NCBI GenBank assembly: GCA_043800255.1
Contig: JAZDNF010000001.1
Location: forward strand, 32,001 to 96,000
From: Candidatus Altiarchaeota archaeon
GTDB taxonomy: Archaea; Altiarchaeota; Altiarchaeia; IMC4; SCGC-AAA252-I15
Length of the DNA stretch: 64,000 bases
Reading direction: 5' to 3'
In this document: piece after piece, positions 1-64,000 of the stretch
Numbering within the stretch: position 1 is the stretch's first letter
Layout of the letters: each line of letters starts with the position of its first letter
Notes under the pieces: generated by a model
Told to the model about the DNA's origin: nothing
Seen by the model: the letters and a program-made list of their open reading frames with translations, nothing else
The model's database searches: none
Translations under genes and position numbers: made by a program

Positions 1-424
1 CAGTGTCGTTCTCGTTTATGATTGGAATTACGCCCAGTTTCAGCAGGGCTTTTAGAGTGTTCTGGAAGTTCAGATACTTTTTCCTGTCCCTGAAGTCCTC
101 ATGCGTCAGCAGCACCTGGGCTATGTTCTGCTCGAGTTTTGAGAAGTTCTTCTCATATGTGTGCATGAGTATGTTCTGCCCGACAGCAGCCGAAGCCTGC
201 AGCATGGGCATGTCCCTGGGCTTCTGCTTTAATCTCAACTTGCCTATGCCTGCCCCTATGGCACCGGATGTGACCAGAATCGCCTCCCTGCCCGACTTCC
301 TAAGCCAGACCAGCTGCTCCGCCAGCCGCCCAATACTCTTCTCGTCAAGACGGTTGTCCTTCCCAGTCAGGTTGGACGTCCCAACCTTCACGACAACCCG
401 CTTAACCTTGGAAAAATCCCGCAT
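1..424 (-). CDS. proB: Glutamate 5-kinase (5' part; runs off the window edge)
   Basis: Not in ORF track; my minus-strand translation from ATG at 424: MRDFSKVKRVVVKVGTSNLT...ILVTSGAIGAG...QASAAVGQ...AQVLLT...GVIPIINENDT, diagnostic ProB motifs. Confidence 0.92.
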   Translation of the reverse strand, partial: MRDFSKVKRVVVKVGTSNLTGKDNRLDEKSIGRLAEQLVWLRKSGREAILVTSGAIGAGIGKLRLKQKPRDMPMLQASAAVGQNILMHTYEKNFSKLEQNIAQVLLTHEDFRDRKKYLNFQNTLKALLKLGVIPIINENDT

Positions 425-506
425 AATAAGATATTCAAGAACAACGCTATAAAACAGCGGTTGCACGCTGCTGGAGAATTTAAATGACCGCTCTTATTCT
501 TAAAAG

Positions 507-1466
507 ATGAACTATTCCCTCTCAAAGTCTGACCTGCCGAAGTTCTTTAACAGCCTGCTGGGGAAGCATGAGGTTATAGCGCCCGTGAACGTCAGGGGAT
601 GGGACTTCTACCGGCCTGTTAAATCGTTTGATGAAGTCAACATGGGCTACGTCAACACACGGTACTCGCCCAAAGAGTATCTCCTCCCGGTTGAGGAGAG
701 GATGATATCCTTCGATGGCAGCCTCAAACCAGAGTATGCTAAAATAAAACGTGTGATATTCGGCATGCGACCCTGCGATGTGAACGCTTTCAATGTGATA
801 GACCTGCTGCTGCTGAGCGAGAGACCTGACCCATACTACAAGAGACGGAGGGACGACACTCTCATAATCGCCATCAACTGCGAGGAGGCGGGAGAGAACT
901 GCTTCTGCATGTCAATGGGAATGCACAAGGCGGAGCAAGGATACGACCTGCTTCTGACAGAGAACGACAAGGGCTATACAGTCCAAGCCGGCTCCGAAGC
1001 TGGGAGAAAGCTCACAGGAAAAAAGTTCTTCAAAAAGACTGACAAAGAACCTGAGCTCAGGCTGAAATGCAGCAGGATGATACCTGAGAGCGCGATGCAG
1101 AAGCTCAAGAGCTCCTTCGAACATGAGATATGGTCTGAGGAGGCTGACCGGTGCCTCAGCTGCGGAGCATGCACCGTCACCTGCCCCACATGCCCCTGCT
1201 TTGACGTCGACGATGTCATAGAGATAAACCTTAGAAAGGGGAAGAGGGTCAGACGGTGGGACTCATGCCAGCTGAAGGATTTCACGAAGGTGGCAGGCGG
1301 CTACGTTTTCAGGAGCGAGAGGGCAAACAGGCTGAAGCACAGGATATACCACAAGCTGAACTATTACATAGAACAGTTCGGAGTGCCGATGTGCACAGGC
1401 TGCGGAAGGTGCATAACAAACTGCCCAACCAACATTGACATGGTCGAGATTGTGAACAGGCTATGA
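507..1466 (+). CDS. hydB: Group 3b [NiFe] hydrogenase (sulfhydrogenase) beta subunit, AsrA-like 4Fe-4S protein
   Basis: GMRPCD, CFC, CLSCGACTVTCPTCPC and CTGCGRCITNCP motifs; first gene of 4-gene operon. Confidence 0.9.
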   Translation: MNYSLSKSDLPKFFNSLLGKHEVIAPVNVRGWDFYRPVKSFDEVNMGYVNTRYSPKEYLLPVEERMISFDGSLKPEYAKIKRVIFGMRPCDVNAFNVIDLLLLSERPDPYYKRRRDDTLIIAINCEEAGENCFCMSMGMHKAEQGYDLLLTENDKGYTVQAGSEAGRKLTGKKFFKKTDKEPELRLKCSRMIPESAMQKLKSSFEHEIWSEEADRCLSCGACTVTCPTCPCFDVDDVIEINLRKGKRVRRWDSCQLKDFTKVAGGYVFRSERANRLKHRIYHKLNYYIEQFGVPMCTGCGRCITNCPTNIDMVEIVNRL

Positions 1467-2251
1467 AGAACCCCTACATGCCGGAGAAGGTCAGGATAGC
1501 GAAGGTCTCGGATGAGACCCACGACACGAAGCTGTTCAGGATAAATTCCAGAACAGCGCACACTCCCGGCCAGTTCTATCAGCTGTCGCTGCCCTACTAC
1601 GGCGAGGCTCCGATATCAGTATGCTCATATTCCGACAAGCACTTGGAATTCTGCGTCAGGAACGTCGGAAACCTTACTAATGCGATGCACAAGCTCAAGG
1701 CCGGTGGCAGTCTGTGGCTAAGAGGCCCGTACGGCAAAGGCTACCCTGTGGAGCTGCTGGAGGGCAGGAACATCACAATCGTGGGGGGCGGGACCGGGAC
1801 TGCGCCTGTGAGGAGCGCGGTAGAATACGTGCAGAGGCACAGGAAAAAATTCGGGAGCGTGGACATATTCCTCGGCTTCAGGACGGGGGATGACATACTG
1901 TTCAAGAAGGACATCAGAGCGTGGGAAAAGAAGTTCAGACTGCATCTGACGCTCGACACACCCTGCAATGAGTGGGTGTGCAGCACAGGCTTTGTGACCG
2001 CGCTCATAGAGCAATCGGACATCAGGCCTGAGAATAACACTGTGCTTGCCTGCGGGCCGCCTGTGATGATAAAATCAGCTATAAATGTCCTTGAGGGCAA
2101 AGGTTTTAAGGACGAGCAGATTTACGTGTCACTTGAGCGGCTTATGAAATGCGGCATAAGAAAGTGCGGCAGGTGCATGGTAAACTCCAAATACGTGTGC
2201 CATGACGGGCCGGTGTTCAACCAAAGCGAGGCAAGATGGCTGAAAGACTGA
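1463..2251 (+). CDS. hydG: Group 3b hydrogenase gamma subunit (FAD/NAD(P)-binding, 2Fe-2S)
   Basis: PGQF, RGPYGKGY, GGGTGTAP, CGPPVM, MKCGIRKCGRC...VCHDGPVF. Confidence 0.9.
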   Translation: MKNPYMPEKVRIAKVSDETHDTKLFRINSRTAHTPGQFYQLSLPYYGEAPISVCSYSDKHLEFCVRNVGNLTNAMHKLKAGGSLWLRGPYGKGYPVELLEGRNITIVGGGTGTAPVRSAVEYVQRHRKKFGSVDIFLGFRTGDDILFKKDIRAWEKKFRLHLTLDTPCNEWVCSTGFVTALIEQSDIRPENNTVLACGPPVMIKSAINVLEGKGFKDEQIYVSLERLMKCGIRKCGRCMVNSKYVCHDGPVFNQSEARWLKD

Positions 2252-3000
2252 AACCTAAAGTCGGGATATTCTCGATAACGAGCTGCGCAGGCTGCCAGGA
2301 GAGCTTCCTCTTCATACACGACATACTGCCCGAACTGCTTGGGCAGATAGAGATTGTAAACTTCCCGATGATAAAAGAGCAACACGAGGAGGGGCCGTTC
2401 GACATCGCGTTCATAGAAGGGGCAGTGGTAAAGGAGGGTGAGGTTGAGGTTGTCAAAGATATCAGGTCTAAGTCAAAAATCCTGATAGCGTTGGGCAGCT
2501 GCGCCACCTACGGCGGAGTCCCGGCTATGCGTGACTTTGGGTACGAGGAGGACATAATGAAGTCAGTCTATCCTGTGCCAAGTGAGCTGCACCCGACAGC
2601 TGACGTGTACGGCATAGGAAAGTACGTTGAAGTCGACTACTATCTGAGAGGCTGCCCGATGGTCAAGGAGGAAATAGTCAGGGTAATCAAGGACCTCATC
2701 CTTAAGAAAAAGCCCAGGGAAGTCAGCTCTCCGGTGTGCGTCGAGTGCAGGGCCAACGGCAATCCATGCCTGCTGCAGATGGGGCAGCCATGCATAGGCC
2801 CGGTAACGTTCGGAGGATGCAATGCACTGTGCCCAACCAATGAGATACCATGTTACGGGTGCAGGGGCCCGCTTGACGACTCCAACGTTGACAGCCTTGT
2901 CAGCCTGCTGGAGAAGCAGGGCATAGACCGGGAAGGCCTGAAGAGCATATTCCTGAGGTTCGCTGGCACATCAAAGAAGTTCAAGAAGATAAGAGAATGA
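2236..3000 (+). CDS. hydD: Group 3b hydrogenase delta (small) subunit
   Basis: SCAGC, IEGAV, GSCATYGG, GCP, VCVEC, CIGPVTFGGCNALCP, CYGCRG. Confidence 0.92.
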   Translation: MAERLKPKVGIFSITSCAGCQESFLFIHDILPELLGQIEIVNFPMIKEQHEEGPFDIAFIEGAVVKEGEVEVVKDIRSKSKILIALGSCATYGGVPAMRDFGYEEDIMKSVYPVPSELHPTADVYGIGKYVEVDYYLRGCPMVKEEIVRVIKDLILKKKPREVSSPVCVECRANGNPCLLQMGQPCIGPVTFGGCNALCPTNEIPCYGCRGPLDDSNVDSLVSLLEKQGIDREGLKSIFLRFAGTSKKFKKIRE

Positions 3001-4274
3001 CGCATGACATACACTTAGAGCATATCACCAAGATTGAAGGTGATGCGACGCTTAAGGTCAGGATAGAGAAGGGCAGGGTCGAGACTGTAGAACTCCGGGT
3101 TCTAGAAGGCGCCAGATTCTTCGAGGGAATCATAAAGAGAAAAAACTACAGGGACGTGACGTCGCTTGTTTCCAGGATATGCGGCATATGCAGCTGCATA
3201 CACCAGGCGGCGTCGCTCAAGACCCTTGAGACCGCCCTGGAAGTTGAGCCTTCAGAGCAGACGCTCCTCCTGAGGGAGCTCATGTGCCTCGGGGAGAGGC
3301 TCAGAAGCCACGCAACCCACCTGTACTTCCTGGCTCTCCCAGATTATCTGGGATTCGGGTCCGCGGTCTCGATGGGCAAAAAGCACAAGGACAAGATTGC
3401 GAGAGCGTTGAGGATAGTAGCGCTTGGGAATGACATCGTCGAGACAGTAGGCGGCAGGGACATCCACCCTGTTACCGGCGTGGTTGGGGGGTTCTCCAAG
3501 ATGCCTACTGAGAATGAGATGGACTCGCTCCTGAAGAGGGTGAAGGCCATAAAGCAGGATGCTGTCGAGACGGCGGAGCTGTTCTCAAAACTGAAATATC
3601 CCACATTTGAGAGGGAGACGCAGTACTTCGCGCTGGAGGACAGGGAAAGCTACTCCCTCCTTGAGGGGGAGATATCCTGCGTCGGCAACTACTGCATCCC
3701 AGTGAACACTTACGTGCAGCATTTTGAGGAATACATAAAACCGTATTCGACTGCGAAGTTCGTCGTCGCGGAGAAGAAAGGCTACCGGGTCGGCTCTCTC
3801 GCGAGGGTTAACAACAACATGAAGTTCATGAGCAGAGACGCCAGGAAGATTATAAAAAATTCAGGCATAAAGTTCCCAAACCACAACCCATTTGTGAACA
3901 ACTTCTGCCAGGCTGTGGAGAACGTCCACGAGGTTGACCGGATCATTGAGATTCTAAACAGTTTGGAGCTTAAAGACGAGAAGCCGCCGGAAGTAAAAGT
4001 GAAAGCATGCCATGGGGTATCCGCGGTCGAGGCTCCTAGGGGGATACTGTTCCACGATTACGAGTTGGACGGCAAGGGCAACCTGGCGAAAGCCAACATA
4101 ATAACCCCCACCCAGCAGAACCTGCTGAACATCGAGGACGACATACGAGCATACCTTCCGATGCTCCTGAGCCTCGAAAAGGAGAGGATCATACTAGAGC
4201 TTGAGAAACTCATAAGGAGCTACGACCCCTGCATAAGCTGCAGCACCCACTTCCTCAAGGTGAAGGGGCTATAG
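2997..4274 (+). CDS. hydA: Group 3b hydrogenase alpha (large NiFe) subunit
   Basis: L1 RICGIC and L2 DPCISCSTH motifs, EAPRG; 7-aa C-terminal extension after His. Confidence 0.95.
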   Translation: MTHDIHLEHITKIEGDATLKVRIEKGRVETVELRVLEGARFFEGIIKRKNYRDVTSLVSRICGICSCIHQAASLKTLETALEVEPSEQTLLLRELMCLGERLRSHATHLYFLALPDYLGFGSAVSMGKKHKDKIARALRIVALGNDIVETVGGRDIHPVTGVVGGFSKMPTENEMDSLLKRVKAIKQDAVETAELFSKLKYPTFERETQYFALEDRESYSLLEGEISCVGNYCIPVNTYVQHFEEYIKPYSTAKFVVAEKKGYRVGSLARVNNNMKFMSRDARKIIKNSGIKFPNHNPFVNNFCQAVENVHEVDRIIEILNSLELKDEKPPEVKVKACHGVSAVEAPRGILFHDYELDGKGNLAKANIITPTQQNLLNIEDDIRAYLPMLLSLEKERIILELEKLIRSYDPCISCSTHFLKVKGL

Positions 4275-4631
4275 GCTTGAGACAAGATGCCTGACCTTTT
4301 TCCGTATGGCTTTGATGTCACCTGTCTGCGGGATGCCTATTATCCTGAATTTTGAACCCTCAGCCTGACTCAACAGTTTCAGCATGAAACCCAGGTCAAA
4401 ATCATGTGCCGTCACTGTGTTGCCTATTGACAGCCTGCTGGCATCCTCTATGAGCGTCACATCCTCTATGCCATGAACGACGTCCAGTATAACGAAATCG
4501 CCTTTGACTTTGAGGACGTCATCAGGCTTGAATGCTACGGTGACGTCAAACTCGTCTAATCCATTAGCAACCTTCAATGCCAGGCTGTCATCATCTACCA
4601 CAGGATTGCCGTAGACGAGAATCTTTTTCAT
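4269..4631 (-). CDS. Short hydrogenase maturation protease-like protein (HycI/HybD family), 120 aa
   Basis: Internal start MKKILVYGNPVVDDDSLALKVA; ILDVV and TAHD motifs; convergent with hydA. Confidence 0.7.
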   Translation of the reverse strand: MKKILVYGNPVVDDDSLALKVANGLDEFDVTVAFKPDDVLKVKGDFVILDVVHGIEDVTLIEDASRLSIGNTVTAHDFDLGFMLKLLSQAEGSKFRIIGIPQTGDIKAIRKKVRHLVSSL

Positions 4632-4701
4632 GTCAGAATAAACCCTTTTCCAGCTTGCGCTGAAAGTTATTATAATACGACTTCTATAATATATCGGAAA
4701 T

Positions 4702-5256
4702 ATGTCAGAAAAGAAAGCACTTCTCGAGGCTGCGCTGTTCATATCCGCGAGGGGGATGAGCGTGAACGAGATGTCTGAGCTGGTGGGCGTTGAAGCTAAA
4801 GAGGTTGCAGAGCTCATGGACGAGCTGAAAAGAGACTACGAGTCCAGGGGCTCAGGCCTCGAGGTTGTGAAGCAGGGCAGATCATACACTCTTCAAGTTA
4901 GGCCTGAACATGAGGAGACGGTCTTCAAGCTGGCGCCGGTTGCCGATATGCCGAAGACCGTGCTCAAGACGCTTGCGTTGATAGCGCATGAGGAGCCGAT
5001 AAAGCAGTCTAAGCTGATTGTGATGAGAGGCAACAGGGCATACTACTACATTAAGAAGCTGAGGGAGCTTGACCTTGTCAGCGCGAAGAAGAGCGGCCGC
5101 ACCAGGATGCTCACAACAACGCCCAAATTCAAGGAATACTTCTCTGTGGAAACTGTCAAGGGGGTTGTGAAAGCGCCTGAGATTGAGAAGCCAGAAGAGG
5201 CTGGAAAGCCTGATGATGAGCAGAAAACGCAGGAAATAAGGATGGAACTGAAATGA
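4702..5256 (+). CDS. scpB: SMC-Scp complex subunit ScpB
   Basis: LEAALF, LKTLALIAHEEPI, RGNRAY, TTPKFKEYF. Confidence 0.9.
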   Translation: MSEKKALLEAALFISARGMSVNEMSELVGVEAKEVAELMDELKRDYESRGSGLEVVKQGRSYTLQVRPEHEETVFKLAPVADMPKTVLKTLALIAHEEPIKQSKLIVMRGNRAYYYIKKLRELDLVSAKKSGRTRMLTTTPKFKEYFSVETVKGVVKAPEIEKPEEAGKPDDEQKTQEIRMELK

Positions 5257-5266
5257 GTGTGATACC

Positions 5267-6082
5267 ATGGGTAACATGCTGAAAACAACCGCGCTGATGT
5301 CCCTTCTGATAGCGGTTGTCATGATAGCGTTCTGGTTTGTTGGCGGAAGGGGGTTCGCGCTGTTCGGCCTGATTCTGGGAGTTATCATAAATCTCGGCGT
5401 CTACTGGCACTCTGACAAGATAGTTCTGAGGATGACACGGGCCAGGGAAGTCTCAAGGGATGAGGCTCCGATGCTGCATGGAATCGTTGACCGGCTGGCA
5501 AGCAGGGCCAAGATGCCTAAGCCAAGGGTATATGTTGTAGAGAACAGGAGCCTGAACGCGTTCGCAACAGGGAGGAATCCGAAGCATGCTGCGGTCGCTG
5601 TCCACACAGGACTGTTGCAGGCATTAACTCCTGAAGAGGTTGAGGGCGTTCTCGGCCATGAGATGACTCATATAAAGAACAGGGATACCCTGATAAGCAC
5701 GATGGCTGCGGTAATAGCCGGGATACTCTCCTACCTAGGCTATGCTTACATGTTCTCAGGAGACAGGCGCGACAGGAACAACGTTCTCGCGCTGGCTGCG
5801 ATAATACTCGCTCCCATGGCAGGGATGCTGATACAGATGGCTATATCCAGGACTAGGGAATATGCTGCCGACGCCGGGGGAGGGCGGCTTTCAAACCCAA
5901 GATGTTTGGCTTCAGCGCTCGCTAAAATCAGCTCGTCTGCTGATGCGAACCCTGTCAGGAGAGGCAACCCTGCGACAGCGCACATGTACATAATAAACCC
6001 CTTCAAGGGCGTAGAGTTCTCAAGCCTTTTCAGCACCCATCCTCTGACAGAGGATAGGATACGGAAGCTTGAGGCGATGTAG
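5267..6082 (+). CDS. htpX: Membrane zinc metalloprotease HtpX (M48)
   Basis: NAFATGRNP, HEMTH, ISRTREYAAD, LFSTHP. Confidence 0.93.
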   Translation: MGNMLKTTALMSLLIAVVMIAFWFVGGRGFALFGLILGVIINLGVYWHSDKIVLRMTRAREVSRDEAPMLHGIVDRLASRAKMPKPRVYVVENRSLNAFATGRNPKHAAVAVHTGLLQALTPEEVEGVLGHEMTHIKNRDTLISTMAAVIAGILSYLGYAYMFSGDRRDRNNVLALAAIILAPMAGMLIQMAISRTREYAADAGGGRLSNPRCLASALAKISSSADANPVRRGNPATAHMYIINPFKGVEFSSLFSTHPLTEDRIRKLEAM

Positions 6083-6085
6083 CTC

Positions 6086-6499
6086 TTACTCTAAAACGAG
6101 GGTTATCTTGTTCTTCCTGTAGACGTTCAGGGACGGATACATCTGTGCCGCCATCTCCTCTATGTGGTCTAAAATCCCTATCTTGACCATGAGATTGTGG
6201 TCTGTCTTGTCCCTTATGAACTCAGGCAGGTGGATGTCGTCTGTGGTGTACTCCTTCTTTCGGTAGGCATCTTTAACGGATTTCTCTATCCTGGAGGGTT
6301 TGATCCTGTTCCCGAAGACAGATATTATCCCCATTCCCTCTGCCTTTTCAGGCTTAATCGGTTTCCTCTTCCTTGCAGCCCTCCTGCCTGCTTTATTTGA
6401 CCTTCTGGCCCTCAGCTTAATCTTCTTCTTAGGTTTTACAGCCATCTTTTTTTTGCGTATTAGCCTATTTTTCCTTCTTTTTTTGGTTCTTTTTGCCAT
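6086..6499 (-). CDS. Hypothetical protein with extremely Lys/Arg-rich N-terminus
   Basis: ORF MAKRTKKRRKNRLIRKKK...; fills the gap between htpX and the que operon promoter. Confidence 0.65.
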   Translation of the reverse strand: MAKRTKKRRKNRLIRKKKMAVKPKKKIKLRARRSNKAGRRAARKRKPIKPEKAEGMGIISVFGNRIKPSRIEKSVKDAYRKKEYTTDDIHLPEFIRDKTDHNLMVKIGILDHIEEMAAQMYPSLNVYRKNKITLVLE

Positions 6500-6546
6500 A
6501 CTGCACCCCACGTCTGCTATAAACTTGGATTATAGGTAAAAAACCG

Positions 6547-6554
6547 TTTAAATA
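6547..6554 (+). promoter_or_regulatory. Putative TATA box of the RHH-que operon
   Basis: TTTAAATA preceded by an A-rich BRE-like stretch, about 45 nt upstream of ATG 6596. Confidence 0.55.
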
Positions 6555-6558
6555 CTGG

Positions 6559-6591
6559 TATTATCCAAGTATTATCCCAATATTATCCCAA
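6559..6591 (+). repeat. Three direct repeats TATTATCC(C)AA with 11-bp period; putative RHH operator
   Basis: Copies start at 6559, 6570 and 6581, between the TATA box and the start codon. Confidence 0.75.
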
Positions 6592-6595
6592 TAAT

Positions 6596-6769
6596 ATGGC
6601 TAAAATATGCGTCGAGATGCCCCAGGAGATACTAGATGACCTGAGAGAGCACATCGGGCCTGAAAAAAAGTTCGTCAACCTATCAGATGCGATAAGGACC
6701 GCATGCAGGAAGATGCTGGACACGCTCGACGAAATCGACAGAAGACACGGGAGGCTGAACACAGAATGA
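6596..6769 (+). CDS. Ribbon-helix-helix (CopG-like) transcriptional regulator, 57 aa
   Basis: Not in ORF track; MAKICVEMPQEILDDLREHIGPEKKFVNLSDAIRTACRKML...; RHH pattern (beta strand, helix, NxSDAIR helix); ATGA overlap with queD. Confidence 0.85.
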   Translation: MAKICVEMPQEILDDLREHIGPEKKFVNLSDAIRTACRKMLDTLDEIDRRHGRLNTE

Positions 6770-7104
6770 GAGTCGGACGGATATTCTACTTTGATTCCGC
6801 ACACCATCTGCCAGACTACAAGGGAGAGTGCGAAAAACAGCACGGCCACACCTACCGCCTTGAAGTGGTCATCGAAGGCGAACTGAAAGACAACATGGTG
6901 ATGGATTTCAAGGATCTGAAAAAAACCGTCGAGGATGAGGTCCTTGCAGAGCTTGACCACATGGACCTGAACGACATATTCGAGAACCCGACGGCAGAGA
7001 ACCTGATGGAGTGGATATTCGACAGGCTGGGAAAAAAACTTCCACTTCATTCAGTAAAGCTTTGGGAGGGACGCGACAAATGGGTGGAAAAGCGGTCTGC
7101 CTGA
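6766..7104 (+). CDS. queD: 6-carboxy-5,6,7,8-tetrahydropterin synthase
   Basis: FDSAHHL, C..HGHTY, DF, LDH, NPTAEN, LWE motifs; start at ATG 6766. Confidence 0.93.
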   Translation: MRVGRIFYFDSAHHLPDYKGECEKQHGHTYRLEVVIEGELKDNMVMDFKDLKKTVEDEVLAELDHMDLNDIFENPTAENLMEWIFDRLGKKLPLHSVKLWEGRDKWVEKRSA

Positions 7105-7775
7105 TATCGGGAGGCCTGGATTCCGCGGTATGCGCAGCTATCGCAAGGGACAGGGGCTGTGAGATATACGCCCTGACCTTCGACTACGGCCAGCAGCACA
7201 GGAGAGAAGTTGAGAGCGCAAAGAAGATCGCGAAATTCTACAAAGCACGGGAGCACATGATACTGGATGCAGGTTTAGGCAGATTCGGCGGCTCATCTCT
7301 GACATCAGGAGATGACGTGCCCCAAGGCAAAAAATTTGAGGAGATAAAGAACTCGATTGAAATCCCGTCAACATATGTCTCCGCCAGGAACACGATATTC
7401 CTCTCCTACGCCCTGGCATACGCCGAAACAGTCGACGCTGACAGCATCTACATAGGAGCTAACCACATAGACTACAGCGGCTACCCTGACTGCAGGCCAG
7501 AATACTTCAAAGCATTCCAGAAGATGGCAGACCTCGCGACAAAACGCGCGGTCGAAGGCAAACCGGTTAAAATAGAACATCCTATAATAGAATTGGACAA
7601 GAAGGCAATCGTGAAACTTGGGATTAAGCTTAACGTCCCCTTTGAGCTCACATGGTCGTGCTATGCTGGCAGGAAAAGAGCGTGCGGCAGGTGCGACAGC
7701 TGTATCCTAAGGTTGAACGGCTTCAGGGAGGCTGGAATAAAGGATCCGATAGACTATGAGAAACAGATGGTATGA
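7080..7775 (+). CDS. queC: 7-cyano-7-deazaguanine (preQ0) synthase
   Basis: SGGLDS, FDYGQ, TYVSARN, DYSGYPDCR, TWSCY..CGRCDSC. Confidence 0.96.
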   Translation: MGGKAVCLISGGLDSAVCAAIARDRGCEIYALTFDYGQQHRREVESAKKIAKFYKAREHMILDAGLGRFGGSSLTSGDDVPQGKKFEEIKNSIEIPSTYVSARNTIFLSYALAYAETVDADSIYIGANHIDYSGYPDCRPEYFKAFQKMADLATKRAVEGKPVKIEHPIIELDKKAIVKLGIKLNVPFELTWSCYAGRKRACGRCDSCILRLNGFREAGIKDPIDYEKQMV

Positions 7776-8367
7776 GAAGTTCAGGAAAAGCCACAATCTG
7801 ATATGGACCGAAAAGGATTTCCGGGGATGGTCTAACATGGTTGGGCAAGAGATTGATGTCTTCAGGGCGAACATATGCGGAGGAGGGCGCGTGTTAGACT
7901 GCGGCTGCGGGTTCGGAGGCACGGCAGTACCCCTCTCAAACAGGGGCTTCAGGGTTGTCGGCATAGACGTTGAGGAGAAGATACTGGAATGTGCGATGGA
8001 GAACGGGAGAAAATTCGGCAGGGACGTCACCTTCGCGAAGTGCGACGTCTATGACATCGTAAAAAGGTTCGGCCCGGACTCGTTTGACGCCTGCATATCA
8101 GGCGGCGTCATGGAACACTTCCCCGAAAAGGACATACGCATGCTGCTGAACCTGCAGCTGAAGGTCGCGCCCACAGTGATATTCTCAGTCCCGCTCGGCG
8201 AGGAGAACATGACAAAGACGGACGATTATGGCATCCTCATAAACCTCTGGACCAGGGAGAAATGGCTCAGGAAGGTCAAAAGTTACAATGTAAAAGAAAG
8301 CAGAATAGTGAAGAGCCACAGGAAGGTTGGGATAGGGCAGGAACTGTTTGTTGTCATCAAAAGATGA
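7756..8367 (+). CDS. Class I SAM-dependent methyltransferase
   Basis: VLDCGCGFG motif I, GID, D-V-Y, FDACISGGVMEHF; overlaps queC and queE. Confidence 0.85.
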   Translation: MRNRWYEKFRKSHNLIWTEKDFRGWSNMVGQEIDVFRANICGGGRVLDCGCGFGGTAVPLSNRGFRVVGIDVEEKILECAMENGRKFGRDVTFAKCDVYDIVKRFGPDSFDACISGGVMEHFPEKDIRMLLNLQLKVAPTVIFSVPLGEENMTKTDDYGILINLWTREKWLRKVKSYNVKESRIVKSHRKVGIGQELFVVIKR

Positions 8368-8969
8368 AAGTCTCGGAAATATTCATGAGCATCCAGGGCG
8401 AGGGCAGGTACGTCGGCAGCCCCCAGACCTTCATCAGGCTATCTGGCTGTAACCTCCGCTGCCGCTGGTGCGACACGAAGTACGCATACGGGGGAGGCAA
8501 GGAAATGACCGTAGACGAGATAGTGGGGAAGGTCAAGGAGTTCGGCCTGAAGAGCGTCTGCGTGACAGGCGGCGAGCCCATGCTGCAGTCGAAGGAGCTG
8601 ACCCAACTCATCAAGAGGCTGAAGGTGGAGGGCTTTGAGATCATCCTGGAGACGAACGGCACACTATATGATGAGGAGGTCTTCAGGATCGTGGACTGCG
8701 TTTCACTCGACATCAAACCCCCAAGCTCCGGCGAGGAGAGCGACATAAGAATACTGAAAACGCTGGGAGGGAAAGACCAGGTCAAGATTGTCGTAAAGGA
8801 CGAGAGAGACTACGAGTTCGCGAAGGAGATATCAACGAAGACAGACCTTGAGATAATACTCCAGCCGGAGGGGATGAAAGGCATGAGAAAATGGTGCGAG
8901 AGGGTGCTTGAGGACAGGATAGGCTTCAGGATACTCCCCCAAATGCATAAGGTACTAGGATTAAAATGA
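8364..8969 (+). CDS. queE: 7-carboxy-7-deazaguanine synthase (radical SAM)
   Basis: MKVSEIFMSIQGEG, GCNLRCRWCDT, TGGEP, ETNGT, PQMHK. Confidence 0.95.
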   Translation: MKVSEIFMSIQGEGRYVGSPQTFIRLSGCNLRCRWCDTKYAYGGGKEMTVDEIVGKVKEFGLKSVCVTGGEPMLQSKELTQLIKRLKVEGFEIILETNGTLYDEEVFRIVDCVSLDIKPPSSGEESDIRILKTLGGKDQVKIVVKDERDYEFAKEISTKTDLEIILQPEGMKGMRKWCERVLEDRIGFRILPQMHKVLGLK

Positions 8970-9763
8970 AAAAGGAGACACAGGACAAGAACCCGAAAAT
9001 ATCGGAGAACCTCGAACGGGTTGGGGTGACCAACCTGAGAACCATCGTCAAGACAAAATGGCGCGGCCATGACTACAGGTTCATACCGAGAATACAGCTG
9101 ACAATCGACCTCAAGAAGGACAGGAAGGGGATCCACATGAGCCGGCTTGTTGAATCCATATCAGAGACCATAGAGGAGGAGACCATGGACGTCCACCGCT
9201 CAATTGAGGAGCTTGGCAGGACAATCCTCGAAAGACTTAAGGAAAAGCACGACTACGAGCGAGGCGAGATAGTGTTCGAGACGGAGCTGGTAACAATCGA
9301 AAAGACTCCTGTAACCCAGAAGGACACCATGGAAGCCCACGACGTGAAGGTCACAGTCAGAAATCGCGACGGCCTTTCCGAGAAGACGCTCGAAGTCAAC
9401 GTTGTAGGCAATACCGTCTGCCCCCATTCGCTCGAGAAGACCGGCGGGAAGACTCACGTGCAGAGGGCGCTGGGGACGCTGACTATCAGCACGTACTATG
9501 ACAATAAGATAACCCTTGAGGAGATGATAAAAGCAGTCGAAAAATCATTCTCCTCTAAGGTTTACACGATACTGAAGACAGAGGACGAGATGCACGTCGT
9601 GAATACCATGATGTCCAACCCGAAGTTCGTGGAAGACGTGGCGAGGGAGATCCTTTACAACGCGAAAAAGTTCAGGAAAAGCAGGGTTAATGCTAAGGTG
9701 GTTTCGATGGAATCCATCCACAGGCACGATGTCATAGCAGAAGGCCAATTTGAGACTTTTTAA
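8966..9763 (+). CDS. mptA: GTP cyclohydrolase, FolE2/MptA (GCH-IB/IV) family
   Basis: RVGV, KGIHMSR, TVCPHS, HVQR, LKTEDE, NPKFVED, ESIHRHD. Confidence 0.88.
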   Translation: MKKETQDKNPKISENLERVGVTNLRTIVKTKWRGHDYRFIPRIQLTIDLKKDRKGIHMSRLVESISETIEEETMDVHRSIEELGRTILERLKEKHDYERGEIVFETELVTIEKTPVTQKDTMEAHDVKVTVRNRDGLSEKTLEVNVVGNTVCPHSLEKTGGKTHVQRALGTLTISTYYDNKITLEEMIKAVEKSFSSKVYTILKTEDEMHVVNTMMSNPKFVEDVAREILYNAKKFRKSRVNAKVVSMESIHRHDVIAEGQFETF

Positions 9764-9792
9764 CCCTCGATTCACATTAATTAGTCCTTAAA

Positions 9793-10551
9793 ATGATAGG
9801 AAAAAAAGTCAGACTTGAACGGATACTGGACAGGAAAACAGGGAAGACCGTCATAGTCCCCCTCGACCACGGTGTAACAGTCGGCCCCATAGAAGGCCTT
9901 GAAGACCTTCCGAAGACGATAAACGACGTCGCAAAAGGCGGCGCCAACGCCGTTCTCATGCACAAGGGCATGATACAGTACGGTCACAGAGGCTACGGCA
10001 AGGACGTCGGGCTGATAATCCACCTTTCGGCAGGCACGTGCCTCGGCCCGGACCCGAACTGCAAGGTACTTGTTGGCACAGTAAAGGAGGCTATCCGCCT
10101 TGGAGCGGACGCAGTTTCCATACACATCAACATAGGCGCCGAGGACGAGAGCAGCATGCTCTCCGATTTCGGGAAGATAACATTAGACTGCCAGGACTAT
10201 GGCATGCCTCTCCTGGCTATGATGTACCCTAGGGGTAAGGACATAAAAGACGGCCACGACGTGAAATACGTCAAGCATGTCGCGAGGCTTGGAGCGGAGT
10301 TAGGCGCTGACATAATAAAGACCGTCTACACCGGCGACAAGAAGACGTTCAAACAGGTGATTGAGGGATGCCCTGCTCCGGTAGTGATAGCAGGAGGCCC
10401 GAAGATTGACAGCGAAAAGGCACTGCTTGCGATGATAGACGATGCCATGGAATGCGGCGCAGCCGGCGTTTCGATAGGCAGGAACGTTTTCCAGGCAGAA
10501 GACAGGGTCGGCCTGACGAAGAAGATATGCGACATAGTCCACGGGCGCTAG
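9793..10551 (+). CDS. aroA': 2-amino-3,7-dideoxy-D-threo-hept-6-ulosonate synthase / class I DhnA-type aldolase (MJ0400-like)
   Basis: [34 protein letters not shown]. Confidence 0.8.
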
Positions 10552-10575
10552 TGTCCCCGTTGTTTTCAGATTAGA

Positions 10576-11505
10576 ATGAGACGCAACATAAGCAAATATT
10601 CTAACGTACGGGGCTCAGGCGACAGAGGTCCACGTGAGTTCAAGTCCATAAAACCAAAGCGCGTCGGCAGTCTGATGCACATAGCGACAAAGGATGTGAT
10701 AACGACGCATCCCGAGAATTCTATAAAAAACGTCTCCAAGCTCATGGAGGAGCACGACTTCCGGAGGATCCCCGTCACTGACGCAGGCACAAGCCGCCTT
10801 GAGGGCTTGGTTGTTGCAATGGACATACTGGATTTCCTGGGCGGCGGCAAAAAATACAATATCATCGTAAAAGACTACCAGAGCAACTTCCTCTCGGCCA
10901 TCAACTGTCCCATAAGGAAGATAATGCGGGAGCCGTCCTATCTCACAATGGATTCGGACATACATGGTGCCGTCGAAATCATGGTGACAAAGAAGACGAG
11001 CGCAATCCCGGTAGTGGACAATGATGATAGCATGAAGGTCATAGCCATAGTCACGGAAAGTGACGTCCTACCCGAGGCGGTCAAGATAGGCGTTGAAGTC
11101 AAGGACGCAATGCAGGAGAACCCGATAACCTCGACTCTGGGGATGATGGTATCAGACGTATCGAAGGTTATGGTGCGGAACCAGATCAGGAGGCTGCCTG
11201 TGATAAGAGAGGACAAGCTGATTGGCGTCGTGACGCAGTTCGACATCCTACGATTCTTGGGGAAAGGCAACTTCAAGAGTACCGACGTAGAAACAAACCT
11301 TAGCACGAGGGTTGATGAGATAATGGAGAAGAAAGTCGTCTCCGTTGCTCCGAGACAGGACCTGTCGGAAGTCATAAAGCTTATGAAGAAGACCGGGTTA
11401 GGCGGCTTCCCGGTTGTCGAAAAAGGACGGCTGGTCGGGATAATAACGTCAACTGACGTAATACGTGAGGCTTATGAGGCCGGCCGGCTTGCGGAGGCAA
11501 AATAG
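10576..11505 (+). CDS. Four-CBS-domain protein (MJ1225-like)
   Basis: Repeated RRIPV/RRLPV/GGFPVV...GIIT CBS motifs; DILDFLGGG.KYNII. Confidence 0.85.
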   Translation: MRRNISKYSNVRGSGDRGPREFKSIKPKRVGSLMHIATKDVITTHPENSIKNVSKLMEEHDFRRIPVTDAGTSRLEGLVVAMDILDFLGGGKKYNIIVKDYQSNFLSAINCPIRKIMREPSYLTMDSDIHGAVEIMVTKKTSAIPVVDNDDSMKVIAIVTESDVLPEAVKIGVEVKDAMQENPITSTLGMMVSDVSKVMVRNQIRRLPVIREDKLIGVVTQFDILRFLGKGNFKSTDVETNLSTRVDEIMEKKVVSVAPRQDLSEVIKLMKKTGLGGFPVVEKGRLVGIITSTDVIREAYEAGRLAEAK

Positions 11506-11567
11506 AAAGCCTTTTATAGTATGAAAACAAAGTATTAAGTTACTTTCTTTTTCTGAGAGGAGCGAGT

Positions 11568-11789
11568 TTGATAAACAATTCCCTAGTCCCAAAGCATGAG
11601 TTGCTAAAACCAGAGGAGGCGGAGGCAGTTTTGGCAGAGTATAATGCGACTCGCGATGAGATGCCAAAGATAAAATCCGACGACCCTGCAATCTCCCAAC
11701 TAAGCCCCAAAGAGGGGGACATCATAAAGATAATACGGAACAACCCTCTCATAGGCGAGTCATTCTACTACCGGGTTGTTATAAAATAA
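11568..11789 (+). CDS. rpoH: RNA polymerase subunit Rpo5 (H)
   Basis: LVPKHELL, PKIKSDDP, GDIIKIIR, YYRVV; TTG start. Confidence 0.95.
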   Translation: MINNSLVPKHELLKPEEAEAVLAEYNATRDEMPKIKSDDPAISQLSPKEGDIIKIIRNNPLIGESFYYRVVIK

Positions 11790-11790
11790 A

Positions 11791-13227
11791 ATGCTAAGGA
11801 TATCCGACTTCATAGGGCGTGATGACCTCACGAAATTCCAGATCGAGTCCTTCAACTGGCTTGTCGAGAAGGGTCTCCAGGAGGTCATAGACGAGCGGGA
11901 GCCGATTGACATAGAAATACCCGGCTACAGCCTCGACCTTGGCAAGATAGAGATCGGAAAACCAGAGGTTAACGAGTCAGGCCAGGGGGCTGAGTCGCGC
12001 TACCCCTTCGAATGCCGCCTCAGGAATCTAACGTATTCCGCGCCCATACTACTGGATTTCATAGAGAACGGAGAGCGGATAAAAGTCGAGATCGGCCACC
12101 TGCCGATAATGCTGAGGTCGAAGGCATGCCTTCTGTCCGGCCTCTCTGACGAAGAGCTTATAGAACGTGGCGAGGACTCTGAGGACATGGGGGGCTATTT
12201 CATAATCAACGGCACCGAGAGGTCGCTCATCATCGTGGAGGACCTGGCGCCGAACAGGATTGTAACGACCATTGAAAGCGTTGCCGGGAAGGAAGTAACA
12301 CTCGCAAAGGTTTTCTCCATCAGGCAGGGATTCAGGTCGAGGGTAACGGTCGAAAAGAGGGAAGTCGGCAAGGACGGCTCGCTATTCGTGACCTTCCCTG
12401 GCATACCCAACAGGATATCTCTCACGATACTGATGAAGTCTCTGGGGTTGGAAGACCGGGAAATCCTGGAGATGTTCGAGGGGGACATGAAGCTCGAGAT
12501 TCTCATGAACATGGAAGTCAAGAACATGTCCAAGGAGAAGGCTTTCGACTATCTGGGCAAGAGGGCCGGCGCAGGCCATGCCAAACAGTACCAGAGCACG
12601 AGAGCCAACCAGGTCGTGAACAACTTCCTGCTGCCGCACATCGGCAACACGGAGAGGGACAGGCGGGCGAAGGCACGCTATCTTGGGATAATGGCGAAGA
12701 AGGTCATGGAATTGGGCACTAACATGAGAGAGCCTGACGACAAGGACCACTACTCCAATAAGAGGCTCAGGCTTGCCGGAGACCTCATGCAGGAGCTTTT
12801 CAGGGTCAGTTTCAACAAGATTGCCAGGGACATAAAGTACCAGCTCGAGAAGCAGAGCGCAAGGCACAGGACAGTTAACATACGGACGGCCGTCAGGAGC
12901 AACAACCTGACTGAGAGCATATGCTATGCGCTGGCAACCGGTAACTGGACCGGCGGCAGAAGCGGTGTCAGCCAGGTCCTAGACAGGACGAACCACCTGG
13001 CTGCGATAGCCCACAGAAGAAGAGTCTCATCCCTCCTGAGCAGAAGCCACCCCCACTTCGAGGCAAGGGACCTGCATCCAACGCAGTGGGGCAGGATATG
13101 CCCAAACGAGACTCCAGAGGGCCAGAACTGCGGTCTGGTGAAGAACCTGGCAGTGAGCGCATACGTTACGACAGAGGAGGACGAGCGGATTGTTGACAAA
13201 TACTTGAAGGAGATGGGAGTTCAATGA
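11791..13227 (+). CDS. rpo2N: RNA polymerase subunit Rpo2N (B'')
   Basis: [40 protein letters not shown]. Confidence 0.96.
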
Positions 13228-15032
13228 CAGACGTTTACCTTAATGGCAGACTCATAGGAGACCACCAGAAGCCTGAGCAGCTTGTCGAGAGGCTCAGAGA
13301 ACTGAGACGCAAGGGTGAGATATCATCCACGGTTTCCATAAGCTTCAGGGAGGAGAACAACGAGGTCCAGATATACACTGACAAGGGTCGGGTTCTGAGG
13401 CCTGTCATCGTCGTAAAGAACGGGAAGTCGCTGCTGACCGAAAAGCACGTCGAGGACATACGAGCCAGGAAAAAGACGTTCCAGGATTTTGTGGCCGAGG
13501 GCATTGTAGAGTACATAGACGCAGAGGAGGAGGAGAATACGCTGATAGCGATAACAGAAGAGGATTTAGAGAAAGACCACACCCACGTCGAGGTTACCCC
13601 ATCCCTTGTGCTTGGACTGTCTTCAGGCTTTGCGCCGTATCCTGAGCACAATTCATCGCCGAGGGTCACGATGGCTGCCGCAATGGCAAAGCAGAGCCTC
13701 GGCCTGTACGCTTCAAACTACTTCTCCCGCTTCGACAGCAGGGCTAACATACTACATTACACTCAGACGCCTCTTGTAAAGACCGACATTACGGACTCTC
13801 TGGATTATCACAAGCGTCCCGCAGGACAGAATTTCGTAGTTGCTGTTATGAGCTACGAAGGGTACAACATGGAGGATGCGATAATCCTGAATAAGAGTGC
13901 CGTCGAACGCGGCCTCGGCAGGTCGACGTTCTACAGGACATACACTGCAGAGGAAAGAGGCTATCCTTCAGGGCAGAGGGACAAGTTCGAAATACCTGCA
14001 GAGGACGTTGAGGGAACCCAGTCTGAGGAAGCCTACGTCAAGCTCGACCAGGACGGCCTGATATTCCCTGAAACAGACGTGGACACCGATGAGGTTCTGA
14101 TCGGCAAGACCTCGCCTCCAAGGTTCCTGGAGGAGATAGGCCCCTACGGGATTGTAAGCGAGAAGAGGAGGGAGACGTCAACTACGGTGAGGCACATGGA
14201 ATCTGGAACCGTCGACTGCGTCATCCTCTCGGAAACATCAGAGAAGAACAAGCTGGTCAAGATCAGGGTCAGAAGCTTAAGGGTGCCTGAGCTCGGAGAC
14301 AAGTTCGCATCAAGGCACGGCCAGAAAGGCATAGTGGGCATGGTCGTTCCGCATGAGGACATGCCATTCACAAAGGACGGGGTCGTTCCAGATCTGATAA
14401 TCAATCCGCATGCCATTCCATCCAGAATGACTGTAGGTCACGTCTTAGAGATGATAGGCGGCAAGGTTGCATCGCTCTCAGGGGACATGACAAATGCGAC
14501 GATATTCGACAACGTCAGCGAGGAAGACCTTAGAGGAAGCCTCAAGAAGTTCGGTTTCAATGATACGGGGAAGGAGAAGATGTACAACGGGATAACCGGC
14601 GAGCAGTTCCATGTGGACATTTTCATAGGCGTAATCTACTATCAGAAGCTCCATCACATGGTGGCAAATAAGATGCATGCTCGTTCGAGAGGGCCGGTGC
14701 AGATGCTCACAAGGCAGCCCACCGAGGGAAGGGCCAGGGAAGGCGGTCTGAGATTCGGAGAGATGGAGAGGGACTGCCTGATAGCTCACGGCGCGTCCAT
14801 GCTGCTTAAGGACAGGCTGCTGGACGAGTCCGACAGGATTGTCGTTCCAATATGCAACAAGTGCGGTCTTGTGGCGACAAGGGACTTCGAGAAGAAGACA
14901 ACCTACTGTCCGATATGCGGTGAAGTGCAGACTCACTATGTGGAGATGGCATATGCCTTCAAACTGCTCTTGGACGAGTTGAAGGGCATGTGCATCTACC
15001 CGAAATTAAAGCTGACCGAGAGGGTGTCATAA
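13224..15032 (+). CDS. rpo2C: RNA polymerase subunit Rpo2C (B')
   Basis: [29 protein letters not shown]. Confidence 0.96.
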
Positions 15033-15033
15033 G

Positions 15034-18000
15034 ATGATAATATCAAAGAAGATAGATCACATCGAGTTCGGGCTTTTCAGCTCGAGGATGGTACAGAAGC
15101 TCTCCGCAGCGAGAATCTACACTCCAACGACATACGACGACGATGGGTACCCGATAGAAGGCGGCCTTATGGACCCGCGACTCGGTGTCATAGACCCTGG
15201 GATAAGGTGTAAGACGTGCGGCGGGAGGATTGGCGAGTGTCACGGGCACTTCGGTCACGTCCAGCTTACAAGGCCCGTAATCCACGTCGGATACGCCCGC
15301 GAAGTTTACAACCTATTGAGGGCTACGTGCAGGGCTTGCGGCAGGCTTCTCATAGCAGATGATGCGCTCTCAAAGTATGACACCCAAAAGCTGACCGATG
15401 ACCAGATTGATGCAATATGGACCAAGGCCATGAAGGTCACCGACGCAGCCGGCAAATGCCAGCACTGCGAAGCCAAGCAGATCAAGATAAAGTTCGTCAG
15501 ACCCTACTCCTACTACGAGGACGAGAGCAATCTCCTCGTTACCGACGTCAAAGAGCGGTTCGAGAAGATCAAGGACGAGGATCTGGTTTACTTTGGGCTT
15601 AAGGTCAGGCCCGAGTGGATGGTAATGAGCGTTATACCCGTGCTCCCAATAACCACGAGACCGTCAATCACGTTAGAGTCTGCGGACAGGAGCGAGGACG
15701 ACCTCACTCACAAGCTGGTGGACATACTCAGGATAAACCAGCGTCTTGAGGAGAACATAAACTCCGGCGCGCCGCAACTCATCATAGAAGACCTGTGGGA
15801 CCTTCTGCAGTATCATATAGCGACATATTTTGACAACGGCATAACCGGCATACCTCCGGCAAGGCACAGGTCTGGCAGGCCCCTGAAGACGATTGCACAG
15901 AGGCTTAAGTCCAAGGAGGGACGGTTCAGGAACAACCTCTCAGGGAAGAGGGTTAACTTCTCTGCAAGAACCGTCGTAGGCCCTGACCCGAACATAAGCA
16001 TAAGCGAGGTCGGAATACCCTATCCTGTCGCAATTGAGCTGACAGTTCCTGAAGAGGTTAACGAGCGCAACATCGATGAGCTGAAATCATACATACGAAA
16101 CGGGCCGAGCATGCATCCCGGGGCCCATAATGTCGTTTCAGCTGGCAAGAGGAAGAGAATACTCGACGAGACCAAGGACGCGATAGCTGACACAATCGCA
16201 ATCGGCGACGTTGTTGAACGCCATCTCATAAACAATGACATTGTCCTATTCAACAGGCAGCCTTCGCTTCACAGGATTTCAATGATGGCACACAGGGTTA
16301 GAGTGCTGCCATACAACACCTTCAGGATGAACACTGCGGTTTGCGCTCCATACAACGCAGACTTCGACGGCGATGAGATGAACATCCACGTCCCGCAGTC
16401 CGAGGAGGCCATAGCAGAGGCTGACATCCTGATGAGCGTTCAGGAGAACATAATCTCTCCCCGCACTGGCAAGCCGATAATCGGAGGGCGGCATGACCAC
16501 GTTACTGGAATGTACCTGCTGACCAAGGACGATACGACCATCACGCGGGAGGAGGCGCTTGATATCGCCATAGACATAGTAAAACTTCCCGAAGGCAAGA
16601 AGAAGTTCACAGGCAAGGAGATATTCAGTCTGCTGCTTCCAGAGGACTTTAGCATAGAGTTCAACGGCAAGTTCCCGGGGAACAAGGTTGTGGTAGAGAA
16701 GGGCAAGCTCAAGAGCGGGATAATAGACGTTGAGGGGCTGGAAGGAGACCTCCTGAAAGAGATCTTCATAAGATACGGTTCAGAAAGGGCCAAGCAGTTC
16801 ATAGACGACTCTACAAGGCTTTCCATAAGGTCATTCATGAAGTACGGGTTCAGCGTAGGCATAGACGAAGGCGACCTGCCTCCAAGAGGAATCAAGGATA
16901 TAGAGGACCTCATAAAAGGGACGGAAGGAAATGTAAACGAGCTCATAAAATCCTACAATCAAGACGAACTTAAGATAATCCCCGGCAAGTCTCCCCAGGA
17001 GTCTCTCGAAGACTACATAATGGCGGAATTGGGACGGTGCAGAAGCGAGGCAGGCAAAATTGCCGCAAAATACATAGGCCTCAACAGCGCAGTCATCATG
17101 GCGAACACAGGAGCCAGAGGCAGCATGCTGAACCTCACTCAGATGTCCGGGTCGGTCGGGCAGCAGGCTGTCAGAGGCCAGAGAATAAGCAGAGGATACC
17201 ATTCGAGAACACTATCCAGCTTCAGAAAATCGGACTTCAGCGCCGGCGCGAAGGGGTTCGTGGAGTCAAGCTTCAAGAAGGGTCTGACGCCAACAGAATA
17301 CTTCTTCCACTCTATGGGTGGCAGAGAAGGTCTCGTAGACACTGCCATACGAACCGGAAGATCAGGTTATATGCAGAGAAGGCTCATCAACGCCCTTCAG
17401 GATTTATCTGTCAGAGCTGACGGCAGCGTCAGAGGTGACGGGAACGTCATAGTCCAGTTCAAATACGGCGAGGATGGTATAGACCCGATGAGGAAAGAGT
17501 TCCTGAAAGTCAAGGGAGCAAAGCAGAAGGCCACAGTCGACAGCGGCGAGGTGGTCGGAACAGTCGCCGCCCAGAGCATCGGAGAGCCTGGAACGCAGAT
17601 GACGCTGAGGACATTCCACTATGCAGGAGTTGTTGAGCTTTCCGTGCCATTGGGTCTTCCGAGGCTTATCGAGATAATAGACGCAAAACGTTCACCTAAG
17701 AACTCGATAATGAAGATTTACCTCGACGAGGAGCACAGGATAACCAAGAAGAAGGCCCACGAGGTAGCCTCCCAGCTGATGGAGAGATTCCTGAGCGACA
17801 TCGCGACCATCGACATAGACCTGGACAAGAAGGAGCTTATCATAAAGACTGACGACCCGCAGGTGAAGGAGACTGTGACCAAGCTGACTGAGATTGAACC
17901 CCAGAGGAACGTCTTCAGGATACCTGCAACGTCCATCGCAGACCTCCAGAAGCTGAAAACCAAGCTGAGCAGGAAGAGGGTCGCGGGCATTCCTGACATC

Positions 18001-18495
18001 AGGAGAGTCTTCATCAGAAGTCACGGCGACGAATATCTGATATACGCCGAGGGCTCGAACCTGAAAGACGTCCTAGAGATAAAAGGCGTTGACACGAAGA
18101 GGACGAGAACCAATGACATACTGCAGATATACGAGACACTCGGGATTGAAGCCGCGAGGAATTCCATAATAAACGAGGCGAAGGACGTCTTGGACGACCA
18201 GAACCTCGACGTGGACATAAGGCATATCATGCTCGTGGCCGACACGATGACTTCGACAGGGATGGTGCAGGCCGTAGGCCGGCAGGGGATAAGCGGCAGC
18301 AAGGGCTCAGTACTTGCGAGGGCCGCGTTCGAGGAGACCGAGAAGCACATACTGAATGCTGCATTGCATGCTGAGATAGACCCGCTGGCAGGCGTTGCGG
18401 AGAACATCATCGTAGGCCAGCCGATACCTGTCGGAACCGGCACTGTAAAGATCTCAGTCAAACCCGATATCCTAAAGAGCCTGAGGAAGAAGTAG
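15034..18495 (+). CDS. rpo1: RNA polymerase subunit Rpo1, fused A'+A'' (1153 aa)
   Basis: NADFDGD catalytic motif, and A'' motifs QSIGEPGTQMTLRTFH, RHIMLVAD, ARAAFE in the same ORF. Confidence 0.95.
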   Translation: MIISKKIDHIEFGLFSSRMVQKLSAARIYTPTTYDDDGYPIEGGLMDPRLGVIDPGIRCKTCGGRIGECHGHFGHVQLTRPVIHVGYAREVYNLLRATCRACGRLLIADDALSKYDTQKLTDDQIDAIWTKAMKVTDAAGKCQHCEAKQIKIKFVRPYSYYEDESNLLVTDVKERFEKIKDEDLVYFGLKVRPEWMVMSVIPVLPITTRPSITLESADRSEDDLTHKLVDILRINQRLEENINSGAPQLIIEDLWDLLQYHIATYFDNGITGIPPARHRSGRPLKTIAQRLKSKEGRFRNNLSGKRVNFSARTVVGPDPNISISEVGIPYPVAIELTVPEEVNERNIDELKSYIRNGPSMHPGAHNVVSAGKRKRILDETKDAIADTIAIGDVVERHLINNDIVLFNRQPSLHRISMMAHRVRVLPYNTFRMNTAVCAPYNADFDGDEMNIHVPQSEEAIAEADILMSVQENIISPRTGKPIIGGRHDHVTGMYLLTKDDTTITREEALDIAIDIVKLPEGKKKFTGKEIFSLLLPEDFSIEFNGKFPGNKVVVEKGKLKSGIIDVEGLEGDLLKEIFIRYGSERAKQFIDDSTRLSIRSFMKYGFSVGIDEGDLPPRGIKDIEDLIKGTEGNVNELIKSYNQDELKIIPGKSPQESLEDYIMAELGRCRSEAGKIAAKYIGLNSAVIMANTGARGSMLNLTQMSGSVGQQAVRGQRISRGYHSRTLSSFRKSDFSAGAKGFVESSFKKGLTPTEYFFHSMGGREGLVDTAIRTGRSGYMQRRLINALQDLSVRADGSVRGDGNVIVQFKYGEDGIDPMRKEFLKVKGAKQKATVDSGEVVGTVAAQSIGEPGTQMTLRTFHYAGVVELSVPLGLPRLIEIIDAKRSPKNSIMKIYLDEEHRITKKKAHEVASQLMERFLSDIATIDIDLDKKELIIKTDDPQVKETVTKLTEIEPQRNVFRIPATSIADLQKLKTKLSRKRVAGIPDIRRVFIRSHGDEYLIYAEGSNLKDVLEIKGVDTKRTRTNDILQIYETLGIEAARNSIINEAKDVLDDQNLDVDIRHIMLVADTMTSTGMVQAVGRQGISGSKGSVLARAAFEETEKHILNAALHAEIDPLAGVAENIIVGQPIPVGTGTVKISVKPDILKSLRKK

Positions 18496-18496
18496 G

Positions 18497-18772
18497 ATGA
18501 AAGACATAAGAGATGAGATATCCAATACTATCAAGACAAGAACGGTTGCGATAGGTTACAATACGACTGTAGAGAGCCTACTCAACGGACAGCCTACAAC
18601 CGTCTTCGCGAGCAGCAGGATACCCCTCAAGATGATGAACGACATTAAATACTACACCAAGGTGCTTGGCATACCCCTCGAGGTTATAGACGTCGACACC
18701 CTTGAGCTGGGTTCCATATGCAACAGGTCTTATCCAGTGTCGGTCCTGGCGGTTTTAGAGGACAAAGGCTAG
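18497..18772 (+). CDS. rpl30e: Ribosomal protein eL30
   Basis: IGYNTT, ELGSICNRSYPVSVLAV; conserved position between rpo1 and nusA. Confidence 0.85.
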   Translation: MKDIRDEISNTIKTRTVAIGYNTTVESLLNGQPTTVFASSRIPLKMMNDIKYYTKVLGIPLEVIDVDTLELGSICNRSYPVSVLAVLEDKG

Positions 18773-18793
18773 AATAATATCAGGTGGTAATAG

Positions 18794-19225
18794 TTGGTGA
18801 AAATCAGGCTTGGGACGGAGGACATCAAATACATGAGACTATTCGAATCACTAACAGGCGCAACGGTCAAGGACTTCGTCAAAGAGGAGGGTGCGGTAGG
18901 ATTCCTCATAAAAAAAGGCGACATGGGTCTGGCCATCGGGAAGGGGGGCGCCAATGTCGAGAAGATGAGGAACCTGGTCGGGAAGAGCATATGGATTGTC
19001 GAATTCGACACGGATGAGAGGAACTTCGTCAGAAACCTGTTCCAACCGGTTAAGATAAAAGACGTCAGATTCAACAACACAAAGAACGAGAAGACGGCAA
19101 TAGTCGAAGTTTCAAACAGCGACAAGAGAAAGGTGATAGGGCACAACGGCTCAAGGATACACATAGCGAGGCAGCTTGCTAAAAGGCATTTCATGATAAA
19201 CAACATCTCGATACAATCAACATAA
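18794..19225 (+). CDS. nusA: Archaeal NusA (KH domain)
   Basis: [24 protein letters not shown]. Confidence 0.93.
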
Positions 19226-19226
19226 A

Positions 19227-19655
19227 ATGGCTACAGGAGAATTTGCCGCAAAAAAATTGGAAGGCGACCGGCATAAATTTAGGTGGAAGAAGGAGAAGTA
19301 CGCCAGAAGAGTGCTCAGGCTTAAGGAGAAGCACGACCCATTGGAAGGCGCACCGCAGGCGAAGGGCATCGTCCTCGAAAAGGTAGGCCTTGAGGCAAAG
19401 CAGCCGAACAGCGCCATAAGAAAGTGCGTCAGGGTGCAGCTGATAAAGAACGGCAGGCAGGCTACCGCATTCTGCCCCGGAAACAGGGCCGTGACCTTCA
19501 TCGAAGAGCACGATGACGTTCTCATAGAGGGGATCGGCGGGAGAAAGGGCCGCTCAATGGGTGACATACCCGGGGTGAGATACAAGGTTATCAAGGTTAA
19601 CGACGTCTCCTTGGACGAGCTGGTCAGAGGCAGAAAGGAGAAACCACAGAGATAG
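19227..19655 (+). CDS. rps12: Ribosomal protein uS12
   Basis: [30 protein letters not shown]. Confidence 0.97.
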
Positions 19656-19667
19656 GACCCATTTTTT
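19656..19667 (+). terminator. Putative oligo-T terminator GACCCATTTTTT
   Basis: Immediately after the rps12 stop; identical 12-mer at 28407-28418 after another stop. Confidence 0.5.
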
Positions 19668-19718
19668 AAGTATGTCTGACCTATATTTAAGCCTACTTTG
19701 TCAAATTCACGAGATAAA

Positions 19719-20108
19719 ATGATGCACGATTTGCTAAACGATGCGATATCCAACATAAGGAACAGCGAGAGGATAGGAGAGGGAGTATGCAATGTGAAGC
19801 CCGCCTCAAAACTGCTGTTGGAGGTTCTCAAGGTGTTCCAGAAGGAGGGATACATCGGCGAGATTGAGGTATCAAACCAGCCTGCCGGAGGAACCATCAG
19901 AGTAACTCTAAAGAAGCAGATCAACGACTGCGGTGTGATAAAACCAAGGTTTGCTGTGAAAAATGACGATTTCACCAAATGGGAGAAACGTTTCCTGCCT
20001 TCCAGAGACTTCGGAGTGTTGGTAATGTCAACTCCCAAAGGGGTCATGGACCACAAAACCGCCAAGGGGAATGGTCTTGGCGGGAGGCTTTTAGCTTACG
20101 TCTACTGA
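19719..20108 (+). CDS. rps8: Ribosomal protein uS8
   Basis: KPASK, EGYIGE, INDCGVIKPRF, STPKGVM, GGRLLAYVY. Confidence 0.96.
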   Translation: MMHDLLNDAISNIRNSERIGEGVCNVKPASKLLLEVLKVFQKEGYIGEIEVSNQPAGGTIRVTLKKQINDCGVIKPRFAVKNDDFTKWEKRFLPSRDFGVLVMSTPKGVMDHKTAKGNGLGGRLLAYVY

Positions 20109-20109
20109 G

Positions 20110-20664
20110 ATGAAAAATAAGAGCGAGAAGAACGTTCTGGAATTCGCACTGAAAGATGGTGTGGACGTCCAGGTTGACTTGAAGAAGGTGACGGTCAAGG
20201 GCAGCAAGGGCGAAATAATCCGAACATTCAAGGCTCCGAAGATAAAAATCGAGAGAAAGGACAATACGATAGTCCTGAAGTCTGCCGTAGGTAGGAGAGA
20301 GCAGAGGGCTAAGATGGGCTCCATACGGGCTCACATAAAAAACATGATGAACGGTGTCTCCGAGGGCGTCACATACAAGATGAAGATCGTTTACTCGCAT
20401 TTTCCAATGACCGTCAAAGTGCAGGGGACTACCCTGCTGATAGACAATTTCCTCGGCGAGAAATTTCCCCGGAAGGTCAAGCTGAGGGACGGCGTCAAGG
20501 TTGACGTCAAAGGCCAGGATGTGACACTGACCGGCATAAACAAGGAGGACGTATCGCAGAGCGCAGCCAGCATAGAGCAGGCGACAGACATCAAGCGGAT
20601 GGACCCCCGAGTGTTCCAGGACGGCATATACATAACAGAGAAAGACGGGACACCGGTGAAATAA
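20110..20664 (+). CDS. rpl6: Ribosomal protein uL6
   Basis: YSHFPM, NFLGEK, DPRVFQDGIYI. Confidence 0.96.
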   Translation: MKNKSEKNVLEFALKDGVDVQVDLKKVTVKGSKGEIIRTFKAPKIKIERKDNTIVLKSAVGRREQRAKMGSIRAHIKNMMNGVSEGVTYKMKIVYSHFPMTVKVQGTTLLIDNFLGEKFPRKVKLRDGVKVDVKGQDVTLTGINKEDVSQSAASIEQATDIKRMDPRVFQDGIYITEKDGTPVK

Positions 20665-20665
20665 C

Positions 20666-21370
20666 ATGGCAGATAAGAAGACATCGACGGTCAGGAGGGG
20701 CATGAAACCTGGGCCGAAAAAGGAGGCTGCAAAGAACAAACTAGCGGCTAAGGCTAAAAGACCCTCCAAGAAGCCCGAACCAGAGCGGAAATCAGGGAAG
20801 CCGAAGGCTGAGGAGCGCAAGGCCGAGGAAAAGCAGGCGGAGAAGCCGGCTGCGAAGGATAAGGTCAAAAAGCCCAGGACAGTTCCAGAGCCAGCGGAGA
20901 AGGCCACAGCGGAGACTATCGAGGAAGCCAAAAAGCCAGAAAAGAAGGTCAAGGAGAAGGAGCCGAAGCCCATAGAGAAGATAAAATATCACACGCCCAG
21001 GGAACTCAATGACAGCGAGAAGGCGCTGATGAAAAAAAAACCCAGGTTCCTGCGTCAAGAATACCACAAGCTGCCGAGGTTGGAGGACAAGTGGCGCGCG
21101 CCGAAGGGGATAGACAGCAAGCAGATAGAAGGCAAGAGAGGGAAGGGAAAGCTCCCGAGCATAGGCTACAAGAAGCCTTCAACAGTCTCCGGGCTTGTCA
21201 TGGGATACAGACCGGTGCTTGTGAAAAACACGGCTAACCTGTCCGATGTTTCGTCAGGCGCGGCTGTAATAATATCCAGCTCAGTTGGCAGAAAGAAGCG
21301 GAACGAGATCATAAAAACGGCGAACGAACGTAAAATCATTATCCTAAACCCAAGAAAAGGTGAGCTATGA
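20666..21370 (+). CDS. rpl32e: Ribosomal protein eL32 with long Lys/Glu/Pro/Ala N-terminal extension
   Basis: KPRFLRQE, KWRAPKGIDSK, PSIGY, VGRKKR; position between L6 and L19e. Confidence 0.92.
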   Translation: MADKKTSTVRRGMKPGPKKEAAKNKLAAKAKRPSKKPEPERKSGKPKAEERKAEEKQAEKPAAKDKVKKPRTVPEPAEKATAETIEEAKKPEKKVKEKEPKPIEKIKYHTPRELNDSEKALMKKKPRFLRQEYHKLPRLEDKWRAPKGIDSKQIEGKRGKGKLPSIGYKKPSTVSGLVMGYRPVLVKNTANLSDVSSGAAVIISSSVGRKKRNEIIKTANERKIIILNPRKGEL

Positions 21371-21810
21371 ACCTTTTGACCCAGAAGAGGATAGCGTCTA
21401 AGCTGCTCAAGGCAGGCGTCAGCAGGGTCAGATTGGACCCGGAATCTGCCGAGGAGATAGGGGAGGCGATAACCCGGGAGGACATCAGGATACTGATAGC
21501 GAAAGGCGCGATATCAGCGAAGCCGAAGCAGGGGATAAGCAAAGGACGCGCCCGCGCTAGAAAGCTCCAGAAGAAAAAAGGCAGGCGAAAGGGGCATGGA
21601 AGCAGAAAGGGCACAAAAAAAGCCAGGACTCCGAAGAAGAAGAGATGGATCGGCAAGATACGGGCCATAAGGGACGAGCTTCGCAAGCTGAAGGATGAGA
21701 AGGTCATTAACGAATCCCAGTATAGGAAACTGTACCGGCAATCGAAGGGCAACCTGTTCAACAGCAGAAGGCATCTCAGAGACTACGTAGAGAGGTTGAA
21801 AAGTGGCTAA
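21367..21810 (+). CDS. rpl19e: Ribosomal protein eL19
   Basis: QKRIAS, AITREDIR, GHGSRKG, YRQSKGN. Confidence 0.96.
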   Translation: MNLLTQKRIASKLLKAGVSRVRLDPESAEEIGEAITREDIRILIAKGAISAKPKQGISKGRARARKLQKKKGRRKGHGSRKGTKKARTPKKKRWIGKIRAIRDELRKLKDEKVINESQYRKLYRQSKGNLFNSRRHLRDYVERLKSG

Positions 21811-22309
21811 AGGCGTTTCCTATATCACAAAGTACCGGAGGCGGAGACAGAAGAAGACGAACTACGCAAGGAGGCTTGATCTCCTGAAGAGCGGTGTTCC
21901 GCGCCTCGTTGTCAGGATATCAAACGCCAGCACCAGAGTCCAGGTTGTCGAGTACAGCGAAAATGGCGACCTTATCCTGGCGTCGGCAATCTCAAGCGAC
22001 TTAAAGAAGATGGGATGGGCTAACTCGACATCGAACATACCGAGTGCCTACCTTACTGGGATGCTATGCGCGAGCAGGGCTCTCAGCAAGAACATCAAGG
22101 CAGCTGTTCTTGACATGGGACAGAATCCGATTGTCAAGGGGTCGAGAGTTTTCGCAGCGGTTAAGGGTGCATTGGAGGCTGGCGTCCAAGTGCCAGTTGA
22201 CAAGGAGATGCTGCCTTCTGAAGAGAGACTAATCGGAGCGCATATTAAGGCGAAGGACATAAAATCTGACCTGGAGAAGCTAAAATCTAGCATACTCAAA
22301 AATGGCTGA
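21803..22309 (+). CDS. rpl18: Ribosomal protein uL18
   Basis: RRRRQKKTNY, RLVVR, NIPSAYLTG, GSRVFAAVKGA. Confidence 0.95.
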   Translation: MAKGVSYITKYRRRRQKKTNYARRLDLLKSGVPRLVVRISNASTRVQVVEYSENGDLILASAISSDLKKMGWANSTSNIPSAYLTGMLCASRALSKNIKAAVLDMGQNPIVKGSRVFAAVKGALEAGVQVPVDKEMLPSEERLIGAHIKAKDIKSDLEKLKSSILKNG

Positions 22310-23186
22310 AAAAAAGGAAAACAAAGAAGAGGAGAAGAAACCGAAGCCCAAGCAGGATAAGCTATCAGTAGATGAGAAGAAGATAGAAGTTGGTGAAGCT
22401 GATCCTGATACGGAAGAGGAGATAGAGGGCATTGTAGCGGAGACTGTCGAGGAAAAGAAGGATATTGTTAAAAAGAAGATAGGGGTGGAGGCAGAGGAGC
22501 TTGAGGGAGCGCCTTATGACCTCAGCATGTGGGTTCCGAGAACGAAATTGGGCCTGATGGTGAAGAACGAAGAGCTTACGTCGATGATAGAGGTAATCCA
22601 CAGCGGGCTTCCGGTAAAAGAGTTCGAGATCGTTGACAAATTAATCCCCAATCTGGAGGAGGACATAATAAACGTTGGCAGGGTCCAGAGGGTCACTGAC
22701 TCGGGCAGGAGGATGAGGTTCAGGGTTGTGACCGCGGTCGGCAACCAGGACGGTTTCATCGGCATAGGCCATGCAAAAGGAAAGGAAGCCGGGCCAACAA
22801 TAAGGAAAGCCATCGCAAGGGCTAAGATGAACATAAGGAACGTGAAAAGGGGATGCGGAAGCTGGCAGTGCGGATGCGGCAATCCTCACACTGTTCCATT
22901 CAAGATCCGTGGCATATCCGGCAGCGTCAAGGTCGACCTACTCCCAGCTCCGCGCGGCGTTGGCCTTGTCGGGGGCGAAATCGCAAAAAAGGTGCTGAAA
23001 CTCGCCGGAATAAAAGATGCGTGGGTTCACACTTCAGGCCATACACGGACTAGTCTGAACTTCGCATATGCTGTTTATGACGCACTCGTGAATACAAACT
23101 ACGTAAAGCTAAAGCAGTCTGACATTGACAATCTGAAGATAGTGTCTGATGTAACGAAGATTCCAGTTGAAGATGGACAGGAGTAA
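22302..23186 (+). CDS. rps5: Ribosomal protein uS5 with acidic N-terminal extension
   Basis: WVPRTKLG, VQRVTDSGRR, RGCGSW, PAPRGVGL. Confidence 0.96.
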   Translation: MAEKKENKEEEKKPKPKQDKLSVDEKKIEVGEADPDTEEEIEGIVAETVEEKKDIVKKKIGVEAEELEGAPYDLSMWVPRTKLGLMVKNEELTSMIEVIHSGLPVKEFEIVDKLIPNLEEDIINVGRVQRVTDSGRRMRFRVVTAVGNQDGFIGIGHAKGKEAGPTIRKAIARAKMNIRNVKRGCGSWQCGCGNPHTVPFKIRGISGSVKVDLLPAPRGVGLVGGEIAKKVLKLAGIKDAWVHTSGHTRTSLNFAYAVYDALVNTNYVKLKQSDIDNLKIVSDVTKIPVEDGQE

Positions 23187-23655
23187 GAGACTGGCTGTTG
23201 TCAGAATAAGGGGGAAGGTGCACGTCCGCTCTGACATAGCGGACACCCTGAAGCTCGTCGGCCTCAACAAGATAAATCACTGCGTAGTGCTGGACGACCG
23301 GCCGGCTTACCGGGGCATGATAAGCAAGATAAACGACTATGTGGCTTGGGGCGAGCTGAATGAGAAAACATTCGAGGACCTTCTCATCAAGAGGGGCAGG
23401 GTGGTCGGGAACAGGCCATTCACCGAAGAGTACATCAAGAAGAACTCAAAGAGCAAGGACCTTAAATCGTTTGTCAAGGATTTTCTGAACTTCAAATTCG
23501 AGCTGTCTGAAGTGGCTGGACTGAAGCCGGTATTCCGCCTTAAGCCCCCGAACAAGGGTTTCGAGCGTGCCGGCATAAAGCGGCCATATTCCAGGGGAGG
23601 CGTGCTCGGCAACAGGGGCGACAAGATAAACCAGCTCATTGAGAGGATGATCTGA
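23173..23655 (+). CDS. rpl30: Ribosomal protein uL30
   Basis: AVVRIRG, YVAWGE, KPVFRLKPP, LGNRG. Confidence 0.94.
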   Translation: MDRSKRLAVVRIRGKVHVRSDIADTLKLVGLNKINHCVVLDDRPAYRGMISKINDYVAWGELNEKTFEDLLIKRGRVVGNRPFTEEYIKKNSKSKDLKSFVKDFLNFKFELSEVAGLKPVFRLKPPNKGFERAGIKRPYSRGGVLGNRGDKINQLIERMI

Positions 23656-24164
23656 TGGCTCACGGAGACAGGAAAACCCAGAAGATGAGGGGTTCGAGAA
23701 CCCACGGCTACGGGAACACCCAAAAGCACAGGGGAGCTGGCAGCCGAGGCGGGAGGGGAATGGCCGGAAGCAAAAAGCAGAGATGGATGAAGGTTTCTAA
23801 GGAGATGCCCGGGTATTTCGGAGGGAAGGGCTTCAAGAGGCCTCAGTCAACGTCAACTAAGAACAAGATCATAAATGTCGGGTTGCTGGATGAGAAGGCA
23901 GAGAATTTCGTGAAAGAATCCCAGGCAGATAAGAAGGGCGACACGTATGCCATAGATCTGACTAAACTAGGATTCGACCGCCTGCTGGGGTCGGGGATCG
24001 TGACCCGCAAGTGGAAAATAACTGTTGGAGTTTGCACTCAATCCGCAAGAGAGAAGATCGAGGCTGTTGGAGGGTCTGTTGAGGAGACAAAGCCGAGGCA
24101 GGCCTCTAAGGAGGATGTGAATGAATCTGGAGTTCCTGAGACCGACGCTAAAGTACCTGCCTGA
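23655..24164 (+). CDS. rpl15: Ribosomal protein uL15
   Basis: RGSRTHGYG, RGAGSRGGRGMAG, LLGSG, AREKIEAVGG. Confidence 0.95.
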   Translation: MAHGDRKTQKMRGSRTHGYGNTQKHRGAGSRGGRGMAGSKKQRWMKVSKEMPGYFGGKGFKRPQSTSTKNKIINVGLLDEKAENFVKESQADKKGDTYAIDLTKLGFDRLLGSGIVTRKWKITVGVCTQSAREKIEAVGGSVEETKPRQASKEDVNESGVPETDAKVPA

Positions 24165-25512
24165 GGTAACTCTCCCTAAAAGGGCTGTTCCCTTCAAGGA
24201 GAAGCTGATTTGGACGACCGTTGTCCTGGTTCTGTTCTTCATAATGGGGACAATATACCCCTATGGCGTAACTCCTGAAACGCTTCAGGAGCACATACAG
24301 GGCTTCGGCCAGCTTCAGATGATATTCGCATCTTCTATGGGCACCATCGTGTCGGCAGGCATAGGCCCGATAGTGACTGCGTCAATCATATTGCAGCTCC
24401 TAGTCGGCGCCAAGATGATAGACATAGACCTTACTAAGCCAGAGAACAAGGCCCTATTCCAGGGAACTCAGAAGATACTTACAGTATTGATAGCCTTCTT
24501 CGAGGCCGGGGCGCTCGTGATGGCAACCAAGATGGTTTCTGGGACAGGTCTGATAGCGTTCACGACATTCCAGATCGCTCTGGGTTCCATACTCCTAATG
24601 TACATGGACGAGATCGTTTCAAAGTGGGGCATAGGCAGCGGAATATCCATTTTCATTGCTGGAGGAGTATCCCAGACCATAATCAACGCATCCATGAATC
24701 CGTTGAGGACCGAGGCAGGGTTCTTCGTAGGCGCTCTTCCGAACTTCATGGACCAGATGATACAGGGAACCATAGACCTCATGCTCATATGGCCTGTCAT
24801 TGCAACGGTTATAATCTTCATAATAGTCGTCTTATGCGAGTCGATGAGGCTTGAGATCCCACTATCGTACGGCGGCATAAGGGGTGTCGGCGGCAGGTAT
24901 CCGCTCAAATTCTTCTACGTTTCAAACATACCTGTCATACTCGCGGCCGCATTGCTGCTGAACGTTCAGATGTGGGCCGGCCTTGTCGGCGTTGACGTTA
25001 ACAACATACAATCCTACGACGAGCTCAAGTGGTATCAGAAGTCAGTCTACCAGGTCACAACGTTTGTCACCCTAGGGAACCTCCACGGCGTCGCAAGCCC
25101 AGGCAGGTGGCAGCAGATTCTCGACGCTGACGTCATCCTCCACTTTGTTGTTTACATGATAGCATTCACAGCTCTTTGCGTCCTTTTCGGAAAATTCTGG
25201 GTCGAGACAACCGGTTTGGATTCAGAGAGCATTGCAGACCAGATACAGCAGGGCGGCATGCAGATTCCAGGCTTCAGGAGGGACAAGCGGGTGGTGAAGC
25301 GTGTCCTGGACAGGTACATACCTCAGATTACGATAATCAGCTCGATAGCTGTTGGCTTGCTTGCAGCGAGTGCAGACCTGTTAGGTGCGTTTGGAAGCGG
25401 GACTGGAATACTCCTGACAGTCGGCATACTCTACAGGTTCTATGAGGAGATACAGAGAGAGCAGATGGCTGACATGCCTCAGGCATTCAGGAAGTTCATG
25501 GGCAAATCCTAG
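24121..25512 (+). CDS. secY: Preprotein translocase SecY
   Basis: GIGPIVTASIILQLL, WGIGSGISIFI, YVSNIPVIL, IPGFRRD, GSGTGILL. Confidence 0.97.
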   Translation: MNLEFLRPTLKYLPEVTLPKRAVPFKEKLIWTTVVLVLFFIMGTIYPYGVTPETLQEHIQGFGQLQMIFASSMGTIVSAGIGPIVTASIILQLLVGAKMIDIDLTKPENKALFQGTQKILTVLIAFFEAGALVMATKMVSGTGLIAFTTFQIALGSILLMYMDEIVSKWGIGSGISIFIAGGVSQTIINASMNPLRTEAGFFVGALPNFMDQMIQGTIDLMLIWPVIATVIIFIIVVLCESMRLEIPLSYGGIRGVGGRYPLKFFYVSNIPVILAAALLLNVQMWAGLVGVDVNNIQSYDELKWYQKSVYQVTTFVTLGNLHGVASPGRWQQILDADVILHFVVYMIAFTALCVLFGKFWVETTGLDSESIADQIQQGGMQIPGFRRDKRVVKRVLDRYIPQITIISSIAVGLLAASADLLGAFGSGTGILLTVGILYRFYEEIQREQMADMPQAFRKFMGKS

Positions 25513-26849
25513 ATGAACCTGTCCAGAAAGAGTTTGTAATCCTCTCCATCTATGTTTATCACTGCATTGTCCTTCCTGACAACTATTCTCGCACTCCTGA
25601 GGTCTTTTCCGAATCCTTTGCGTTCCCTTACGATTTTTGGAACAAGCTGGTCTACTATCGTATACTTTCTCTTCTTGTCCACAACCCAGTGGCCGCCCTT
25701 TATGTAAGGTTTGAATCTGCTGTATATCTCTCTGAACCTCTCCTGGTTCTCAACGTCTCTGTCTATCGGAGGCCCCATGTGCTGCACAACATTCGGCAGC
25801 TCCCACACGTTGAACTCGAGAACGATGGCAGACAGCTTGTTCTCGTCGGTCCAGAAGTCGGACTTCATAACGGAGAAACCTTCACCGGAGATTTCGTTCA
25901 CCACAGACTTTAACGTTCTCCTCAGTTGGGAGTAGAGGGAGTTCTCATTTATGTAACCGTGCTTTAGGACGAGCGCGATGGATCTCGTCCCCCTCGATTT
26001 CAGCGCCTTCTCCAACTCCTTCACGGATTTTGCAGCCTTCTTGGACGGAAAGAAAAATGAAACCTTTGGGCTGTCGAGGAACTCCTTCGAGGCGACAATG
26101 AATTCAGCGAGCTTCTGCCTTGAAACCGCGGCTGCCACGTTTCTGTCCTTGTCGACAGGGTCTACGACGATGAGGTCAGAGCCTGTGAAAAAGTACTTCA
26201 AGTCCTCCGGGTTCTCCCAGTGCCTCTCATGGTCTATCACATGGCCGAACTTCCAATCCGACGACGCCTCCAGCACCTTCAGGAACGAGCCATGGTGCAA
26301 TCCAAGCAGCTCTGTCAGGTAGCCTGAGAAACCCTCAATCTTTGATTCGGCGCCGTAAACGTTACAGCCTTTCATGAACTGTTTGAGCAGCCTAATCTCC
26401 GCCCTGAGTTTCGGGTTCTTTTTCAGCTCCCTCTTTATGTAGGCTGTGTGCAGAGGCGTCCTGTCGACCGAGCACATGATCGTCTTCCCTGAATAGCATG
26501 GCACGACCTCTATTGTGTAATTATTGTATCTGCCTTTCACGTAGGGATGCTCGGCGTAGTCTATCTCATAGACTGCCTTAAGCTCTTTGAAGAGCCTCTT
26601 TCCGTAATCCAGCCCCAGCCTTTCCAGATCCTCCCGCGTGACGCTTTGGGGGAATACCATGAAGATGTCGATGTCCTTGTCTCCCCTGAGGTCGGTTTCC
26701 TTTGCCAGAGAGCCGACGAGCATCGGCTTGATCTTGAACTTCCGGAGTTTTTTCATCAATTGTGCGGCCATCTCCGCCTCTCGCTTCCTCTCAGCAGGGG
26801 ATGGCGTAACCCTCTCCAAGACCTCTTGGAGTATCCTCTCAGTTTCCAT
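25509..26849 (-). CDS. cca: Archaeal class I CCA-adding enzyme
   Basis: VGSLAKET..DIDIF, YAEHPY, VDRTPLH, GFSGYLTEL, DPVDKDRNVAA. Confidence 0.95.
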   Translation of the reverse strand: METERILQEVLERVTPSPAERKREAEMAAQLMKKLRKFKIKPMLVGSLAKETDLRGDKDIDIFMVFPQSVTREDLERLGLDYGKRLFKELKAVYEIDYAEHPYVKGRYNNYTIEVVPCYSGKTIMCSVDRTPLHTAYIKRELKKNPKLRAEIRLLKQFMKGCNVYGAESKIEGFSGYLTELLGLHHGSFLKVLEASSDWKFGHVIDHERHWENPEDLKYFFTGSDLIVVDPVDKDRNVAAAVSRQKLAEFIVASKEFLDSPKVSFFFPSKKAAKSVKELEKALKSRGTRSIALVLKHGYINENSLYSQLRRTLKSVVNEISGEGFSVMKSDFWTDENKLSAIVLEFNVWELPNVVQHMGPPIDRDVENQERFREIYSRFKPYIKGGHWVVDKKRKYTIVDQLVPKIVRERKGFGKDLRSARIVVRKDNAVINIDGEDYKLFLDRFI

Positions 26850-27858
26850 TCAAATCAACTCCCTCTATTTTTGTGCTGCAGGCCGGGCATCGCGAGTCTC
26901 TTATGCTGTTTGATGTGACGTTAAAGCCGAACCTCTCGATCAGAAGCTCATTGCAGTTCGGGCATCTGGTGTTCTCTGCGTCCTCATGGGGGACGTTGCC
27001 AGTGTATATGTACTCCAGGCCCTCATCGATGCCGATTTCCTTCGCCCTGTGTATTGTCTCTATCGGCGTCGGATTCAACTTCGTCTCCTTGTAATCCGGA
27101 TGGAATCTTGAGATATGCCATGGCACGTGCTCGCCCAGCTCTTTTCCTATGAAGTTTGCAATCTGCCTCAGCTCGTCATCAGAGTCGTTCCTTCCCGGGA
27201 CTACCAACGTTGTTACCTCAACCCATATGTCTGCATTCACCATGCCCTTCAGGGATTGCAGCACAGGATCAAGCGATCCGCCGCATACCCTCCTGTAAAA
27301 CTCGTCCGAGAAGCTCTTAAGGTCTACGTTCGCGGCGTCAAGCCAGCCCTCGCATTCGGAGATTGTCTCGGCCGTCATGTACCCGTTTGTGACGAAAACG
27401 TTACCGAGGCCCTTCTCTTTCGCGATTTTAGCTGTGTCGTAGGCATACTCAAAAAATATTGTCGGCTCGGTGTAGGTGTATGATACGCTCTCGCAACCTG
27501 ATTCAATGGCCTCGTCCACTACCCCCTCAGGAGTCTTCTCGACGCCTATGATCTCTCCGCCTGACTTCGACCTCTGGCTTATGTCCCAGTTCTGGCAGAA
27601 GGAGCATCTGAAGTTGCAGCCTATTGTCGCGATAGAGTAGCTGTCCGTTCCCGGCTTATAGTGGAAGAGCGGCTTCTTCTCTATCGGGTCAGGGTTTGCA
27701 GCTATCGCCCTACCGTATACGAGGCTGTAGAGCGTTCCCCCGACATTCTCCCTGACCCTGCATACTCCCCGTTTGCCTTCAGGAATCCGGCACCGGTGCG
27801 CGCACAGAAAACAGTTGGCGTTGCCATCTTTTTTCTCGTATAGCATGGCCTGCCTCAT
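26839..27858 (-). CDS. amrS: AmmeMemoRadiSam system radical SAM enzyme
   Basis: DPIEKKPLFH, GCNFRCSFCQNW, YTYTEP, SRFHPDY, YIYTGN. Confidence 0.92.
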   Translation of the reverse strand: MRQAMLYEKKDGNANCFLCAHRCRIPEGKRGVCRVRENVGGTLYSLVYGRAIAANPDPIEKKPLFHYKPGTDSYSIATIGCNFRCSFCQNWDISQRSKSGGEIIGVEKTPEGVVDEAIESGCESVSYTYTEPTIFFEYAYDTAKIAKEKGLGNVFVTNGYMTAETISECEGWLDAANVDLKSFSDEFYRRVCGGSLDPVLQSLKGMVNADIWVEVTTLVVPGRNDSDDELRQIANFIGKELGEHVPWHISRFHPDYKETKLNPTPIETIHRAKEIGIDEGLEYIYTGNVPHEDAENTRCPNCNELLIERFGFNVTSNSIRDSRCPACSTKIEGVDLNGN

Positions 27859-27894
27859 AACTAATAAATAGAATGTGAAGCGTATATATAATCC

Positions 27895-28401
27895 ATGCAA
27901 TACGTTAACATCCCAAAGGAGAGGATTGCCGTTCTAATAGGTTCGAACGGCAAGGCAAAGAAGGAACTGGAGAAGGTCACGAGGACTAAGATCGTGTTGG
28001 ACGGTTCTTCCGTCCAGATAGACGGCGACCCTGTTGACGAGTGGGTTGCGAAGGATGTCGTGAAGGCGATAGGCCGGGGGTTTTCCCCTGAAAAGGCCCT
28101 GCTTCTCATATCGGACGAGATGGTGCTCGAAATCATCGACATAACCGACATCGTGGGCGACTCTCCGAAGTCGATGCTGAGGGTCAAAGGTAGAATCATC
28201 GGTGAGCGCGGGAAAAGCAGGCGGGTCATCGAGGAAGTATCAAACACGTACGTCTCAGTCTACGGAAAGACGGTATCAATTATCGGCGCATATGACGAGG
28301 TTGCGGCTGCGAGGGATGCTGTCCTGAAGCTGATATCTGGCTCGCGTCATTCGAGCGTTTACAAGTTCCTCGAGATGTCTAAAAAAGGCAAAATTCAATA
28401 G
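27895..28401 (+). CDS. KH-domain RNA-processing protein (Dim2/Pno1)
   Basis: IPKERIAVLIG, AIGRGFSPEKA, KGRIIG, VYGKTV. Confidence 0.93.
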   Translation: MQYVNIPKERIAVLIGSNGKAKKELEKVTRTKIVLDGSSVQIDGDPVDEWVAKDVVKAIGRGFSPEKALLLISDEMVLEIIDITDIVGDSPKSMLRVKGRIIGERGKSRRVIEEVSNTYVSVYGKTVSIIGAYDEVAAARDAVLKLISGSRHSSVYKFLEMSKKGKIQ

Positions 28402-28406
28402 ACTGC

Positions 28407-28418
28407 GACCCATTTTTT
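28407..28418 (+). terminator. Putative oligo-T terminator GACCCATTTTTT
   Basis: 5 nt after the stop codon; identical to 19656-19667. Confidence 0.45.
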
Positions 28419-28469
28419 GGCTTTTATTCGTTCCTACCTAATACCTATCCAGCAAGCAGAGGTTAGTTG

Positions 28470-30125
28470 ATGGCAGAGGAGAATATTGTTGTCGAAAGGC
28501 ATGCAGACGACCTTTTCAAGGAATTCAAGGAGGTCTCTGTTACCGAATTTTTCAGAAAGAACAAAGCTCAACTGGGGTTCTCTGGAAGCGTCAGGTCTCT
28601 TACGACAGTTGTTCACGAGCTTGTGACGAACTCATTAGACGCATGCGAGGAGGCTGGGATACTTCCTGACATTGAAATAGAAATCAAGGTTTTGGGGGAT
28701 GAGCACTATTCCATACACCAAAAGGACAACGGCCCTGGCATACCCTTCAAGCACATCTCCTCCGTTTTCGGTAAAATGCTGGCAGGGACGAAATTCCACA
28801 GAAACGTCCAGCTGAGGGGGCAGCAGGGCATCGGCGTGGCCGGAGTCACACTGTTCTCGCAGATGACGACAGGCAAGCCGATAAGAATCAAGACATCAAC
28901 AGGCAAGAAGGTATACGAGCTTAAGCTGATGATGGACGTCACCAAGAACATGGCTGATATCATCGAGACTAAAGAATACGATGAAAACTGGAGGGGGACC
29001 GACATACTCTGCGAGCTTAAGAGCGTCTCATTCAATCTCGGGGAGAAAGGGCCGCTGGAGTACATCAGAAGGACTGCCATCGCGAACCCACATGCGAAGA
29101 TAACAGTCAAGGATCCTGAGGGCAGGAAGACGGTTTTCGAAAGGGTTTCGAAGAAAATCCCCAGCCTTCCGACCGAGATGAAGCCCCATCCGAAGGGCGT
29201 GGACGTTGATGAGCTGTTGAAGCGTGCCAAGAGCACTTCTGCGAGGAGGACGAATTCATTCCTGAGCACGGAATTCTCGAGGACGAGCACAGCAAAGGCG
29301 AAGGAGATACAATCTCTGGTCAGCTTTGACCTGAACAAAAATCCAAGGAAACTGAGCTGGGCCGAGGCCGAGGAGATAATATCGGCATTCAAGAAGATAG
29401 ATTTCATGGCGCCGCCCACAGAGGGTCTGAGTCCGATAGGAGAGGAGCAGATAAGAAAGGCGGTGCTTAGCATATTAAAGCCTGAATTCGAGGTCGTTCT
29501 GACCAGGAATCCGACAACCCATTCAAGTGGGCTGGCGTTCCAGGTCGAAGTTGCCGTAGCCTATGGGGGAGGAGCAGGGCGCCAGGTGAGCGATGGCACA
29601 CGGGTTGAGATAATGAGGTTCGCGAACAGGGTTCCTCTCCTGTTTGATGCTGGAGGCTGCGCCATCACCCAGGCCGTCAACAGCGTGGACTGGAAGAGAT
29701 ACGACGTGAAGGACTTCGAGAACACTCCCATTTCCATATTCGTGAACGTGGTATCTACCCACATACCCTACATCTCGACAGGGAAGCAGAGCATAGCCAG
29801 CGAGGACGAAATAGTGAAGGAGATAAGGATGGCATTGATGGACACTGGGAGAAAGTTCGAGAGGTATCATTCCAGCAGGAGGCGGGCGATAGAGCGCGAA
29901 GCCAGGCTTCATACTCTGTTGAAATACTGCGCAGAGCTTGCGCCGGCAATCGCCAAGATAACCGGCTCCAAGGAGCAGAAGATTGCGAAAAGCCTTGAGA
30001 AGATAATCAGAAAAAAAGTGAAGGTTGATGCTGTTATAGCGGCTGCCGAGGAGGAGGCCGTAAAAGACGAAGAGGAAGCCGTAAAAGACACGACGTTTGC
30101 CGAAGGAGAGGAGAATGAAGGATAA
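28470..30125 (+). CDS. top6B: DNA topoisomerase VI subunit B
   Basis: HELVTNSLDACE, DNGPGI, RGQQGIG, RFANRVPL. Confidence 0.96.
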   Translation: MAEENIVVERHADDLFKEFKEVSVTEFFRKNKAQLGFSGSVRSLTTVVHELVTNSLDACEEAGILPDIEIEIKVLGDEHYSIHQKDNGPGIPFKHISSVFGKMLAGTKFHRNVQLRGQQGIGVAGVTLFSQMTTGKPIRIKTSTGKKVYELKLMMDVTKNMADIIETKEYDENWRGTDILCELKSVSFNLGEKGPLEYIRRTAIANPHAKITVKDPEGRKTVFERVSKKIPSLPTEMKPHPKGVDVDELLKRAKSTSARRTNSFLSTEFSRTSTAKAKEIQSLVSFDLNKNPRKLSWAEAEEIISAFKKIDFMAPPTEGLSPIGEEQIRKAVLSILKPEFEVVLTRNPTTHSSGLAFQVEVAVAYGGGAGRQVSDGTRVEIMRFANRVPLLFDAGGCAITQAVNSVDWKRYDVKDFENTPISIFVNVVSTHIPYISTGKQSIASEDEIVKEIRMALMDTGRKFERYHSSRRRAIEREARLHTLLKYCAELAPAIAKITGSKEQKIAKSLEKIIRKKVKVDAVIAAAEEEAVKDEEEAVKDTTFAEGEENEG

Positions 30126-31194
30126 GGATGTCATAAAGGTTATAGATGGTCTGGGCGAGGAACTTGAGACCAACATAATGGGCGGCAAAGAGCCTAAGAT
30201 GCAGGTCCCCGTCAGGGGCCTGTCCAACGTCAAATTCGACAAGGCGAACAACATACTCCGCCTCGGCAGCAAGAAATCAACCCGGAATTTTTTGAACGTT
30301 GCCCACGCTAAGAAGTTCATGCAGAGCATGCTCATCGCAGGCAAATGCAAGGATCTTGTTTTGAAGGGCAAGACTGCAAGCATAAGGGAACTCTACTACC
30401 AGCTCAAGCATACGATAGCGGACACGAAGGAGAACACATTCGAGGACCAGTCGGAATCAGACCCGCTTATAGTCGATCTTGAGACGATGCTCGGCGTCCT
30501 GAGGGAGGAACTCCATCTTAAGGCAGACGACAAGGGAACGCTCATAGGGAAAGTAATCATAGAGGATTCTGGAGATGTGATCGACTGCTCCAAACTTGGC
30601 AGGAGCGGCCTCTCGATACCGTCCATCGTCGAACACTACAAGTTCAGGAAGGTTGATGCGAAGTACATACTTGTGATAGAGACCGGTGCCATGTTCGACA
30701 GGCTGGTCGAAGAGCAGTTCCACCTGAAAAACAACTGTGTCATGGTGTCGACAAAAGGACAGGCTGCGAGAGGGTGCAGGAGGCTTGTCAACAGGCTGCA
30801 TTTCGAGAAAAAGCTTCCTGTCATAATGTTCACCGACGGCGACCCGTGGGGCTACTACATATACTCTGTGATCAAGGCAGGCTCCATGGCACTAGCTCAT
30901 GAGTCGGAGCGTTTGGGAACTCCAAGCACCAAATTCGTCGGGATGACGATAACCGACGTTGAAGAGTACGGCCTGGAGAAGGTGACTGAGAAGCTGAAGG
31001 ACGTCGACAAGAAACGAATAAACGAGCTGCTGCAGTATCCCTGGTTCCAGAAGAAGGAGTGGAGAAATGAACTCAACCTTATGGCAGAGAAGGGCATCAG
31101 GATAGAGCAGCAGGCTCTTGCATCGAAGTCCCTGGAGTTCGTTGCCGAAGATTATCTACCCCAAAAGATTAAACAAGGAAAACTATTACCCTAA
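30115..31194 (+). CDS. top6A: DNA topoisomerase VI subunit A
   Basis: RELYY, QSESD, IETGAMF, TDGDPWG, EQQAL. Confidence 0.96.
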   Translation: MKDKDVIKVIDGLGEELETNIMGGKEPKMQVPVRGLSNVKFDKANNILRLGSKKSTRNFLNVAHAKKFMQSMLIAGKCKDLVLKGKTASIRELYYQLKHTIADTKENTFEDQSESDPLIVDLETMLGVLREELHLKADDKGTLIGKVIIEDSGDVIDCSKLGRSGLSIPSIVEHYKFRKVDAKYILVIETGAMFDRLVEEQFHLKNNCVMVSTKGQAARGCRRLVNRLHFEKKLPVIMFTDGDPWGYYIYSVIKAGSMALAHESERLGTPSTKFVGMTITDVEEYGLEKVTEKLKDVDKKRINELLQYPWFQKKEWRNELNLMAEKGIRIEQQALASKSLEFVAEDYLPQKIKQGKLLP

Positions 31195-31195
31195 A

Positions 31196-32155
31196 ATGGA
31201 CGGAAACGGCGGAATGGATAAGAGTCTTTCCGACGCCATAGCGCATTTTGAGGGTGAAGAGCTGTTATCCCTTCTTCTCGAAGTAAACCGCATCCCCCAG
31301 AGCAGCGCGGTGACGTTCCTGAACCAAACTCCGGACACGATTGAGGCGTGGGCTCTCGCGCTTGAAACGCAGGGCTGGATAAAAAAGCGCGATCCTGACG
31401 TAGAAGACCCGATACTCGAAATCTCGGCGTCTGGGATGAAAAAAATAGAAGCGCTGCAGAAGAATCTCATAAAGTTCGATGAAGTTGAAGAAAAAGATGA
31501 TAGGAAAAAGTCAGGGGTTAGCCTGAAAAAACTCTTTGGCAAACTGTTCTTAATGGACCGTGTTCTACTCCTGGACATCCTCATCCTCATATCAATGTTT
31601 GCCTCGTTCTATCTCATCTGGAGGTTCTTCGAAGACCCCAACCGTGAGACAGTCAGTTTCCTGGTTTCGATGATACTCTTCTCGCTGATTGTCTTAACCT
31701 ACAAAAGCTATGAAGAGCTTTCGAAGGCGAAGAAAATCAGGGGTTTTTTTGTGGTTGTCTACTCCACCATAGCAGAAATCCTAAAAAGAAGAAAACAGCA
31801 CATACTAGGTTCGATGCTATTGCTTATAACAATGTACTATACTGGTTTATACCTGAACCATAGGATTACGTTATACTTTGGTATGGGAGTGCTATCCCTC
31901 TCCACTTACATACTGCTCTACCAGCCGCGAAGTGGATTAAGGAAGAATGTTATGTTCTATGTGGGCATGCTGATACTCTGCAGTTCATTGCTTTTGATAG
32001 CTGGTGTCGAGAGAATAGTTTTCCCGATATCAAATAAGACTTACAGGATAATTGACATACTCATCGGTCTGCTCGGACTTGCTGTAGTGAAGTTTAACGA
32101 GAAATATTTTGGAGTGAATATTGAACGGTTCAGGGAGTTCTCGTCTGAAGAATAG
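31196..32155 (+). CDS. Hypothetical polytopic membrane protein with possible N-terminal winged-helix domain
   Basis: Soluble N-terminus (PDTIEAWALALETQGWIKK...ISASG) followed by about 6 hydrophobic segments. Confidence 0.6.
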   Translation: MDGNGGMDKSLSDAIAHFEGEELLSLLLEVNRIPQSSAVTFLNQTPDTIEAWALALETQGWIKKRDPDVEDPILEISASGMKKIEALQKNLIKFDEVEEKDDRKKSGVSLKKLFGKLFLMDRVLLLDILILISMFASFYLIWRFFEDPNRETVSFLVSMILFSLIVLTYKSYEELSKAKKIRGFFVVVYSTIAEILKRRKQHILGSMLLLITMYYTGLYLNHRITLYFGMGVLSLSTYILLYQPRSGLRKNVMFYVGMLILCSSLLLIAGVERIVFPISNKTYRIIDILIGLLGLAVVKFNEKYFGVNIERFREFSSEE

Positions 32156-32777
32156 ATGTTATCTCGTCCAAAATACATTCTGCAACATTTTTCAAATCGG
32201 ATTTCCGAACGTGCTTAACTCCTCTCTCCCCTACGATGTAAACCTCTCTTGATTCTGACCCGAATCTGTCCTTTCCAATGTCGTTTGCCACCACCAAATC
32301 CAGGCTTTCAGCCTTTTTCTTCTCTACTGCCCTTTTTATCAGGTCATCATTCTCCACTCCGTATTCAGCCTTGAAAGCTGCAACGAACAAACTTGGGAAG
32401 CTCTTCTTCGCGACTTTTGTCAGTTTTTCCATAGGTGTCAGGATAAGCGTAACACTGTCTCTTGATGAGACCTTACCCCTCAGCCTCTTCTGAGGCTTGA
32501 AATCAGCTATCGCTGCAGCTGATATAAGGACATCATAACCCCGCTTGAGCTCGTCCAAGGTTGCGTTGACCATCTCCTCGGCTGTCCTGACATTCAAAGC
32601 TTTTACGTTGGCAGGGGCCCTGAGGCTTATGGGGCCGCAGACCAGCGTTACCTCATGGCCTCTCCTCTTGGCTTCCTCTGCCAGCGCGATGCCTGTTCTG
32701 CCTGAGCTGGAATTTGTTATATACCTGACGTCGTCTATCGGCTCCTGCGTCGGACCGCAGGTTATGAGAACTCTCAT
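32130..32777 (-). CDS. coaB: Stand-alone phosphopantothenate-cysteine ligase (CoaB domain only)
   Basis: ITCGPTQEPIDDVRYITNSSSG, AAAIADF, AFKAE, VVAND; no CoaC flavoprotein domain. Confidence 0.87.
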   Translation of the reverse strand: MRVLITCGPTQEPIDDVRYITNSSSGRTGIALAEEAKRRGHEVTLVCGPISLRAPANVKALNVRTAEEMVNATLDELKRGYDVLISAAAIADFKPQKRLRGKVSSRDSVTLILTPMEKLTKVAKKSFPSLFVAAFKAEYGVENDDLIKRAVEKKKAESLDLVVANDIGKDRFGSESREVYIVGERGVKHVRKSDLKNVAECILDEITSILQTRTP

Positions 32778-33649
32778 CTTTTTGTTTTCAGAATTGCCTT
32801 AGCAATGGCGTAGGCTTCCCCCAGGTTGATGACTTTATCATTACTTTTGAACAGGTCCTCAACTATCCTATACTGCACTTTCATCTTGAGGCCTCCAATG
32901 GTCAGGGCGCCAAATCTTATCCTACCGTCAACCTTGCCGTTGTCTGTGGGTCTGACTCCTTCGATGCCGTAGGGCGGCACTGCGTTGCAGTCCGCTATGA
33001 CCTTCACGTTGTCGTACTTCAGCCACGACCTTTCCTGGACAAGCTGCACGCCTTCGGAGCCTGTTGCAAGCACTATCTCAGCCGTTGACAGGACTTTTTC
33101 GATCTCTGACTGCGAGGCAGCCACTGCAGGCTCCGCCTTACAGTCGTACATGTCCCTGATTCGTCTGCATGTTGCCTTCGCGCTCTCAATCTTCCTGGAT
33201 GTCAGCGTAACCTCCGCCCCCTCGTTCGCAAGGAGCGCTGCCGACCTCTCGCCAACAGGTCCTGTTCCTGCGACTACCGCAGCCTTTGAGCCTGAGACGT
33301 CAAAGGCATCCGCTATTTTTGCAACACATGCCGAAGAGGTTGTGTTAGCGCCTTCAGGGTCTACTCCTATTGAGATCCTGAACTGGGCTGGAAGCTGACC
33401 AATAACCTCGAGAGACTTCCGGAGAAGCGCTTCCGACAGTCTGCTGTTCTTCCCTCCTATGAAAACTGCAGTGTTCTTCAGGTCTTCCTTCCGTCTTGTG
33501 AAGACACAGCCATGTATGATGTCCTCCACATGGTTCTCATCTACGCTGCCGTAGGGCATGACAATATCCGCACCTGAGTCGTGGGCTACAACAATGTCGA
33601 ACATGCTTGGCACCGTATCAGGCGTCACATAGGCCAAAATCTTTTTCAT
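32774..33649 (-). CDS. mtd: NAD(P)-dependent methylene-H4MPT/H4F dehydrogenase (MtdA/MtdB/MtdC family)
   Basis: PSMFDIVVAHDSGAD, FTR, TAVFIGG, DPEGANTT, AGTGPVG, DCNAVPPYGIEG, GALTIGGLKM. Confidence 0.9.
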   Translation of the reverse strand: MKKILAYVTPDTVPSMFDIVVAHDSGADIVMPYGSVDENHVEDIIHGCVFTRRKEDLKNTAVFIGGKNSRLSEALLRKSLEVIGQLPAQFRISIGVDPEGANTTSSACVAKIADAFDVSGSKAAVVAGTGPVGERSAALLANEGAEVTLTSRKIESAKATCRRIRDMYDCKAEPAVAASQSEIEKVLSTAEIVLATGSEGVQLVQERSWLKYDNVKVIADCNAVPPYGIEGVRPTDNGKVDGRIRFGALTIGGLKMKVQYRIVEDLFKSNDKVINLGEAYAIAKAILKTKR

Positions 33650-33714
33650 CTTTTAAGGTTGAGGGTAAAAAATAAACTTTTATAGATAAAAAACTGTATC
33701 TTAGTCATTTTAGC

Positions 33715-35601
33715 ATGGAAAACAAGCTGATACCGCCCTGCAGCGCCTCCTGTCCCCTGGGACAGGACGTCAGAGGGTATGTGAACCTGGTAGCTGAAGG
33801 GAGGTTTGAGGAGTCTCTCAGTCTGATACTTGCGACGAATCCAATGCCTTCGGTATGCGGCAGGATATGCGTTCGCGACTGCGAGAGCAACTGCAGGAGG
33901 TCAGCGGTTGACCGGCCTGTAGCAATACGCGCCCTCAAGCGTTTCATCGCGGACAGAGCCGGATATGAGCAGCCGAAGCAGATTAAGAGATTCAAGGAGA
34001 AGGTTGCTGTTGTCGGCGCAGGCCCTGCAGGTTTGGCGGCAGCGCTCTCTCTTGGGGAGTTGGGTTACTCTCCAACGGTCTTTGAAAGAAGGCTGAAGCC
34101 TGGCGGCCTGCTCGCGTCTGTAATACCGTCTTACCGGCTTCCCAAAACCGCGTTGGTGCGCGATTTAGAGAGGGTCACTGGCGGCGTGAGAATAAGGCTC
34201 AAATCCGAACCCGACCTTCGCAATCTGCTTGAGGCGTACGATGCCGTTATCGTGGCCATTGGCGCTCCTCAGAGCAGAAAGTTCAACGTTCCCGGCGAGA
34301 ACCTTGATGGCGTGGTATCTGGCATGGAATTCCTTGAGAAGGTGAAGGCAGGCAAGAAAGTCCGGACAGGCAATGTTGTTGCCGTCGTCGGCGGCGGCAA
34401 CACCGCGTTCGACGCTGCGAGAACCGCCCTGAGAATCGGCTCAAAAAAAGTCTATCTGTTGTACCGGAGGTCAGCTGATGAGATTCCCGCAAATCCTGAA
34501 GAGATTGGGGAGGCGGTGGAGGAGGGGATAATCGTAAAATATCTGGTCTCTCCGAAGTCCATTGTCGGGAGAAACGGGAAGGTGGCTGGCATAATATGCG
34601 TTAGGAACAGGCTGTCAGCGAAGGATTCCAGCGGGCGCAGGAAGCCTGTTCCGATAAGAGGTTCGGAATTCCGCATAAAGGCGGACTGCGTCATAACCGC
34701 TCTGGGCCAGACATCGGAACCGGATAAGATAACTGCAGATAACGTTTTCTACTGTGGCGATGCAGAATCCGGCACATCGGATTTCACAAGAGCCATGGCA
34801 TCAGGCAGGCAGGCGACGCTGGATGCTCATAAGTTCCTAACTGGCAAGACGGAGGGTAGCCTAGTAAACACTGAAGCTCTTGGAGTGATACCTGCAGGCA
34901 CTCTTGAGATAATAGGAAAGCTCCCACGGCAAGAACATAAGAAGCTCGCTCCCAAGAGTAGGAGAAACTTCAGGGAGGTGAACATGTGCTTTGACAATGT
35001 CTCCGCAGTGAAAGAGGCGTTGAGGTGCATGAACTGCGGCGCAGGCGCCGTAGTCAACCCTGACTTATGTGTCGCATGTCTCGCATGCGTTAAAGCATGT
35101 CCCTACGAAGTGCCTGAGATAGTCGACGGCGTAGCATTCATAAGTCCGGACAAATGCCAGTCATGCGGCATCTGCGCCCCGGAATGCCCTGCGAACGCCA
35201 TAAATATGGGGAACAGTTACTCGTATGAGGGAATCAGAGATAAGATAGCTGCCGGCAAGAGGGGCTGCGTCCTGGGATTCGTCTGCAGGTTCGACCGCTT
35301 CTGGAACAGAAAAGGGAAGGGAATCCTAGCACCCAAAAATGCCCGCATCGTCGAGGTTCCCTGCAATGGCGTCATCCACGAGCAGCATTTTTTGGATGCT
35401 ATCGAGGCAGGCTATTCTGGCGTGTTCCTCATAAATTGTAAGGACGAGGACTGCAGACACTACGTCGGCTGCAAGAAGTCCGTCGAGCGCCTGGACGAGG
35501 TTAAACGAGTTTTAAACTCCTCCCATCTAAGAGATTACCCTCTAAACGTCTTGGAGAATTATGGCAAGATTAGGAAGTTCGCCGGCTCCTGCGAAAGATG
35601 A
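33715..35601 (+). CDS. GltD/NfnB(SudA)-like FAD/NADPH oxidoreductase fused to a 2[4Fe-4S] ferredoxin and an MvhD-like domain
   Basis: PCxxxCP, CGRICxxxCExxC, GAGPAG, IPSYRLP, GGGNTA, YRR, RCMNC; CVACLACVKACP, CQSCGICAPECP; C-terminal GFVC...VPCNG...C..EDCRH (MvhD pattern). Confidence 0.85.
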   Translation: MENKLIPPCSASCPLGQDVRGYVNLVAEGRFEESLSLILATNPMPSVCGRICVRDCESNCRRSAVDRPVAIRALKRFIADRAGYEQPKQIKRFKEKVAVVGAGPAGLAAALSLGELGYSPTVFERRLKPGGLLASVIPSYRLPKTALVRDLERVTGGVRIRLKSEPDLRNLLEAYDAVIVAIGAPQSRKFNVPGENLDGVVSGMEFLEKVKAGKKVRTGNVVAVVGGGNTAFDAARTALRIGSKKVYLLYRRSADEIPANPEEIGEAVEEGIIVKYLVSPKSIVGRNGKVAGIICVRNRLSAKDSSGRRKPVPIRGSEFRIKADCVITALGQTSEPDKITADNVFYCGDAESGTSDFTRAMASGRQATLDAHKFLTGKTEGSLVNTEALGVIPAGTLEIIGKLPRQEHKKLAPKSRRNFREVNMCFDNVSAVKEALRCMNCGAGAVVNPDLCVACLACVKACPYEVPEIVDGVAFISPDKCQSCGICAPECPANAINMGNSYSYEGIRDKIAAGKRGCVLGFVCRFDRFWNRKGKGILAPKNARIVEVPCNGVIHEQHFLDAIEAGYSGVFLINCKDEDCRHYVGCKKSVERLDEVKRVLNSSHLRDYPLNVLENYGKIRKFAGSCER

Positions 35602-36206
35602 TACTCACAAAAAAGAAAGACCTGGATGAGATAATAGGGAACCTGGGGAGTGCGAAGAAGATTCTTGTGCTGGGCTGCGGGACATGCGTCACGGTGCACA
35701 AGACCGGCGGGTCGAAGGAGGCCAGAAAGCTCGCATCAGCCATCAAACTGGCGTTCAAGGGCAAGAGGAAGGTTGACGCCTACTCTGACGTCGTTCTCAG
35801 GCAGTGCGAGCCTGACATGGTAGCAGAGCTTTCGGAGGAGATAGACGAATATGATGCGATAGTGTCCCTCGCCTGCGGAGCCGGAGCCCAGCTTGTTGCT
35901 GAAGTCTATCAGACTAAACGGCTTGTCCCAGGCCTTGACACCCAATATATCGGAGTCGTGAAGCCTGAGGGCGAGCGCGAGTACTGCAGGGGATGCGGGC
36001 GTTGCATAATAGGCGAGACTGTTGGCATATGCCCTATAACCGGGTGCGCGAAGTCCATGCTCAATGGCCCCTGCGGGGGAGTCAATGATGGCATGTGCGA
36101 GGTCGAGGGTAGGGGAAAGTGCGTGTGGGTTATGATATTCAACAAGATGAAGGAGATGGGCATGCTGGACGATTTCATGAAAGTTAGGACTAGGAGGGGG
36201 AGATGA
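35598..36206 (+). CDS. metV: Methylene-THF reductase small Fe-S/Zn subunit MetV
   Basis: GCGTC, RQCE, ACGAGAQ, CRGCGRC, GICPITGCAKSMLNGPCGG, CVW. Confidence 0.88.
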   Translation: MILTKKKDLDEIIGNLGSAKKILVLGCGTCVTVHKTGGSKEARKLASAIKLAFKGKRKVDAYSDVVLRQCEPDMVAELSEEIDEYDAIVSLACGAGAQLVAEVYQTKRLVPGLDTQYIGVVKPEGEREYCRGCGRCIIGETVGICPITGCAKSMLNGPCGGVNDGMCEVEGRGKCVWVMIFNKMKEMGMLDDFMKVRTRRGR

Positions 36207-37093
36207 GCAAGCTTTCCGAGAATTTCGGCAGACGTTTTGTGGTGACCGGTGAGATAGCCCCACCTAGGGGACACGACCTCACCTCATTCAACCATGAGGT
36301 CGAATTCTTCAAGCCGCTGATGAAAAAACTGTATGCTGTGAACGTTGTCGACATACCCGGGTCTCTGCTGCTCATGAGCTCGCTTGGGGCGAGCATACTA
36401 TTGCAGCAGAACAGGCTGGAGCCTGTCTTCCAGATGGTGTGCAGGGACAGGAACGTCCTAGCCTTGGAGGCTGACCTGATCTCTGCGGCTGCGTTTGGCA
36501 TAGAGAACGTTCTAGCGCTCACCGGAGACCATCCTAAGGTTAAGAGCAGCGACCACAAGGACGCGAGGCCTGTGTTCGACCTGGATTCTTCCAGGCTGAT
36601 CAAGGTCGTGAAGGGCATGAACGATGGGGTTGACATCAACGGGAGGAAGCTTAACATGAAGACAAGCTTTTTCTTGGGAGCTGCGCTCGCTCCGGGAGTG
36701 AATCCCCTAGAGCCTGAAATATACAAGACACGGAGGAAGCTTTTTGCAGGCGCCGATTTCTTCCAGACGCAGGCGGTGTTCGAGCCTGAGCTGATGGAGT
36801 CGTTCTTCAGGGGATATGAGAAGGTTTTCAAGGAGGACGTCAGGAAGAAGGTTCTGATGAGCGTCGTCCCATTGTACTCGTATGACATGGTACGGTTCCT
36901 CAAGACCATGCCAGGCATCGTGATATCAGACAAGACTGGAAAGCGCATAAAGCAGGCGAAAGACCCCCTAAAGGCAGGCGTTGACATAGCGGTTGAGGTT
37001 GTTGAAAAAGCCAGGGACATGAACGTTGCCGGTGTGCATGTGATGCCTGCAGGAAAGACGGAGGCTCTTGTTGAAATCCTGAACAGGATATGA
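36203..37093 (+). CDS. metF: Methylene-tetrahydrofolate(-pterin) reductase MetF
   Basis: TGEIAPP, QMVCRDRN, LALTGD, PVFDLDS, GADFFQTQ, GVHVM. Confidence 0.92.
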   Translation: MSKLSENFGRRFVVTGEIAPPRGHDLTSFNHEVEFFKPLMKKLYAVNVVDIPGSLLLMSSLGASILLQQNRLEPVFQMVCRDRNVLALEADLISAAAFGIENVLALTGDHPKVKSSDHKDARPVFDLDSSRLIKVVKGMNDGVDINGRKLNMKTSFFLGAALAPGVNPLEPEIYKTRRKLFAGADFFQTQAVFEPELMESFFRGYEKVFKEDVRKKVLMSVVPLYSYDMVRFLKTMPGIVISDKTGKRIKQAKDPLKAGVDIAVEVVEKARDMNVAGVHVMPAGKTEALVEILNRI

Positions 37094-37126
37094 GGTCTTT
37101 TTAACCAATAATAAAAAATAGTGTAT

Positions 37127-37495
37127 ATGAACTCCAACAAGATCACGGCAGTCTTCCTGGTCGTTGTTATCCTGGTCCTAACCTACTTTTTCGCTTTTAG
37201 TAACTGGGAGAAGCCTGCCCCATTAGGGACCGTGTACAATCCGCCATCAACTTTGGAGGAAACCACAACGCTTTCATCCGAGCCTGAGACGTCTGGGGGG
37301 GCTGATACATTGACTTCGATTCCAACTAAGATAGAGAGCTGCCTTGACTATTGTCTCGTGGGCGAGTTCAGTCATGGGATGTGCACGAGAACAAAGTCGG
37401 AGTGCAATGGTAGGGGCGGCGTGATCAAGATACCTGCTTCTAGGTACTGCGACAATCCTAACGTCAACAACTGCTGTTGCTTCGGGAAGAAATAA
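37127..37495 (+). CDS. Membrane-anchored/secreted protein with Ser/Thr linker and 8-Cys C-terminal domain
   Basis: N-terminal hydrophobic helix; C-x3-C-x9-C-x6-C-x14-C-x7-CCC. Confidence 0.7.
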   Translation: MNSNKITAVFLVVVILVLTYFFAFSNWEKPAPLGTVYNPPSTLEETTTLSSEPETSGGADTLTSIPTKIESCLDYCLVGEFSHGMCTRTKSECNGRGGVIKIPASRYCDNPNVNNCCCFGKK

Positions 37496-37513
37496 AAAAC
37501 TTGAGGTGATGTT

Positions 37514-37771
37514 ATGGCCGAAGAGGAGATAGGTGAGGTGTTCTCCTATTTTTCGAAGGTTGGGGTTGCTGCTGTGAAGCTCACGGGCGGAGAGCTTAAC
37601 GTCGGCGATACGGTCAGGATAAAAGGCGCGAAAACCGACTTTACGATGCATGTTGAATCCATGCAGGTTGACAGGGATCCGGTTGAGACCGCATCTGCTG
37701 GGCAGTCAATCGGGATAAAGGTCCCGGAAAAAGTCAGGGGTAGCGATATCGTCTACAAGGTAGTCGATTAG
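37514..37771 (+). CDS. Small EF-Tu-domain-2-like beta-barrel protein (resembles the U32 peptidase C-terminal domain)
   Basis: IGEVFSYFSKVGVAAVKL, LNVGDTVRIKG, VESMQ, GQSIGIKV; GAGGTGA RBS upstream. Confidence 0.75.
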   Translation: MAEEEIGEVFSYFSKVGVAAVKLTGGELNVGDTVRIKGAKTDFTMHVESMQVDRDPVETASAGQSIGIKVPEKVRGSDIVYKVVD

Positions 37772-37774
37772 CGG

Positions 37775-37921
37775 TTATTTCTTTTTTGGCGTTTTCGGCG
37801 TGAAGTAACCGCATGTGTGGCAGCCCCACTTTTCCTTAAGCGGGTGGTCTACAACAATCCCCTTGCCTAACTCGATATGGGTGCAATCGTCGTCATCCAC
37901 GTTGGCGCATTTCTTTTTCAT
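37775..37921 (-). CDS. 48-aa zinc-ribbon protein, possibly a divergent ribosomal protein eS31 (S27ae)
   Basis: Not in ORF track; MKKKCANVDDDDCTHIELGKGIVVDHPLKEKWGCHTCGYFTPKTPKKK; AT-rich upstream region. Confidence 0.55.
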   Translation of the reverse strand: MKKKCANVDDDDCTHIELGKGIVVDHPLKEKWGCHTCGYFTPKTPKKK

Positions 37922-37967
37922 GTATTAAATATTTGCATTACAACTTAAAAGCATTAAACAATGTTTA

Positions 37968-38702
37968 CTAATCTTTTATCCTCCACTCGTTGGAGTAGAC
38001 ATTGAACTTGGAATTGCGGGCGAATCCTGCAAGCGTCACACCCAACTTATCGCCCAAAATCAGCGCCCTGGAGAGCGGGGCGGTGTTCGAAACAACGAGG
38101 GGGATTCCAACCCTAACTGCCTTTGTGACTATCCCGGAAGATAGCCTGCCTGTGAAGAGCAGGAACTTGTCGCCAAGCGCTACGCTCTCCTGGAGAGCCC
38201 ATCCGACGACCTTGTCCAAGGCGTTGTGCCGTCCGACATCCTCAAAAAAAGAGAGACGCTTACCCTCTGCGGACATGAGGAAGGCGGCGTGCGTCCCGCC
38301 TGTCGCAGACCACTCCAACTCCCTGTCAGAAAAATTGTCAAGCGACTTCAATATGACCTTTCTGCTGAACCTTCCATCCCTGTCAAGAGGCTCAGGCTCG
38401 CGCTGCATGATGCCAGAGCATCCTGAGCTTCTCAGCTCTGTGAGAAGCTCAAGCCGGTCCTTACCGCTTACTTCAACTTTCACGGCGCTGCCATCAACCT
38501 TAACGTCCCTGATGTCCTCGTAATCGCAAACTCCTTCGGAGACGAGGAAGCCGACCGCCAGCTTGTCCAAGTGGCGGGGCAGAGCGAAGATGGAAATGAA
38601 CTTCAGACCGTTCACATACACTGTGACAAGCTCCTCGTCGGAGACCGCATCATCCCTCAACTCCTCCCTGTCGGAGTAGAAGACCCTTACCCTTCTGTTC
38701 AT
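37968..38702 (-). CDS. fdhD: Formate dehydrogenase accessory sulfurtransferase FdhD
   Basis: AVGFLVSEG, SSGC, TGGTHAA, EDVGRHNALDK, TGRLS. Confidence 0.93.
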   Translation of the reverse strand: MNRRVRVFYSDREELRDDAVSDEELVTVYVNGLKFISIFALPRHLDKLAVGFLVSEGVCDYEDIRDVKVDGSAVKVEVSGKDRLELLTELRSSGCSGIMQREPEPLDRDGRFSRKVILKSLDNFSDRELEWSATGGTHAAFLMSAEGKRLSFFEDVGRHNALDKVVGWALQESVALGDKFLLFTGRLSSGIVTKAVRVGIPLVVSNTAPLSRALILGDKLGVTLAGFARNSKFNVYSNEWRIKD

Positions 38703-39145
38703 GCCTTTTCCCTAGTCTGAGAATAGCCCCGTATTATCTCCTCAACGTCAGGCACTTCCTCTTTTGTCGGTTCGACTGTGATGGTCATGCCCTTGAAGTT
38801 CGGCGACCCTGTCTGCAGCGTTTCCGCCTCCACGATTGAGTTGATCCAGGGGCCTTTGGGGACGAATACAATGCCTCTGGGAGTCTCGCCAGCCTTAGCG
38901 TACAATGTAATGCTGGACACCCCTGAGGTGAGCTTTACCCTGCCGTCGTCTTGGACGTTCAAGGTTGCCATGTCCTCAGGATTCATGTAGCACGTTCCAG
39001 CAGCCGTCCTGTAGTCGTCCTTGTGCGTCATCTTCCTGCCGCTGCGCATTATCACACCCTGCTTGGAATCTGAGCCGGTGTCCAATATGACCTTCAGCTT
39101 CACCCTGAGGTAATCTCTCACGCTTTTGAAACCTTCCGGTATCAT
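38699..39145 (-). CDS. fwdD: Formylmethanofuran dehydrogenase subunit D
   Basis: MNPEDM, VFVPKGPWIN, GSPNFKG; start could be an internal GTG. Confidence 0.88.
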   Translation of the reverse strand: MIPEGFKSVRDYLRVKLKVILDTGSDSKQGVIMRSGRKMTHKDDYRTAAGTCYMNPEDMATLNVQDDGRVKLTSGVSSITLYAKAGETPRGIVFVPKGPWINSIVEAETLQTGSPNFKGMTITVEPTKEEVPDVEEIIRGYSQTREKA

Positions 39146-40443
39146 CCTCTCACCTTCCTAATCTCCTGGTAGATTTTTGAGAGCGTCTCCTCGTCTGAGG
39201 ACGTGAACTCGAACGGAGACTTCAGGAACTTTCTGGCTGTCAACGGCACGTTGTCCATCCTATAGTATGTGGCGTCAGATTCGAAGCCGCTTATAACTCC
39301 CGGTATGACCAGATCTGCCATATACGTTGTCGGCGTCGGAGCCACGTCTATCGATATCAGCGGTATCTTTGCCATGTGCTCCACGCACTTCCGGGGGAAG
39401 TGGGCGACAGGGTCTGCTGATATGCTTAGCATGGCGTCGATCTCCCCCTCTCTCAAGAGGTCGATTATGGAAGTCTCCCCAGGGTTATAGCGCGGGTAGC
39501 CTCTGAAGAAGTCAACAGCAAACGGGTAGCCTGTCCTCCATGTCAGGACTTCGTTGAATCCTGCGACATTATAATGGCCTCTCATCGGTATCACAGAGAA
39601 CCTGGTGTGGTCGTTCAAAGTCTTCACAAGTTCGAGCAGATTTTCGATGTTATAGGCTTTCATGCCTGAGTGGGTGAGGCCGAGGCCTATGAATGCGACG
39701 CCATACTGGCATTTTTTCAGCATTTCAGCGAGCTTTTCAACGTCTCTCAGCTTGAGGCCAGCGACCTCGCTTACGTTCAGCGTCTCTCCATTGATGATCG
39801 CCCTTAGGGCTGAGATGAGCTCGAAATCGCTGTTAGGTTCTATCTGGTAGAAGAAGTTCGCCAGCTTTGCTGTAGTGCTCTTCCTCGTGTCTATCACTAT
39901 GATCTTCCTGTCCCTCCTGCCCTGCTCCCTGTACATTCCCCTCGGGTATGTTCCAAAGCGTGACATGTGCCTCGGGTGGGACTCCATCGGGTTTGAGCCC
40001 CAGTACACTATCAAGTCAGAGTAGTTCATCACCATACCCAGGGTGCAGGTCGGAAGCCCGCTCATCTGCTCCCCCAGTATCGTCGGCCCGTGGCAGTGGG
40101 ATGACTGGCTGTCGATGTAGCCTCTTATGTGCTCTGCGATGTCGACTCCGACTTTTATGGCCTCGCACGAGTTCTCGCTCCACCCATACAGGAGGGGGCG
40201 CTCGGCTTCGGTGAGCATCCTGGCAGCCTCCTTTACTGCCTCCTTCCAGCCGATCTCCTCTGCCTTTCCGTTGACTTTGAGTGTCGGCTTCATGATGCGT
40301 TCCATTCTGCCGATTTCCTCGAATTTAGACTTGCCGACAAGGCAGGCGCCGTTGACTTTGACGATTCTGCCGTCTTCCAACTCTACGATGATGTCGTCGC
40401 ATCCGCATCCGCATACCGGGCATGTTATGTCCTTATATATCAT
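39142..40443 (-). CDS. fwdB: Formylmethanofuran dehydrogenase subunit B (Mo/W-pterin)
   Basis: CPVCGCGCDD, HCHGP (Cys ligand, not Sec), HPRHMSR, MRGHYNV, YRMD. Confidence 0.95.
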   Translation of the reverse strand: MIYKDITCPVCGCGCDDIIVELEDGRIVKVNGACLVGKSKFEEIGRMERIMKPTLKVNGKAEEIGWKEAVKEAARMLTEAERPLLYGWSENSCEAIKVGVDIAEHIRGYIDSQSSHCHGPTILGEQMSGLPTCTLGMVMNYSDLIVYWGSNPMESHPRHMSRFGTYPRGMYREQGRRDRKIIVIDTRKSTTAKLANFFYQIEPNSDFELISALRAIINGETLNVSEVAGLKLRDVEKLAEMLKKCQYGVAFIGLGLTHSGMKAYNIENLLELVKTLNDHTRFSVIPMRGHYNVAGFNEVLTWRTGYPFAVDFFRGYPRYNPGETSIIDLLREGEIDAMLSISADPVAHFPRKCVEHMAKIPLISIDVAPTPTTYMADLVIPGVISGFESDATYYRMDNVPLTARKFLKSPFEFTSSDEETLSKIYQEIRKVRG

Positions 40444-41186
40444 CTTCTGATCCTGACCTCCCCCTTCCCTTTGAAGCTTACGTCGCCATCGTATAAGATG
40501 TACTGCCCGTCTTCGCCCTTCCTTTTGAGGTAGAATGGAGCGTCCATTGGCGTTTCTACTGTAATCGATCCCTTCTTCATAGCATATCCCAGCGGGCTTC
40601 CGCACTCTCTGGCTTTGATGGTTCCCCCACTCATGTAACTTCCTGTGAATTTCTCGACTCTGCCCTCTACTGTTATCTCCCCCCCTATAAGTCCTTTCCC
40701 GACGTCCAATCCGACGTTGCCTCCCACTTTGATGGTTCCGCCGCTCATTCCCGAGTCCTCTCCTCTAACAGCGCAGCCGACATAGCATTCCACGCTCCCC
40801 TTAACTTCTATGGTGCCTCCTCTCATGCCAGTCCCAACCCAGCCTCCAGCGTCCTCTTCGACTATTATGCTGCCGCCTACCATGCCCTCGCCGAGGTGCA
40901 GGCCTGCGCCGCCTTTGACCAGTATCTCGCCTGCCTTCATATCCTCCCCGATTCTTTTAACCTTTGAGAAGTCTCCCTCCAGCAGGAGCTTCTGGTCTTC
41001 AGGCTTTTTGGCAATCTCACCCTCGATTTGGAAGACCTCGCCCAACGTTTTCTTCCTGTTGCCTGCGTAGACTTCAAGCTCCAGTATCTGCTTCATGGTC
41101 TTGCCTGCGAAGGACTCAGGCTTCAAAGCCTCCGCCTCGATCGGATAGTCCAATTTTTCCTTCAGCTTAATTGTTAACGTCTTCAT
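40440..41186 (-). CDS. fwdC: Formylmethanofuran dehydrogenase subunit C
   Basis: GxxMxGG beta-helix repeats; VKRIG. Confidence 0.93.
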   Translation of the reverse strand: MKTLTIKLKEKLDYPIEAEALKPESFAGKTMKQILELEVYAGNRKKTLGEVFQIEGEIAKKPEDQKLLLEGDFSKVKRIGEDMKAGEILVKGGAGLHLGEGMVGGSIIVEEDAGGWVGTGMRGGTIEVKGSVECYVGCAVRGEDSGMSGGTIKVGGNVGLDVGKGLIGGEITVEGRVEKFTGSYMSGGTIKARECGSPLGYAMKKGSITVETPMDAPFYLKRKGEDGQYILYDGDVSFKGKGEVRIRR

Positions 41187-42765
41187 CTCTCACCCTATAA
41201 TTTGAAAGCCCAACGCTGTAGTATCTCCTGAAGAAGGTGCTGAGTTCATCGTCCAGTTCTTTGTTGTCAACTTTCCTGTCAGTGTGCTTTGTAACGCCCT
41301 TGAACGATTTTGCCACAACGCCGTCCTTGACGACAAGTTCGCCCTTTATCACTGAGTAATCTGCCTTGGTGAAGCCCTCCTCTATCCCGTTGCTTAAGTC
41401 ATAGACCGCGAAGCCGGCTTCCGCTCCCTCCCTTATCCCGTCATACTTGAGCCCCAGTATCCTGGCCGGGGTGCTCCTAGTGACTTTGGCTATCTCATAG
41501 AGCGTGTACTCCCTGTCCAGGCTCAGGAGCGTTGTCTTCTTCTCAAAGGCGGGGTTCAGGGTTTTCGCGTACTCTTCCCTCCCTTTCCTGCTCATCAGCC
41601 ACTCGATTATCCTGGGATACCTTATGTAGGGCCCAGCGTTTGGGTGGTCTGTTGACAGGCAGACCCTGTCAAGGTCCTCGGCCAACAGCATCAGCTCCAG
41701 TCCAACAGCCCATTGGGTGGAGTTGACTGGGTTCTTGCTGGAGTAGTGTATTGGGACTATGCCTGCGCCGTGCTCCAGCTCGACGTCGCCTGAAGTCCAC
41801 TTCTCGTGTATCAGCTTCGAAAGGTATTGTTCGAAGGGGCTGTCAGCGGTGAGCGTCGTAGTGTAGTCCAGTGTTATCTGGCCGACGTCGAACGTTATCC
41901 TCTTGTCCTTATTGACGTGCTTCATTATCTCATCAGTCTTGGAGCAGAATTCCTTCCACGAGTCTCCGCCGTAGCTGTTGAACTGCAGGTGGGTCACGTG
42001 CATTCTCTTCTCTGTCAGGCTCATCTCCTCGAGCGCTGACATATAATTCCCATAATAGCCCATCCCGTTCAAGTGTATGTGTATCGGGTGGGGGAGCTCT
42101 AGCTCGTTGTTCGCCCTCTCCAGGTTTCTTATTATGTCCGATGGTGTGATGTCAAGTTTCGGTATCATTGAGTCAGGTTTAGTCTTCTTCTGGTTCCAAA
42201 CCCATGAGAGGAACGCTCCAGGAGCTACGAGCTTTATCCCGTACGTTTTCGTCCTGTCAAGCATCCATGCGACATAATCGGTTAACTTCTCCGTCTCACC
42301 CCTCCTTATGAAATCAGCCACCAGGTAGTTGTTGCCAAGCATCAGGAGCCCGACCTTGTCCATGAGCGGTATGTCGTTCACCTCGTGATGGTAGTGTTTC
42401 ACCTTGAGGGGCGAGACGTCCGGGACGCAGAGTGTGCTATAACCCATAAGCGCGTACTGGTATCCTGTGAGGAACGTTGAGGGGCATGAGAACCCGGAAC
42501 CTGAACGGAGGCTCCCTCTGGACTCCAAGACAACGCTCTTGTCTTCAGGCCGCATCATCCTCGCGGCGTTCACAGCCGAGCCTGCTACGTGGGTGTGAAT
42601 GTCAACGCCTGAAGGCATGAGCACCTTGCCCTTCGCGTCTATGACCTCAGGCTTCCCCTTCGCCTTTCCAACGATCCTGCCATTCTCGACGAGGACGCTC
42701 ATCACCTCCCCGTCTATCTTGTTGACTGGGTCGTAGACTTTTGCGTTTCTGAACTCTAAGGCCAT
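41167..42765 (-). CDS. fwdA: Formylmethanofuran dehydrogenase subunit A (amidohydrolase)
   Basis: VYDPVN, DIHTH, HIH, THLQF, QWAVGLE, TDHPNAGP. Confidence 0.95.
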   Translation of the reverse strand: MALEFRNAKVYDPVNKIDGEVMSVLVENGRIVGKAKGKPEVIDAKGKVLMPSGVDIHTHVAGSAVNAARMMRPEDKSVVLESRGSLRSGSGFSCPSTFLTGYQYALMGYSTLCVPDVSPLKVKHYHHEVNDIPLMDKVGLLMLGNNYLVADFIRRGETEKLTDYVAWMLDRTKTYGIKLVAPGAFLSWVWNQKKTKPDSMIPKLDITPSDIIRNLERANNELELPHPIHIHLNGMGYYGNYMSALEEMSLTEKRMHVTHLQFNSYGGDSWKEFCSKTDEIMKHVNKDKRITFDVGQITLDYTTTLTADSPFEQYLSKLIHEKWTSGDVELEHGAGIVPIHYSSKNPVNSTQWAVGLELMLLAEDLDRVCLSTDHPNAGPYIRYPRIIEWLMSRKGREEYAKTLNPAFEKKTTLLSLDREYTLYEIAKVTRSTPARILGLKYDGIREGAEAGFAVYDLSNGIEEGFTKADYSVIKGELVVKDGVVAKSFKGVTKHTDRKVDNKELDDELSTFFRRYYSVGLSNYRVRDEDVNN

Positions 42766-42766
42766 C

Positions 42767-43219
42767 TTATGCGAAATCCAGTGCATCATAGGGGCAGGAG
42801 TCAGCGCATATCCTGCACTTCTTGTCATCGCCGAAGCGCCTGCACTTTTTCAGGTTCACTATCCTGACTTTGCCCTTGGCGACCCTCAACACGACGTCCT
42901 CGCTCTCAGGGTCTTTGCCTCCTCCGGCGCTCGGGTCATGCATCGCTGACACGGGGCACGCTATCACGCAGTTCCCGCAGCCAGTGCACCTGTCCTCGTT
43001 TATTATTATGCCAGTCTCCTCAGACTTAGCCCTGCCTGAGAGCATGGTCTCAAGCTCTTTCTTATGCTTTGAGAAGCTCTCTTGGAGTATCGGAGTGCAT
43101 TCGACAATCTTCGCATCTCCCTTGAGCAGCTTTGACGCGAATCCCATGCACGTGTCTACTCCGCATTTCCCGCAGTTCAGGCCGGGCAGCTTTTTGTAGA
43201 CTTCCATCAGGTTTACCAT
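42767..43219 (-). CDS. fwdG: FwdG-like ferredoxin with N-terminal FeS domain
   Basis: LPGLNCGKCG..TC; CTGCGNCVIACPV; CRICADSCP. Confidence 0.78.
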   Translation of the reverse strand: MVNLMEVYKKLPGLNCGKCGVDTCMGFASKLLKGDAKIVECTPILQESFSKHKKELETMLSGRAKSEETGIIINEDRCTGCGNCVIACPVSAMHDPSAGGGKDPESEDVVLRVAKGKVRIVNLKKCRRFGDDKKCRICADSCPYDALDFA

Positions 43220-43223
43220 CCTC

Positions 43224-44588
43224 TTACCTCCATTTCTCCTTCACGAACTTCCCTATCTCGGACGAGTCTCTCGGGCCTATGAGGACTTCCCATCCTGTCT
43301 CATCTTCTATTGTTCCTCTGATCTGCGAGGCGAACATCGGCAGTATAAGCTTCCTGTGCTTTACCTTATCTGCAAGCTTGCTGTTTTCGATGGCCTCCCT
43401 TATCTTCGACCCTGACAGGTCTCCTGTCGCGATTGCAGTGTCGACCGCAAAACCTTTGGTTCCTACAACCAGAAGGTAGCTGTCTATGCTGCTCTTCTGC
43501 AGGTCTCCAGCCACTGTGAAATACGTCAGGGAGAAGTTGGTTGTCACAAAGACAGGCGAATTCTCGCCCGGCTTTCCTATCTCATACAGCTTAGCATCCA
43601 CCTCAGGTTCCGTCCTCGGGTCAGTGTATATGTTCTGCCTCAGCGTCAGCATGTGAATCAGCGACCACGGCTCTATGGAGTGGACCACTATCAGGGATGC
43701 GAACCTTGACAGCAGAGCGCATGCCAGGACAGTCTCATAGTATGCTGCCATTATTCTGTCCTTTGTGCCGGTCCAGGCTATTGCAGGCACTCCCATAAGA
43801 GGATAGCCGAGTTCCCTGACGTTCTTTACAGCCGACTTCCTGAGCATCGTGAAACCTTCAATGGTGTTCTTGAGGCCTGAGCCTACAGGCATCGTCCCAG
43901 GGTCTAAGACTACGTTATCGTGGCCCAGATTGGAAGCTATGCTGCCGAGCATGTCGAAATCGTTGGAATAGACTGCCATGGGCGCGTTGTACCTCTCTGA
44001 GAGGGCGTTAACCTTCTCCCAGTTTTTCTCGTTGGCTGCGTAAATCAGAGGCCGCCTGCCATCGAGCTTTTTGAGGCCTGCCTCCAGCGCTTTCGGGTCG
44101 AAGGAGCACAATACCATCGGACCGTTAAAGCTCTTAGCGACTCTCTCGACCGTTTTAGCGTATTTTTCAGGATTTTTGGATGCGCATCTCACTGCTATGG
44201 CATCCAGTCTAAGTTTCTCCCCAATCCTCTCCAGCACGAAGTTCTTGACAAAGTTGATTCTGCCGTCTATCTCGGCGTCGGGCATGGTATCGCTGACGTC
44301 GACCGCTATCCTGCAGGGGTTGAAGAACTTCAGCTCGTGCCTGTACATGACCTCCTCGCCCCCCAATGTCATCCCCTCAGGATGGCCGAATCTGACCTCC
44401 TTGACAGGGGGAGTGACCATGTCCATCAGCTTCCCGAGGTTCTCCTTGACTATGTACGGGCACTCGCCCAGCTTCCGCCCCCTGTCTATGAGCTTTATGG
44501 CGAAGCTCATGCACGTGTTCTCCCCGCAGTCCTTGCAGTTCGTCTTCGGCAGGAGCTTGTAGAGCTCCATTGCGGTTGTTCTGGGCAT
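43224..44588 (-). CDS. cdhE: ACDS corrinoid Fe-S protein large (gamma) subunit
   Basis: LPKTNCKDCG..TCMSFA, LRQNIYTDP, TTNFSLTYF, GPRDSS. Confidence 0.95.
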   Translation of the reverse strand: MPRTTAMELYKLLPKTNCKDCGENTCMSFAIKLIDRGRKLGECPYIVKENLGKLMDMVTPPVKEVRFGHPEGMTLGGEEVMYRHELKFFNPCRIAVDVSDTMPDAEIDGRINFVKNFVLERIGEKLRLDAIAVRCASKNPEKYAKTVERVAKSFNGPMVLCSFDPKALEAGLKKLDGRRPLIYAANEKNWEKVNALSERYNAPMAVYSNDFDMLGSIASNLGHDNVVLDPGTMPVGSGLKNTIEGFTMLRKSAVKNVRELGYPLMGVPAIAWTGTKDRIMAAYYETVLACALLSRFASLIVVHSIEPWSLIHMLTLRQNIYTDPRTEPEVDAKLYEIGKPGENSPVFVTTNFSLTYFTVAGDLQKSSIDSYLLVVGTKGFAVDTAIATGDLSGSKIREAIENSKLADKVKHRKLILPMFASQIRGTIEDETGWEVLIGPRDSSEIGKFVKEKWR

Positions 44589-45742
44589 TATCCCATCACC
44601 ACCCAATCCTCGTAATCTAGTTCAGGCTTTTTCTTCTCGTCCCAGAAGAGGTTTATGACCTCCTTCACGGATGCTATCGCAGCAGGGTGGAGCATCATGT
44701 ACAAATCAGTCCCAGAGAAGAGCGCAATGATCCCTGTTATCGTCTCCCAGAGGGGGCCTCTCAGCTCCTTGGGGCCCAATGCTGGGTCTTTTATCCACGC
44801 CTCTCTGGCGCTCCACGCGTTCGAGACTCCTGCCATTATCGGCATGGCGAGGTCCTTGTCGCCTTTCAGGGCAGACAGCCTTATCCTCTCCATCGTGCTG
44901 ATTGAGTACTCTATCCCATAGCCGAGGGAGGCCATGTTCGGGTCCATTATTATCCTGTCTGCAGGAAGGCCTCCCTTCATGATTTTCTTGTTCATCTGTT
45001 TCATCCCTGGGACGTCCATCGAAACCAGTGACAGTATCAGATGGTTGTGCTCTACCGCTGCCTTTACTACTGTCTCGTATCCCATGCCTGGCGAGACTGA
45101 GGATATGAGTACCCTCTCCCCTGACGCCGCCTCGGCGGCCTTTGTCAGGACTTCAGCGTCCTTCTCATAGTTTCCTGAGCCTGATATTATTATCGGGACT
45201 TTCACAGCCTGTAGGACGTCTTCAACGGTTTTAACCGCATCCTTCGCAGGCCTGTTCCACAGGTTCGGGTCTGTGCTCACCAAATGAAGCGTGACCATGT
45301 CTGCGCCGAAGTCTTTGACCTGTTTTTTCGCCCACTCCGCCGGATCTTTCATCGCATCGCCAAAATTCTCCTTGACGAATCCTGGCAGCCTGAAGGGCAC
45401 GTCGAAGACGTCGTGGCTTATTATCGGCTTGTTGGGCATCTTCCCCTCGAAGAAGTAAAGTGGTGGTGCGGTCTCCCCGCCTATCCTGAGCGTCTTACCC
45501 CTTGTGCCTCCTTCAGAGCTTGTTGCTCCCAGCGTGACCTCATGTACCCTGTTAGCGTACGATTCTGCAGGAATCTGGAACCTGAACTTCCTCTCAACCT
45601 GTTTAGCCTTCTCGACTGCCTTCCTCACGCTCTGCATTATGGCGTGCGGCATCAGCCCAAGCTCTATCTCCTCCGCCTCGAGGTTGAAGTCCTCTATCTC
45701 AAGCTCCTCAATGCCTTTCAGTATGTCCTCTATGTCTATCAT
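44588..45742 (-). CDS. cdhD: ACDS corrinoid Fe-S protein small (delta) subunit
   Basis: DPAEWAK, HLVSTDP, LGYGIEY, NAWSAREAW, MMLHP. Confidence 0.95.
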   Translation of the reverse strand: MIDIEDILKGIEELEIEDFNLEAEEIELGLMPHAIMQSVRKAVEKAKQVERKFRFQIPAESYANRVHEVTLGATSSEGGTRGKTLRIGGETAPPLYFFEGKMPNKPIISHDVFDVPFRLPGFVKENFGDAMKDPAEWAKKQVKDFGADMVTLHLVSTDPNLWNRPAKDAVKTVEDVLQAVKVPIIISGSGNYEKDAEVLTKAAEAASGERVLISSVSPGMGYETVVKAAVEHNHLILSLVSMDVPGMKQMNKKIMKGGLPADRIIMDPNMASLGYGIEYSISTMERIRLSALKGDKDLAMPIMAGVSNAWSAREAWIKDPALGPKELRGPLWETITGIIALFSGTDLYMMLHPAAIASVKEVINLFWDEKKKPELDYEDWVVMG

Positions 45743-46485
45743 GTCAGCCCCCCTGCAAAGGATGAGACGCTATTGTAAGCTTCCGAGTCTGCCGGCAGAT
45801 TTATCAGAGGCTTTCCTTCGAGGTCGTATTCTGCCACAAGCGTGTCCTCAGGTATCAGCCCTATGACGTCTATGCCAACTTCCTTCGCCTCCTTGAGCAT
45901 GAGTTCCCTGTTCCCGCTCTTCACCCTGTTCAGCACAAGGAACATGCTGTCGAACTCTATCCCCAGCTCTTTGGCAAGATCTTTTATCCTTCTAGCGGTG
46001 AGGAAACCCTTCTTTGACGGGTCTGTCACTATCAGCATGGTGTTGACGTTCTGCGTCGTCCTTCTGGACATGTGCTCCAGGCCTGCTTCGGCGTCTATGA
46101 TGCAGTAGTCGTAAGCCTGCGTGGTCTCGTCTATTATGTTCCTCAGCAGGTGGTTTATGGCGCAGTAGCATCCCGGCCCTTCAGGCCTGCCCATGACGAT
46201 GAGGTCGAATCCGTCCTCCTCCACTGTTATCTCGAAGACCTTGGAGGACAGGTGTTTCTCCTTCTCAACTCCCGGGGGGAGTTTCTCGCTGAGGAGGTCT
46301 TCCCTTATGTCGCCTACTGTCTTCTCGAATTTCACGTTCAAGGATTCGGCCAGGTTGGAGTCTGGGTCTGCGTCTATGGCAAGCAGACTTCCTTTGCCGC
46401 TCTCCTTTATCGCTCTCACCAATAAAGCGGAGAGCAGCGTCTTCCCGACCCCTCCCTTGCCTGATACTGCTATTATCTTTACCAT
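45739..46485 (-). CDS. cooC: Nickel-insertion ATPase CooC/AcsF
   Basis: GKGGVGKT, DADP, GPGCYC, EAGLEHMSR. Confidence 0.93.
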   Translation of the reverse strand: MVKIIAVSGKGGVGKTLLSALLVRAIKESGKGSLLAIDADPDSNLAESLNVKFEKTVGDIREDLLSEKLPPGVEKEKHLSSKVFEITVEEDGFDLIVMGRPEGPGCYCAINHLLRNIIDETTQAYDYCIIDAEAGLEHMSRRTTQNVNTMLIVTDPSKKGFLTARRIKDLAKELGIEFDSMFLVLNRVKSGNRELMLKEAKEVGIDVIGLIPEDTLVAEYDLEGKPLINLPADSEAYNSVSSFAGGLT

Positions 46486-47873
46486 TATCTTTTCTTGTCG
46501 ACTTTTTTGATTATCACCTTTTCAGCGTGTATTTTGGCGTTCTTCAGTATTATCCTGAAGCCGCCTGCAGCCGGAAGCGCCAGCGTGGGGGCTGATATCA
46601 CCTCCTGGCCCTGGGGGAAGTCCAAGGTCTCACCAGCCTTCTCCTTTGGAGCCTCCTCTATGTCCTCCTTTTGTCTGCTCATCAGGGGGTGTTTTTTCTC
46701 CTTCAGGAAGGTTTTCAGCTCCTCCATGCCTTTGACTTCGTTCTCTGTCGGTATCTTCTCGAACAACTCCTTTGGGATCGCATCAGCCATCCTCTCCTTC
46801 ACGTTGGACGGCATCCAGGCTATCCTGTTCCATCCGCCGTCTGCTGAGAGGAACTTGTCAGAGTGCATCCACTGCAGGCCGAAGCCGAGGAAGCCTTCGG
46901 TCTGGATCCCTCCTCCGGACTGGCTTGCCATGGTCGAAAACTTCAGGCCGTTGACGGTCTCCCCCTTGAAGTTCCTGTCCAGCACTCCTATGCCATCCAC
47001 CTCTGGAATGTAGAATGCTATCGCCTCGAAGCATCCGCATGATGTGTGGGGCTTGTCGAACATGCTGTACATCTGGAACCTCTCGTTGGCTCCGTTCGAC
47101 CCCTCTTTCACGGCATCGTTCACGCCGGAGTATTCTCCCTTCTCCTCATCGATTGTTTCCCCTTTCACTACCTTATAGATGGGCCCGTCTGGTTCGACCC
47201 TTGCCGCCGCGCTGGCGTCTATCCAGCTTATGGCGCCGCAGAGTGACGTCCTCTGGGGGCTTATCATGCATATGTGATTGGGTGCGAAGGACTGGCATAG
47301 CGTGCATGCGTAGAAGTCTTCCACGTCCTTGTCCTTCATGCCTCTTACTCTCACGTCTCTGCTCTCGTAGACTTTTAGGGCTTTATTGTAGAATTCTTCC
47401 ACTTTTTTCTCGTCCGTTATGAACGTTATCTGCATCTTCTGGATGAATGGCAGCTCCTTCTTGAACAGGTCCATCAAGGCCCCTCCTATGTGCTTGAAGG
47501 TGAGGCCTTTCTTCTTCGCCTCCTTGCTCACCCTGATCCAGATGTCATACCTCTGGTTCAGGTGCATCACGCCTTGAATGTAATTCATGAAATCGTGGTT
47601 CCTCCTCTCTATCACAGGCTCTAAGTCGCTGTCAATCTCCTTGCCGTAGACTTCAAGGTATATCCCAAGCGGCTGTTTGCTGCCTTCTTCGAAGTCGCCT
47701 ATGTCCTTCCCGACGACCTCGACTTTTCCGTCCTCAATCTCCTTTTCAGGCTTAACCTGGGTGAGTTCCGCCTTGTACTTCACTTTCGGGCCTCCGAACT
47801 CGACCTGCGTGTCAGGCCCCCTGATACGCTCCCCCTCGTATATTATCCCAACGTCCACTGGAATCTTAATCAT
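46485..47873 (-). CDS. cdhC: ACDS beta subunit (acetyl-CoA synthase)
   Basis: GERIR, HLNQR, CTLCQSFAP, LCGA, PHTSCGCFE. Confidence 0.96.
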   Translation of the reverse strand: MIKIPVDVGIIYEGERIRGPDTQVEFGGPKVKYKAELTQVKPEKEIEDGKVEVVGKDIGDFEEGSKQPLGIYLEVYGKEIDSDLEPVIERRNHDFMNYIQGVMHLNQRYDIWIRVSKEAKKKGLTFKHIGGALMDLFKKELPFIQKMQITFITDEKKVEEFYNKALKVYESRDVRVRGMKDKDVEDFYACTLCQSFAPNHICMISPQRTSLCGAISWIDASAAARVEPDGPIYKVVKGETIDEEKGEYSGVNDAVKEGSNGANERFQMYSMFDKPHTSCGCFEAIAFYIPEVDGIGVLDRNFKGETVNGLKFSTMASQSGGGIQTEGFLGFGLQWMHSDKFLSADGGWNRIAWMPSNVKERMADAIPKELFEKIPTENEVKGMEELKTFLKEKKHPLMSRQKEDIEEAPKEKAGETLDFPQGQEVISAPTLALPAAGGFRIILKNAKIHAEKVIIKKVDKKR

Positions 47874-50416
47874 CCTTTCGCACCTCCTGAGAGTCTTTCT
47901 AATAGTGTCGGGTCTGGTATCCTTTCGACCGGCGTCCAGCCCTGCTTTTTCAATACCTTTAGTATCTTGTCTTTGATTGTGGTCGGTATGTCCTTCTCGG
48001 TCCTAACGAGCCTGTGCAGGTCGTCCGGGACCCTGTTGTAATACTTCTCATGGAGGTTTATGTAGTGGGCAAGCTTTATCTGCCTGCCTTTGACGCCGTC
48101 CGACGCCCTCATGCACAGTTTCGGGATCAGCGTCATGACCTCCTCCTTAGTCTCTGCAACGTATGAGAGATGCTCCGGAACAGGCCCCACGTCGTATTTG
48201 CCGGGGCCTCTCGTATCGAAGACTGTCCAGTCTGTTTTGTCGTCGCTTCTCAGTTCCTTCCTGTATTTTTTGCCGGATGGCCCCCATATCACCGGGATGC
48301 CCAGTCTCATGACGCCGGCGCCTATGGAAACGGCTTTGGGCGACATGGTGCCCCAGACGAGGCCCACCGCCCCGATCCTGTTGTGGACGTAGTCTGCTAT
48401 CTCCTCGAAGTTGCCTCTAATCTTTCTCCTGCCGAAGAGCGAGGCAACCTTTATCGCGGCCCCTGTTATGTGGGAGTTGCTGACGCATGACCCAACGTTG
48501 ACCAGGTTGCCGGCTTCGAACTTGCCGCCGTATTTCTCATACAGGTTGTTTGTCCCGCTGTAGTCTGTCGCGAGCGCCATCGCAGAGCAGCCTGAGGTTG
48601 CCACTATGAAGTTTCTTTTCAGGAATTCTTCCATCATCTCGCCAAGCTCTCTGCCGCCGTTCGGCCAGAGCGAGCATCCTACAGGGGCTATGATGCCCGG
48701 TATTTCGCCGAACACCAGGGGGGCGCCGACTTCCCTTATCTCTATGTCCTGTATCGGCCCCCTTCCCGGGTTGATTTTTGCCTTGTCATTCATGAACTTG
48801 CTCTTGTATATGTCGGAGAATATCGAGACTATCGGTATCCTCTGCGGGCAGTATGATTCGCATCTCCCGCAGAAGACGCACTTGTGCAGGTAAGCCATCA
48901 GCTCCTCCTCGCTGAGCGGTTTCTCGCTTTTTCTGTCTGAGCCCCTCTTCTTTATGTCTTCGATAGCGTCTTTTGAGAGTGAATAGTACATCTCCTTCCC
49001 GCTTTTTGTTTTTCCCAGCCCTTTTATCTCGTCCAGCATCCTGTAGATGTACTGTCTTGACACTCCAAGTTTGTCTGAGAGTTCTGTCGGGGTGTAGGCG
49101 TTCTCCTTCAGGAGCACGTTCATCGCAGCCTTCAATGTGCTGCCTCCTTCCTCGGTGGTGACGTCCACATCGTGCAGTTTGAGGCATCTCATCCGTATGC
49201 TCCTTATCATCCCTCTGACGTCGTTGCCGACGGGGCATGCTTGGACGCATAGGCCGCATGCGGTGCACTTCTGGCTTTCCTCTGCGTAGTCGATTTTCAC
49301 TGCCTTTTTGCTCTTGTGAATCCTGATGGCGGTCTTTGCCGCGATTTCCCCGGCCTTCTCAAGGTCTGGGATGTAGGCGCCTTTTATCTGCCTGCTTGCC
49401 AGTTTCTCAACCACTGTGTCAGGGTTCTCCTTAGAAAGGTCTGGCAGGCCTCCGACATTGTTGTCTGATGCTGTTATAACCGGTATTCCAAGTTTTGAGG
49501 CGTTCTCTATGGTGTCCACTCTCACGCACTGTTCGTCTGTCACTATGACGTCCGCTATCCCGGACCTGACGTACGGCAGCTGGTATGAAAGCTGCCCTAT
49601 CACCTTTGTTTTCCTGTTGTATCTCGCCAGGTCCAGTGCAGTGCAGCATATTCCTGCGACTTCCACGTCAATGTTGTTCTCCGTAACGTAGTCTATGATC
49701 TCGACTCCTGTCACCACGTTGTGGCCTATGCAGAGTATTACCGGCTTCTTGTTGTCTGCGGTGCTGAATCCTATCTCTGCGTGCTCTACCTCCTGCTCCC
49801 CCCTGGGCAGGTTCAACGCGACAATCTGGGTTATGTCCGCTATTTCCATGCCAAGGTGGTCTAACATCCCGGCGTGCAGCGTTTTTGAGCTGAAGTCGAG
49901 TTCGCTTGATTCCTGTCCCATGTGCAGGGACGACGTCAGCTGAGTGAGCTGTTCTTCTACATAGCTTAATGGCTTCTCCAGGTCTCCCAGAGTCTTCGGC
50001 CTTATGCCGTATACGAGTTGCGTCCACGGTGCCTGCATCTCAGAGCCTGCCGCCGGGTCAAGTTTCAGGTCTCTGCCGTATTTTTTTGTCAGGCTGTCTA
50101 GGCCGTGTCTGGCGTGTGCCGTGTGCGCCGCCGCGCCGATTACTGCCAGCAGGAGGTTTTCCCTTGCCATCTGCGTGTTCAGGTTGATTCCGCACGCTCC
50201 TCGCCTGTTGGCGTTGAGGTCGCATGGTCCGTAGGCACAGAGGAAGCATTGCTTGAGGTAGGTGTGGTACTTTGGCTTATACCTCCTGAGGAGTTTCTCG
50301 TCCCATCCTCTGAGGTCTGTGACCTTTGGTTTCATGTTGGGGCCAATTGGCTCCCAGTCATCATCTTCCAAAACTTCCCCTATTGTTATCCTTACGTTTT
50401 CTCCGTCAATCTTCAT
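47870..50416 (-). CDS. cdhA: ACDS alpha subunit (Ni-CO dehydrogenase) with ~90-aa internal wHTH-like insertion
   Basis: CFLCAYGPC..GACG, IGHN, GICCT, DEQC, VGCS, SGCS, GSCVSN ligands; insertion between CTACGLCVQACP and CVFCGRCESYCP; start ATG 50416 or TTG 50425. Confidence 0.95.
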   Translation of the reverse strand: MKIDGENVRITIGEVLEDDDWEPIGPNMKPKVTDLRGWDEKLLRRYKPKYHTYLKQCFLCAYGPCDLNANRRGACGINLNTQMARENLLLAVIGAAAHTAHARHGLDSLTKKYGRDLKLDPAAGSEMQAPWTQLVYGIRPKTLGDLEKPLSYVEEQLTQLTSSLHMGQESSELDFSSKTLHAGMLDHLGMEIADITQIVALNLPRGEQEVEHAEIGFSTADNKKPVILCIGHNVVTGVEIIDYVTENNIDVEVAGICCTALDLARYNRKTKVIGQLSYQLPYVRSGIADVIVTDEQCVRVDTIENASKLGIPVITASDNNVGGLPDLSKENPDTVVEKLASRQIKGAYIPDLEKAGEIAAKTAIRIHKSKKAVKIDYAEESQKCTACGLCVQACPVGNDVRGMIRSIRMRCLKLHDVDVTTEEGGSTLKAAMNVLLKENAYTPTELSDKLGVSRQYIYRMLDEIKGLGKTKSGKEMYYSLSKDAIEDIKKRGSDRKSEKPLSEEELMAYLHKCVFCGRCESYCPQRIPIVSIFSDIYKSKFMNDKAKINPGRGPIQDIEIREVGAPLVFGEIPGIIAPVGCSLWPNGGRELGEMMEEFLKRNFIVATSGCSAMALATDYSGTNNLYEKYGGKFEAGNLVNVGSCVSNSHITGAAIKVASLFGRRKIRGNFEEIADYVHNRIGAVGLVWGTMSPKAVSIGAGVMRLGIPVIWGPSGKKYRKELRSDDKTDWTVFDTRGPGKYDVGPVPEHLSYVAETKEEVMTLIPKLCMRASDGVKGRQIKLAHYINLHEKYYNRVPDDLHRLVRTEKDIPTTIKDKILKVLKKQGWTPVERIPDPTLLERLSGGAKG

Positions 50417-50591
50417 CTTTCTCAACTTCTGTCGTGTGGTTCATGAAGTCTATCTTCTTTATCCTGCAGTTTTCCAGCTCTGTTTTTTTACCGAGAATGT
50501 CTGAGATTATCAGTTTCCTGTCAGATATTGTTATCCTGGCAGCTTCTTTTACTATCTCTTCCCCGTCTAATACCACCTTTGATTCGCACAT
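50406..50591 (-). CDS. cooT: CooT-family nickel-binding protein
   Basis: N-terminal MCES, DILG, IKKIDFMNH; first gene of the CODH operon. Confidence 0.85.
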   Translation of the reverse strand: MCESKVVLDGEEIVKEAARITISDRKLIISDILGKKTELENCRIKKIDFMNHTTEVEKDED

Positions 50592-50595
50592 CCTA

Positions 50596-50710
50596 GTTTA
50601 CATATATCGGCATCATCATTTAAAAATGAAAATTATTGGTTTACACGTCTTTAAAAAGCGCAATATCTAGCTCTATTATCATAAATGGCATGAACCACTG
50701 GTTTACATAT
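50596..50710. promoter_or_regulatory. Promoter region of the cdh-fwd operon with three GTTTACA(Y) repeats and TATA-like boxes
   Basis: GTTTACATAT 50596-50605, GTTTACAC 50639-50646, GTTTACATAT 50701-50710; minus-strand TTTTTAAA at about 50619-50626 and 50650-50657. Confidence 0.55.
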
Positions 50711-50760
50711 TAAACCTACCCGCAGAACTTTTTTATATTATAAGACAGTACGCTCCCGGC

Positions 50761-52275
50761 TTATCCGAGAGAGTAGAGGTTGCCCTCTTTTTTGATGTTG
50801 ATACCCAGCTGTTGCCTCTCATAGGATGACAGGGTGTTGTAGACCTTCCCCAAAGAAACTTTGTTGGAGAGTATCGCGCTCATGATTTCACCCTTTGCCT
50901 TTCTACTGAACGCATTATCTGAGATGTCACCTTCAACTTTGACGCCAAGGATTGTGAGCCTCTCAACGAGCGGCTCTTCCAGGGCCTTTTCATCAGTCTC
51001 AGTCTGCTCTGGCATGGAAACGGGAGGTCTCACATCGTCCTGCGCTATCCTGAACTCAGCGTCCATCCTATCTGGCGTCTTTCCCGGCCTCCCCCTGGTT
51101 CTACTCTTTTCAGCAGGCCTTCCCTCTAAAGTTTTTGGAGCGTCTACCGGCGCTGGAATCTTATTAGCAGGAATCGGTTCCGGAGGAGTGCCCTCTTTCC
51201 TCTCATTTTGGACTCTAACCATGAGCTGTTCGAAGACCTTCGACAGGTCCTCCCTGCCGTAGCCTGCGAATAGGCTGATGCACTGCTGGAAAAAATTCTC
51301 CCCCTTCGCTGGTTCCGCCTGGTTTCCGAAGCGTTCGAACATGTGGGCTGCGCTATCATAGTGTTTCTTCTGATTGTAAGCGTGTCCCGCCCCTATAAAA
51401 TCCAGAGCCTTAACCTTCTTGAGTATGCTCTCTTTCGTGGTGACGACGTCGTCCTTGAGGTTCAACCTAGTCAGGATCACATTCTCCCCGTAGCCTCTTG
51501 CGAACGAGTCCAGCATCATGTTGTTGAGGTACGCCCAGGTGTCATAGTTGTTGACGAACTTCTTCTGCGCCATATTATCCAACATCACAGTAATGGCGTC
51601 CCTTGCGACCCTGTTCATCTCCTCAGGCTTTCCGAGGTGCACCTCCAAGTCCGTCCCCATTACCGTTCCATCCTTCCTCTGGAGTATGTGATCAACGGCA
51701 TAGTCTTTCCCCTTGCCTATGTCACCTACCACAGCGCCCTTGTCCTTGAAGGCTTTCAGGAACCTGCCTACTGCCTCCATCTGTTCTTCAACCTTCTTGT
51801 AGCTCATCGACTCTACAGCACCGTAGATTGAATCCTCAACTTTTTCTCCCCTCTCCTCTACCAAGTAAGTCCGGCGTGTTTTCCCGCTTGAGATCACAGC
51901 AGCAACAGGGATTGCAACAGGCAACCCAGTGTGGAGTAAAATAAGGTTGTTGTTTGCCTCCTCTTCAGGCGGAACGTGGGGGCCGGTTTTGAGGTGGGAC
52001 GTCTTGTAGACGAAGTCGTCCGAGTATTTCACAGGATCCCTCCTCCCAGACGGCTGGAACTCTCCAATCATTTTAACATGATCTTCCAGGCCCTGAGTTA
52101 ACATCATAAGAGGGAGGCCTGATTTAGCGTCAAATTTCAACTCATAGTCTCCACTGACGGACTGCTTGAACGTCTCAACCAGCGCGCTCCTCCTCTCAAC
52201 CACACTAAGGTCTCTTATCCCAAAGAGGTCAGGCGCGTTCCCGCCTCCTGCGGCACCCTGCCTGCTTTTTATCAT
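50761..52275 (-). CDS. Hypothetical protein with divergent Kdo/WaaP/Bud32-like kinase fold and Pro-rich linker
   Basis: VYK...EEE..N..L...GLPVAIPVA...YLVEE...VGRFL..FKDKG..VGDI...HIL...GTDLE. Confidence 0.55.
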   Translation of the reverse strand: MIKSRQGAAGGGNAPDLFGIRDLSVVERRSALVETFKQSVSGDYELKFDAKSGLPLMMLTQGLEDHVKMIGEFQPSGRRDPVKYSDDFVYKTSHLKTGPHVPPEEEANNNLILLHTGLPVAIPVAAVISSGKTRRTYLVEERGEKVEDSIYGAVESMSYKKVEEQMEAVGRFLKAFKDKGAVVGDIGKGKDYAVDHILQRKDGTVMGTDLEVHLGKPEEMNRVARDAITVMLDNMAQKKFVNNYDTWAYLNNMMLDSFARGYGENVILTRLNLKDDVVTTKESILKKVKALDFIGAGHAYNQKKHYDSAAHMFERFGNQAEPAKGENFFQQCISLFAGYGREDLSKVFEQLMVRVQNERKEGTPPEPIPANKIPAPVDAPKTLEGRPAEKSRTRGRPGKTPDRMDAEFRIAQDDVRPPVSMPEQTETDEKALEEPLVERLTILGVKVEGDISDNAFSRKAKGEIMSAILSNKVSLGKVYNTLSSYERQQLGINIKKEGNLYSLG

Positions 52276-52311
52276 ACACTTATAATCTGCGCTTGAGAAA
52301 TAAATAAGGTC

Positions 52312-52947
52312 TCAGATCCGCTGTTTTCTCCCATAAGTACAGTACTTTCTAATCCTGCAGGTGCTGCACTTCGGGTTGATGGGATGGCAGACTCGTTGTC
52401 CGTATTTTACCAGCAGCTCGTTGATTTCGATCCAATACTCTCTGGGAAGAACGTTTGAAAGCTGTTGTTCGGTCTGTTCGGGCGTCCTAGTCCTCACCCA
52501 GCCTATCCTGTTAGATATCCTGTGGACGTGCGTGTCAACTGGGATGGCAGGTTTGTTGTATGCATAGACAAGCACGCAGTTGGCGGTCTTCCTGCCAACG
52601 CCTGGCAGGGAGAGGAGAGTGTCCATGTCTTCTGGCACCGTTCCTCCGAATTTTTCCACTAATTGCCTGCTGATTTCTCTAATCCTCTCAGCTTTGACCT
52701 TGTAGAAGCCGCTCGGTTTAATCAGGGTTTCGATTGTCCGAATGTTAGCGTTGGCCAGCTGTTTTGGAGTCTTAAACCTTCTGAACAGTCTGTTTGAAGC
52801 TTTTTCGGTGTTAGCGTCCTTGGTCCTCTGGCTTAATACTGTAGAAATCAGAACCTTGAATGGATTGGTGTCCCAGACGACGGCCCAGCTGGTTCCGACA
52901 TCCTCCCTGAGAATGCTTACGATTGCCTTAATGTTACGGTTTCCCAT
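52312..52947 (-). CDS. nth: Endonuclease III
   Basis: LSQRT, LPGVGRKTA, VDTHVHRI, C-x6-C-x2-C-x5-C. Confidence 0.96.
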   Translation of the reverse strand: MGNRNIKAIVSILREDVGTSWAVVWDTNPFKVLISTVLSQRTKDANTEKASNRLFRRFKTPKQLANANIRTIETLIKPSGFYKVKAERIREISRQLVEKFGGTVPEDMDTLLSLPGVGRKTANCVLVYAYNKPAIPVDTHVHRISNRIGWVRTRTPEQTEQQLSNVLPREYWIEINELLVKYGQRVCHPINPKCSTCRIRKYCTYGRKQRI

Positions 52948-53454
52948 CTAAGCTGTTATCGTCCCGAAGTCGTGCCATTCGCCTGTCTCTGTTATGAACT
53001 CGACTTGGGTTTCCAGGAGCGAGAGGTGCCTTTCCTCAGCTTCTACGAGCATCTCGAACGTGTCCTGCAATTCTTCATCTTCGGCCTCCTTCTTCAGCCT
53101 GCCGTACAGTTCGATGCTCTCCTTCTCGGCGTTTATTCCGATGTTCAAGGCGTCAAGGTCATCCGAGCCTTTGCCGGAAGCACCGCCCGAAACCCTCTCA
53201 GAGAATACCCTGCCTATGACGACCTCCTCAAGGTCCTCTCCGCCTTCATAGTCTTCTCCGACGATTTCGACATACTTTTCCCTGAGCAGCGACTCATGCT
53301 CTGCCTCCTCATCAGCAAGGAAGTTGAACATCTCAGTGCCGTTCTCGTCAGCAGTCCTCTCAGCAGCCTCGCGGTAGAATTTCTGCCCCGCCATTTCAAG
53401 CTCGATGGCGCTCTCCAATCCTTTCACAATCTTCTCATCAGCTTCTTCCATCAT
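52948..53454 (-). CDS. Ferritin-like/rubrerythrin-family protein
   Basis: ExxxxFY...EExxH repeated twice; GGTGA RBS. Confidence 0.88.
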   Translation of the reverse strand: MMEEADEKIVKGLESAIELEMAGQKFYREAAERTADENGTEMFNFLADEEAEHESLLREKYVEIVGEDYEGGEDLEEVVIGRVFSERVSGGASGKGSDDLDALNIGINAEKESIELYGRLKKEAEDEELQDTFEMLVEAEERHLSLLETQVEFITETGEWHDFGTITA

Positions 53455-53505
53455 ATCACCCAAAAACTGTTGTAATATTCTTCGACCTTATATAAAAGGC
53501 TGGAT

Positions 53506-54144
53506 TCACTTAAAAACTTCGCCGGTTTCGATGGACCAGAAGAGCAGGTCGAGCTCGTCCATCGGGATTCCAATCTTCCTGCAGTAATCTCTCACCTTTC
53601 CCTCGATCTGAAAATACCTTTTTCTTGTGATGGTGTTCGGCACCCATCTGATGACTTTCTGAGCTTTCAGGTTTTTCATGATATGCCTGTCCAGTATGGC
53701 GACATCAGAGCCCCTGCCGACGTTTCTCATGAAGTGGGAGGCCTCCTTGTAGCCCAGTCCCTTCACGTTTCTGACAAGCCAGTCTCGCGCGAGTTCGTCG
53801 TTTTCGAAACTTTTGAGGACGTCATTTATCCCCAACCTGCCATCCCCTGAGAATGTCCGCCTCGCTTCTATGATGTAAGAAGCCTTGTTGTTGTGGAATC
53901 TGACGCCCGATTTTTTCAGGACCGCCGCAATTCTCGCCTTGCTGCCCTCTGGAAGCAGTCTCTCCGATTTAAGTTGCCTAACCGCTCTATCGCACGATCT
54001 CGCTTTCGACTGCGGTGTCAGAAGGCAGAAGCAGAGCTCCTCAAACACTCTCTCATCAGACTGTCTTCCCGCAGCTTTGAACTCGGAAAGCCTCTTCTTT
54101 ATCGCCCCCTTTTTTACGGCGTGTTCAGCAAGAAGTTCACTCAT
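53506..54144 (-). CDS. ogg: 8-oxoguanine DNA glycosylase/AP lyase (Ogg2)
   Basis: ELCFCLLT, RFHNNKA, KGLGYKEASHFMRNVG, ILDRH, LDLLFW..ETG.VFK. Confidence 0.93.
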   Translation of the reverse strand: MSELLAEHAVKKGAIKKRLSEFKAAGRQSDERVFEELCFCLLTPQSKARSCDRAVRQLKSERLLPEGSKARIAAVLKKSGVRFHNNKASYIIEARRTFSGDGRLGINDVLKSFENDELARDWLVRNVKGLGYKEASHFMRNVGRGSDVAILDRHIMKNLKAQKVIRWVPNTITRKRYFQIEGKVRDYCRKIGIPMDELDLLFWSIETGEVFK

Positions 54145-54868
54145 ACTCCCGGACCAGATCAGCGAGCTTTGAAACTGACGTGTGGAATTTCGTATCGGTG
54201 GTCGTCTTCCCGGCTCTGAACAATTTCATAAACTCATCATCGAATGGGATCGAGTGGTCAATCTCAAGCTCCTTCTTCAGGAACTTCAGTTCACCGTCGT
54301 CGCGAACCTTGTTCGCAACGACTACGGCATTGCCTATCCCCAAATCCGACGCGAACTTCATCAGCCTCTTCGTCACCGAGACCGAGTTCCTGTCAGCCTC
54401 TGTCACGATCAGTATCGAATCCACTCTCCTGATTGTTCCCCTGCTCATCGGCTCAAGGCCGGCTTCCATGTCCACTATCACAATCTCGTCCCTTTTCAGC
54501 ACAATCTCTTGTAGAAGCGACCTCAGTATCGCGTTCTCAGGGCACATGCAGCCTTTCCCAGCCTCGGTGACCGTGCCAGCCACCAGGAGCTTCAGCCTCT
54601 CCTGCACTTCAACAGCGTATCTGTCAACGATGTCCCTGACTTCGGGATTCATCCTTACCAGCCCGTCAGGCAGCCTCGCTCTCTCGTCTGCCAGCTCCTT
54701 CATTTTGCTGATTGGTGTTATGTCATCGCGGTTGAAGACTGTCGCAAGGTTCAGGCTCGGGTCTGCGTCCACGAGTATAACGTCCTTATCCCTGCTGAGA
54801 ATGATCCCCAGCGCGGCTGCGATGGATGTCTTCCCGACGCCGCCCTTGCCTGTTACCGCGATTTTCAT
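54137..54868 (-). CDS. cooC: Second CooC-type nickel-insertion ATPase
   Basis: GKGGVGKT, DADP, GCMCPEN, DMEAGLE. Confidence 0.9.
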   Translation of the reverse strand: MKIAVTGKGGVGKTSIAAALGIILSRDKDVILVDADPSLNLATVFNRDDITPISKMKELADERARLPDGLVRMNPEVRDIVDRYAVEVQERLKLLVAGTVTEAGKGCMCPENAILRSLLQEIVLKRDEIVIVDMEAGLEPMSRGTIRRVDSILIVTEADRNSVSVTKRLMKFASDLGIGNAVVVANKVRDDGELKFLKKELEIDHSIPFDDEFMKLFRAGKTTTDTKFHTSVSKLADLVREYE

Positions 54869-55746
54869 TCTAGCTTGTGCTTCTTCCCAAACGTATACTG
54901 TCTGCCGCTCAACAGGTCAGTCACCTTAAGCTCCGCTGGCGCGAACACTGCAGGGTCTATCCTGTAGAAGTCCCTCCCAGCTGCATCATATATCGTCCTG
55001 AACCTCTGCCCGTAGGATTCCGACGCTGATGAGACCGCCTTAGCTGAGAGCTTCTCATCCCAGCCTCTCGTTCCTATGGTGACAGAGCCCTGGTATATTA
55101 TCGCGTCGTTCGCGGAGAACGCATCCCCCTCTTCCGGCATCGGAACAAGGCCGGATGCGGACTCTATCCTTGTGACGTCATATTCGAGGAAGTTCAGTCT
55201 GAACAGCGCCATCTCAACGACTCTTGCAAGCACGTTTACGAGCCCGATACGCGAGTCACCTCTGAACGCTGCCATGATCATCCTCCCGGAGCCCGCGGCT
55301 TTGGGAAGTCCCTCCAGCGTCTCCTGCTCAGGTAGTCTGTCTGTCTCCAATATCAGGGCGGTTTTTTCTGAAGTCTCCTTGTAGCCTACTGCCTCTATTA
55401 TGTCGCGCGGCTTCTTGGCAGGTATCCTTGCAGGGCCTGAGCCTAACGCGCTTCCGCTTTTGGTTGGAATGTTCCAGCCTGCGAGCTGGCAGCCCAATGT
55501 TGCAATCCCAGGATGCTCTTTTATGTCAACTTTGATGCCATCCTCGTTGACTTTAACCTTCCCGAGCAGGCCCATGCTGGACTCAGCGATTACCGGCGCC
55601 AGCTTCTCCGCCCTCCCAGGCGCCAGCTTCGAAGTGACGCCTAGGTCAAGCACCGTCAGGTTCTCGTATTCGATAACCTTGCACAGGTCTTTCAGCTGAT
55701 ACAGTCTGTCGTATGTTTTCCTGTTCAGCTCAAGGTTTCCATCCAT
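54865..55746 (-). CDS. mch: Methenyl-H4MPT cyclohydrolase
   Basis: LGCQLAGW, GSGPAR, LILET, ARVVE, NDAIIY, DFYRIDPAVFAPA. Confidence 0.9.
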   Translation of the reverse strand: MDGNLELNRKTYDRLYQLKDLCKVIEYENLTVLDLGVTSKLAPGRAEKLAPVIAESSMGLLGKVKVNEDGIKVDIKEHPGIATLGCQLAGWNIPTKSGSALGSGPARIPAKKPRDIIEAVGYKETSEKTALILETDRLPEQETLEGLPKAAGSGRMIMAAFRGDSRIGLVNVLARVVEMALFRLNFLEYDVTRIESASGLVPMPEEGDAFSANDAIIYQGSVTIGTRGWDEKLSAKAVSSASESYGQRFRTIYDAAGRDFYRIDPAVFAPAELKVTDLLSGRQYTFGKKHKLE

Positions 55747-56288
55747 CTGATGTCCTCCGGCGTGTTGATGTTCCTGAACGTTAGCAGCCCTCTGTCAAAC
55801 ATCCTAAGCTCTTCTACCGGGATGTAGGAGACGTCCAGCGATTCTATCATCGTCCTGACCCTCCTGTCTTCTGGAATCCCAACCCCTATAAACGGCTTCC
55901 TCCTGTAGATTCCATGCAGCGGCTCAATATCGCCGTTCTCATGCCTTGGGAAGAGCCCGTCACCCTCAACCCTGTCCACCATGAACCTTACTACTTTATC
56001 GTTAATAAAGGGCATGTCGCACGCGGCCACGAACACGTAATCTGATGTCAGGTTCTTGAGGCCTGCGACTATCGCCCCGGCAGGACCTGCTCCCAAGTCT
56101 TCGGTGATGTAATCGACGCCCAGTTTTCCGGTCTTGTCGGCTACAGACTCGTTCGCGACTATGAGAACCTTGTCGAATATTCCTGCAAGAGTTTCATAGC
56201 CGTGTCTGAAAAGCTTTCTGCCCTTGATTTTTATGAAAGGCTTGTCCTTGAGTCTGGTGCTCCTGCCGAAGAGCATTAGCGCTTGCAT
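55725..56288 (-). CDS. mobA: Molybdenum cofactor guanylyltransferase
   Basis: GRSTR..DK, GPAGAI, ACDMPF, EPLHGIY, NINTPED. Confidence 0.88.
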   Translation of the reverse strand: MQALMLFGRSTRLKDKPFIKIKGRKLFRHGYETLAGIFDKVLIVANESVADKTGKLGVDYITEDLGAGPAGAIVAGLKNLTSDYVFVAACDMPFINDKVVRFMVDRVEGDGLFPRHENGDIEPLHGIYRRKPFIGVGIPEDRRVRTMIESLDVSYIPVEELRMFDRGLLTFRNINTPEDIRWMETLS

Positions 56289-56292
56289 TCTG

Positions 56293-57348
56293 CTACAATA
56301 GGGCATCTACGTCAACGTTCTTTAGAATAAGCTCTCTGACGCGCTTCAATTTCTGATTGCTGGTGACGCTCAGCCTGCTGACTAGGGACTCCGATATCTG
56401 GACTGTTGTGGCGGTGTCATGGGACGTTGATATCACAGGGACGTTCTTCGCCTCCGCCTTGGAAATCACCTTTTCGTCCGGCGTCAGGTCTCCTGTCAGT
56501 ATGAGGCATTTTGTCGGAGTCTCAAGCGCGGCCAGCAGTATGTCCGACCTGTCGCCGCCTGTTATCACCGCCTTGTCTGAGACCTGCCTGAAATACTTCA
56601 TGGCGTGGCCTGGCGACATTGCTCCGACGACAAAGGACTTTATCAGGCCGTCGCCTTTGACCAGCTCCTTGGCGTTGAGCTTGACCCTAAGATCGCTGAC
56701 AGACACAGACTGCATTATCTCGTCCTGGGGCAGCACTCCGATGGTTTTGATGCCTTTGTCGTCAAGGAATGACGTCACTATCGTCTTCACAGTCTTCAGC
56801 TCCGAAGCTGGCACGTTGTTGAAAACCACTCCAGCGCATTTGACCTTCTTTTTCACGAACATGACATCGTTGAGGACCCTGTCGACAGCGTATACTGAAT
56901 CGTACCTTGATAGTAGGAGTATCCTCGTCTTCAGCATCTTTGCGACGTCTACATCGGAGAGGCCTATCATGGATCCGCCTCCGACGTCGCCAGCCCCTTC
57001 GAACAGCATGTAGTCCTTGCCTTTCGAAACCTTTGCGTAGGCGTTCCGGATTGTCCTCTGTTTGGCAGGCTTCCTGCCCTTCAACGCGTTGTCTATGAGC
57101 TCGTGGGTTAACAGGACAGGGGACATCAGCTTGGGAGGGTCGTCCAATCCCAGAATCTCTTTGGCGTGCAGCGTATCACGGTCTGTCAGGCCGTTGTTAT
57201 ACTCTGTGAGCAGGTTCCCGACAGGCTTCATGTAACCTACTCTCATGCCCCTCTCCTTCAGTATCAAGCCCAAGCCTAGGCAGAATGCGCTCTTCCCAGA
57301 GTATGGCTCGCATGAGCTGATGAACAAGCGCTTAGACGATTTTGCCAT
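56293..57348 (-). CDS. Phosphotransacetylase N-terminal-like (BioD-like P-loop + DRTGG) protein lacking the catalytic PTA domain
   Basis: SGKS, GYMKPVG, EGAG, VGAM, ITGGDRSDI, LILTG. Confidence 0.85.
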   Translation of the reverse strand: MAKSSKRLFISSCEPYSGKSAFCLGLGLILKERGMRVGYMKPVGNLLTEYNNGLTDRDTLHAKEILGLDDPPKLMSPVLLTHELIDNALKGRKPAKQRTIRNAYAKVSKGKDYMLFEGAGDVGGGSMIGLSDVDVAKMLKTRILLLSRYDSVYAVDRVLNDVMFVKKKVKCAGVVFNNVPASELKTVKTIVTSFLDDKGIKTIGVLPQDEIMQSVSVSDLRVKLNAKELVKGDGLIKSFVVGAMSPGHAMKYFRQVSDKAVITGGDRSDILLAALETPTKCLILTGDLTPDEKVISKAEAKNVPVISTSHDTATTVQISESLVSRLSVTSNQKLKRVRELILKNVDVDALL

Positions 57349-57784
57349 CCTCATCGATCTCCTTGGATTTTATCCTCTCGCTGGATATGGGCTTCCCATC
57401 GTCAGCCAGCGCCAGTGGCACCACCACGACAGTAAGCTTCGCAAGATTCTTCTTGAACCTTATCGTGTTAATCTCCTCAGCCCTCAGGAGCGTCTCCTCG
57501 CTTACGACTATGCAGTCTATCCCAGGGTCTAATGTTGCAACACCATAGCTGTCGTCTATCCTGACTATCTCATACGGTTTCCTGAAGCCCTTCACAAAAT
57601 CTTCGACCTGCTTCCTCCTCTTCTCGTATGAGGGGGCCTTGTGAGGCCTGAACCTGGTAGCGAACTCGTCAGAAGTCAGCCCTATGATAATGGAGTCTCC
57701 AACGTCGGCAGCGGTCTCGATAAGCCTCCTATGCCCCAAATGCAGCGTATCAAACGTCCCCCCAACAACAACCCGCTTGAACAT
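57332..57784 (-). CDS. coaD: Archaeal phosphopantetheine adenylyltransferase
   Basis: GGTFDTLHLGH, GLTSD, IVVSEET, ISSERI. Confidence 0.93.
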   Translation of the reverse strand: MFKRVVVGGTFDTLHLGHRRLIETAADVGDSIIIGLTSDEFATRFRPHKAPSYEKRRKQVEDFVKGFRKPYEIVRIDDSYGVATLDPGIDCIVVSEETLLRAEEINTIRFKKNLAKLTVVVVPLALADDGKPISSERIKSKEIDEDGKIV

Positions 57785-57814
57785 GTTATAGTATTAGTTA
57801 TACAATAAATAACT

Positions 57815-58393
57815 ATGAGGGTGGAGTTGGTTGACATTACCGATGGCGCTGAGAACCTTATCGCGGAGTCTGCGAGGACCTGCTATAAGTCTGTCGCCAA
57901 GGACAGCTCCTCCAATGCGAAGCTTGTGGTTCACCTGAGGGATTCCGGCCACCTTTCGACGTTCGAGCATGCGAAGGCGACCTTCAGGATTGAGGGCATC
58001 TCCCGCGCATGCTCCCACCAGCTTGTCAGGCACAGGCATTTCTCGTTCTCCCAGGAGTCTCAGAGGTACGTTGACGAGGAGGACTTCAAGTACGTGACAC
58101 CCGATGATGTCCTCAGAAACGCCAATGCAAGGGAGAAATACGACAGTCTGATGGCAGAAATAAACAGCGCTTACTCCTTCCTCCTCAAGGAGGGGGTAAA
58201 GAAGGAGGACGCCAGGTTCGTCCTCCCGAACGCCTGTGAGACGACAATCGTTGTGACCGCCAACTTCAGGGCATTGAGGGAGTTCATAGAGCTCAGGAAG
58301 ACTGAGAAGGCGCAGTGGGAAATACGGGAGCTTTCCGCAAGAATGCTTGGAATCCTCAGGGAGAAGGCCCCGAACGCTTTCGGGGATTTGTAG
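57815..58393 (+). CDS. thyX: Flavin-dependent thymidylate synthase
   Basis: GHLSTFEH, HQLVRHRHFSFSQESQRY, EDARFVLP, AQWEIR. Confidence 0.95.
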   Translation: MRVELVDITDGAENLIAESARTCYKSVAKDSSSNAKLVVHLRDSGHLSTFEHAKATFRIEGISRACSHQLVRHRHFSFSQESQRYVDEEDFKYVTPDDVLRNANAREKYDSLMAEINSAYSFLLKEGVKKEDARFVLPNACETTIVVTANFRALREFIELRKTEKAQWEIRELSARMLGILREKAPNAFGDL

Positions 58394-58426
58394 GGCTTTT
58401 ATAGTAATCTTATAAAAGTTTTATAC

Positions 58427-59533
58427 ATGTTCGATGATCTTTACACGAAGATAACCTCTGCCATAGACTACCGGATTCTGACTCTAGCGCCTCTTGCGGT
58501 CTCGCTGTTGATGCTCTTTGTCATATATACTCGAGGCGTGCCCCTAGGCATAGACTTCCAAGGCGGAACATGGATGGACATACTGCTTGATAACAACATT
58601 ACGGACCAGAACCTCGTCCAGATGCAGTCCGAGCTGCAGGATTACGGATTGGAGGATCTGAAAGTCTATGTCGGATATGACATGGATGCGAAAAAGGACA
58701 AACTCACTGTTGTAACAACAAGCCCTGTTGATGTCGTCAACGTCAGCGGAATAATTGAGCCATACACTGGCAGGCTGGTGGAGGCTGACATCGCCAGAGT
58801 CACTTTAAACAAGAAACCTCCCGTGGAGCTTTCCGAGAAACTCGAGAGCAGGCTGAAAGAGAACGTTAAATTAGCGTATGGGGACAATGTGCTGACGGTA
58901 GAGGCCTTAGAGTTGGATGAGGAGACGGTCGAAAGCGCATTAACCTACTACTTAGGCGAGAGCGTTGATGTAACCCTCGAGAAGAAGAACCTCAATTCCA
59001 GGGAAGTGAGCCCAACTCTTGGAAAAACCTTCAAAGAGCAGGGGATAAAGGCACTGATTGTTGCATTCGTCCTGATGAGCATTGTCGTGTTCTTCGCCTT
59101 CAAAGACTTCATACCCTCGATAGCTGTCCTGCAGGCTGCATTGTCTGATGTCACCATAGCCGTGGGTTTTATGAGCATATTCAGGATTCCATTGGAGCCA
59201 GCATCTCTCGCGGCGTTGCTGATGCTCATAGGTTACTCTGTGGATTCTGACATACTCCTGACAACAAGATGCCTTAAAGGCAGGAGGGCGGAGGTTGACG
59301 AGAACCTCGACGATTCCATAAAAACCGGATTGACGATGACCGGTACGGTAATCGGTGCTATGGTAGTGTTGTACATATTCTCCTCTTCTGTGGTTGAAAT
59401 GCCTGTCCTAAAAAGTATCTCCCAGATTCTACTGTTCGGTCTGATAGCAGATCTTTTCACAACGTGGCTCACAAATGCTGGCATCGTCAAATGGCATCTT
59501 GAGCGATCTCCCCATAAATTCAAAACAAGATGA
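58427..59533 (+). CDS. secF: Protein-export membrane protein SecF
   Basis: GIDFQGG, LMLIGYSVDSDILLTTR, GLIADL.TTWLTNA. Confidence 0.92.
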   Translation: MFDDLYTKITSAIDYRILTLAPLAVSLLMLFVIYTRGVPLGIDFQGGTWMDILLDNNITDQNLVQMQSELQDYGLEDLKVYVGYDMDAKKDKLTVVTTSPVDVVNVSGIIEPYTGRLVEADIARVTLNKKPPVELSEKLESRLKENVKLAYGDNVLTVEALELDEETVESALTYYLGESVDVTLEKKNLNSREVSPTLGKTFKEQGIKALIVAFVLMSIVVFFAFKDFIPSIAVLQAALSDVTIAVGFMSIFRIPLEPASLAALLMLIGYSVDSDILLTTRCLKGRRAEVDENLDDSIKTGLTMTGTVIGAMVVLYIFSSSVVEMPVLKSISQILLFGLIADLFTTWLTNAGIVKWHLERSPHKFKTR

Positions 59534-61110
59534 AAGAACTACTCAAGAGTTTACGTGTTATGCTGATGATTGTGCTGGTAGCGTTCTCCCTGCTTCTAGT
59601 GTTCAACATAATACCTGTCAACAAGGAGAAGGGCAAGGGCATCGGGTTCGGAAACGGTCTTGATTATGGTCTGGACTTTGCAGGCGGAACACAACTTCAA
59701 CTTAGGCTGGAAAGGCCAGTCGACTCTAATGTTATGGCAATCGAGAAGAGCATACTCGAGAACAGGCTGAACTCTCTTGGCCTTAAGGACATTCCAGTTC
59801 GGCCGTGGGGCAGCCAGTACATCCTGATACAGATTGCCGGGGCAACACCGACTGAGATAACCCGCATCGAGGAAGTGCTGAGACGACAAGCAAGATTCGA
59901 GGAGAGGATAGACGGCGAGCTTGCTGTTCTCGGCGATGAAGTCTCAGTAGACCTCAGCTCCACAGGCCAGCAGATTTACAAGTCTCCTGGAGGCTACTCA
60001 TGGGCGGTATCGGTAAGCCACAGCCCCGAGGGCGCATGCAGGTTCGGGAAGGTGGCGGAGGGCAAGAAGGGCAGGCCTGTGGACATCTTCATAGACCGGC
60101 CGGCCAACACCACGATACTGATGTATGAGGGCAAGTACAATCTATTGGAAAATGTGAGCGCGTCAGGCGAGGGGGACAGCTTCTATTTTGGGGATACTGC
60201 GATAGACCTTATCGAGGTCAGGGCTCAGATACCGGTCGTCGTGTTGGGCGAAATCAACCAGACGATCGAGGAGCTGAAAAGCAAAGGCAACTCCAATGTG
60301 ATACTCGCCGGGGACGAGAGCAGGATATCCGACAGTGTGAGGAACCTCCTTGAGGAGAGCGGATTCAGCACTGTGAGGAACGAGCAGGGCAATATCTCCT
60401 ACGACATGTGGATTTCAGAGCTAACGGGCTTGGAGAGCTCGCCCAGGCTGAACTTCGACACTCTCGGGAAGTGCGTCTACAACGCCCAGATTACGGGCGG
60501 CGCCTCGACTCTGGAGCTCGCCCAGAACGAGGTGAAGACCAACCAGGTTCTGTTAACGTCCGGGAATCTCCCAGCCAAGGCAACAGTCGAGTCAAAGTCG
60601 ACGACACCTCCCACAGTTGGCGGAAAGTTCCTCAGGTACGCGTTTTTCACGGGCGTTATGGCATTTGTGGTCGTAGCTCTCATCATATTCCTCAGGTACA
60701 GACGGCTCTCAATCACCCTGCCGATAATAATAACCGGGCTGAGCGAGATTATTCTCATACTGGGGCTTGCGTCGTTGATAAACTGGGAGCTGGATCTCCC
60801 CGCAGTTGGTGGCATAATCGCCTCTGTTGGAACTGGTGTTGACCACCTGATTGTCATAACCGACGAAACGCTGAAGACAGACAGGAAAAAGAGGGTGTTA
60901 AATTTCTCTGAAAGCCTAAGGAGAGCGTTCTTCATCATCTTCACCGCAGCAGCCACCATGATCGCCGCCATGTTACCCATGTTGAGCATAGGCGCTGGCA
61001 TGCTGAAGGGTTTCGCGTTCACAACGATAATGGGCGTCTTTGTCGGGGTTATCATAGCCAGGCCAGTGTATGCTAAGATGATACAGGAACTCCTAAAGAA
61101 GAGTTATTAA
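59530..61110 (+). CDS. secD: Protein-export membrane protein SecD
   Basis: GLDFAGG, SGNLP, GTGVDHLIVITDE, LKGFA, ARPVY. Confidence 0.92.
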   Translation: MKELLKSLRVMLMIVLVAFSLLLVFNIIPVNKEKGKGIGFGNGLDYGLDFAGGTQLQLRLERPVDSNVMAIEKSILENRLNSLGLKDIPVRPWGSQYILIQIAGATPTEITRIEEVLRRQARFEERIDGELAVLGDEVSVDLSSTGQQIYKSPGGYSWAVSVSHSPEGACRFGKVAEGKKGRPVDIFIDRPANTTILMYEGKYNLLENVSASGEGDSFYFGDTAIDLIEVRAQIPVVVLGEINQTIEELKSKGNSNVILAGDESRISDSVRNLLEESGFSTVRNEQGNISYDMWISELTGLESSPRLNFDTLGKCVYNAQITGGASTLELAQNEVKTNQVLLTSGNLPAKATVESKSTTPPTVGGKFLRYAFFTGVMAFVVVALIIFLRYRRLSITLPIIITGLSEIILILGLASLINWELDLPAVGGIIASVGTGVDHLIVITDETLKTDRKKRVLNFSESLRRAFFIIFTAAATMIAAMLPMLSIGAGMLKGFAFTTIMGVFVGVIIARPVYAKMIQELLKKSY

Positions 61111-61135
61111 GAGCAAAGATTAATCATTTAAAAAA

Positions 61136-61630
61136 ATGGCCGAAAAAAATCAGAAGGATGTGAAAAAAAGCATACAGGCTTTTTATGATGCGAAAGTGGA
61201 TTCGTTCATGAGCAGACAGCTCCCCCTCATAGGTGCCAAGTCCACTGTCGGCGATGTCCTCCACAGGATGGGCAACTTGAGCACAGATCACCTGTGGGTT
61301 ATAGACTCTGAAAAGGGAGACAAGTTCGTTGGTGTGATAACCGAGAAGGATATCCTGCGTGGCCTTAGCTCTCCATATACGAGCGAGGACATGGAGTGGG
61401 ATATACTGGGTCTGAAGTCCATAACCTACGGTTCTGCAAAGACCGCTGGCGACATCATGTCAAAGCACATTATAACCGCAAAATCCAGCACGACTGTGGG
61501 AGAGGTAATCCGGCTGATGACCCAGAACCGTATCAGACGCCTCCCCGTGGTCGACAGAGACAAACTGATTGGCGAGGTTACAGTGCACCAGATTGCAGGA
61601 CAGGTGAGCAAGAACCTGCTCAAGAAATAA
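61136..61630 (+). CDS. CBS-domain protein
   Basis: GVITEKDIL, RRLPVV..LIGEVT; directly upstream of the antiporter. Confidence 0.85.
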   Translation: MAEKNQKDVKKSIQAFYDAKVDSFMSRQLPLIGAKSTVGDVLHRMGNLSTDHLWVIDSEKGDKFVGVITEKDILRGLSSPYTSEDMEWDILGLKSITYGSAKTAGDIMSKHIITAKSSTTVGEVIRLMTQNRIRRLPVVDRDKLIGEVTVHQIAGQVSKNLLKK

Positions 61631-61633
61631 ATC

Positions 61634-62812
61634 ATGTCAGAGATAATCCTGTTCTTCGAGCTGGGTCTGGCTTTGATTCTGGCCAAACTCTTCGGAGAGC
61701 TCTTTGAGAGGATGAAGCAGCCTGCGGTTATGGGAGAAATCCTTGCAGGCATTATCATAGGCCAACAGGTCTTAGGACACTACATCGGTTTAGACCTTAC
61801 GGGAGAGGTTTTTAAGTCTATCGCGGGCATCGGTTCCCTGATACTGTTATTCCTGTCAGGACTTGAGGTCGAGCTTTCAGAGCTGAAGAAGACCGGAAAA
61901 CTGGCCGTTACGGTTGCGACTGGCGGCGTGCTTCTGCCCTTCTTCGGAGGCTATCTTGTTTCGCAATTCTTCGGCTATTCGTTCTCGCAGTCTCTCCTGG
62001 TCGGGGTCATCCTGACAGCGACGAGCGTCGGTGTCACAGCAAGAGTCTTGTTGGATGCTGAGATGCTGAACACGAGGGCCGGGACAACGATACTTGGGGC
62101 GGCGGTGATAGACGACGTGTTCGGCATACTCATGCTGGTGTTAGCGTCCAGTCTAGCTGTAAAACACGGGCTTGATGTGAGCGGTCTGTCCACTCTGGGC
62201 ATTAGCATATTCCTCTTCTTTTTTATAACCCTCTATCTGGGTTTGAAGTTTATCGGCAGGGTTGTTGACCTGCAGAGCAGGATGATAACTTCGAATGCAC
62301 TGCTCGCCATGTCTCTGGGGCTCGGATTTTTGTTCGGCGTGTTCGCAGAGGAGATAAAGATTGCCGCAATAACGGGGGCGTTCATAGCTGGCCTGATCAT
62401 CGGAGAAACTCCCCATAAGCAGAGAATGGTGGAAGAGACAAGAGTACTGGGTCACGGCTTCTTCATCCCATTATTCTTCGTCTACGTTGGAGCGCTGTTC
62501 GACTTCTCAGCACTATTGAATGCCGGATCGCTCATCGTACTTGTAGTTTTTGTTGCGATATTCGGGAAGCTTATCGGCTGCGGCCTGCCTGCGAAACTGA
62601 TGGGATCGTCAAACAGGGAGTCAATCATCATCGGAGTCGGCATGATACCTAGGATGGAAATCGGCCTGATTGTTGCTGCAATCGGCATAGAGTTGGGCAT
62701 GGCATCTGGTGTTGAGGCTGAGATGCTGGCATTAGCTATAGTCACCTCCATTGTAACCGGGCTCCTCCCGTTGTTCTTCCTCAGGCCCCTCCTCAGGGGC
62801 TACAAGGGTTAG
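61634..62812 (+). CDS. CPA2-family cation:proton antiporter (NapA-like)
   Basis: GEILAGIIIG, LFLSGLE, ATSVG, AAVIDDV, GMIPRME; about 12 TM segments. Confidence 0.92.
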   Translation: MSEIILFFELGLALILAKLFGELFERMKQPAVMGEILAGIIIGQQVLGHYIGLDLTGEVFKSIAGIGSLILLFLSGLEVELSELKKTGKLAVTVATGGVLLPFFGGYLVSQFFGYSFSQSLLVGVILTATSVGVTARVLLDAEMLNTRAGTTILGAAVIDDVFGILMLVLASSLAVKHGLDVSGLSTLGISIFLFFFITLYLGLKFIGRVVDLQSRMITSNALLAMSLGLGFLFGVFAEEIKIAAITGAFIAGLIIGETPHKQRMVEETRVLGHGFFIPLFFVYVGALFDFSALLNAGSLIVLVVFVAIFGKLIGCGLPAKLMGSSNRESIIIGVGMIPRMEIGLIVAAIGIELGMASGVEAEMLALAIVTSIVTGLLPLFFLRPLLRGYKG

Positions 62813-62863
62813 GCTTTTTTAATACCTTTCACATATGTTAAAACCAATTTTGGGGTGAACTAT

Positions 62864-63850
62864 ATGGTTAAAATCTATCATGACGTTGACGCTGACATCA
62901 GCGTCTTAAAGGGGAAGACTGTTGCGATAATAGGATACGGCAACCAGGGCGGCGCGCAGGCTCAGAACATGCGCGACTCCGGGGTTAAAGTCATAGTAGG
63001 CTCTATAAAGGACGCCTCGTATGAGAAGGCCAAGGAGGACGGCTTCGAAGTCTATCCGATAGCAGAGGCAGCGAAGAAGGCTGACATAATCCACATACTG
63101 TTGCCTGACGAGGTCCAGTCTAAAGTCTACGAGACGGACATCAAACCAAACCTGAAGAAGGGCAACGCCCTCATGTTCTCCCACGGCTTCAACATAAGGT
63201 TCACGAGGATCATCCCGCCAAAGGACGTCGACGTCATAATGGTCGCTCCCAAGGGCCCGGGCAAGAGGGTCAGGGAAACCTACGTTGAGGGTTTCGGCAC
63301 TCCCGCTCTTATAGCGGTTGAGAGGGATGCATCAGGAAAGGCGAAGGATGTCGTCCTGGCATTGGCGAAAGCTCTTGGAGCCACCAGGGCAGGAGTCCTG
63401 GAGACCACGTTCACGGAGGAGACAGAGACTGACCTCTTCGGAGAGCAGGTTGACCTGTGCGGCGGAGCCACCGAACTCATCAAAGCCTCATTTGACACTC
63501 TAGTAGAGGCAGGCTACCAGCCTGAGCTCGCATACTTCGAATGCCTGCACGAGCTGAAACTGATAACCGACCTGATACAGGAGGGCGGCCTCGAGCACAT
63601 GTGGAAGTGCGTCAGCAACACTGCAGAGTACGGCGGCAGAACCAGAGGAGAGAAGATTATAACCCAAGAGACGAGAAAGGAGATGAAAAAAATCCTGAAG
63701 GACATTCAGTCCGGCAAGTTCGCCGACGAGTGGGTAGACGAGTGCAAAAAAGGAATCCCAAACCTCAAGAAGATGCGCGAAAAAGACCAGAACCTGCAAA
63801 TCGAGAAAGTCGGCGCACAAATCAGGAAGATGTTCGTCAGGAAAGGGTGA
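62864..63850 (+). CDS. ilvC: Ketol-acid reductoisomerase
   Basis: [38 protein letters not shown]. Confidence 0.96.
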
Positions 63851-64000
63851 GCGGAACGAAGAGAGGGAGATGTTCGAAAACTCAGATATCCTTTATGCGG
63901 CGAATTTCATGGATGTTGCGCCCCCTCTCCAGCTATGAGTTTTCCATTAATTGCAGCAATCATATCCTTTGGGGAGAATGTCGTCTTGTTCCATGAGCCG

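Follow-up and report, generated by a model that had tools for sequence, protein, structure and literature searches.

A GltD-ferredoxin-MvhD fusion gene coupled to metV and metF in an Altiarchaeota-type genome: a candidate NADPH-dependent methylene-tetrahydropterin reductase

Three genes coupled by ATGA overlaps occupy positions 33715-37093 of the forward strand in the stretch of DNA analysed here (64,000 nucleotides in all, hereafter the window), which comes from an Altiarchaeota-type genome. They encode a GltD-ferredoxin-MvhD fusion protein, MetV and MetF. We hold with moderate confidence that the products would form one soluble, NADPH-dependent methylene-tetrahydropterin reductase, built as a linear wire, that performs the Mer step in an archaeal Wood-Ljungdahl pathway free of F420. 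The published type I-IV scheme of methylene-tetrahydrofolate reductases (MTHFRs) does not include this arrangement.

Results

The sequence-only reading of this DNA had described a 628-aa fusion with a GltD/NfnB-like core, several named motifs, a 2[4Fe-4S] domain and an MvhD-like domain, overlapped by metV, which in turn is overlapped by metF. Translation and Pfam confirm the domains and motifs, and the nucleotide sequence shows the two ATGA junctions at 35598-35601 and 36203-36206 (Table 1). The Pfam matches are Fer4_20 at residues 7-82 (71 bits), Pyr_redox_2 at 96-342 (82 bits), two Fer4 domains at 446-496 and FlpD/MvhD at 535-605 (51.8 bits, cut-off 22.3); the translation contains GAGPAG at 101-106, IPSYRLP at 137-143, GGGNTA at 226-231, YRR at 250-252 and two CxxCxxCxxxCP motifs at 452-463 and 481-492. 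The AF2 model of the fusion has a pLDDT of 88.1 and a pTM of 0.87.

Table 1. Features of the three-gene unit and its surroundings in the window (res, residues of the fusion protein).
Feature	Position	Strand	Basis
Fusion protein, 628 aa: predicted NADPH-oxidising GltD-like flavoprotein + ferredoxin domain + MvhD-like domain	33715..35601	+	ORF, Pfam, AF2 model
N-terminal half of two-[4Fe-4S] cluster domain, res 1-85	33715..33969	+	Alignment to 9bov_A, 8oh5_C
FAD and NADPH Rossmann domains, res 93-380 (GAGPAG, R141, GGGNTA, YRR)	33991..34854	+	Pyr_redox_2; StnC/NfnB alignments
Permuted segment, res 400-441, RCMNCG at its end	34912..35037	+	BLASTP second HSP vs the genome's canonical NfnB
2x[4Fe-4S] ferredoxin domain, res 445-500	35047..35214	+	Pfam Fer4 x2
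MvhD/FlpD-like domain, res 515-610, predicted [2Fe-2S]	35257..35544	+	Pfam FlpD; phmmer
MetV, full length, 202 aa	35598..36206	+	Pfam PF12225
MetF, 296 aa, Altiarchaeota-clade methylene-tetrahydropterin reductase	36203..37093	+	Pfam PF02219, homologues, tree
Mpt_N-type (MtdA/B-like) methylene-H4MPT dehydrogenase, divergent neighbour	32774..33649	-	Pfam Mpt_N
Four-gene sulfhydrogenase-like (group 3b-like) [NiFe] hydrogenase	507..4274	+	Pfam
FdhD + Fwd + cdh gene block	37968..50425	-	Pfam
Formylmethanofuran dehydrogenase (Fwd) subunits	38699-42828	-	Pfam
CODH/acetyl-CoA synthase cdh genes	43224-50425	-	Pfam
Methenyl-H4MPT cyclohydrolase (Mch)	54865..55746	-	Pfam MCH

The N-terminal cluster domain of the fusion is incomplete: its Fer4_20 match spans profile positions 30-108 of 113, against 1-109 for the NfnB paralogue in the genome. 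The missing 'RCxxC' half is found at residues 437-441, past the flavin domains, in a permuted segment that provides C438 and C441, the first CxxC, which is N-terminal in canonical NfnB. The same placement is common to 9n5u_A and 9bov_A, and both cysteines are invariant among 45 fusion homologues (45/45), as are R141, the arginine of IPSYRLP, and all eight cysteines of the ferredoxin domain. In the MvhD-like domain, phmmer alignment puts C524, C550, C575 and C580 opposite cysteines of the solved MvhD chains 8rvv_F and 5odc_D, at positions that we take to be the [2Fe-2S] ligands of MvhD. A cysteine aligned with C550 is absent in 15 of the 45 homologues. Ahead of the GD motif, some 30 columns of the alignment are missing from the fusion and from its orthologue in genome G009 but are kept in the 11 other sequences shown out of the 45.

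The PF12225 gene is followed directly by an overlapping PF02219 gene, as in MetVF-type reductases, and both matches lie above their cut-offs (94.9 bits against 23 for MetV; 93.1 bits against 24 for MetF). Homologues of MetF carry the names Altiarchaeales and Altiarchaeota. Twelve cysteines of MetV are invariant or nearly invariant across 30 homologues. Its AF2 model has a pLDDT of 77, with the Cys-rich part predicted poorly, and a Foldseek search with it against the PDB gave no match at E <= 0.001 (the best, a Dph2 domain, reached 1.1e-3); no solved relative of MetV was found by sequence either.

By sequence and predicted structure, the flavin module of the fusion is of the StnC/NfnA(Bfu) type and not that of canonical NfnB. 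StnC (8oh5_C) and the NfnA of NfnABC (9bov_A, 9n5u_A) are its best matches in both sequence and fold, sharing the permuted cluster domain, a proximal cluster with three Cys and one Lys, the GGGNTA and YRR motifs and a subsequent [4Fe-4S] domain. With VIA-align, the fusion model gives Z 47.3 against 9bov_A (over model residues 2-501) and Z 46.2 against 8oh5_C, and about 37 against canonical NfnB (residues 4-377). C13, C52, C56 and K75, the predicted ligands of the proximal cluster, align with C108, C147, C151 and K170 of StnC/NfnA(Bfu), whose three Cys and one Lys are named as ligands in PMC11829005; C9 and C60 are assigned to the distal cluster by sequence alignment. Of 45 fusion homologues, 44 have Lys at the K75 position. 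Canonical NfnB/NfnL (4ylf_B, 5jca_L) resembles the fusion in its FAD/NADPH fold, the IPxYRLP arginine and two [4Fe-4S] clusters beside the flavin. It alone has a Glu ligand ('LERF'), which the alignment places opposite K75, together with C-x5-CE spacing, an undivided cluster domain at the N-terminus and NfnA as its partner; no NfnA/NfnS partner ([2Fe-2S] + FAD) is adjacent to the fusion gene.

The fusion differs from StnC/NfnA at both ends. The model aligns with residues ~97-676 of those chains only, and since the fusion begins at their residue ~97-101 it has no N-terminal [2Fe-2S] domain; at the C-terminus it carries MvhD where they carry a formate-dehydrogenase/NuoG-like domain. Among the neighbouring genes, Pfam revealed no HydB/HydC-like partners. 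Identity as a plain GltD, the small subunit of glutamate synthase, was rejected: all NCBIfam GltD-type models scored below their cut-offs, and Pfam found no Glu_synthase-domain gene (the GltB partner) adjacent to the fusion. HdrL of Desulfobacterium, a much larger HdrA-GltD fusion, was likewise rejected as its family, and the available portions of the literature on that protein state no link between HdrL and metF.

The unit sits in an H4MPT-type Wood-Ljungdahl cluster, and two Ftr genes are also present in the genome. At the position equivalent to that of the divergent dehydrogenase, relatives (L003-L007) carry divergent ORFs of 290-304 aa, a correspondence of position and length. That MetVF stands in for Mer, as had been proposed, agrees with the distribution of the two: no Mer was found in this genome or in any of the 61 genomes of the class, and MetF is present in 56 of the 61. 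MetF is thus the sole candidate for the methylene-H4MPT reduction step. The proposed independence from HdrA is borne out too. The genome's best match to the HdrA model is the Fd-MvhD part of the fusion itself (36.5 bits, cut-off 1400), and HdrBC is likewise absent, the sole CCG protein belonging to an FAD-oxidase cluster. FrhB and CofE were not found in the genome. The best NCBIfam matches of the sulfhydrogenase-like hydrogenase are HydB/G/D/A and ShyA-D, every one under its cut-off, and this enzyme is a candidate H2-to-NADPH supplier.

A synteny survey, suggested by the sequence-only reading, showed the gene order fusion-MetV-MetF to be conserved across two domains of life. In the class of Altiarchaeota, the fusion occurs in 6 of 61 genomes. 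MetV and MetF lie directly downstream in four of five relatives; in the fifth, the contig ends past the fusion and MetV-MetF start another contig. In an anammox-like order of Planctomycetes, 58 of 61 genomes have the fusion, with MetV and/or MetF downstream in 28 of 30 fetched loci. Some relatives pair MetF with only a mini-MetV of 50-96 aa that retains the last 4 Cys, and no fusion-type partner gene was found at those loci. The backbone of the fusion tree has no resolution; the present protein sits on a long branch with the G009 orthologue and one Actinomycetota-labelled protein, and a single archaeal clade of fusions was not rejected by the AU test (p 0.467). A scan of genome contigs gave, among the matches listed, mostly plain GltD/NfnB-like genes, which serve as examples and have no bearing on frequency. 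A search for sequencing runs listed four DNA runs, all from one groundwater study, and none of RNA.

Discussion

In the linear wire that we favour, electrons would pass from NADPH to FAD, four [4Fe-4S] clusters, the [2Fe-2S] cluster of MvhD, MetV, the FMN of MetF and finally methylene-H4MPT. Motifs and homology suggest that hydride from NADPH enters at the FAD of the GltD-like module. Single electrons would leave through the Lys-ligated proximal [4Fe-4S] cluster and a distal one completed by the permuted CxxC, and would then travel over the two ferredoxin-domain clusters and the MvhD cluster to the clusters of full-length MetV. They would be regathered on the flavin of MetF, where, judging from the gene context, methylene-H4MPT is reduced to methyl-H4MPT for the archaeal CODH/ACS. 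MetVF enzymes assayed so far did not accept NAD(P)H on their own (PMC8760232), so that the role of donor would rest wholly on the fusion. The folate cluster and ThyX of this genome imply that methylene-H4F occurs in the cell and could be a substrate; it is less likely to be the one used than methylene-H4MPT. The reaction is likely to be reversible and to run close to equilibrium, and the fusion may have a second electron outlet.

Each of the known systems resembles the unit in part. The type IV MTHFR (MetFV-HdrCBA-MvhD) of Moorella thermoacetica and Sporomusa ovata shares the MetV-MetF core, the MvhD module and location in a single cluster, and the HdrA of Moorella has an inserted GltD domain as its NAD(P)H site (PMC9430772). 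The type IV enzyme also has the thioredoxin-reductase-like flavin of HdrA, the proposed bifurcating site, and HdrB/HdrC, which the present genome lacks. Here GltD, ferredoxin and MvhD are joined in one 628-aa chain with an NADPH-type motif, and the unit belongs to an archaeon whose pathway genes are of the H4MPT type. The type III enzyme of Acetobacterium woodii (MetFV-RnfC2), soluble and non-bifurcating (PMC8760232), offers a functional analogy, in that MetVF is joined by an Fe-S flavoprotein that oxidises a pyridine nucleotide. It uses NADH and H4F, however, and RnfC2, judged by its name and described domains, does not appear to be related to the GltD-like fusion. The fusion would fill the role of RnfC2 in type III, or of the GltD domain of Moorella HdrA in type IV, with neither the HdrA flavin nor HdrBC and with no reduction of ferredoxin. 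Mer catalyses the equal step of the pathway but depends on F420, an unrelated electron donor system. MetF together with MetV in archaea that lack Mer is likewise known from the ANME-1/Bathyarchaeota/Altiarchaeales type, and the replacement of Mer by MetF is already in print (Chadwick 2022; Bird 2016 for the Altiarchaeota lineage); the available portions of those papers settle on no electron donor and name no GltD-ferredoxin-MvhD partner.

The sequence-only reading had gone further and proposed an electron-bifurcating enzyme in which the NfnB-like FAD splits the electrons of NADPH between MvhD-MetV-MetF and the [4Fe-4S] branch, reducing free ferredoxin for Fwd/CODH, with MvhD in place of the NfnA [2Fe-2S] cluster. 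Two kinds of Fe-S modules do surround one FAD, the arginine that hydrogen-bonds flavin N5 in NfnB is invariant here as R141, and Fwd and Cdh must be supplied with reduced ferredoxin. K75, the cluster spacing and the superposition nevertheless all point to StnC/NfnA(Bfu). Lys replaces the Glu ligand of NfnB on the proximal cluster, and the topology is the permuted one of StnC and Bfu-type NfnA, where the FAD lies at the chain end as a non-bifurcating entry point (PMC11829005); StnC conserves its R239 in the same way, yet without bifurcation. In the AF2 model, the ferredoxin domain overlies the cluster domain found after the GltD part of NfnA/StnC, and the [4Fe-4S] chain runs on into it with the same geometry, so that the chain would lack the surface end that a ferredoxin site would have. 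The genome has, on another contig, a separate canonical NfnAB pair that would serve the link between ferredoxin and NADPH. Energetics depend on the acceptor: with methylene-H4F (E0' -200 mV), the exergonic branch would yield about -23 kJ/mol. The Mer step is near-thermoneutral and the methylene/methyl-H4MPT couple thus lies near -330 mV, a value at which methylene-H4MPT would offer almost no driving force from NADPH. The potential of F420 is cited as -360 mV. We regard bifurcation at the GltD-like FAD as unlikely. We consider improbable, too, the broader proposal of an HdrA-free, minimal bifurcating or confurcating reductase that couples NAD(P)H to methylene and ferredoxin for CO2 fixation in Altiarchaeota and nearly all anammox-type Planctomycetes. 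Thus, of the candidate reductase first proposed, the NADPH-fed, HdrA-free stand-in for Mer fits the context, but electron bifurcation at the flavin of the GltD-like module is at odds with it.

The same wire could instead be anabolic, turning methylene-tetrahydrofolate made by GlyA into methyl-H4F for methionine and other methylations with no Wood-Ljungdahl flux. The genome has a GlyA-FolD-PurH-FolC-FolP cluster and ThyX, MetF belongs by Pfam to the folate-family enzymes, and an H4F set of this kind is described in Methanosarcinaceae (Chadwick 2022), where such a role has been proposed for the MetVF of Methanosarcina. MetVF, however, lies apart from the folate cluster and beside the MtdA/B-like dehydrogenase, with Fwd, Cdh and Mch all within 20 kb, and no formyl-THF synthetase was found in the genome. 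Because Mer is missing throughout the class, the H4MPT methyl branch (two Ftr, Mch, Fwd, Cdh) would be broken without MetF, and published work on the lineage places MetF in the pathway (Bird 2016). A purely anabolic role therefore seems doubtful to us. That the fusion works apart from MetVF, as a free-standing NADPH:ferredoxin-type oxidoreductase or with another partner in a merely shared operon, is very improbable: Xfn- and NfnB-like proteins can, by their names, use other acceptors, and 2 of the 30 Planctomycetes loci have no MetV or MetF within 1.5 kb, but the ATGA coupling and identical gene order in archaea and bacteria argue against it, as do the role of MvhD as a known adaptor in MetFV-Hdr-MvhD clusters (PMC8760232, PMC9430772) and the fact that the fused MvhD/FlpD domain is the genome's only one.

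The physiological electron donor of MetVF-type MTHFRs is a long-standing question in acetogen bioenergetics (PMC8760232, PMC9430772), and the donor for archaeal MetF that replaces Mer has explicitly been called unknown (PMC9012536). The unit described here, read as a linear NADPH wire, offers one class of organisms a concrete and compact solution: of its three proteins, one joins the pyridine-nucleotide entry site to the adaptor domain, which makes the donor question directly testable. Nearly all sampled genomes of the anammox-like order, which relies on the Wood-Ljungdahl pathway to fix carbon, carry the unit as well. If the wire is linear, no energy would be conserved at the methylene-reduction step in the organisms that carry it; if it bifurcates, the unit would represent a bifurcating enzyme of a new, minimal kind.

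Gene organization of the unit

The three-gene feature is real, conserved and coherent. Read directly from the sequence, both junctions are ATGA overlaps in which each stop overlaps the start of the next gene, and a TATA-like TTTATAGATAA lies ~30 nt 5′ of the first ATG, within the 65-nt gap to the divergent gene. All motifs quoted for this architecture in the sequence-only reading were found in the translation, and the ORFs, overlaps and Pfam domains agree with it. The Cys of the C-terminal domain of the first protein (P0001, hereafter the fusion) occupy matching positions when aligned with solved MvhD subunits. The fusion and its orthologue in a relative (G009, locus L003) have a common deletion of ~30 alignment columns, immediately ahead of the GD motif in the FAD domain (window 34720-34760, residues ~336-344); this stretch is retained in the 11 further sequences that were printed from the 45-sequence family alignment.

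Features of the three-gene unit and its neighborhood (window positions, or residues where marked)
Feature	Position	Strand	Basis or remark
Three-gene unit	33715-37093	+	ORFs of 628, 202 and 296 aa
Fusion, Fer4_20 cluster domain (partial)	residues 7-82		Pfam
Fusion, Pyr_redox_2	residues 96-342		Pfam
Fusion, two Fer4 motifs	residues 446-496		Pfam
Fusion, FlpD (MvhD family)	residues 535-605		Pfam, 51.8 bits (cut-off 22.3)
MetV	35598-36206	+	Second protein; Pfam PF12225
MetF	36203-37093	+	Third protein; Pfam PF02219
Mpt_N domain gene, MtdA/B-type methylene-H4MPT dehydrogenase	32774-33649	-	Divergent, upstream of the fusion; Pfam
FdhD, formylmethanofuran dehydrogenase subunits, five-gene archaeal CODH/ACS set, Mch	downstream of unit	-	Pfam
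Four-gene sulfhydrogenase-like [NiFe] hydrogenase	window start		Best NCBIfam matches HydB/G/D/A, all below cut-offs

Elsewhere in the window, RNA polymerase subunit B is encoded in two parts, by genes of 478 and 602 aa, and a single 1153-aa ORF carries Rpb1 domains 1-5 (11791-18495); the Rpb1 counterpart in many archaea consists of separate A′ and A″ genes. ORFs lacking a Pfam match at E <= 1e-5 are located at 50761-52275 (-, 504 aa), 19217-20973 (-, 282 and 309 aa) and 31118-32155 (+, 345 aa), and several relatives have a Pfam-negative ORF of similar length to the last in the same place beside TopoVI-A.

Redox genes of the same genome

Searches of the organism's own genome (1.75 Mb, 93% complete) found no Mer, FrhB, CofE, McrA or formyl-THF synthetase. 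HdrA was not found there either, the top match to the HdrA model being the C-terminal part of the fusion, which scores 36.5 bits (cut-off 1400). Mer was likewise found in 0/61 genomes of the class. Two parts of the earlier proposal, a system without HdrA and one that replaces Mer, hold. The genome has a single MTHFR gene, a single FlpD domain (the one fused in P0001), two Ftr genes and a canonical NfnA/NfnB-like pair above NCBIfam cut-offs. Its single CCG protein belongs to a FAD-oxidase (GlcD-like) cluster, not an hdr cluster. A folate anabolic-type cluster, GlyA-FolD-KaiC-PurH-FolC-FolP, lies on another contig (G000:C13:35000-46000, L194) and coexists with H4MPT-type Wood-Ljungdahl genes.

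Type of flavoprotein

In a PDB sequence search, NfnA of Thermococcus sibiricus NfnABC (9n5u_A), NfnA of Caldicellulosiruptor NfnABC (9bov_A) and StnC of Sporomusa ovata (8oh5_C) ranked above canonical NfnB and GltD. The fusion is grouped with these three because of a Lys ligand, the spacing of the cluster motif and a permuted first half of the cluster domain. The first cluster after FAD in Csac NfnABC is ligated by C108, C147, C151 and K170 (PMC11829005), and the alignment gives C13, C52, C56 and K75 as their counterparts in the fusion. K75, in the motif ALKRF, stands opposite K170 of both StnC and NfnA, whereas canonical NfnB of T. maritima and P. furiosus has LERF. Similarly, the fusion shares C-x3-CE-x2-C with StnC/NfnA, in contrast to C-x5-CE-x2-C in NfnB. 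The segment R..NF.EV...EA.RC..C, first half of the cluster domain, occupies the N terminus of the NfnB encoded in this genome; in the fusion it is found behind the flavin domains at residues 402-441, which is the permuted order of the three structures.

In an alignment of 45 family members (P0001, four archaeal sequences, 12 from one bacterial order and 28 database matches chosen for spread), Lys occupies the K75 position in 44, the Cys of the core and ferredoxin-domain clusters are kept in 43-45, and R141 is present in all. In the MvhD-like domain, 15/45 have no Cys at the position of C550. Fusions are monophyletic against canonical NfnB with 100% support, with inner branching poorly supported.

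An AF2 model of P0001 (pLDDT 88.1, pTM 0.87) has 9bov_A, 8oh5_C and 9n5u_A as its top three entries in both Foldseek and VIA-align. In VIA-align, 9bov_A reaches Z 47.3 over 488 aligned residues (model 2-501) and 8oh5_C reaches Z 46.2 with an rmsd of 2.0, compared with Z ~37 for canonical NfnB, limited to model 4-377. Since the superposition spans model 2-501, the fused ferredoxin domain is predicted to take the place of the next clusters in the NfnA/StnC wire.

Conservation of gene order

Full-type homologues of the C-terminal part of the fusion were found in six of the 61 class genomes, the organism's own and five relatives (G008, G009, G015, G017 and G019), which represent three genera of one family. 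In 4/5 relatives MetV and MetF are the next genes 3′; in the fifth, G009, the contig ends 162 nt past the fusion and MetV-MetF start another contig. The best database matches carry the full domain set at only 35-42% identity and are mostly bacterial, with labels of Brocadiales, Chloroflexota, Nitrospirota, Actinomycetota and Desulfobacteria. In a Planctomycetes order, surveyed around one genome, exactly one fusion gene is present in 58/61 genomes. Among 30 loci fetched from this order, MetV is directly downstream in 19 and MetF in 22; 28 have one or both, nine have MetF without MetV, and two have neither within the 1.5-kb flank. Among the matches listed, a plain GltD-like gene adjoins MetVF in one Chloroflexota MAG and one Deltaproteobacteria MAG, and in at least four other MAGs ~2.5 kb separates a GltD part from Fd-MvhD-MetV-MetF.

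Partners of MetF in the class

MetF is present in 56/61 and MetV in 50/61 class genomes. The closest named relatives of the window MetF are labelled Candidatus Altiarchaeales or Altiarchaeota (48-66% identity), on which basis the organism is taken to be an Altiarchaeota-type archaeon. In the tree the window MetF falls within the class's own MetF clade (99% SH-aLRT), separate from MetF of bacterial fusion clusters. The partner module therefore varies around a native MetF.

This variation was surveyed in the MetF surroundings of 20 further genomes. In G002, G003, G004, G006, G012, G013, G016 and G023, a mini-MetV of 50-96 aa stands alone before MetF, within the TopoVI-DFP-(Mpt_N) gene order that the window also shows; neither a fusion nor an Hdr gene lies at these loci. 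The mini-MetV keeps only the last four Cys, opposite C150-C175 of the window MetV, with 56-67% identity to residues 150-200. Such ORFs directly 5′ of MetF include G006:C94:7520-7657, G012:C12:120318-120488 and G002:C14:20829-20999, plus 16 more. Two MetV-like frames 5′ of MetF contain one in-frame TGA (G037:C29:32353-32604 and G049:C15:7609-7863), which may encode selenocysteine or reflect a break or sequencing error. Full-length MetV-MetF without a redox neighbor occur in G001, G034 and G035. G036 has Mpt_N-ThyA-MetV-MetF-DUF166 with a convergent canonical NfnA+NfnB pair (L137, G036:C41:3000-12120), possibly a further way of connecting MetVF to NADPH in this order. G032 has HdrC-HdrB-HdrA-MetV-MetF-DUF166 (L154, G032:C143:1-9060), its HdrA of 1128 aa containing two flavin modules and a fused MvhD, a Moorella-like type IV arrangement within the same archaeal order. 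In G043, HdrA-MvhD, HdrC and HdrB lie a few kb away from MetV and MetF.

Discussion

NADPH would most likely deliver its electrons to the FAD of the fusion. From there they would travel singly by way of the Lys-ligated and the distal cluster, cross both clusters of the ferredoxin domain and the MvhD [2Fe-2S], enter MetV and end on the flavin of MetF, where the methylene group would be reduced. The domain set, ligand pattern, fold match, gene coupling, conserved synteny and the fact that no Mer, Hdr or F420 markers were found support this path. The window MetV has 12 conserved Cys. In the C. ljungdahlii MetVF-type enzyme, two [4Fe-4S] were measured and the MetF flavin is FMN (PMC8760232). Functional counterparts of the fusion would be RnfC2 of type III MTHFR, which is soluble and non-bifurcating (PMC8760232), and the GltD domain inside Moorella HdrA (PMC9430772). 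The sulfhydrogenase-like hydrogenase could be a source of NADPH, and the pool could be held in common with the neighboring MtdA/B-like dehydrogenase.

GGGNTA and YRR in the fusion agree with the NADPH-binding StnC and NfnB chains. YRR is found in 28/45 homologues; in the other 17, CLE follows the second Rossmann strand in its place, pointing to NADPH-using and NADH-using subfamilies, NADH probably being the donor for part of the family. As for the carrier, H4MPT is favored by the neighbors, by the archaeal type of the Cdh and by the break that the pathway would otherwise contain; the folate set of the cell makes H4F an alternative, which we consider the less likely of the two.

The sequence-only reading had also proposed NfnB-like bifurcation at the fusion FAD, and this appears disfavored on four lines: ligand, topology, fold continuity and energetics. 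Methylene reduction by Mer releases little free energy; being near-thermoneutral, it would place the H4MPT couple near -330 mV, leaving little or no energy from NADPH for ferredoxin reduction. Published E0′ values are -360 mV for F420, and -200 mV for methylene-H4F/methyl-H4F and -320 mV for NAD(P)H (PMC9430772). The papers on StnC and Csac NfnA (PMC11829005 for the latter) describe the FAD of such modules as non-bifurcating.

MetF in place of Mer, together with a bacterial-type NADP-dependent methylene-H4MPT dehydrogenase, has been reported for Altiarchaeales (Bird 2016, citing Probst 2014), and MetF in place of Mer, with the electron donor left open, for ANME-1, Bathyarchaeota and others (Chadwick 2022, PMC9012536). 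None of the MTHFR types I-IV, as the published scheme is set out in the article text (PMC8760232; PMC9430772), is a GltD-ferredoxin-MvhD fusion with MetVF, and a search of article texts found no published description of the GltD-ferredoxin-MvhD/MetV/MetF unit. Printed drawings of 'hdrA-mvhD-metVF' for Chloroflexi and Actinobacteria give Pyr_redox_2 and FlpD domains and may hide members of the fusion type. The unit is best regarded as a new form of gene cluster for the MetVF-type methylene-tetrahydropterin reductase, whose NAD(P)H-input module, judging from alignment and model, appears to be borrowed from the StnC/NfnA lineage.

Follow-up and report, generated by a model that had tools for sequence, protein, structure and literature searches.

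CODH/ACS, one of the most ancient enzymes of carbon fixation, is found in uncultured autotrophs including Altiarchaeota. Its CO dehydrogenase alpha subunit, CdhA, is known in Archaea from solved chains (3CF4, 8RIU, and 9C0Q), and an alpha2-epsilon2 structure from M. barkeri was reportedly described by Gong et al. in 2008. CooA and RcoM, which respond to CO and control coo and cdh operons, are proteins distinct from the enzyme and sense through haem or other domains; MreA is reported to be such a regulator in Methanosarcina. Examples of trigger enzymes that contain their own DNA-binding domain are BirA, which has an N-terminal winged helix-turn-helix (wHTH), and PutA, which has a ribbon-helix-helix. 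In the literature searched, no account was found of a CODH acting as a trigger enzyme, or of a CODH whose electron-port Fe-S clusters enclose a domain of the transcription-factor type.

In the solved alpha2-epsilon2-zeta2 enzyme, according to part of the published account, the distal cluster of the FeS domain is the point of electron exchange, and the ferredoxin domain of the zeta subunit docks at the alpha/epsilon junction (PMC11493965). Inoue et al. (2019; PMC6344411) describe a structural group A-5 of the Ni-CODHs, in which two Cys x4 motifs are inserted between those that bind clusters E and F. The main text of their paper contains no occurrence of the term helix-turn-helix.

The window analyzed here is a stretch of 64,000 nucleotides from Candidatus Altiarchaeota archaeon (GCA_043800255.1, contig JAZDNF010000001.1, positions 32,001 to 96,000). 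It contains a cdhA gene with the two 4-Cys motifs of the FeS domain:

47870..50416, minus strand: cdhA, CO dehydrogenase alpha subunit of CODH/ACS, 848 aa from ATG 50416
49232..49267, minus strand: first 4-Cys motif of the FeS (E/F-cluster) domain, CTACGLCVQACP, residues 387-398 of the 851-aa ORF
48845..48880, minus strand: second 4-Cys motif, CVFCGRCESYCP, residues 516-527 of the 851-aa ORF

The ORF is open over 47870..50425 (-), which gives 851 aa counted from TTG 50425. ATG 50416 (MKIDGENV) is the likely start, because the near-identical protein P0002 begins with MKIDGENV. The protein matches the Prismane family (PF03063, E 9.4e-55) and is similar over its full length to the solved CdhA chains (E 6.1e-210 to 7.9e-183). 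All five C-cluster motifs sought by pattern search (CIGHN, CCTA, DEQC, SGCSA, and GSCV) were found, and their Cys/His columns, together with the Cys of VGC (C581), are invariant in two CdhA alignments; these residues are presumably the C-cluster ligands. The initial annotation, which described an in-frame ORF with retained catalytic motifs, was correct in this respect. The CxxCxxCxxxCP motif occurs exactly twice, as expected for one cluster E and one cluster F, and Fer4-family matches cover residues 366-400. Thus, the fold, the C-cluster motifs, the E/F motifs, and the CdhC and CdhD/E neighbors all place the window CdhA in clade A of the Ni-CODHs. The window CdhA shares with the archaeal CdhA references the full-length homology, the E/F and CODH motifs, and the presence of cdhC, cdhD, and cdhE in the operon. 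Unlike them, it has about 90 extra residues, forming a wHTH, between the E/F motifs, and its operon is led by cooT and has no epsilon gene that could be found.

The extra residues lie in a segment with the following parts:

48881..49231, minus strand: inter-motif segment, exactly 117 residues between CTACGLCVQACP and CVFCGRCESYCP
48929..49165, minus strand: winged-HTH core, 79 aa, residues 421-499 (H1, short strand, H2, H3, beta-hairpin wing, H4)
49034..49063, minus strand: predicted recognition helix VSRQYIYRML, residues 455-464, helix 59-68 of the 117-aa model

The initial annotation had given this segment as about 117 residues at 48885-49230; the length is exact, the boundaries differ by a few nucleotides, and the peptide that it quoted is present. 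Of these residues, ~22 at the N-terminal end and ~15 at the C-terminal end are part of the ferredoxin-like FeS domain, and the insert proper lies between them. For comparison, the linker between the E/F motifs of the CdhA from genome G035 has 45 residues. The alignment to 8riu_A (E 6.1e-210) falls into two stretches, residues 10-402 and 507-831, with the jump from 402 to 507 in the query matching 417 to 431; in 9c0q_A, the jump from 409 to 511 matches 436 to 446. The window CdhA is therefore ~90 residues longer than the solved chains between these motifs, in line with the longer spacing noted at the outset.

The reading frame is open throughout the insert, and the GC content resembles that of the remainder of cdhA. 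An independent 3,752-nt contig from other sequencing runs covers 48600-50666 with 115 substitutions and one 1-nt gap, and this gap, at 50635, is outside cdhA. The in-frame insert is shared by 7 species-level genomes and by 7 protein clusters of several sources. An assembly or frame artefact is for practical purposes refuted by these genomes, clusters, and spanning contig, and the insert is not specific to one assembly.

The Pfam family HTH_11 was matched by the 79-aa core with 26.3 bits (cut-off 25) and by the whole CdhA with 21.7 bits only. Among the seven homologues, the TrmB and HTH_11 profiles each matched all seven (best E 3.7e-8 and 5.2e-7, respectively), and the HTH_5 and Rrf2 profiles matched five each. 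A precomputed TrmB annotation is present on four of the seven database homologues. AlphaFold2 (AF2) modeling of the insert alone predicted helices at 30-42, 48-55, and 59-68, a short strand at 45-46, and wing strands at 73-77 and 80-84, followed by H4, with a core pLDDT of ~80. The same secondary-structure elements were predicted in the whole CdhA; this topology is a prediction with pLDDT of ~66-84. In the whole-protein model, linkers of low confidence (411-417 and 489-498, pLDDT <50) are located on either side of the domain.

The scores of the fold searches were weak. The top Foldseek matches listed were all wHTH regulators (CadC, SmtB, CzrA, ZitR, and PagR), the best with E 7.5e-3, and no match at E <= 0.001 was found with the 117-aa model. 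In the VIA search, only one of 48,161 chains reached Z >= 5: the DNA-binding domain of pSK1 Par (Z 5.8, rmsd 2.4 over 53 residues), itself a weak match. The VIA matches also cover winged helices that do not bind DNA, including those of methyltransferases (4a6e, 7ux6) and ESCRT-II (3cuq). Overall, the top fold matches are DNA-binding domains of ArsR/SmtB/MarR regulators or partition proteins, again with weak scores. The initial reading of the insert as an ArsR/TrmB-type wHTH is thus borne out by the HTH_11 and TrmB profiles and the AF2 topology, the structural matches being weak. The domain resembles the ArsR/SmtB, TrmB, MarR, and Rrf2 regulators in profile matches, topology, and the GK-x-x-YYSL wing strand. 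Unlike these regulators, it is not stand-alone, and dimerization helices of the ArsR type are not evident. The Rrf2 family includes Fe-S-dependent wHTH regulators, and any link between the flanking E/F clusters and DNA binding in CdhA is conjecture. In sum, the window CdhA is almost certainly a catalytically intact Ni-CODH alpha subunit, in whose FeS domain a wHTH of ~75-90 residues, similar to ArsR, TrmB, and HTH_11 proteins, is nested between two flexible linkers.

In total, 61 Altiarchaeota genomes were surveyed, and the insert was found in 10 of the 21 that carry CdhA. The SRQYxY of the recognition helix is invariant in all 16 cores compared, which represent three deep lineages, as are K..GK and one wing-strand Tyr of the wing. 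These cores include paralogues stripped of every C-cluster motif checked. The core dN/dS is 0.02-0.14 in the five of ten pairs where dS could be estimated, resembling the flanks, and the insert is under purifying selection. Of the four points on which the initial annotation was open to refutation, three were examined; the insert models as a wHTH, is present in multiple assemblies, and has a conserved recognition helix.

CdhA without the insert was found in G039, G041, and P0071 and in the paralogues G050b and G032b. The insert has been lost several times, and its loss with retention of CdhA indicates that it is dispensable for catalysis. G039 is nested in the wHTH clade, yet it has neither the insert nor the TGTMAAC boxes described below. 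In the sister Altiarchaeota families (G021, G026, G031, G032, G036, G048, and G050), two extra 4-Cys motifs are located at the same site. The Alti-1-like CdhA (G042-G044) has this module and the wHTH in tandem, and each of three Alti-1-like genomes has the SRQYIY helix in two CdhA paralogues. The extra 4-Cys modules indicate that the site is used for electron-transfer accessories. The window CdhA shares its insertion site with group A-5, as far as this group is described in the main text, and the sister families belong there; unlike group A-5, it has only the two canonical motifs and a wHTH instead of further ones (PMC6344411).

The operon containing cdhA is organized as follows:

50406..50591, minus strand: cooT-like gene, 61 aa, beginning with MCESK, first in the operon (Pfam CooT)
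43224..47873, minus strand: remainder of the operon after cdhA
46485-47873, minus strand: cdhC
45739-46485, minus strand: gene for a cooC-like ATPase
44588-45742, minus strand: cdhD-family gene
43224-44606, minus strand: cdhD-family gene with N-terminal FeS domain, gamma-like

The cooT product matches PF10133 with 42.4 bits (cut-off 27, E 8.8e-11). The cooT stop overlaps the cdhA start, and the same small ORF precedes cdhA in L023, L024, and L026. No cdhB gene for the epsilon subunit (PF02552) was found in the genome itself (93% complete) or in any of 41 genomes of the order, and control genomes were matched; the epsilon partner is a trait of the methanogen complex more than of the CdhA family. 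No conserved regulator gene adjoins the operon, the gene upstream of cooT being variable between lineages. In the window, the upstream ORF (504 aa, 50761-52275) has no Pfam match, and no Rfam match at E <= 1 was found within 50300-50900.

The region 50592-50760 upstream of cooT holds a conserved, genome-unique pair of TGTMAAC boxes around a TATA-like element, and a further box is located upstream of the pair:

50596..50602, minus strand: box s2, TGTAAAC, ending 4 nt short of the cooT ATG and covering the expected start of transcription
50618..50626, minus strand: TATA-like element TTTTTAAAT between s1 and s2, assigned by sequence and position only
50639..50645, minus strand: box s1, TGTAAAC, 43 nt upstream of s2 and co-oriented with it
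50701..50707, minus strand: box s0, another TGTAAAC in the same orientation (the third), 62 nt upstream of s1

Box s0 is beyond 50666, where the match of the related strain's contig to the window ends (loose ends X1, X2, and X4). In the 1.75-Mb genome, co-oriented TGTMAACYA pairs <=110 nt apart are limited to the two at the cooT-cdhA promoter. The box-TATA-box arrangement, with a spacing of 42-43 nt, is alignable in all six promoters, as is the T/A-rich block. The box pattern, derived from six of the seven wHTH-only genomes with G015 left out, has exactly one match per genome, at the cdh promoter, in all seven. Among the 54 other genomes, four contain it, in no case with a TATA-like center, and the reversed-pattern control gave 18 matches. 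In genus g9, position 4 of the box is changed from A to C, and helix 3 is unchanged. No TGTMAAC box was found within 600 nt upstream in the three wHTH-bearing Alti-1-like genomes. The Alti-1-like cdh loci have at most two boxes in 9.6-15.6 kb, and a genome-wide search gave the box pair in none of four genomes. The SurR motif is GTTn3AAC; by inspection of the aligned promoters, a SurR-type motif does not fit the boxes.

The reading tentatively put first, with somewhat less than even confidence, is that the domain is still a DNA-binding one, as predicted from sequence, and that CdhA would be a trigger enzyme feeding back on transcription. DNA would be contacted by helix 3 and the Lys-rich wing. 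The leading candidate target, although a rather doubtful one, is the promoter of the cooT-cdhA-cdhC-cooC-cdhD-cdhE operon itself, where the two co-oriented TGTAAAC boxes flanking the TATA-like element would be the operator. One CdhA dimer has two tethered domains that could hold both boxes, and repression would be the simplest outcome of box occupancy with the proximal box over the expected start; gating by the Fe-S, Ni, or complex-assembly state is speculation. In its fullest form, which is unlikely as a whole, CdhA would be both a CODH and a transcription factor, the two winged helices of the dimer clamping both TGTMAAC boxes around the TATA-like element, with binding set by E/F-cluster assembly or by incorporation into CODH/ACS. 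In this way, the cell would keep its production of CODH/ACS and CooT, a Ni chaperone, in step with Fe-S/Ni maturation, and the catalytically dead wHTH-bearing Alti-1-like paralogues would be enzyme-derived sensor-regulators. Such a CdhA would be similar to BirA and PutA in that a catalytically competent enzyme contains a transcription-factor-type fold and the promoter of its own pathway holds a candidate operator; unlike in these enzymes, the domain is nested inside the Fe-S domain, not terminal, and its DNA binding is putative. With CooA, RcoM, and MreA it would share the control of a CODH operon, but the putative DNA-binding domain is within CdhA itself. If the domain binds DNA, CdhA would be the first case of a self-regulating CODH and would couple metal-cluster maturation to gene expression in a new way. 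Regulatory DNA binding is favored because of the HTH_11/TrmB profile matches, AF2 topology, and wHTH fold matches, the invariance of SRQYxY and the wing at low dN/dS, the single-copy box pair at the cdh promoters of the wHTH-only genomes, the joint absence of insert and boxes in G039, and the operon having no conserved neighboring regulator gene. It is disfavored because the fold-search scores are weak, descent confounds the co-occurrence of boxes and insert, the helix is kept without boxes in the Alti-1-like genomes, and the box changes at position 4 without a change in helix 3. Additionally, the boxes are direct repeats, and dimeric wHTH regulators usually bind palindromes; the insert is dispensable for catalysis; and CODH/ACS, normally very abundant, would be an odd sequence-specific regulator of a single promoter.

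About equally likely is a role of the winged helix at the electron port as a protein-docking module, the alternative named in the initial annotation, or as a structural one. Instead of contacting DNA, it would bring in or orient a redox partner, such as ferredoxin or another subunit, or stabilize the FeS domain in a lineage lacking epsilon. The site of insertion is consistent with this role, being the FeS domain that holds the electron-exchange cluster in the solved enzyme, as given in part of its description (PMC11493965), and so are the 4-Cys modules placed there in sister lineages, alone or together with the wHTH, and the absence of CdhB from the order. The invariant helix 3, retained in genomes without boxes, could equally be a conserved protein interface, and non-DNA-binding winged helices are among the VIA matches. 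However, winged helices that have come to serve in protein contacts usually diverge beyond the reach of transcription-factor profiles, and this domain still matches such families (up to E 3.7e-8) and retains both the basic wing and the polar S-R-Q with which helix 3 begins; the low-confidence linkers suggest a tethered rather than a packed domain, and no partner was identified. If the domain serves in docking, it shows where the electron port of an epsilon-less CODH is located and helps to explain why a wHTH, extra ferredoxin clusters, or both are swapped at one site. The wHTH fold and conservation that argue for regulatory DNA binding would equally fit nucleic-acid binding elsewhere or without specificity, for example as a tether of CODH/ACS to the nucleoid or RNA, with the TGTMAAC boxes belonging to a separate regulator. 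This is improbable: the Alti-1-like genomes with the helix but no boxes and the A/C change without a counterpart in helix 3 point toward it, whereas no other cluster of a candidate motif was found and each genome has a single copy of the box pair, precisely where the gene encoding the domain has its promoter. Slightly less probable still is that the insert is a relic: it would have arrived by fusion, be tolerated because it sits in a surface loop, and no longer have a specific function. Its repeated losses from retained CdhA proteins would be expected of a relic, but the dN/dS close to that of the catalytic flanks, the motifs invariant across class-level divergence, and its retention in about half of the CdhA-bearing genomes would not.

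Close stand-alone or split versions of the domain were absent from the 61 genomes of the phylum in a profile search, where strong matches (E <= 3.8e-9) are confined to CdhA ORFs and the other nine are weak (E 8.2e-5 to 7.4e-4). A scan of metagenome contigs for further lineages gave two near-copies of known types (L044 and L045) and three unrelated loci. Against 1.84 billion representatives, the profile had 48 matches at E <= 0.001, one of which is a CdhA (P0013). The top four of these have several matched stretches each, P0011 and P0012 being tandem HTH repeats, and the remaining matches are proteins from 63 to ~5,000 aa. The best stand-alone sequence relatives, P0014, P0016, and P0017, are small ArsR- or HTH_11-like proteins.

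The gene for the CO dehydrogenase alpha subunit (CdhA) and the features discussed with it are as follows.

47870-50425, minus strand: cdhA ORF, 851 aa from a TTG
50416: ATG, likely the cdhA start
Residues 387-398 and 516-527, minus strand: the two ferredoxin-type (E/F) motifs of CdhA
48881-49231, minus strand: segment separating these motifs, exactly 117 residues
48929-49165, minus strand: predicted winged helix-turn-helix (wHTH) core, 79 residues
50406-50591, minus strand: cooT, 61 aa, CooT nickel chaperone (PF10133, 42.4 bits), overlapping the cdhA start codon
50701-50707, 50639-50645, and 50596-50602: TGTAAAC boxes s0, s1, and s2, co-oriented, upstream of cooT

CdhA contains a Prismane domain (Pfam, E 9.4e-55) and aligns with the solved alpha subunits 8riu_A, 9c0q_A, and 3cf4_A (E 6.1e-210 to 7.9e-183). 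Because these alignments break between the E/F motifs (query 402 to 507 against 8riu 417 to 431; query 409 to 511 against 9c0q 436 to 446), about 90 residues are additional in this protein. The ORF, the motif positions, and these breaks show that the initial annotation was correct about the 117-residue segment and its coordinates. In the solved alpha2-epsilon2-zeta2 enzyme (PMC11493965), electron exchange is described as taking place at the distal cluster of the FeS (E/F-cluster) domain, where the zeta ferredoxin domain docks at the junction of alpha and epsilon. The insert is therefore located at the electron port of the enzyme.

The winged-helix fold proposed for the insert is supported by both profiles and modeling. 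The core scanned alone matched HTH_11 with 26.3 bits (Pfam cut-off 25), the match in full-length CdhA being sub-threshold (21.7 bits). TrmB and HTH_11 were each found in 7/7 homologues (best E 3.7e-8 and 5.2e-7, respectively); HTH_24, MarR, HTH_5/ArsR, Rrf2, and TFIIE_alpha were further winged-helix families with matches. An AlphaFold2 model of the 117 residues with seven homologues (mean pLDDT 70.4; core blocks 79-84) contains helix 30-42, a two-residue strand, helices 48-55 and 59-68, hairpin 73-77/80-84, and helix 87-99. The same elements were recovered at 422-490 in a model of whole CdhA (848 aa, 17 sequences, mean pLDDT 72.6), bounded by stretches with pLDDT <50 (411-417 and 489-498), the pattern that a tethered domain should give. 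Foldseek of the insert model against the PDB gave no matches at E ≤ 0.001; among the matches listed, all with E > 0.001, the top ones were all winged-helix regulators (CadC, ZitR, SmtB, CzrA, and PagR). An independent fold search ranked the pSK1 Par DNA-binding domain highest (Z 5.8), followed by RacA and a MerR-type regulator, with Z ≥ 5 in only 1 of 48,161 chains. We take the insert to be a genuine wHTH of transcription-factor type, the modest structural statistics reflecting the small size of the domain.

In 16 cores from three lineages, two Leu residues (one each in helices 1 and 2), the SRQYxY opening the predicted recognition helix (helix 3), the wing K..GK, and a wing-strand Tyr are invariant. 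Core dN/dS ranges from 0.02 to 0.14 over the five pairs, out of 10, with estimable dS; for the 200-residue CdhA flanks it is 0.04-0.12. An independent contig (3,752 nt, other runs) covers 48600-50666 with 115 substitutions and no indels within the gene. Thus, a conserved recognition helix and sequence support for the insert, on both of which the initial annotation had made its proposal depend, were found, and we conclude that the insert is genuine, ancient, and under selection. The fold assignment and the conservation are solid.

CdhA (E ≤ 1e-30) was found in 21 of the 61 genomes of the phylum, 10 of which carry the wHTH.

CdhA insert types by genome (the partial G052 was left unclassified)
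wHTH only, 7 genomes: G000, G008, G015, G017, G019, G009, G023
wHTH and two extra 4-Cys motifs, 3 Alti-1-like genomes: G042, G043, G044
Two extra 4-Cys motifs only, 7 genomes: G021, G026, G031, G032, G036, G048, G050
Short linker without insert, 3 genomes: G035, G039, G041

In a CdhA tree of 30 rows with the insert masked, omitting the near-duplicates P0002-P0004, P0006, and P0007, the partial G015, and G052, all nine wHTH-only rows fall within one 12-row clade (SH-aLRT 100), together with three insert-free rows (G039 and the paralogues G050b and G032b). Most simply, this is read as an ancient insert that was lost repeatedly, with modules swapped at a single permissive site. No close stand-alone homologue of the wHTH was found in the 61 genomes.

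In the window, TGTAAAC occurs 10 times, including the three boxes upstream of cooT, against 4.0 expected; 10 was reached in 2 of 100 shuffles. Between s1 and s2, spaced by 43 nt, is a TATA-like TTTTTAAAT; the end of s2 is 4 nt upstream of the cooT ATG. Co-oriented TGTMAACYA pairs ≤110 nt apart were found in the 1.75-Mb genome only at the cooT-cdhA promoter. The box-TATA-box arrangement is alignable in 6/6 promoters with a spacing of 42-43 nt, the box of genus g9 being TGTCAAC. A box-pair pattern derived from six of the seven wHTH-only genomes (G015 was not used) has exactly one match per genome, at the cdh promoter, in all seven. Of the 54 remaining genomes, four had matches, none with a TATA-like center; the reversed pattern gave 18 matches over 61 genomes. 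G039, insert-free within the wHTH clade, lacks the boxes. Contigs of a related strain (three coded runs) all cease matching the window upstream of 50666 at the same loose end; this strain has s1 and s2, and s0 and the upstream ORF are not shared. Three loci of family f5 with the extra-ferredoxin form (L016, L018, and L019) carry a distinct conserved tandem repeat, ATAATGAT(N2-3)ATAATGAT, just upstream of cdhA, a possible operator for another regulator.

A regulatory DNA-binding role of the wHTH is quite possible and is proposed here tentatively. A docking or structural module at the electron port is a credible if somewhat doubtful alternative, and another nucleic-acid role or a relic takes up the remaining probability. 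The TGTMAAC boxes are a candidate operator, to which either the CdhA wHTH or a separate regulator may bind; their association with the insert is confounded by common descent. The Alti-1-like genomes, with the same SRQYIY helix, have no boxes within 600 nt upstream of either CdhA paralogue and 0-2 boxes per 9.6-15.6 kb of cdhA locus, and the box pair was found genome-wide in 0/4 genomes of the Alti-1-like search. The A-to-C change of the g9 box has no matching change in helix 3. The boxes are direct repeats, which are unusual as sites of dimeric winged-helix regulators. With its two flexibly tethered domains, one CdhA dimer could nevertheless span the 43 bp between such sites; a preprint (10.64898/2026.07.07.736967) gives the CODH tetramer as ~100 A across. 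Autoregulation by CdhA through the boxes is on the whole unlikely.

In the wHTH-bearing CdhA, a known enzyme has a new domain architecture. The extra-cluster form corresponds to the published structural group A-5 (PMC6344411), and the main text of that paper mentions no HTH; nor does the available text of an Altiarchaeales comparative-genomics paper (PMC4975002) mention a CdhA wHTH. No description of it was found in literature on CdhA/HTH, Altiarchaeota/Altiarchaeales CODH, or CODH as a trigger enzyme.

In the Alti-1-like genomes, the insert is present in both the catalytic CdhA (972-1084 aa) and a second paralogue of 873-910 aa (loci L036, L037, and L038 of G044, G042, and G043, respectively; proteins P0013, P0057, and P0059). 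The latter has lost each of the six C-cluster motifs looked for (CIGHN, CCTA, DEQC, VGC, SGCSA, and GSCV); the wHTH is retained, as are the E/F motifs, the N-terminal Cys motifs, and the two extra 4-Cys motifs. This paralogue is a pseudo-enzyme candidate that may act as a sensor or regulator; in G044 it is immediately upstream of the catalytic copy. The catalytic P0062 and P0064 (1052-1067 aa) have a further block of ~100 residues (starting ~AQFLFCW...), located after the first E/F motif and ahead of the wHTH. Some family f5 genomes (L042 and L043, of G050 and G032) encode a second, divergent CdhA (767-774 aa) that lacks CIGHN and has a single intact 4-Cys motif.

The operon order is cooT-cdhA-cdhC-cooC-cdhD-cdhE, cooT being easily overlooked with an 80-aa ORF cut-off. 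The CdhB/epsilon subunit (PF02552) was found neither in this genome nor in any of the 41 genomes of the order, and an epsilon-less CODH/ACS apparently operates in these archaea. Immediately upstream of the cdh promoter lies a 504-aa ORF (50761-52275, minus strand) with no Pfam matches, not conserved at this place among relatives; on visual inspection, its C-terminus (…GKVYNTLSSYERQQLGINIKKEGNLYSLG) loosely resembles a wHTH. Downstream of the cdh genes (37968-43219, minus strand) are genes for a 150-aa FeS/ferredoxin protein, formylmethanofuran-dehydrogenase-like proteins (amidohydrolase, GXGXG, and molybdopterin subunits), and fdhD, which fit a methanofuran-type Wood-Ljungdahl methyl branch adjoining the carbonyl branch.
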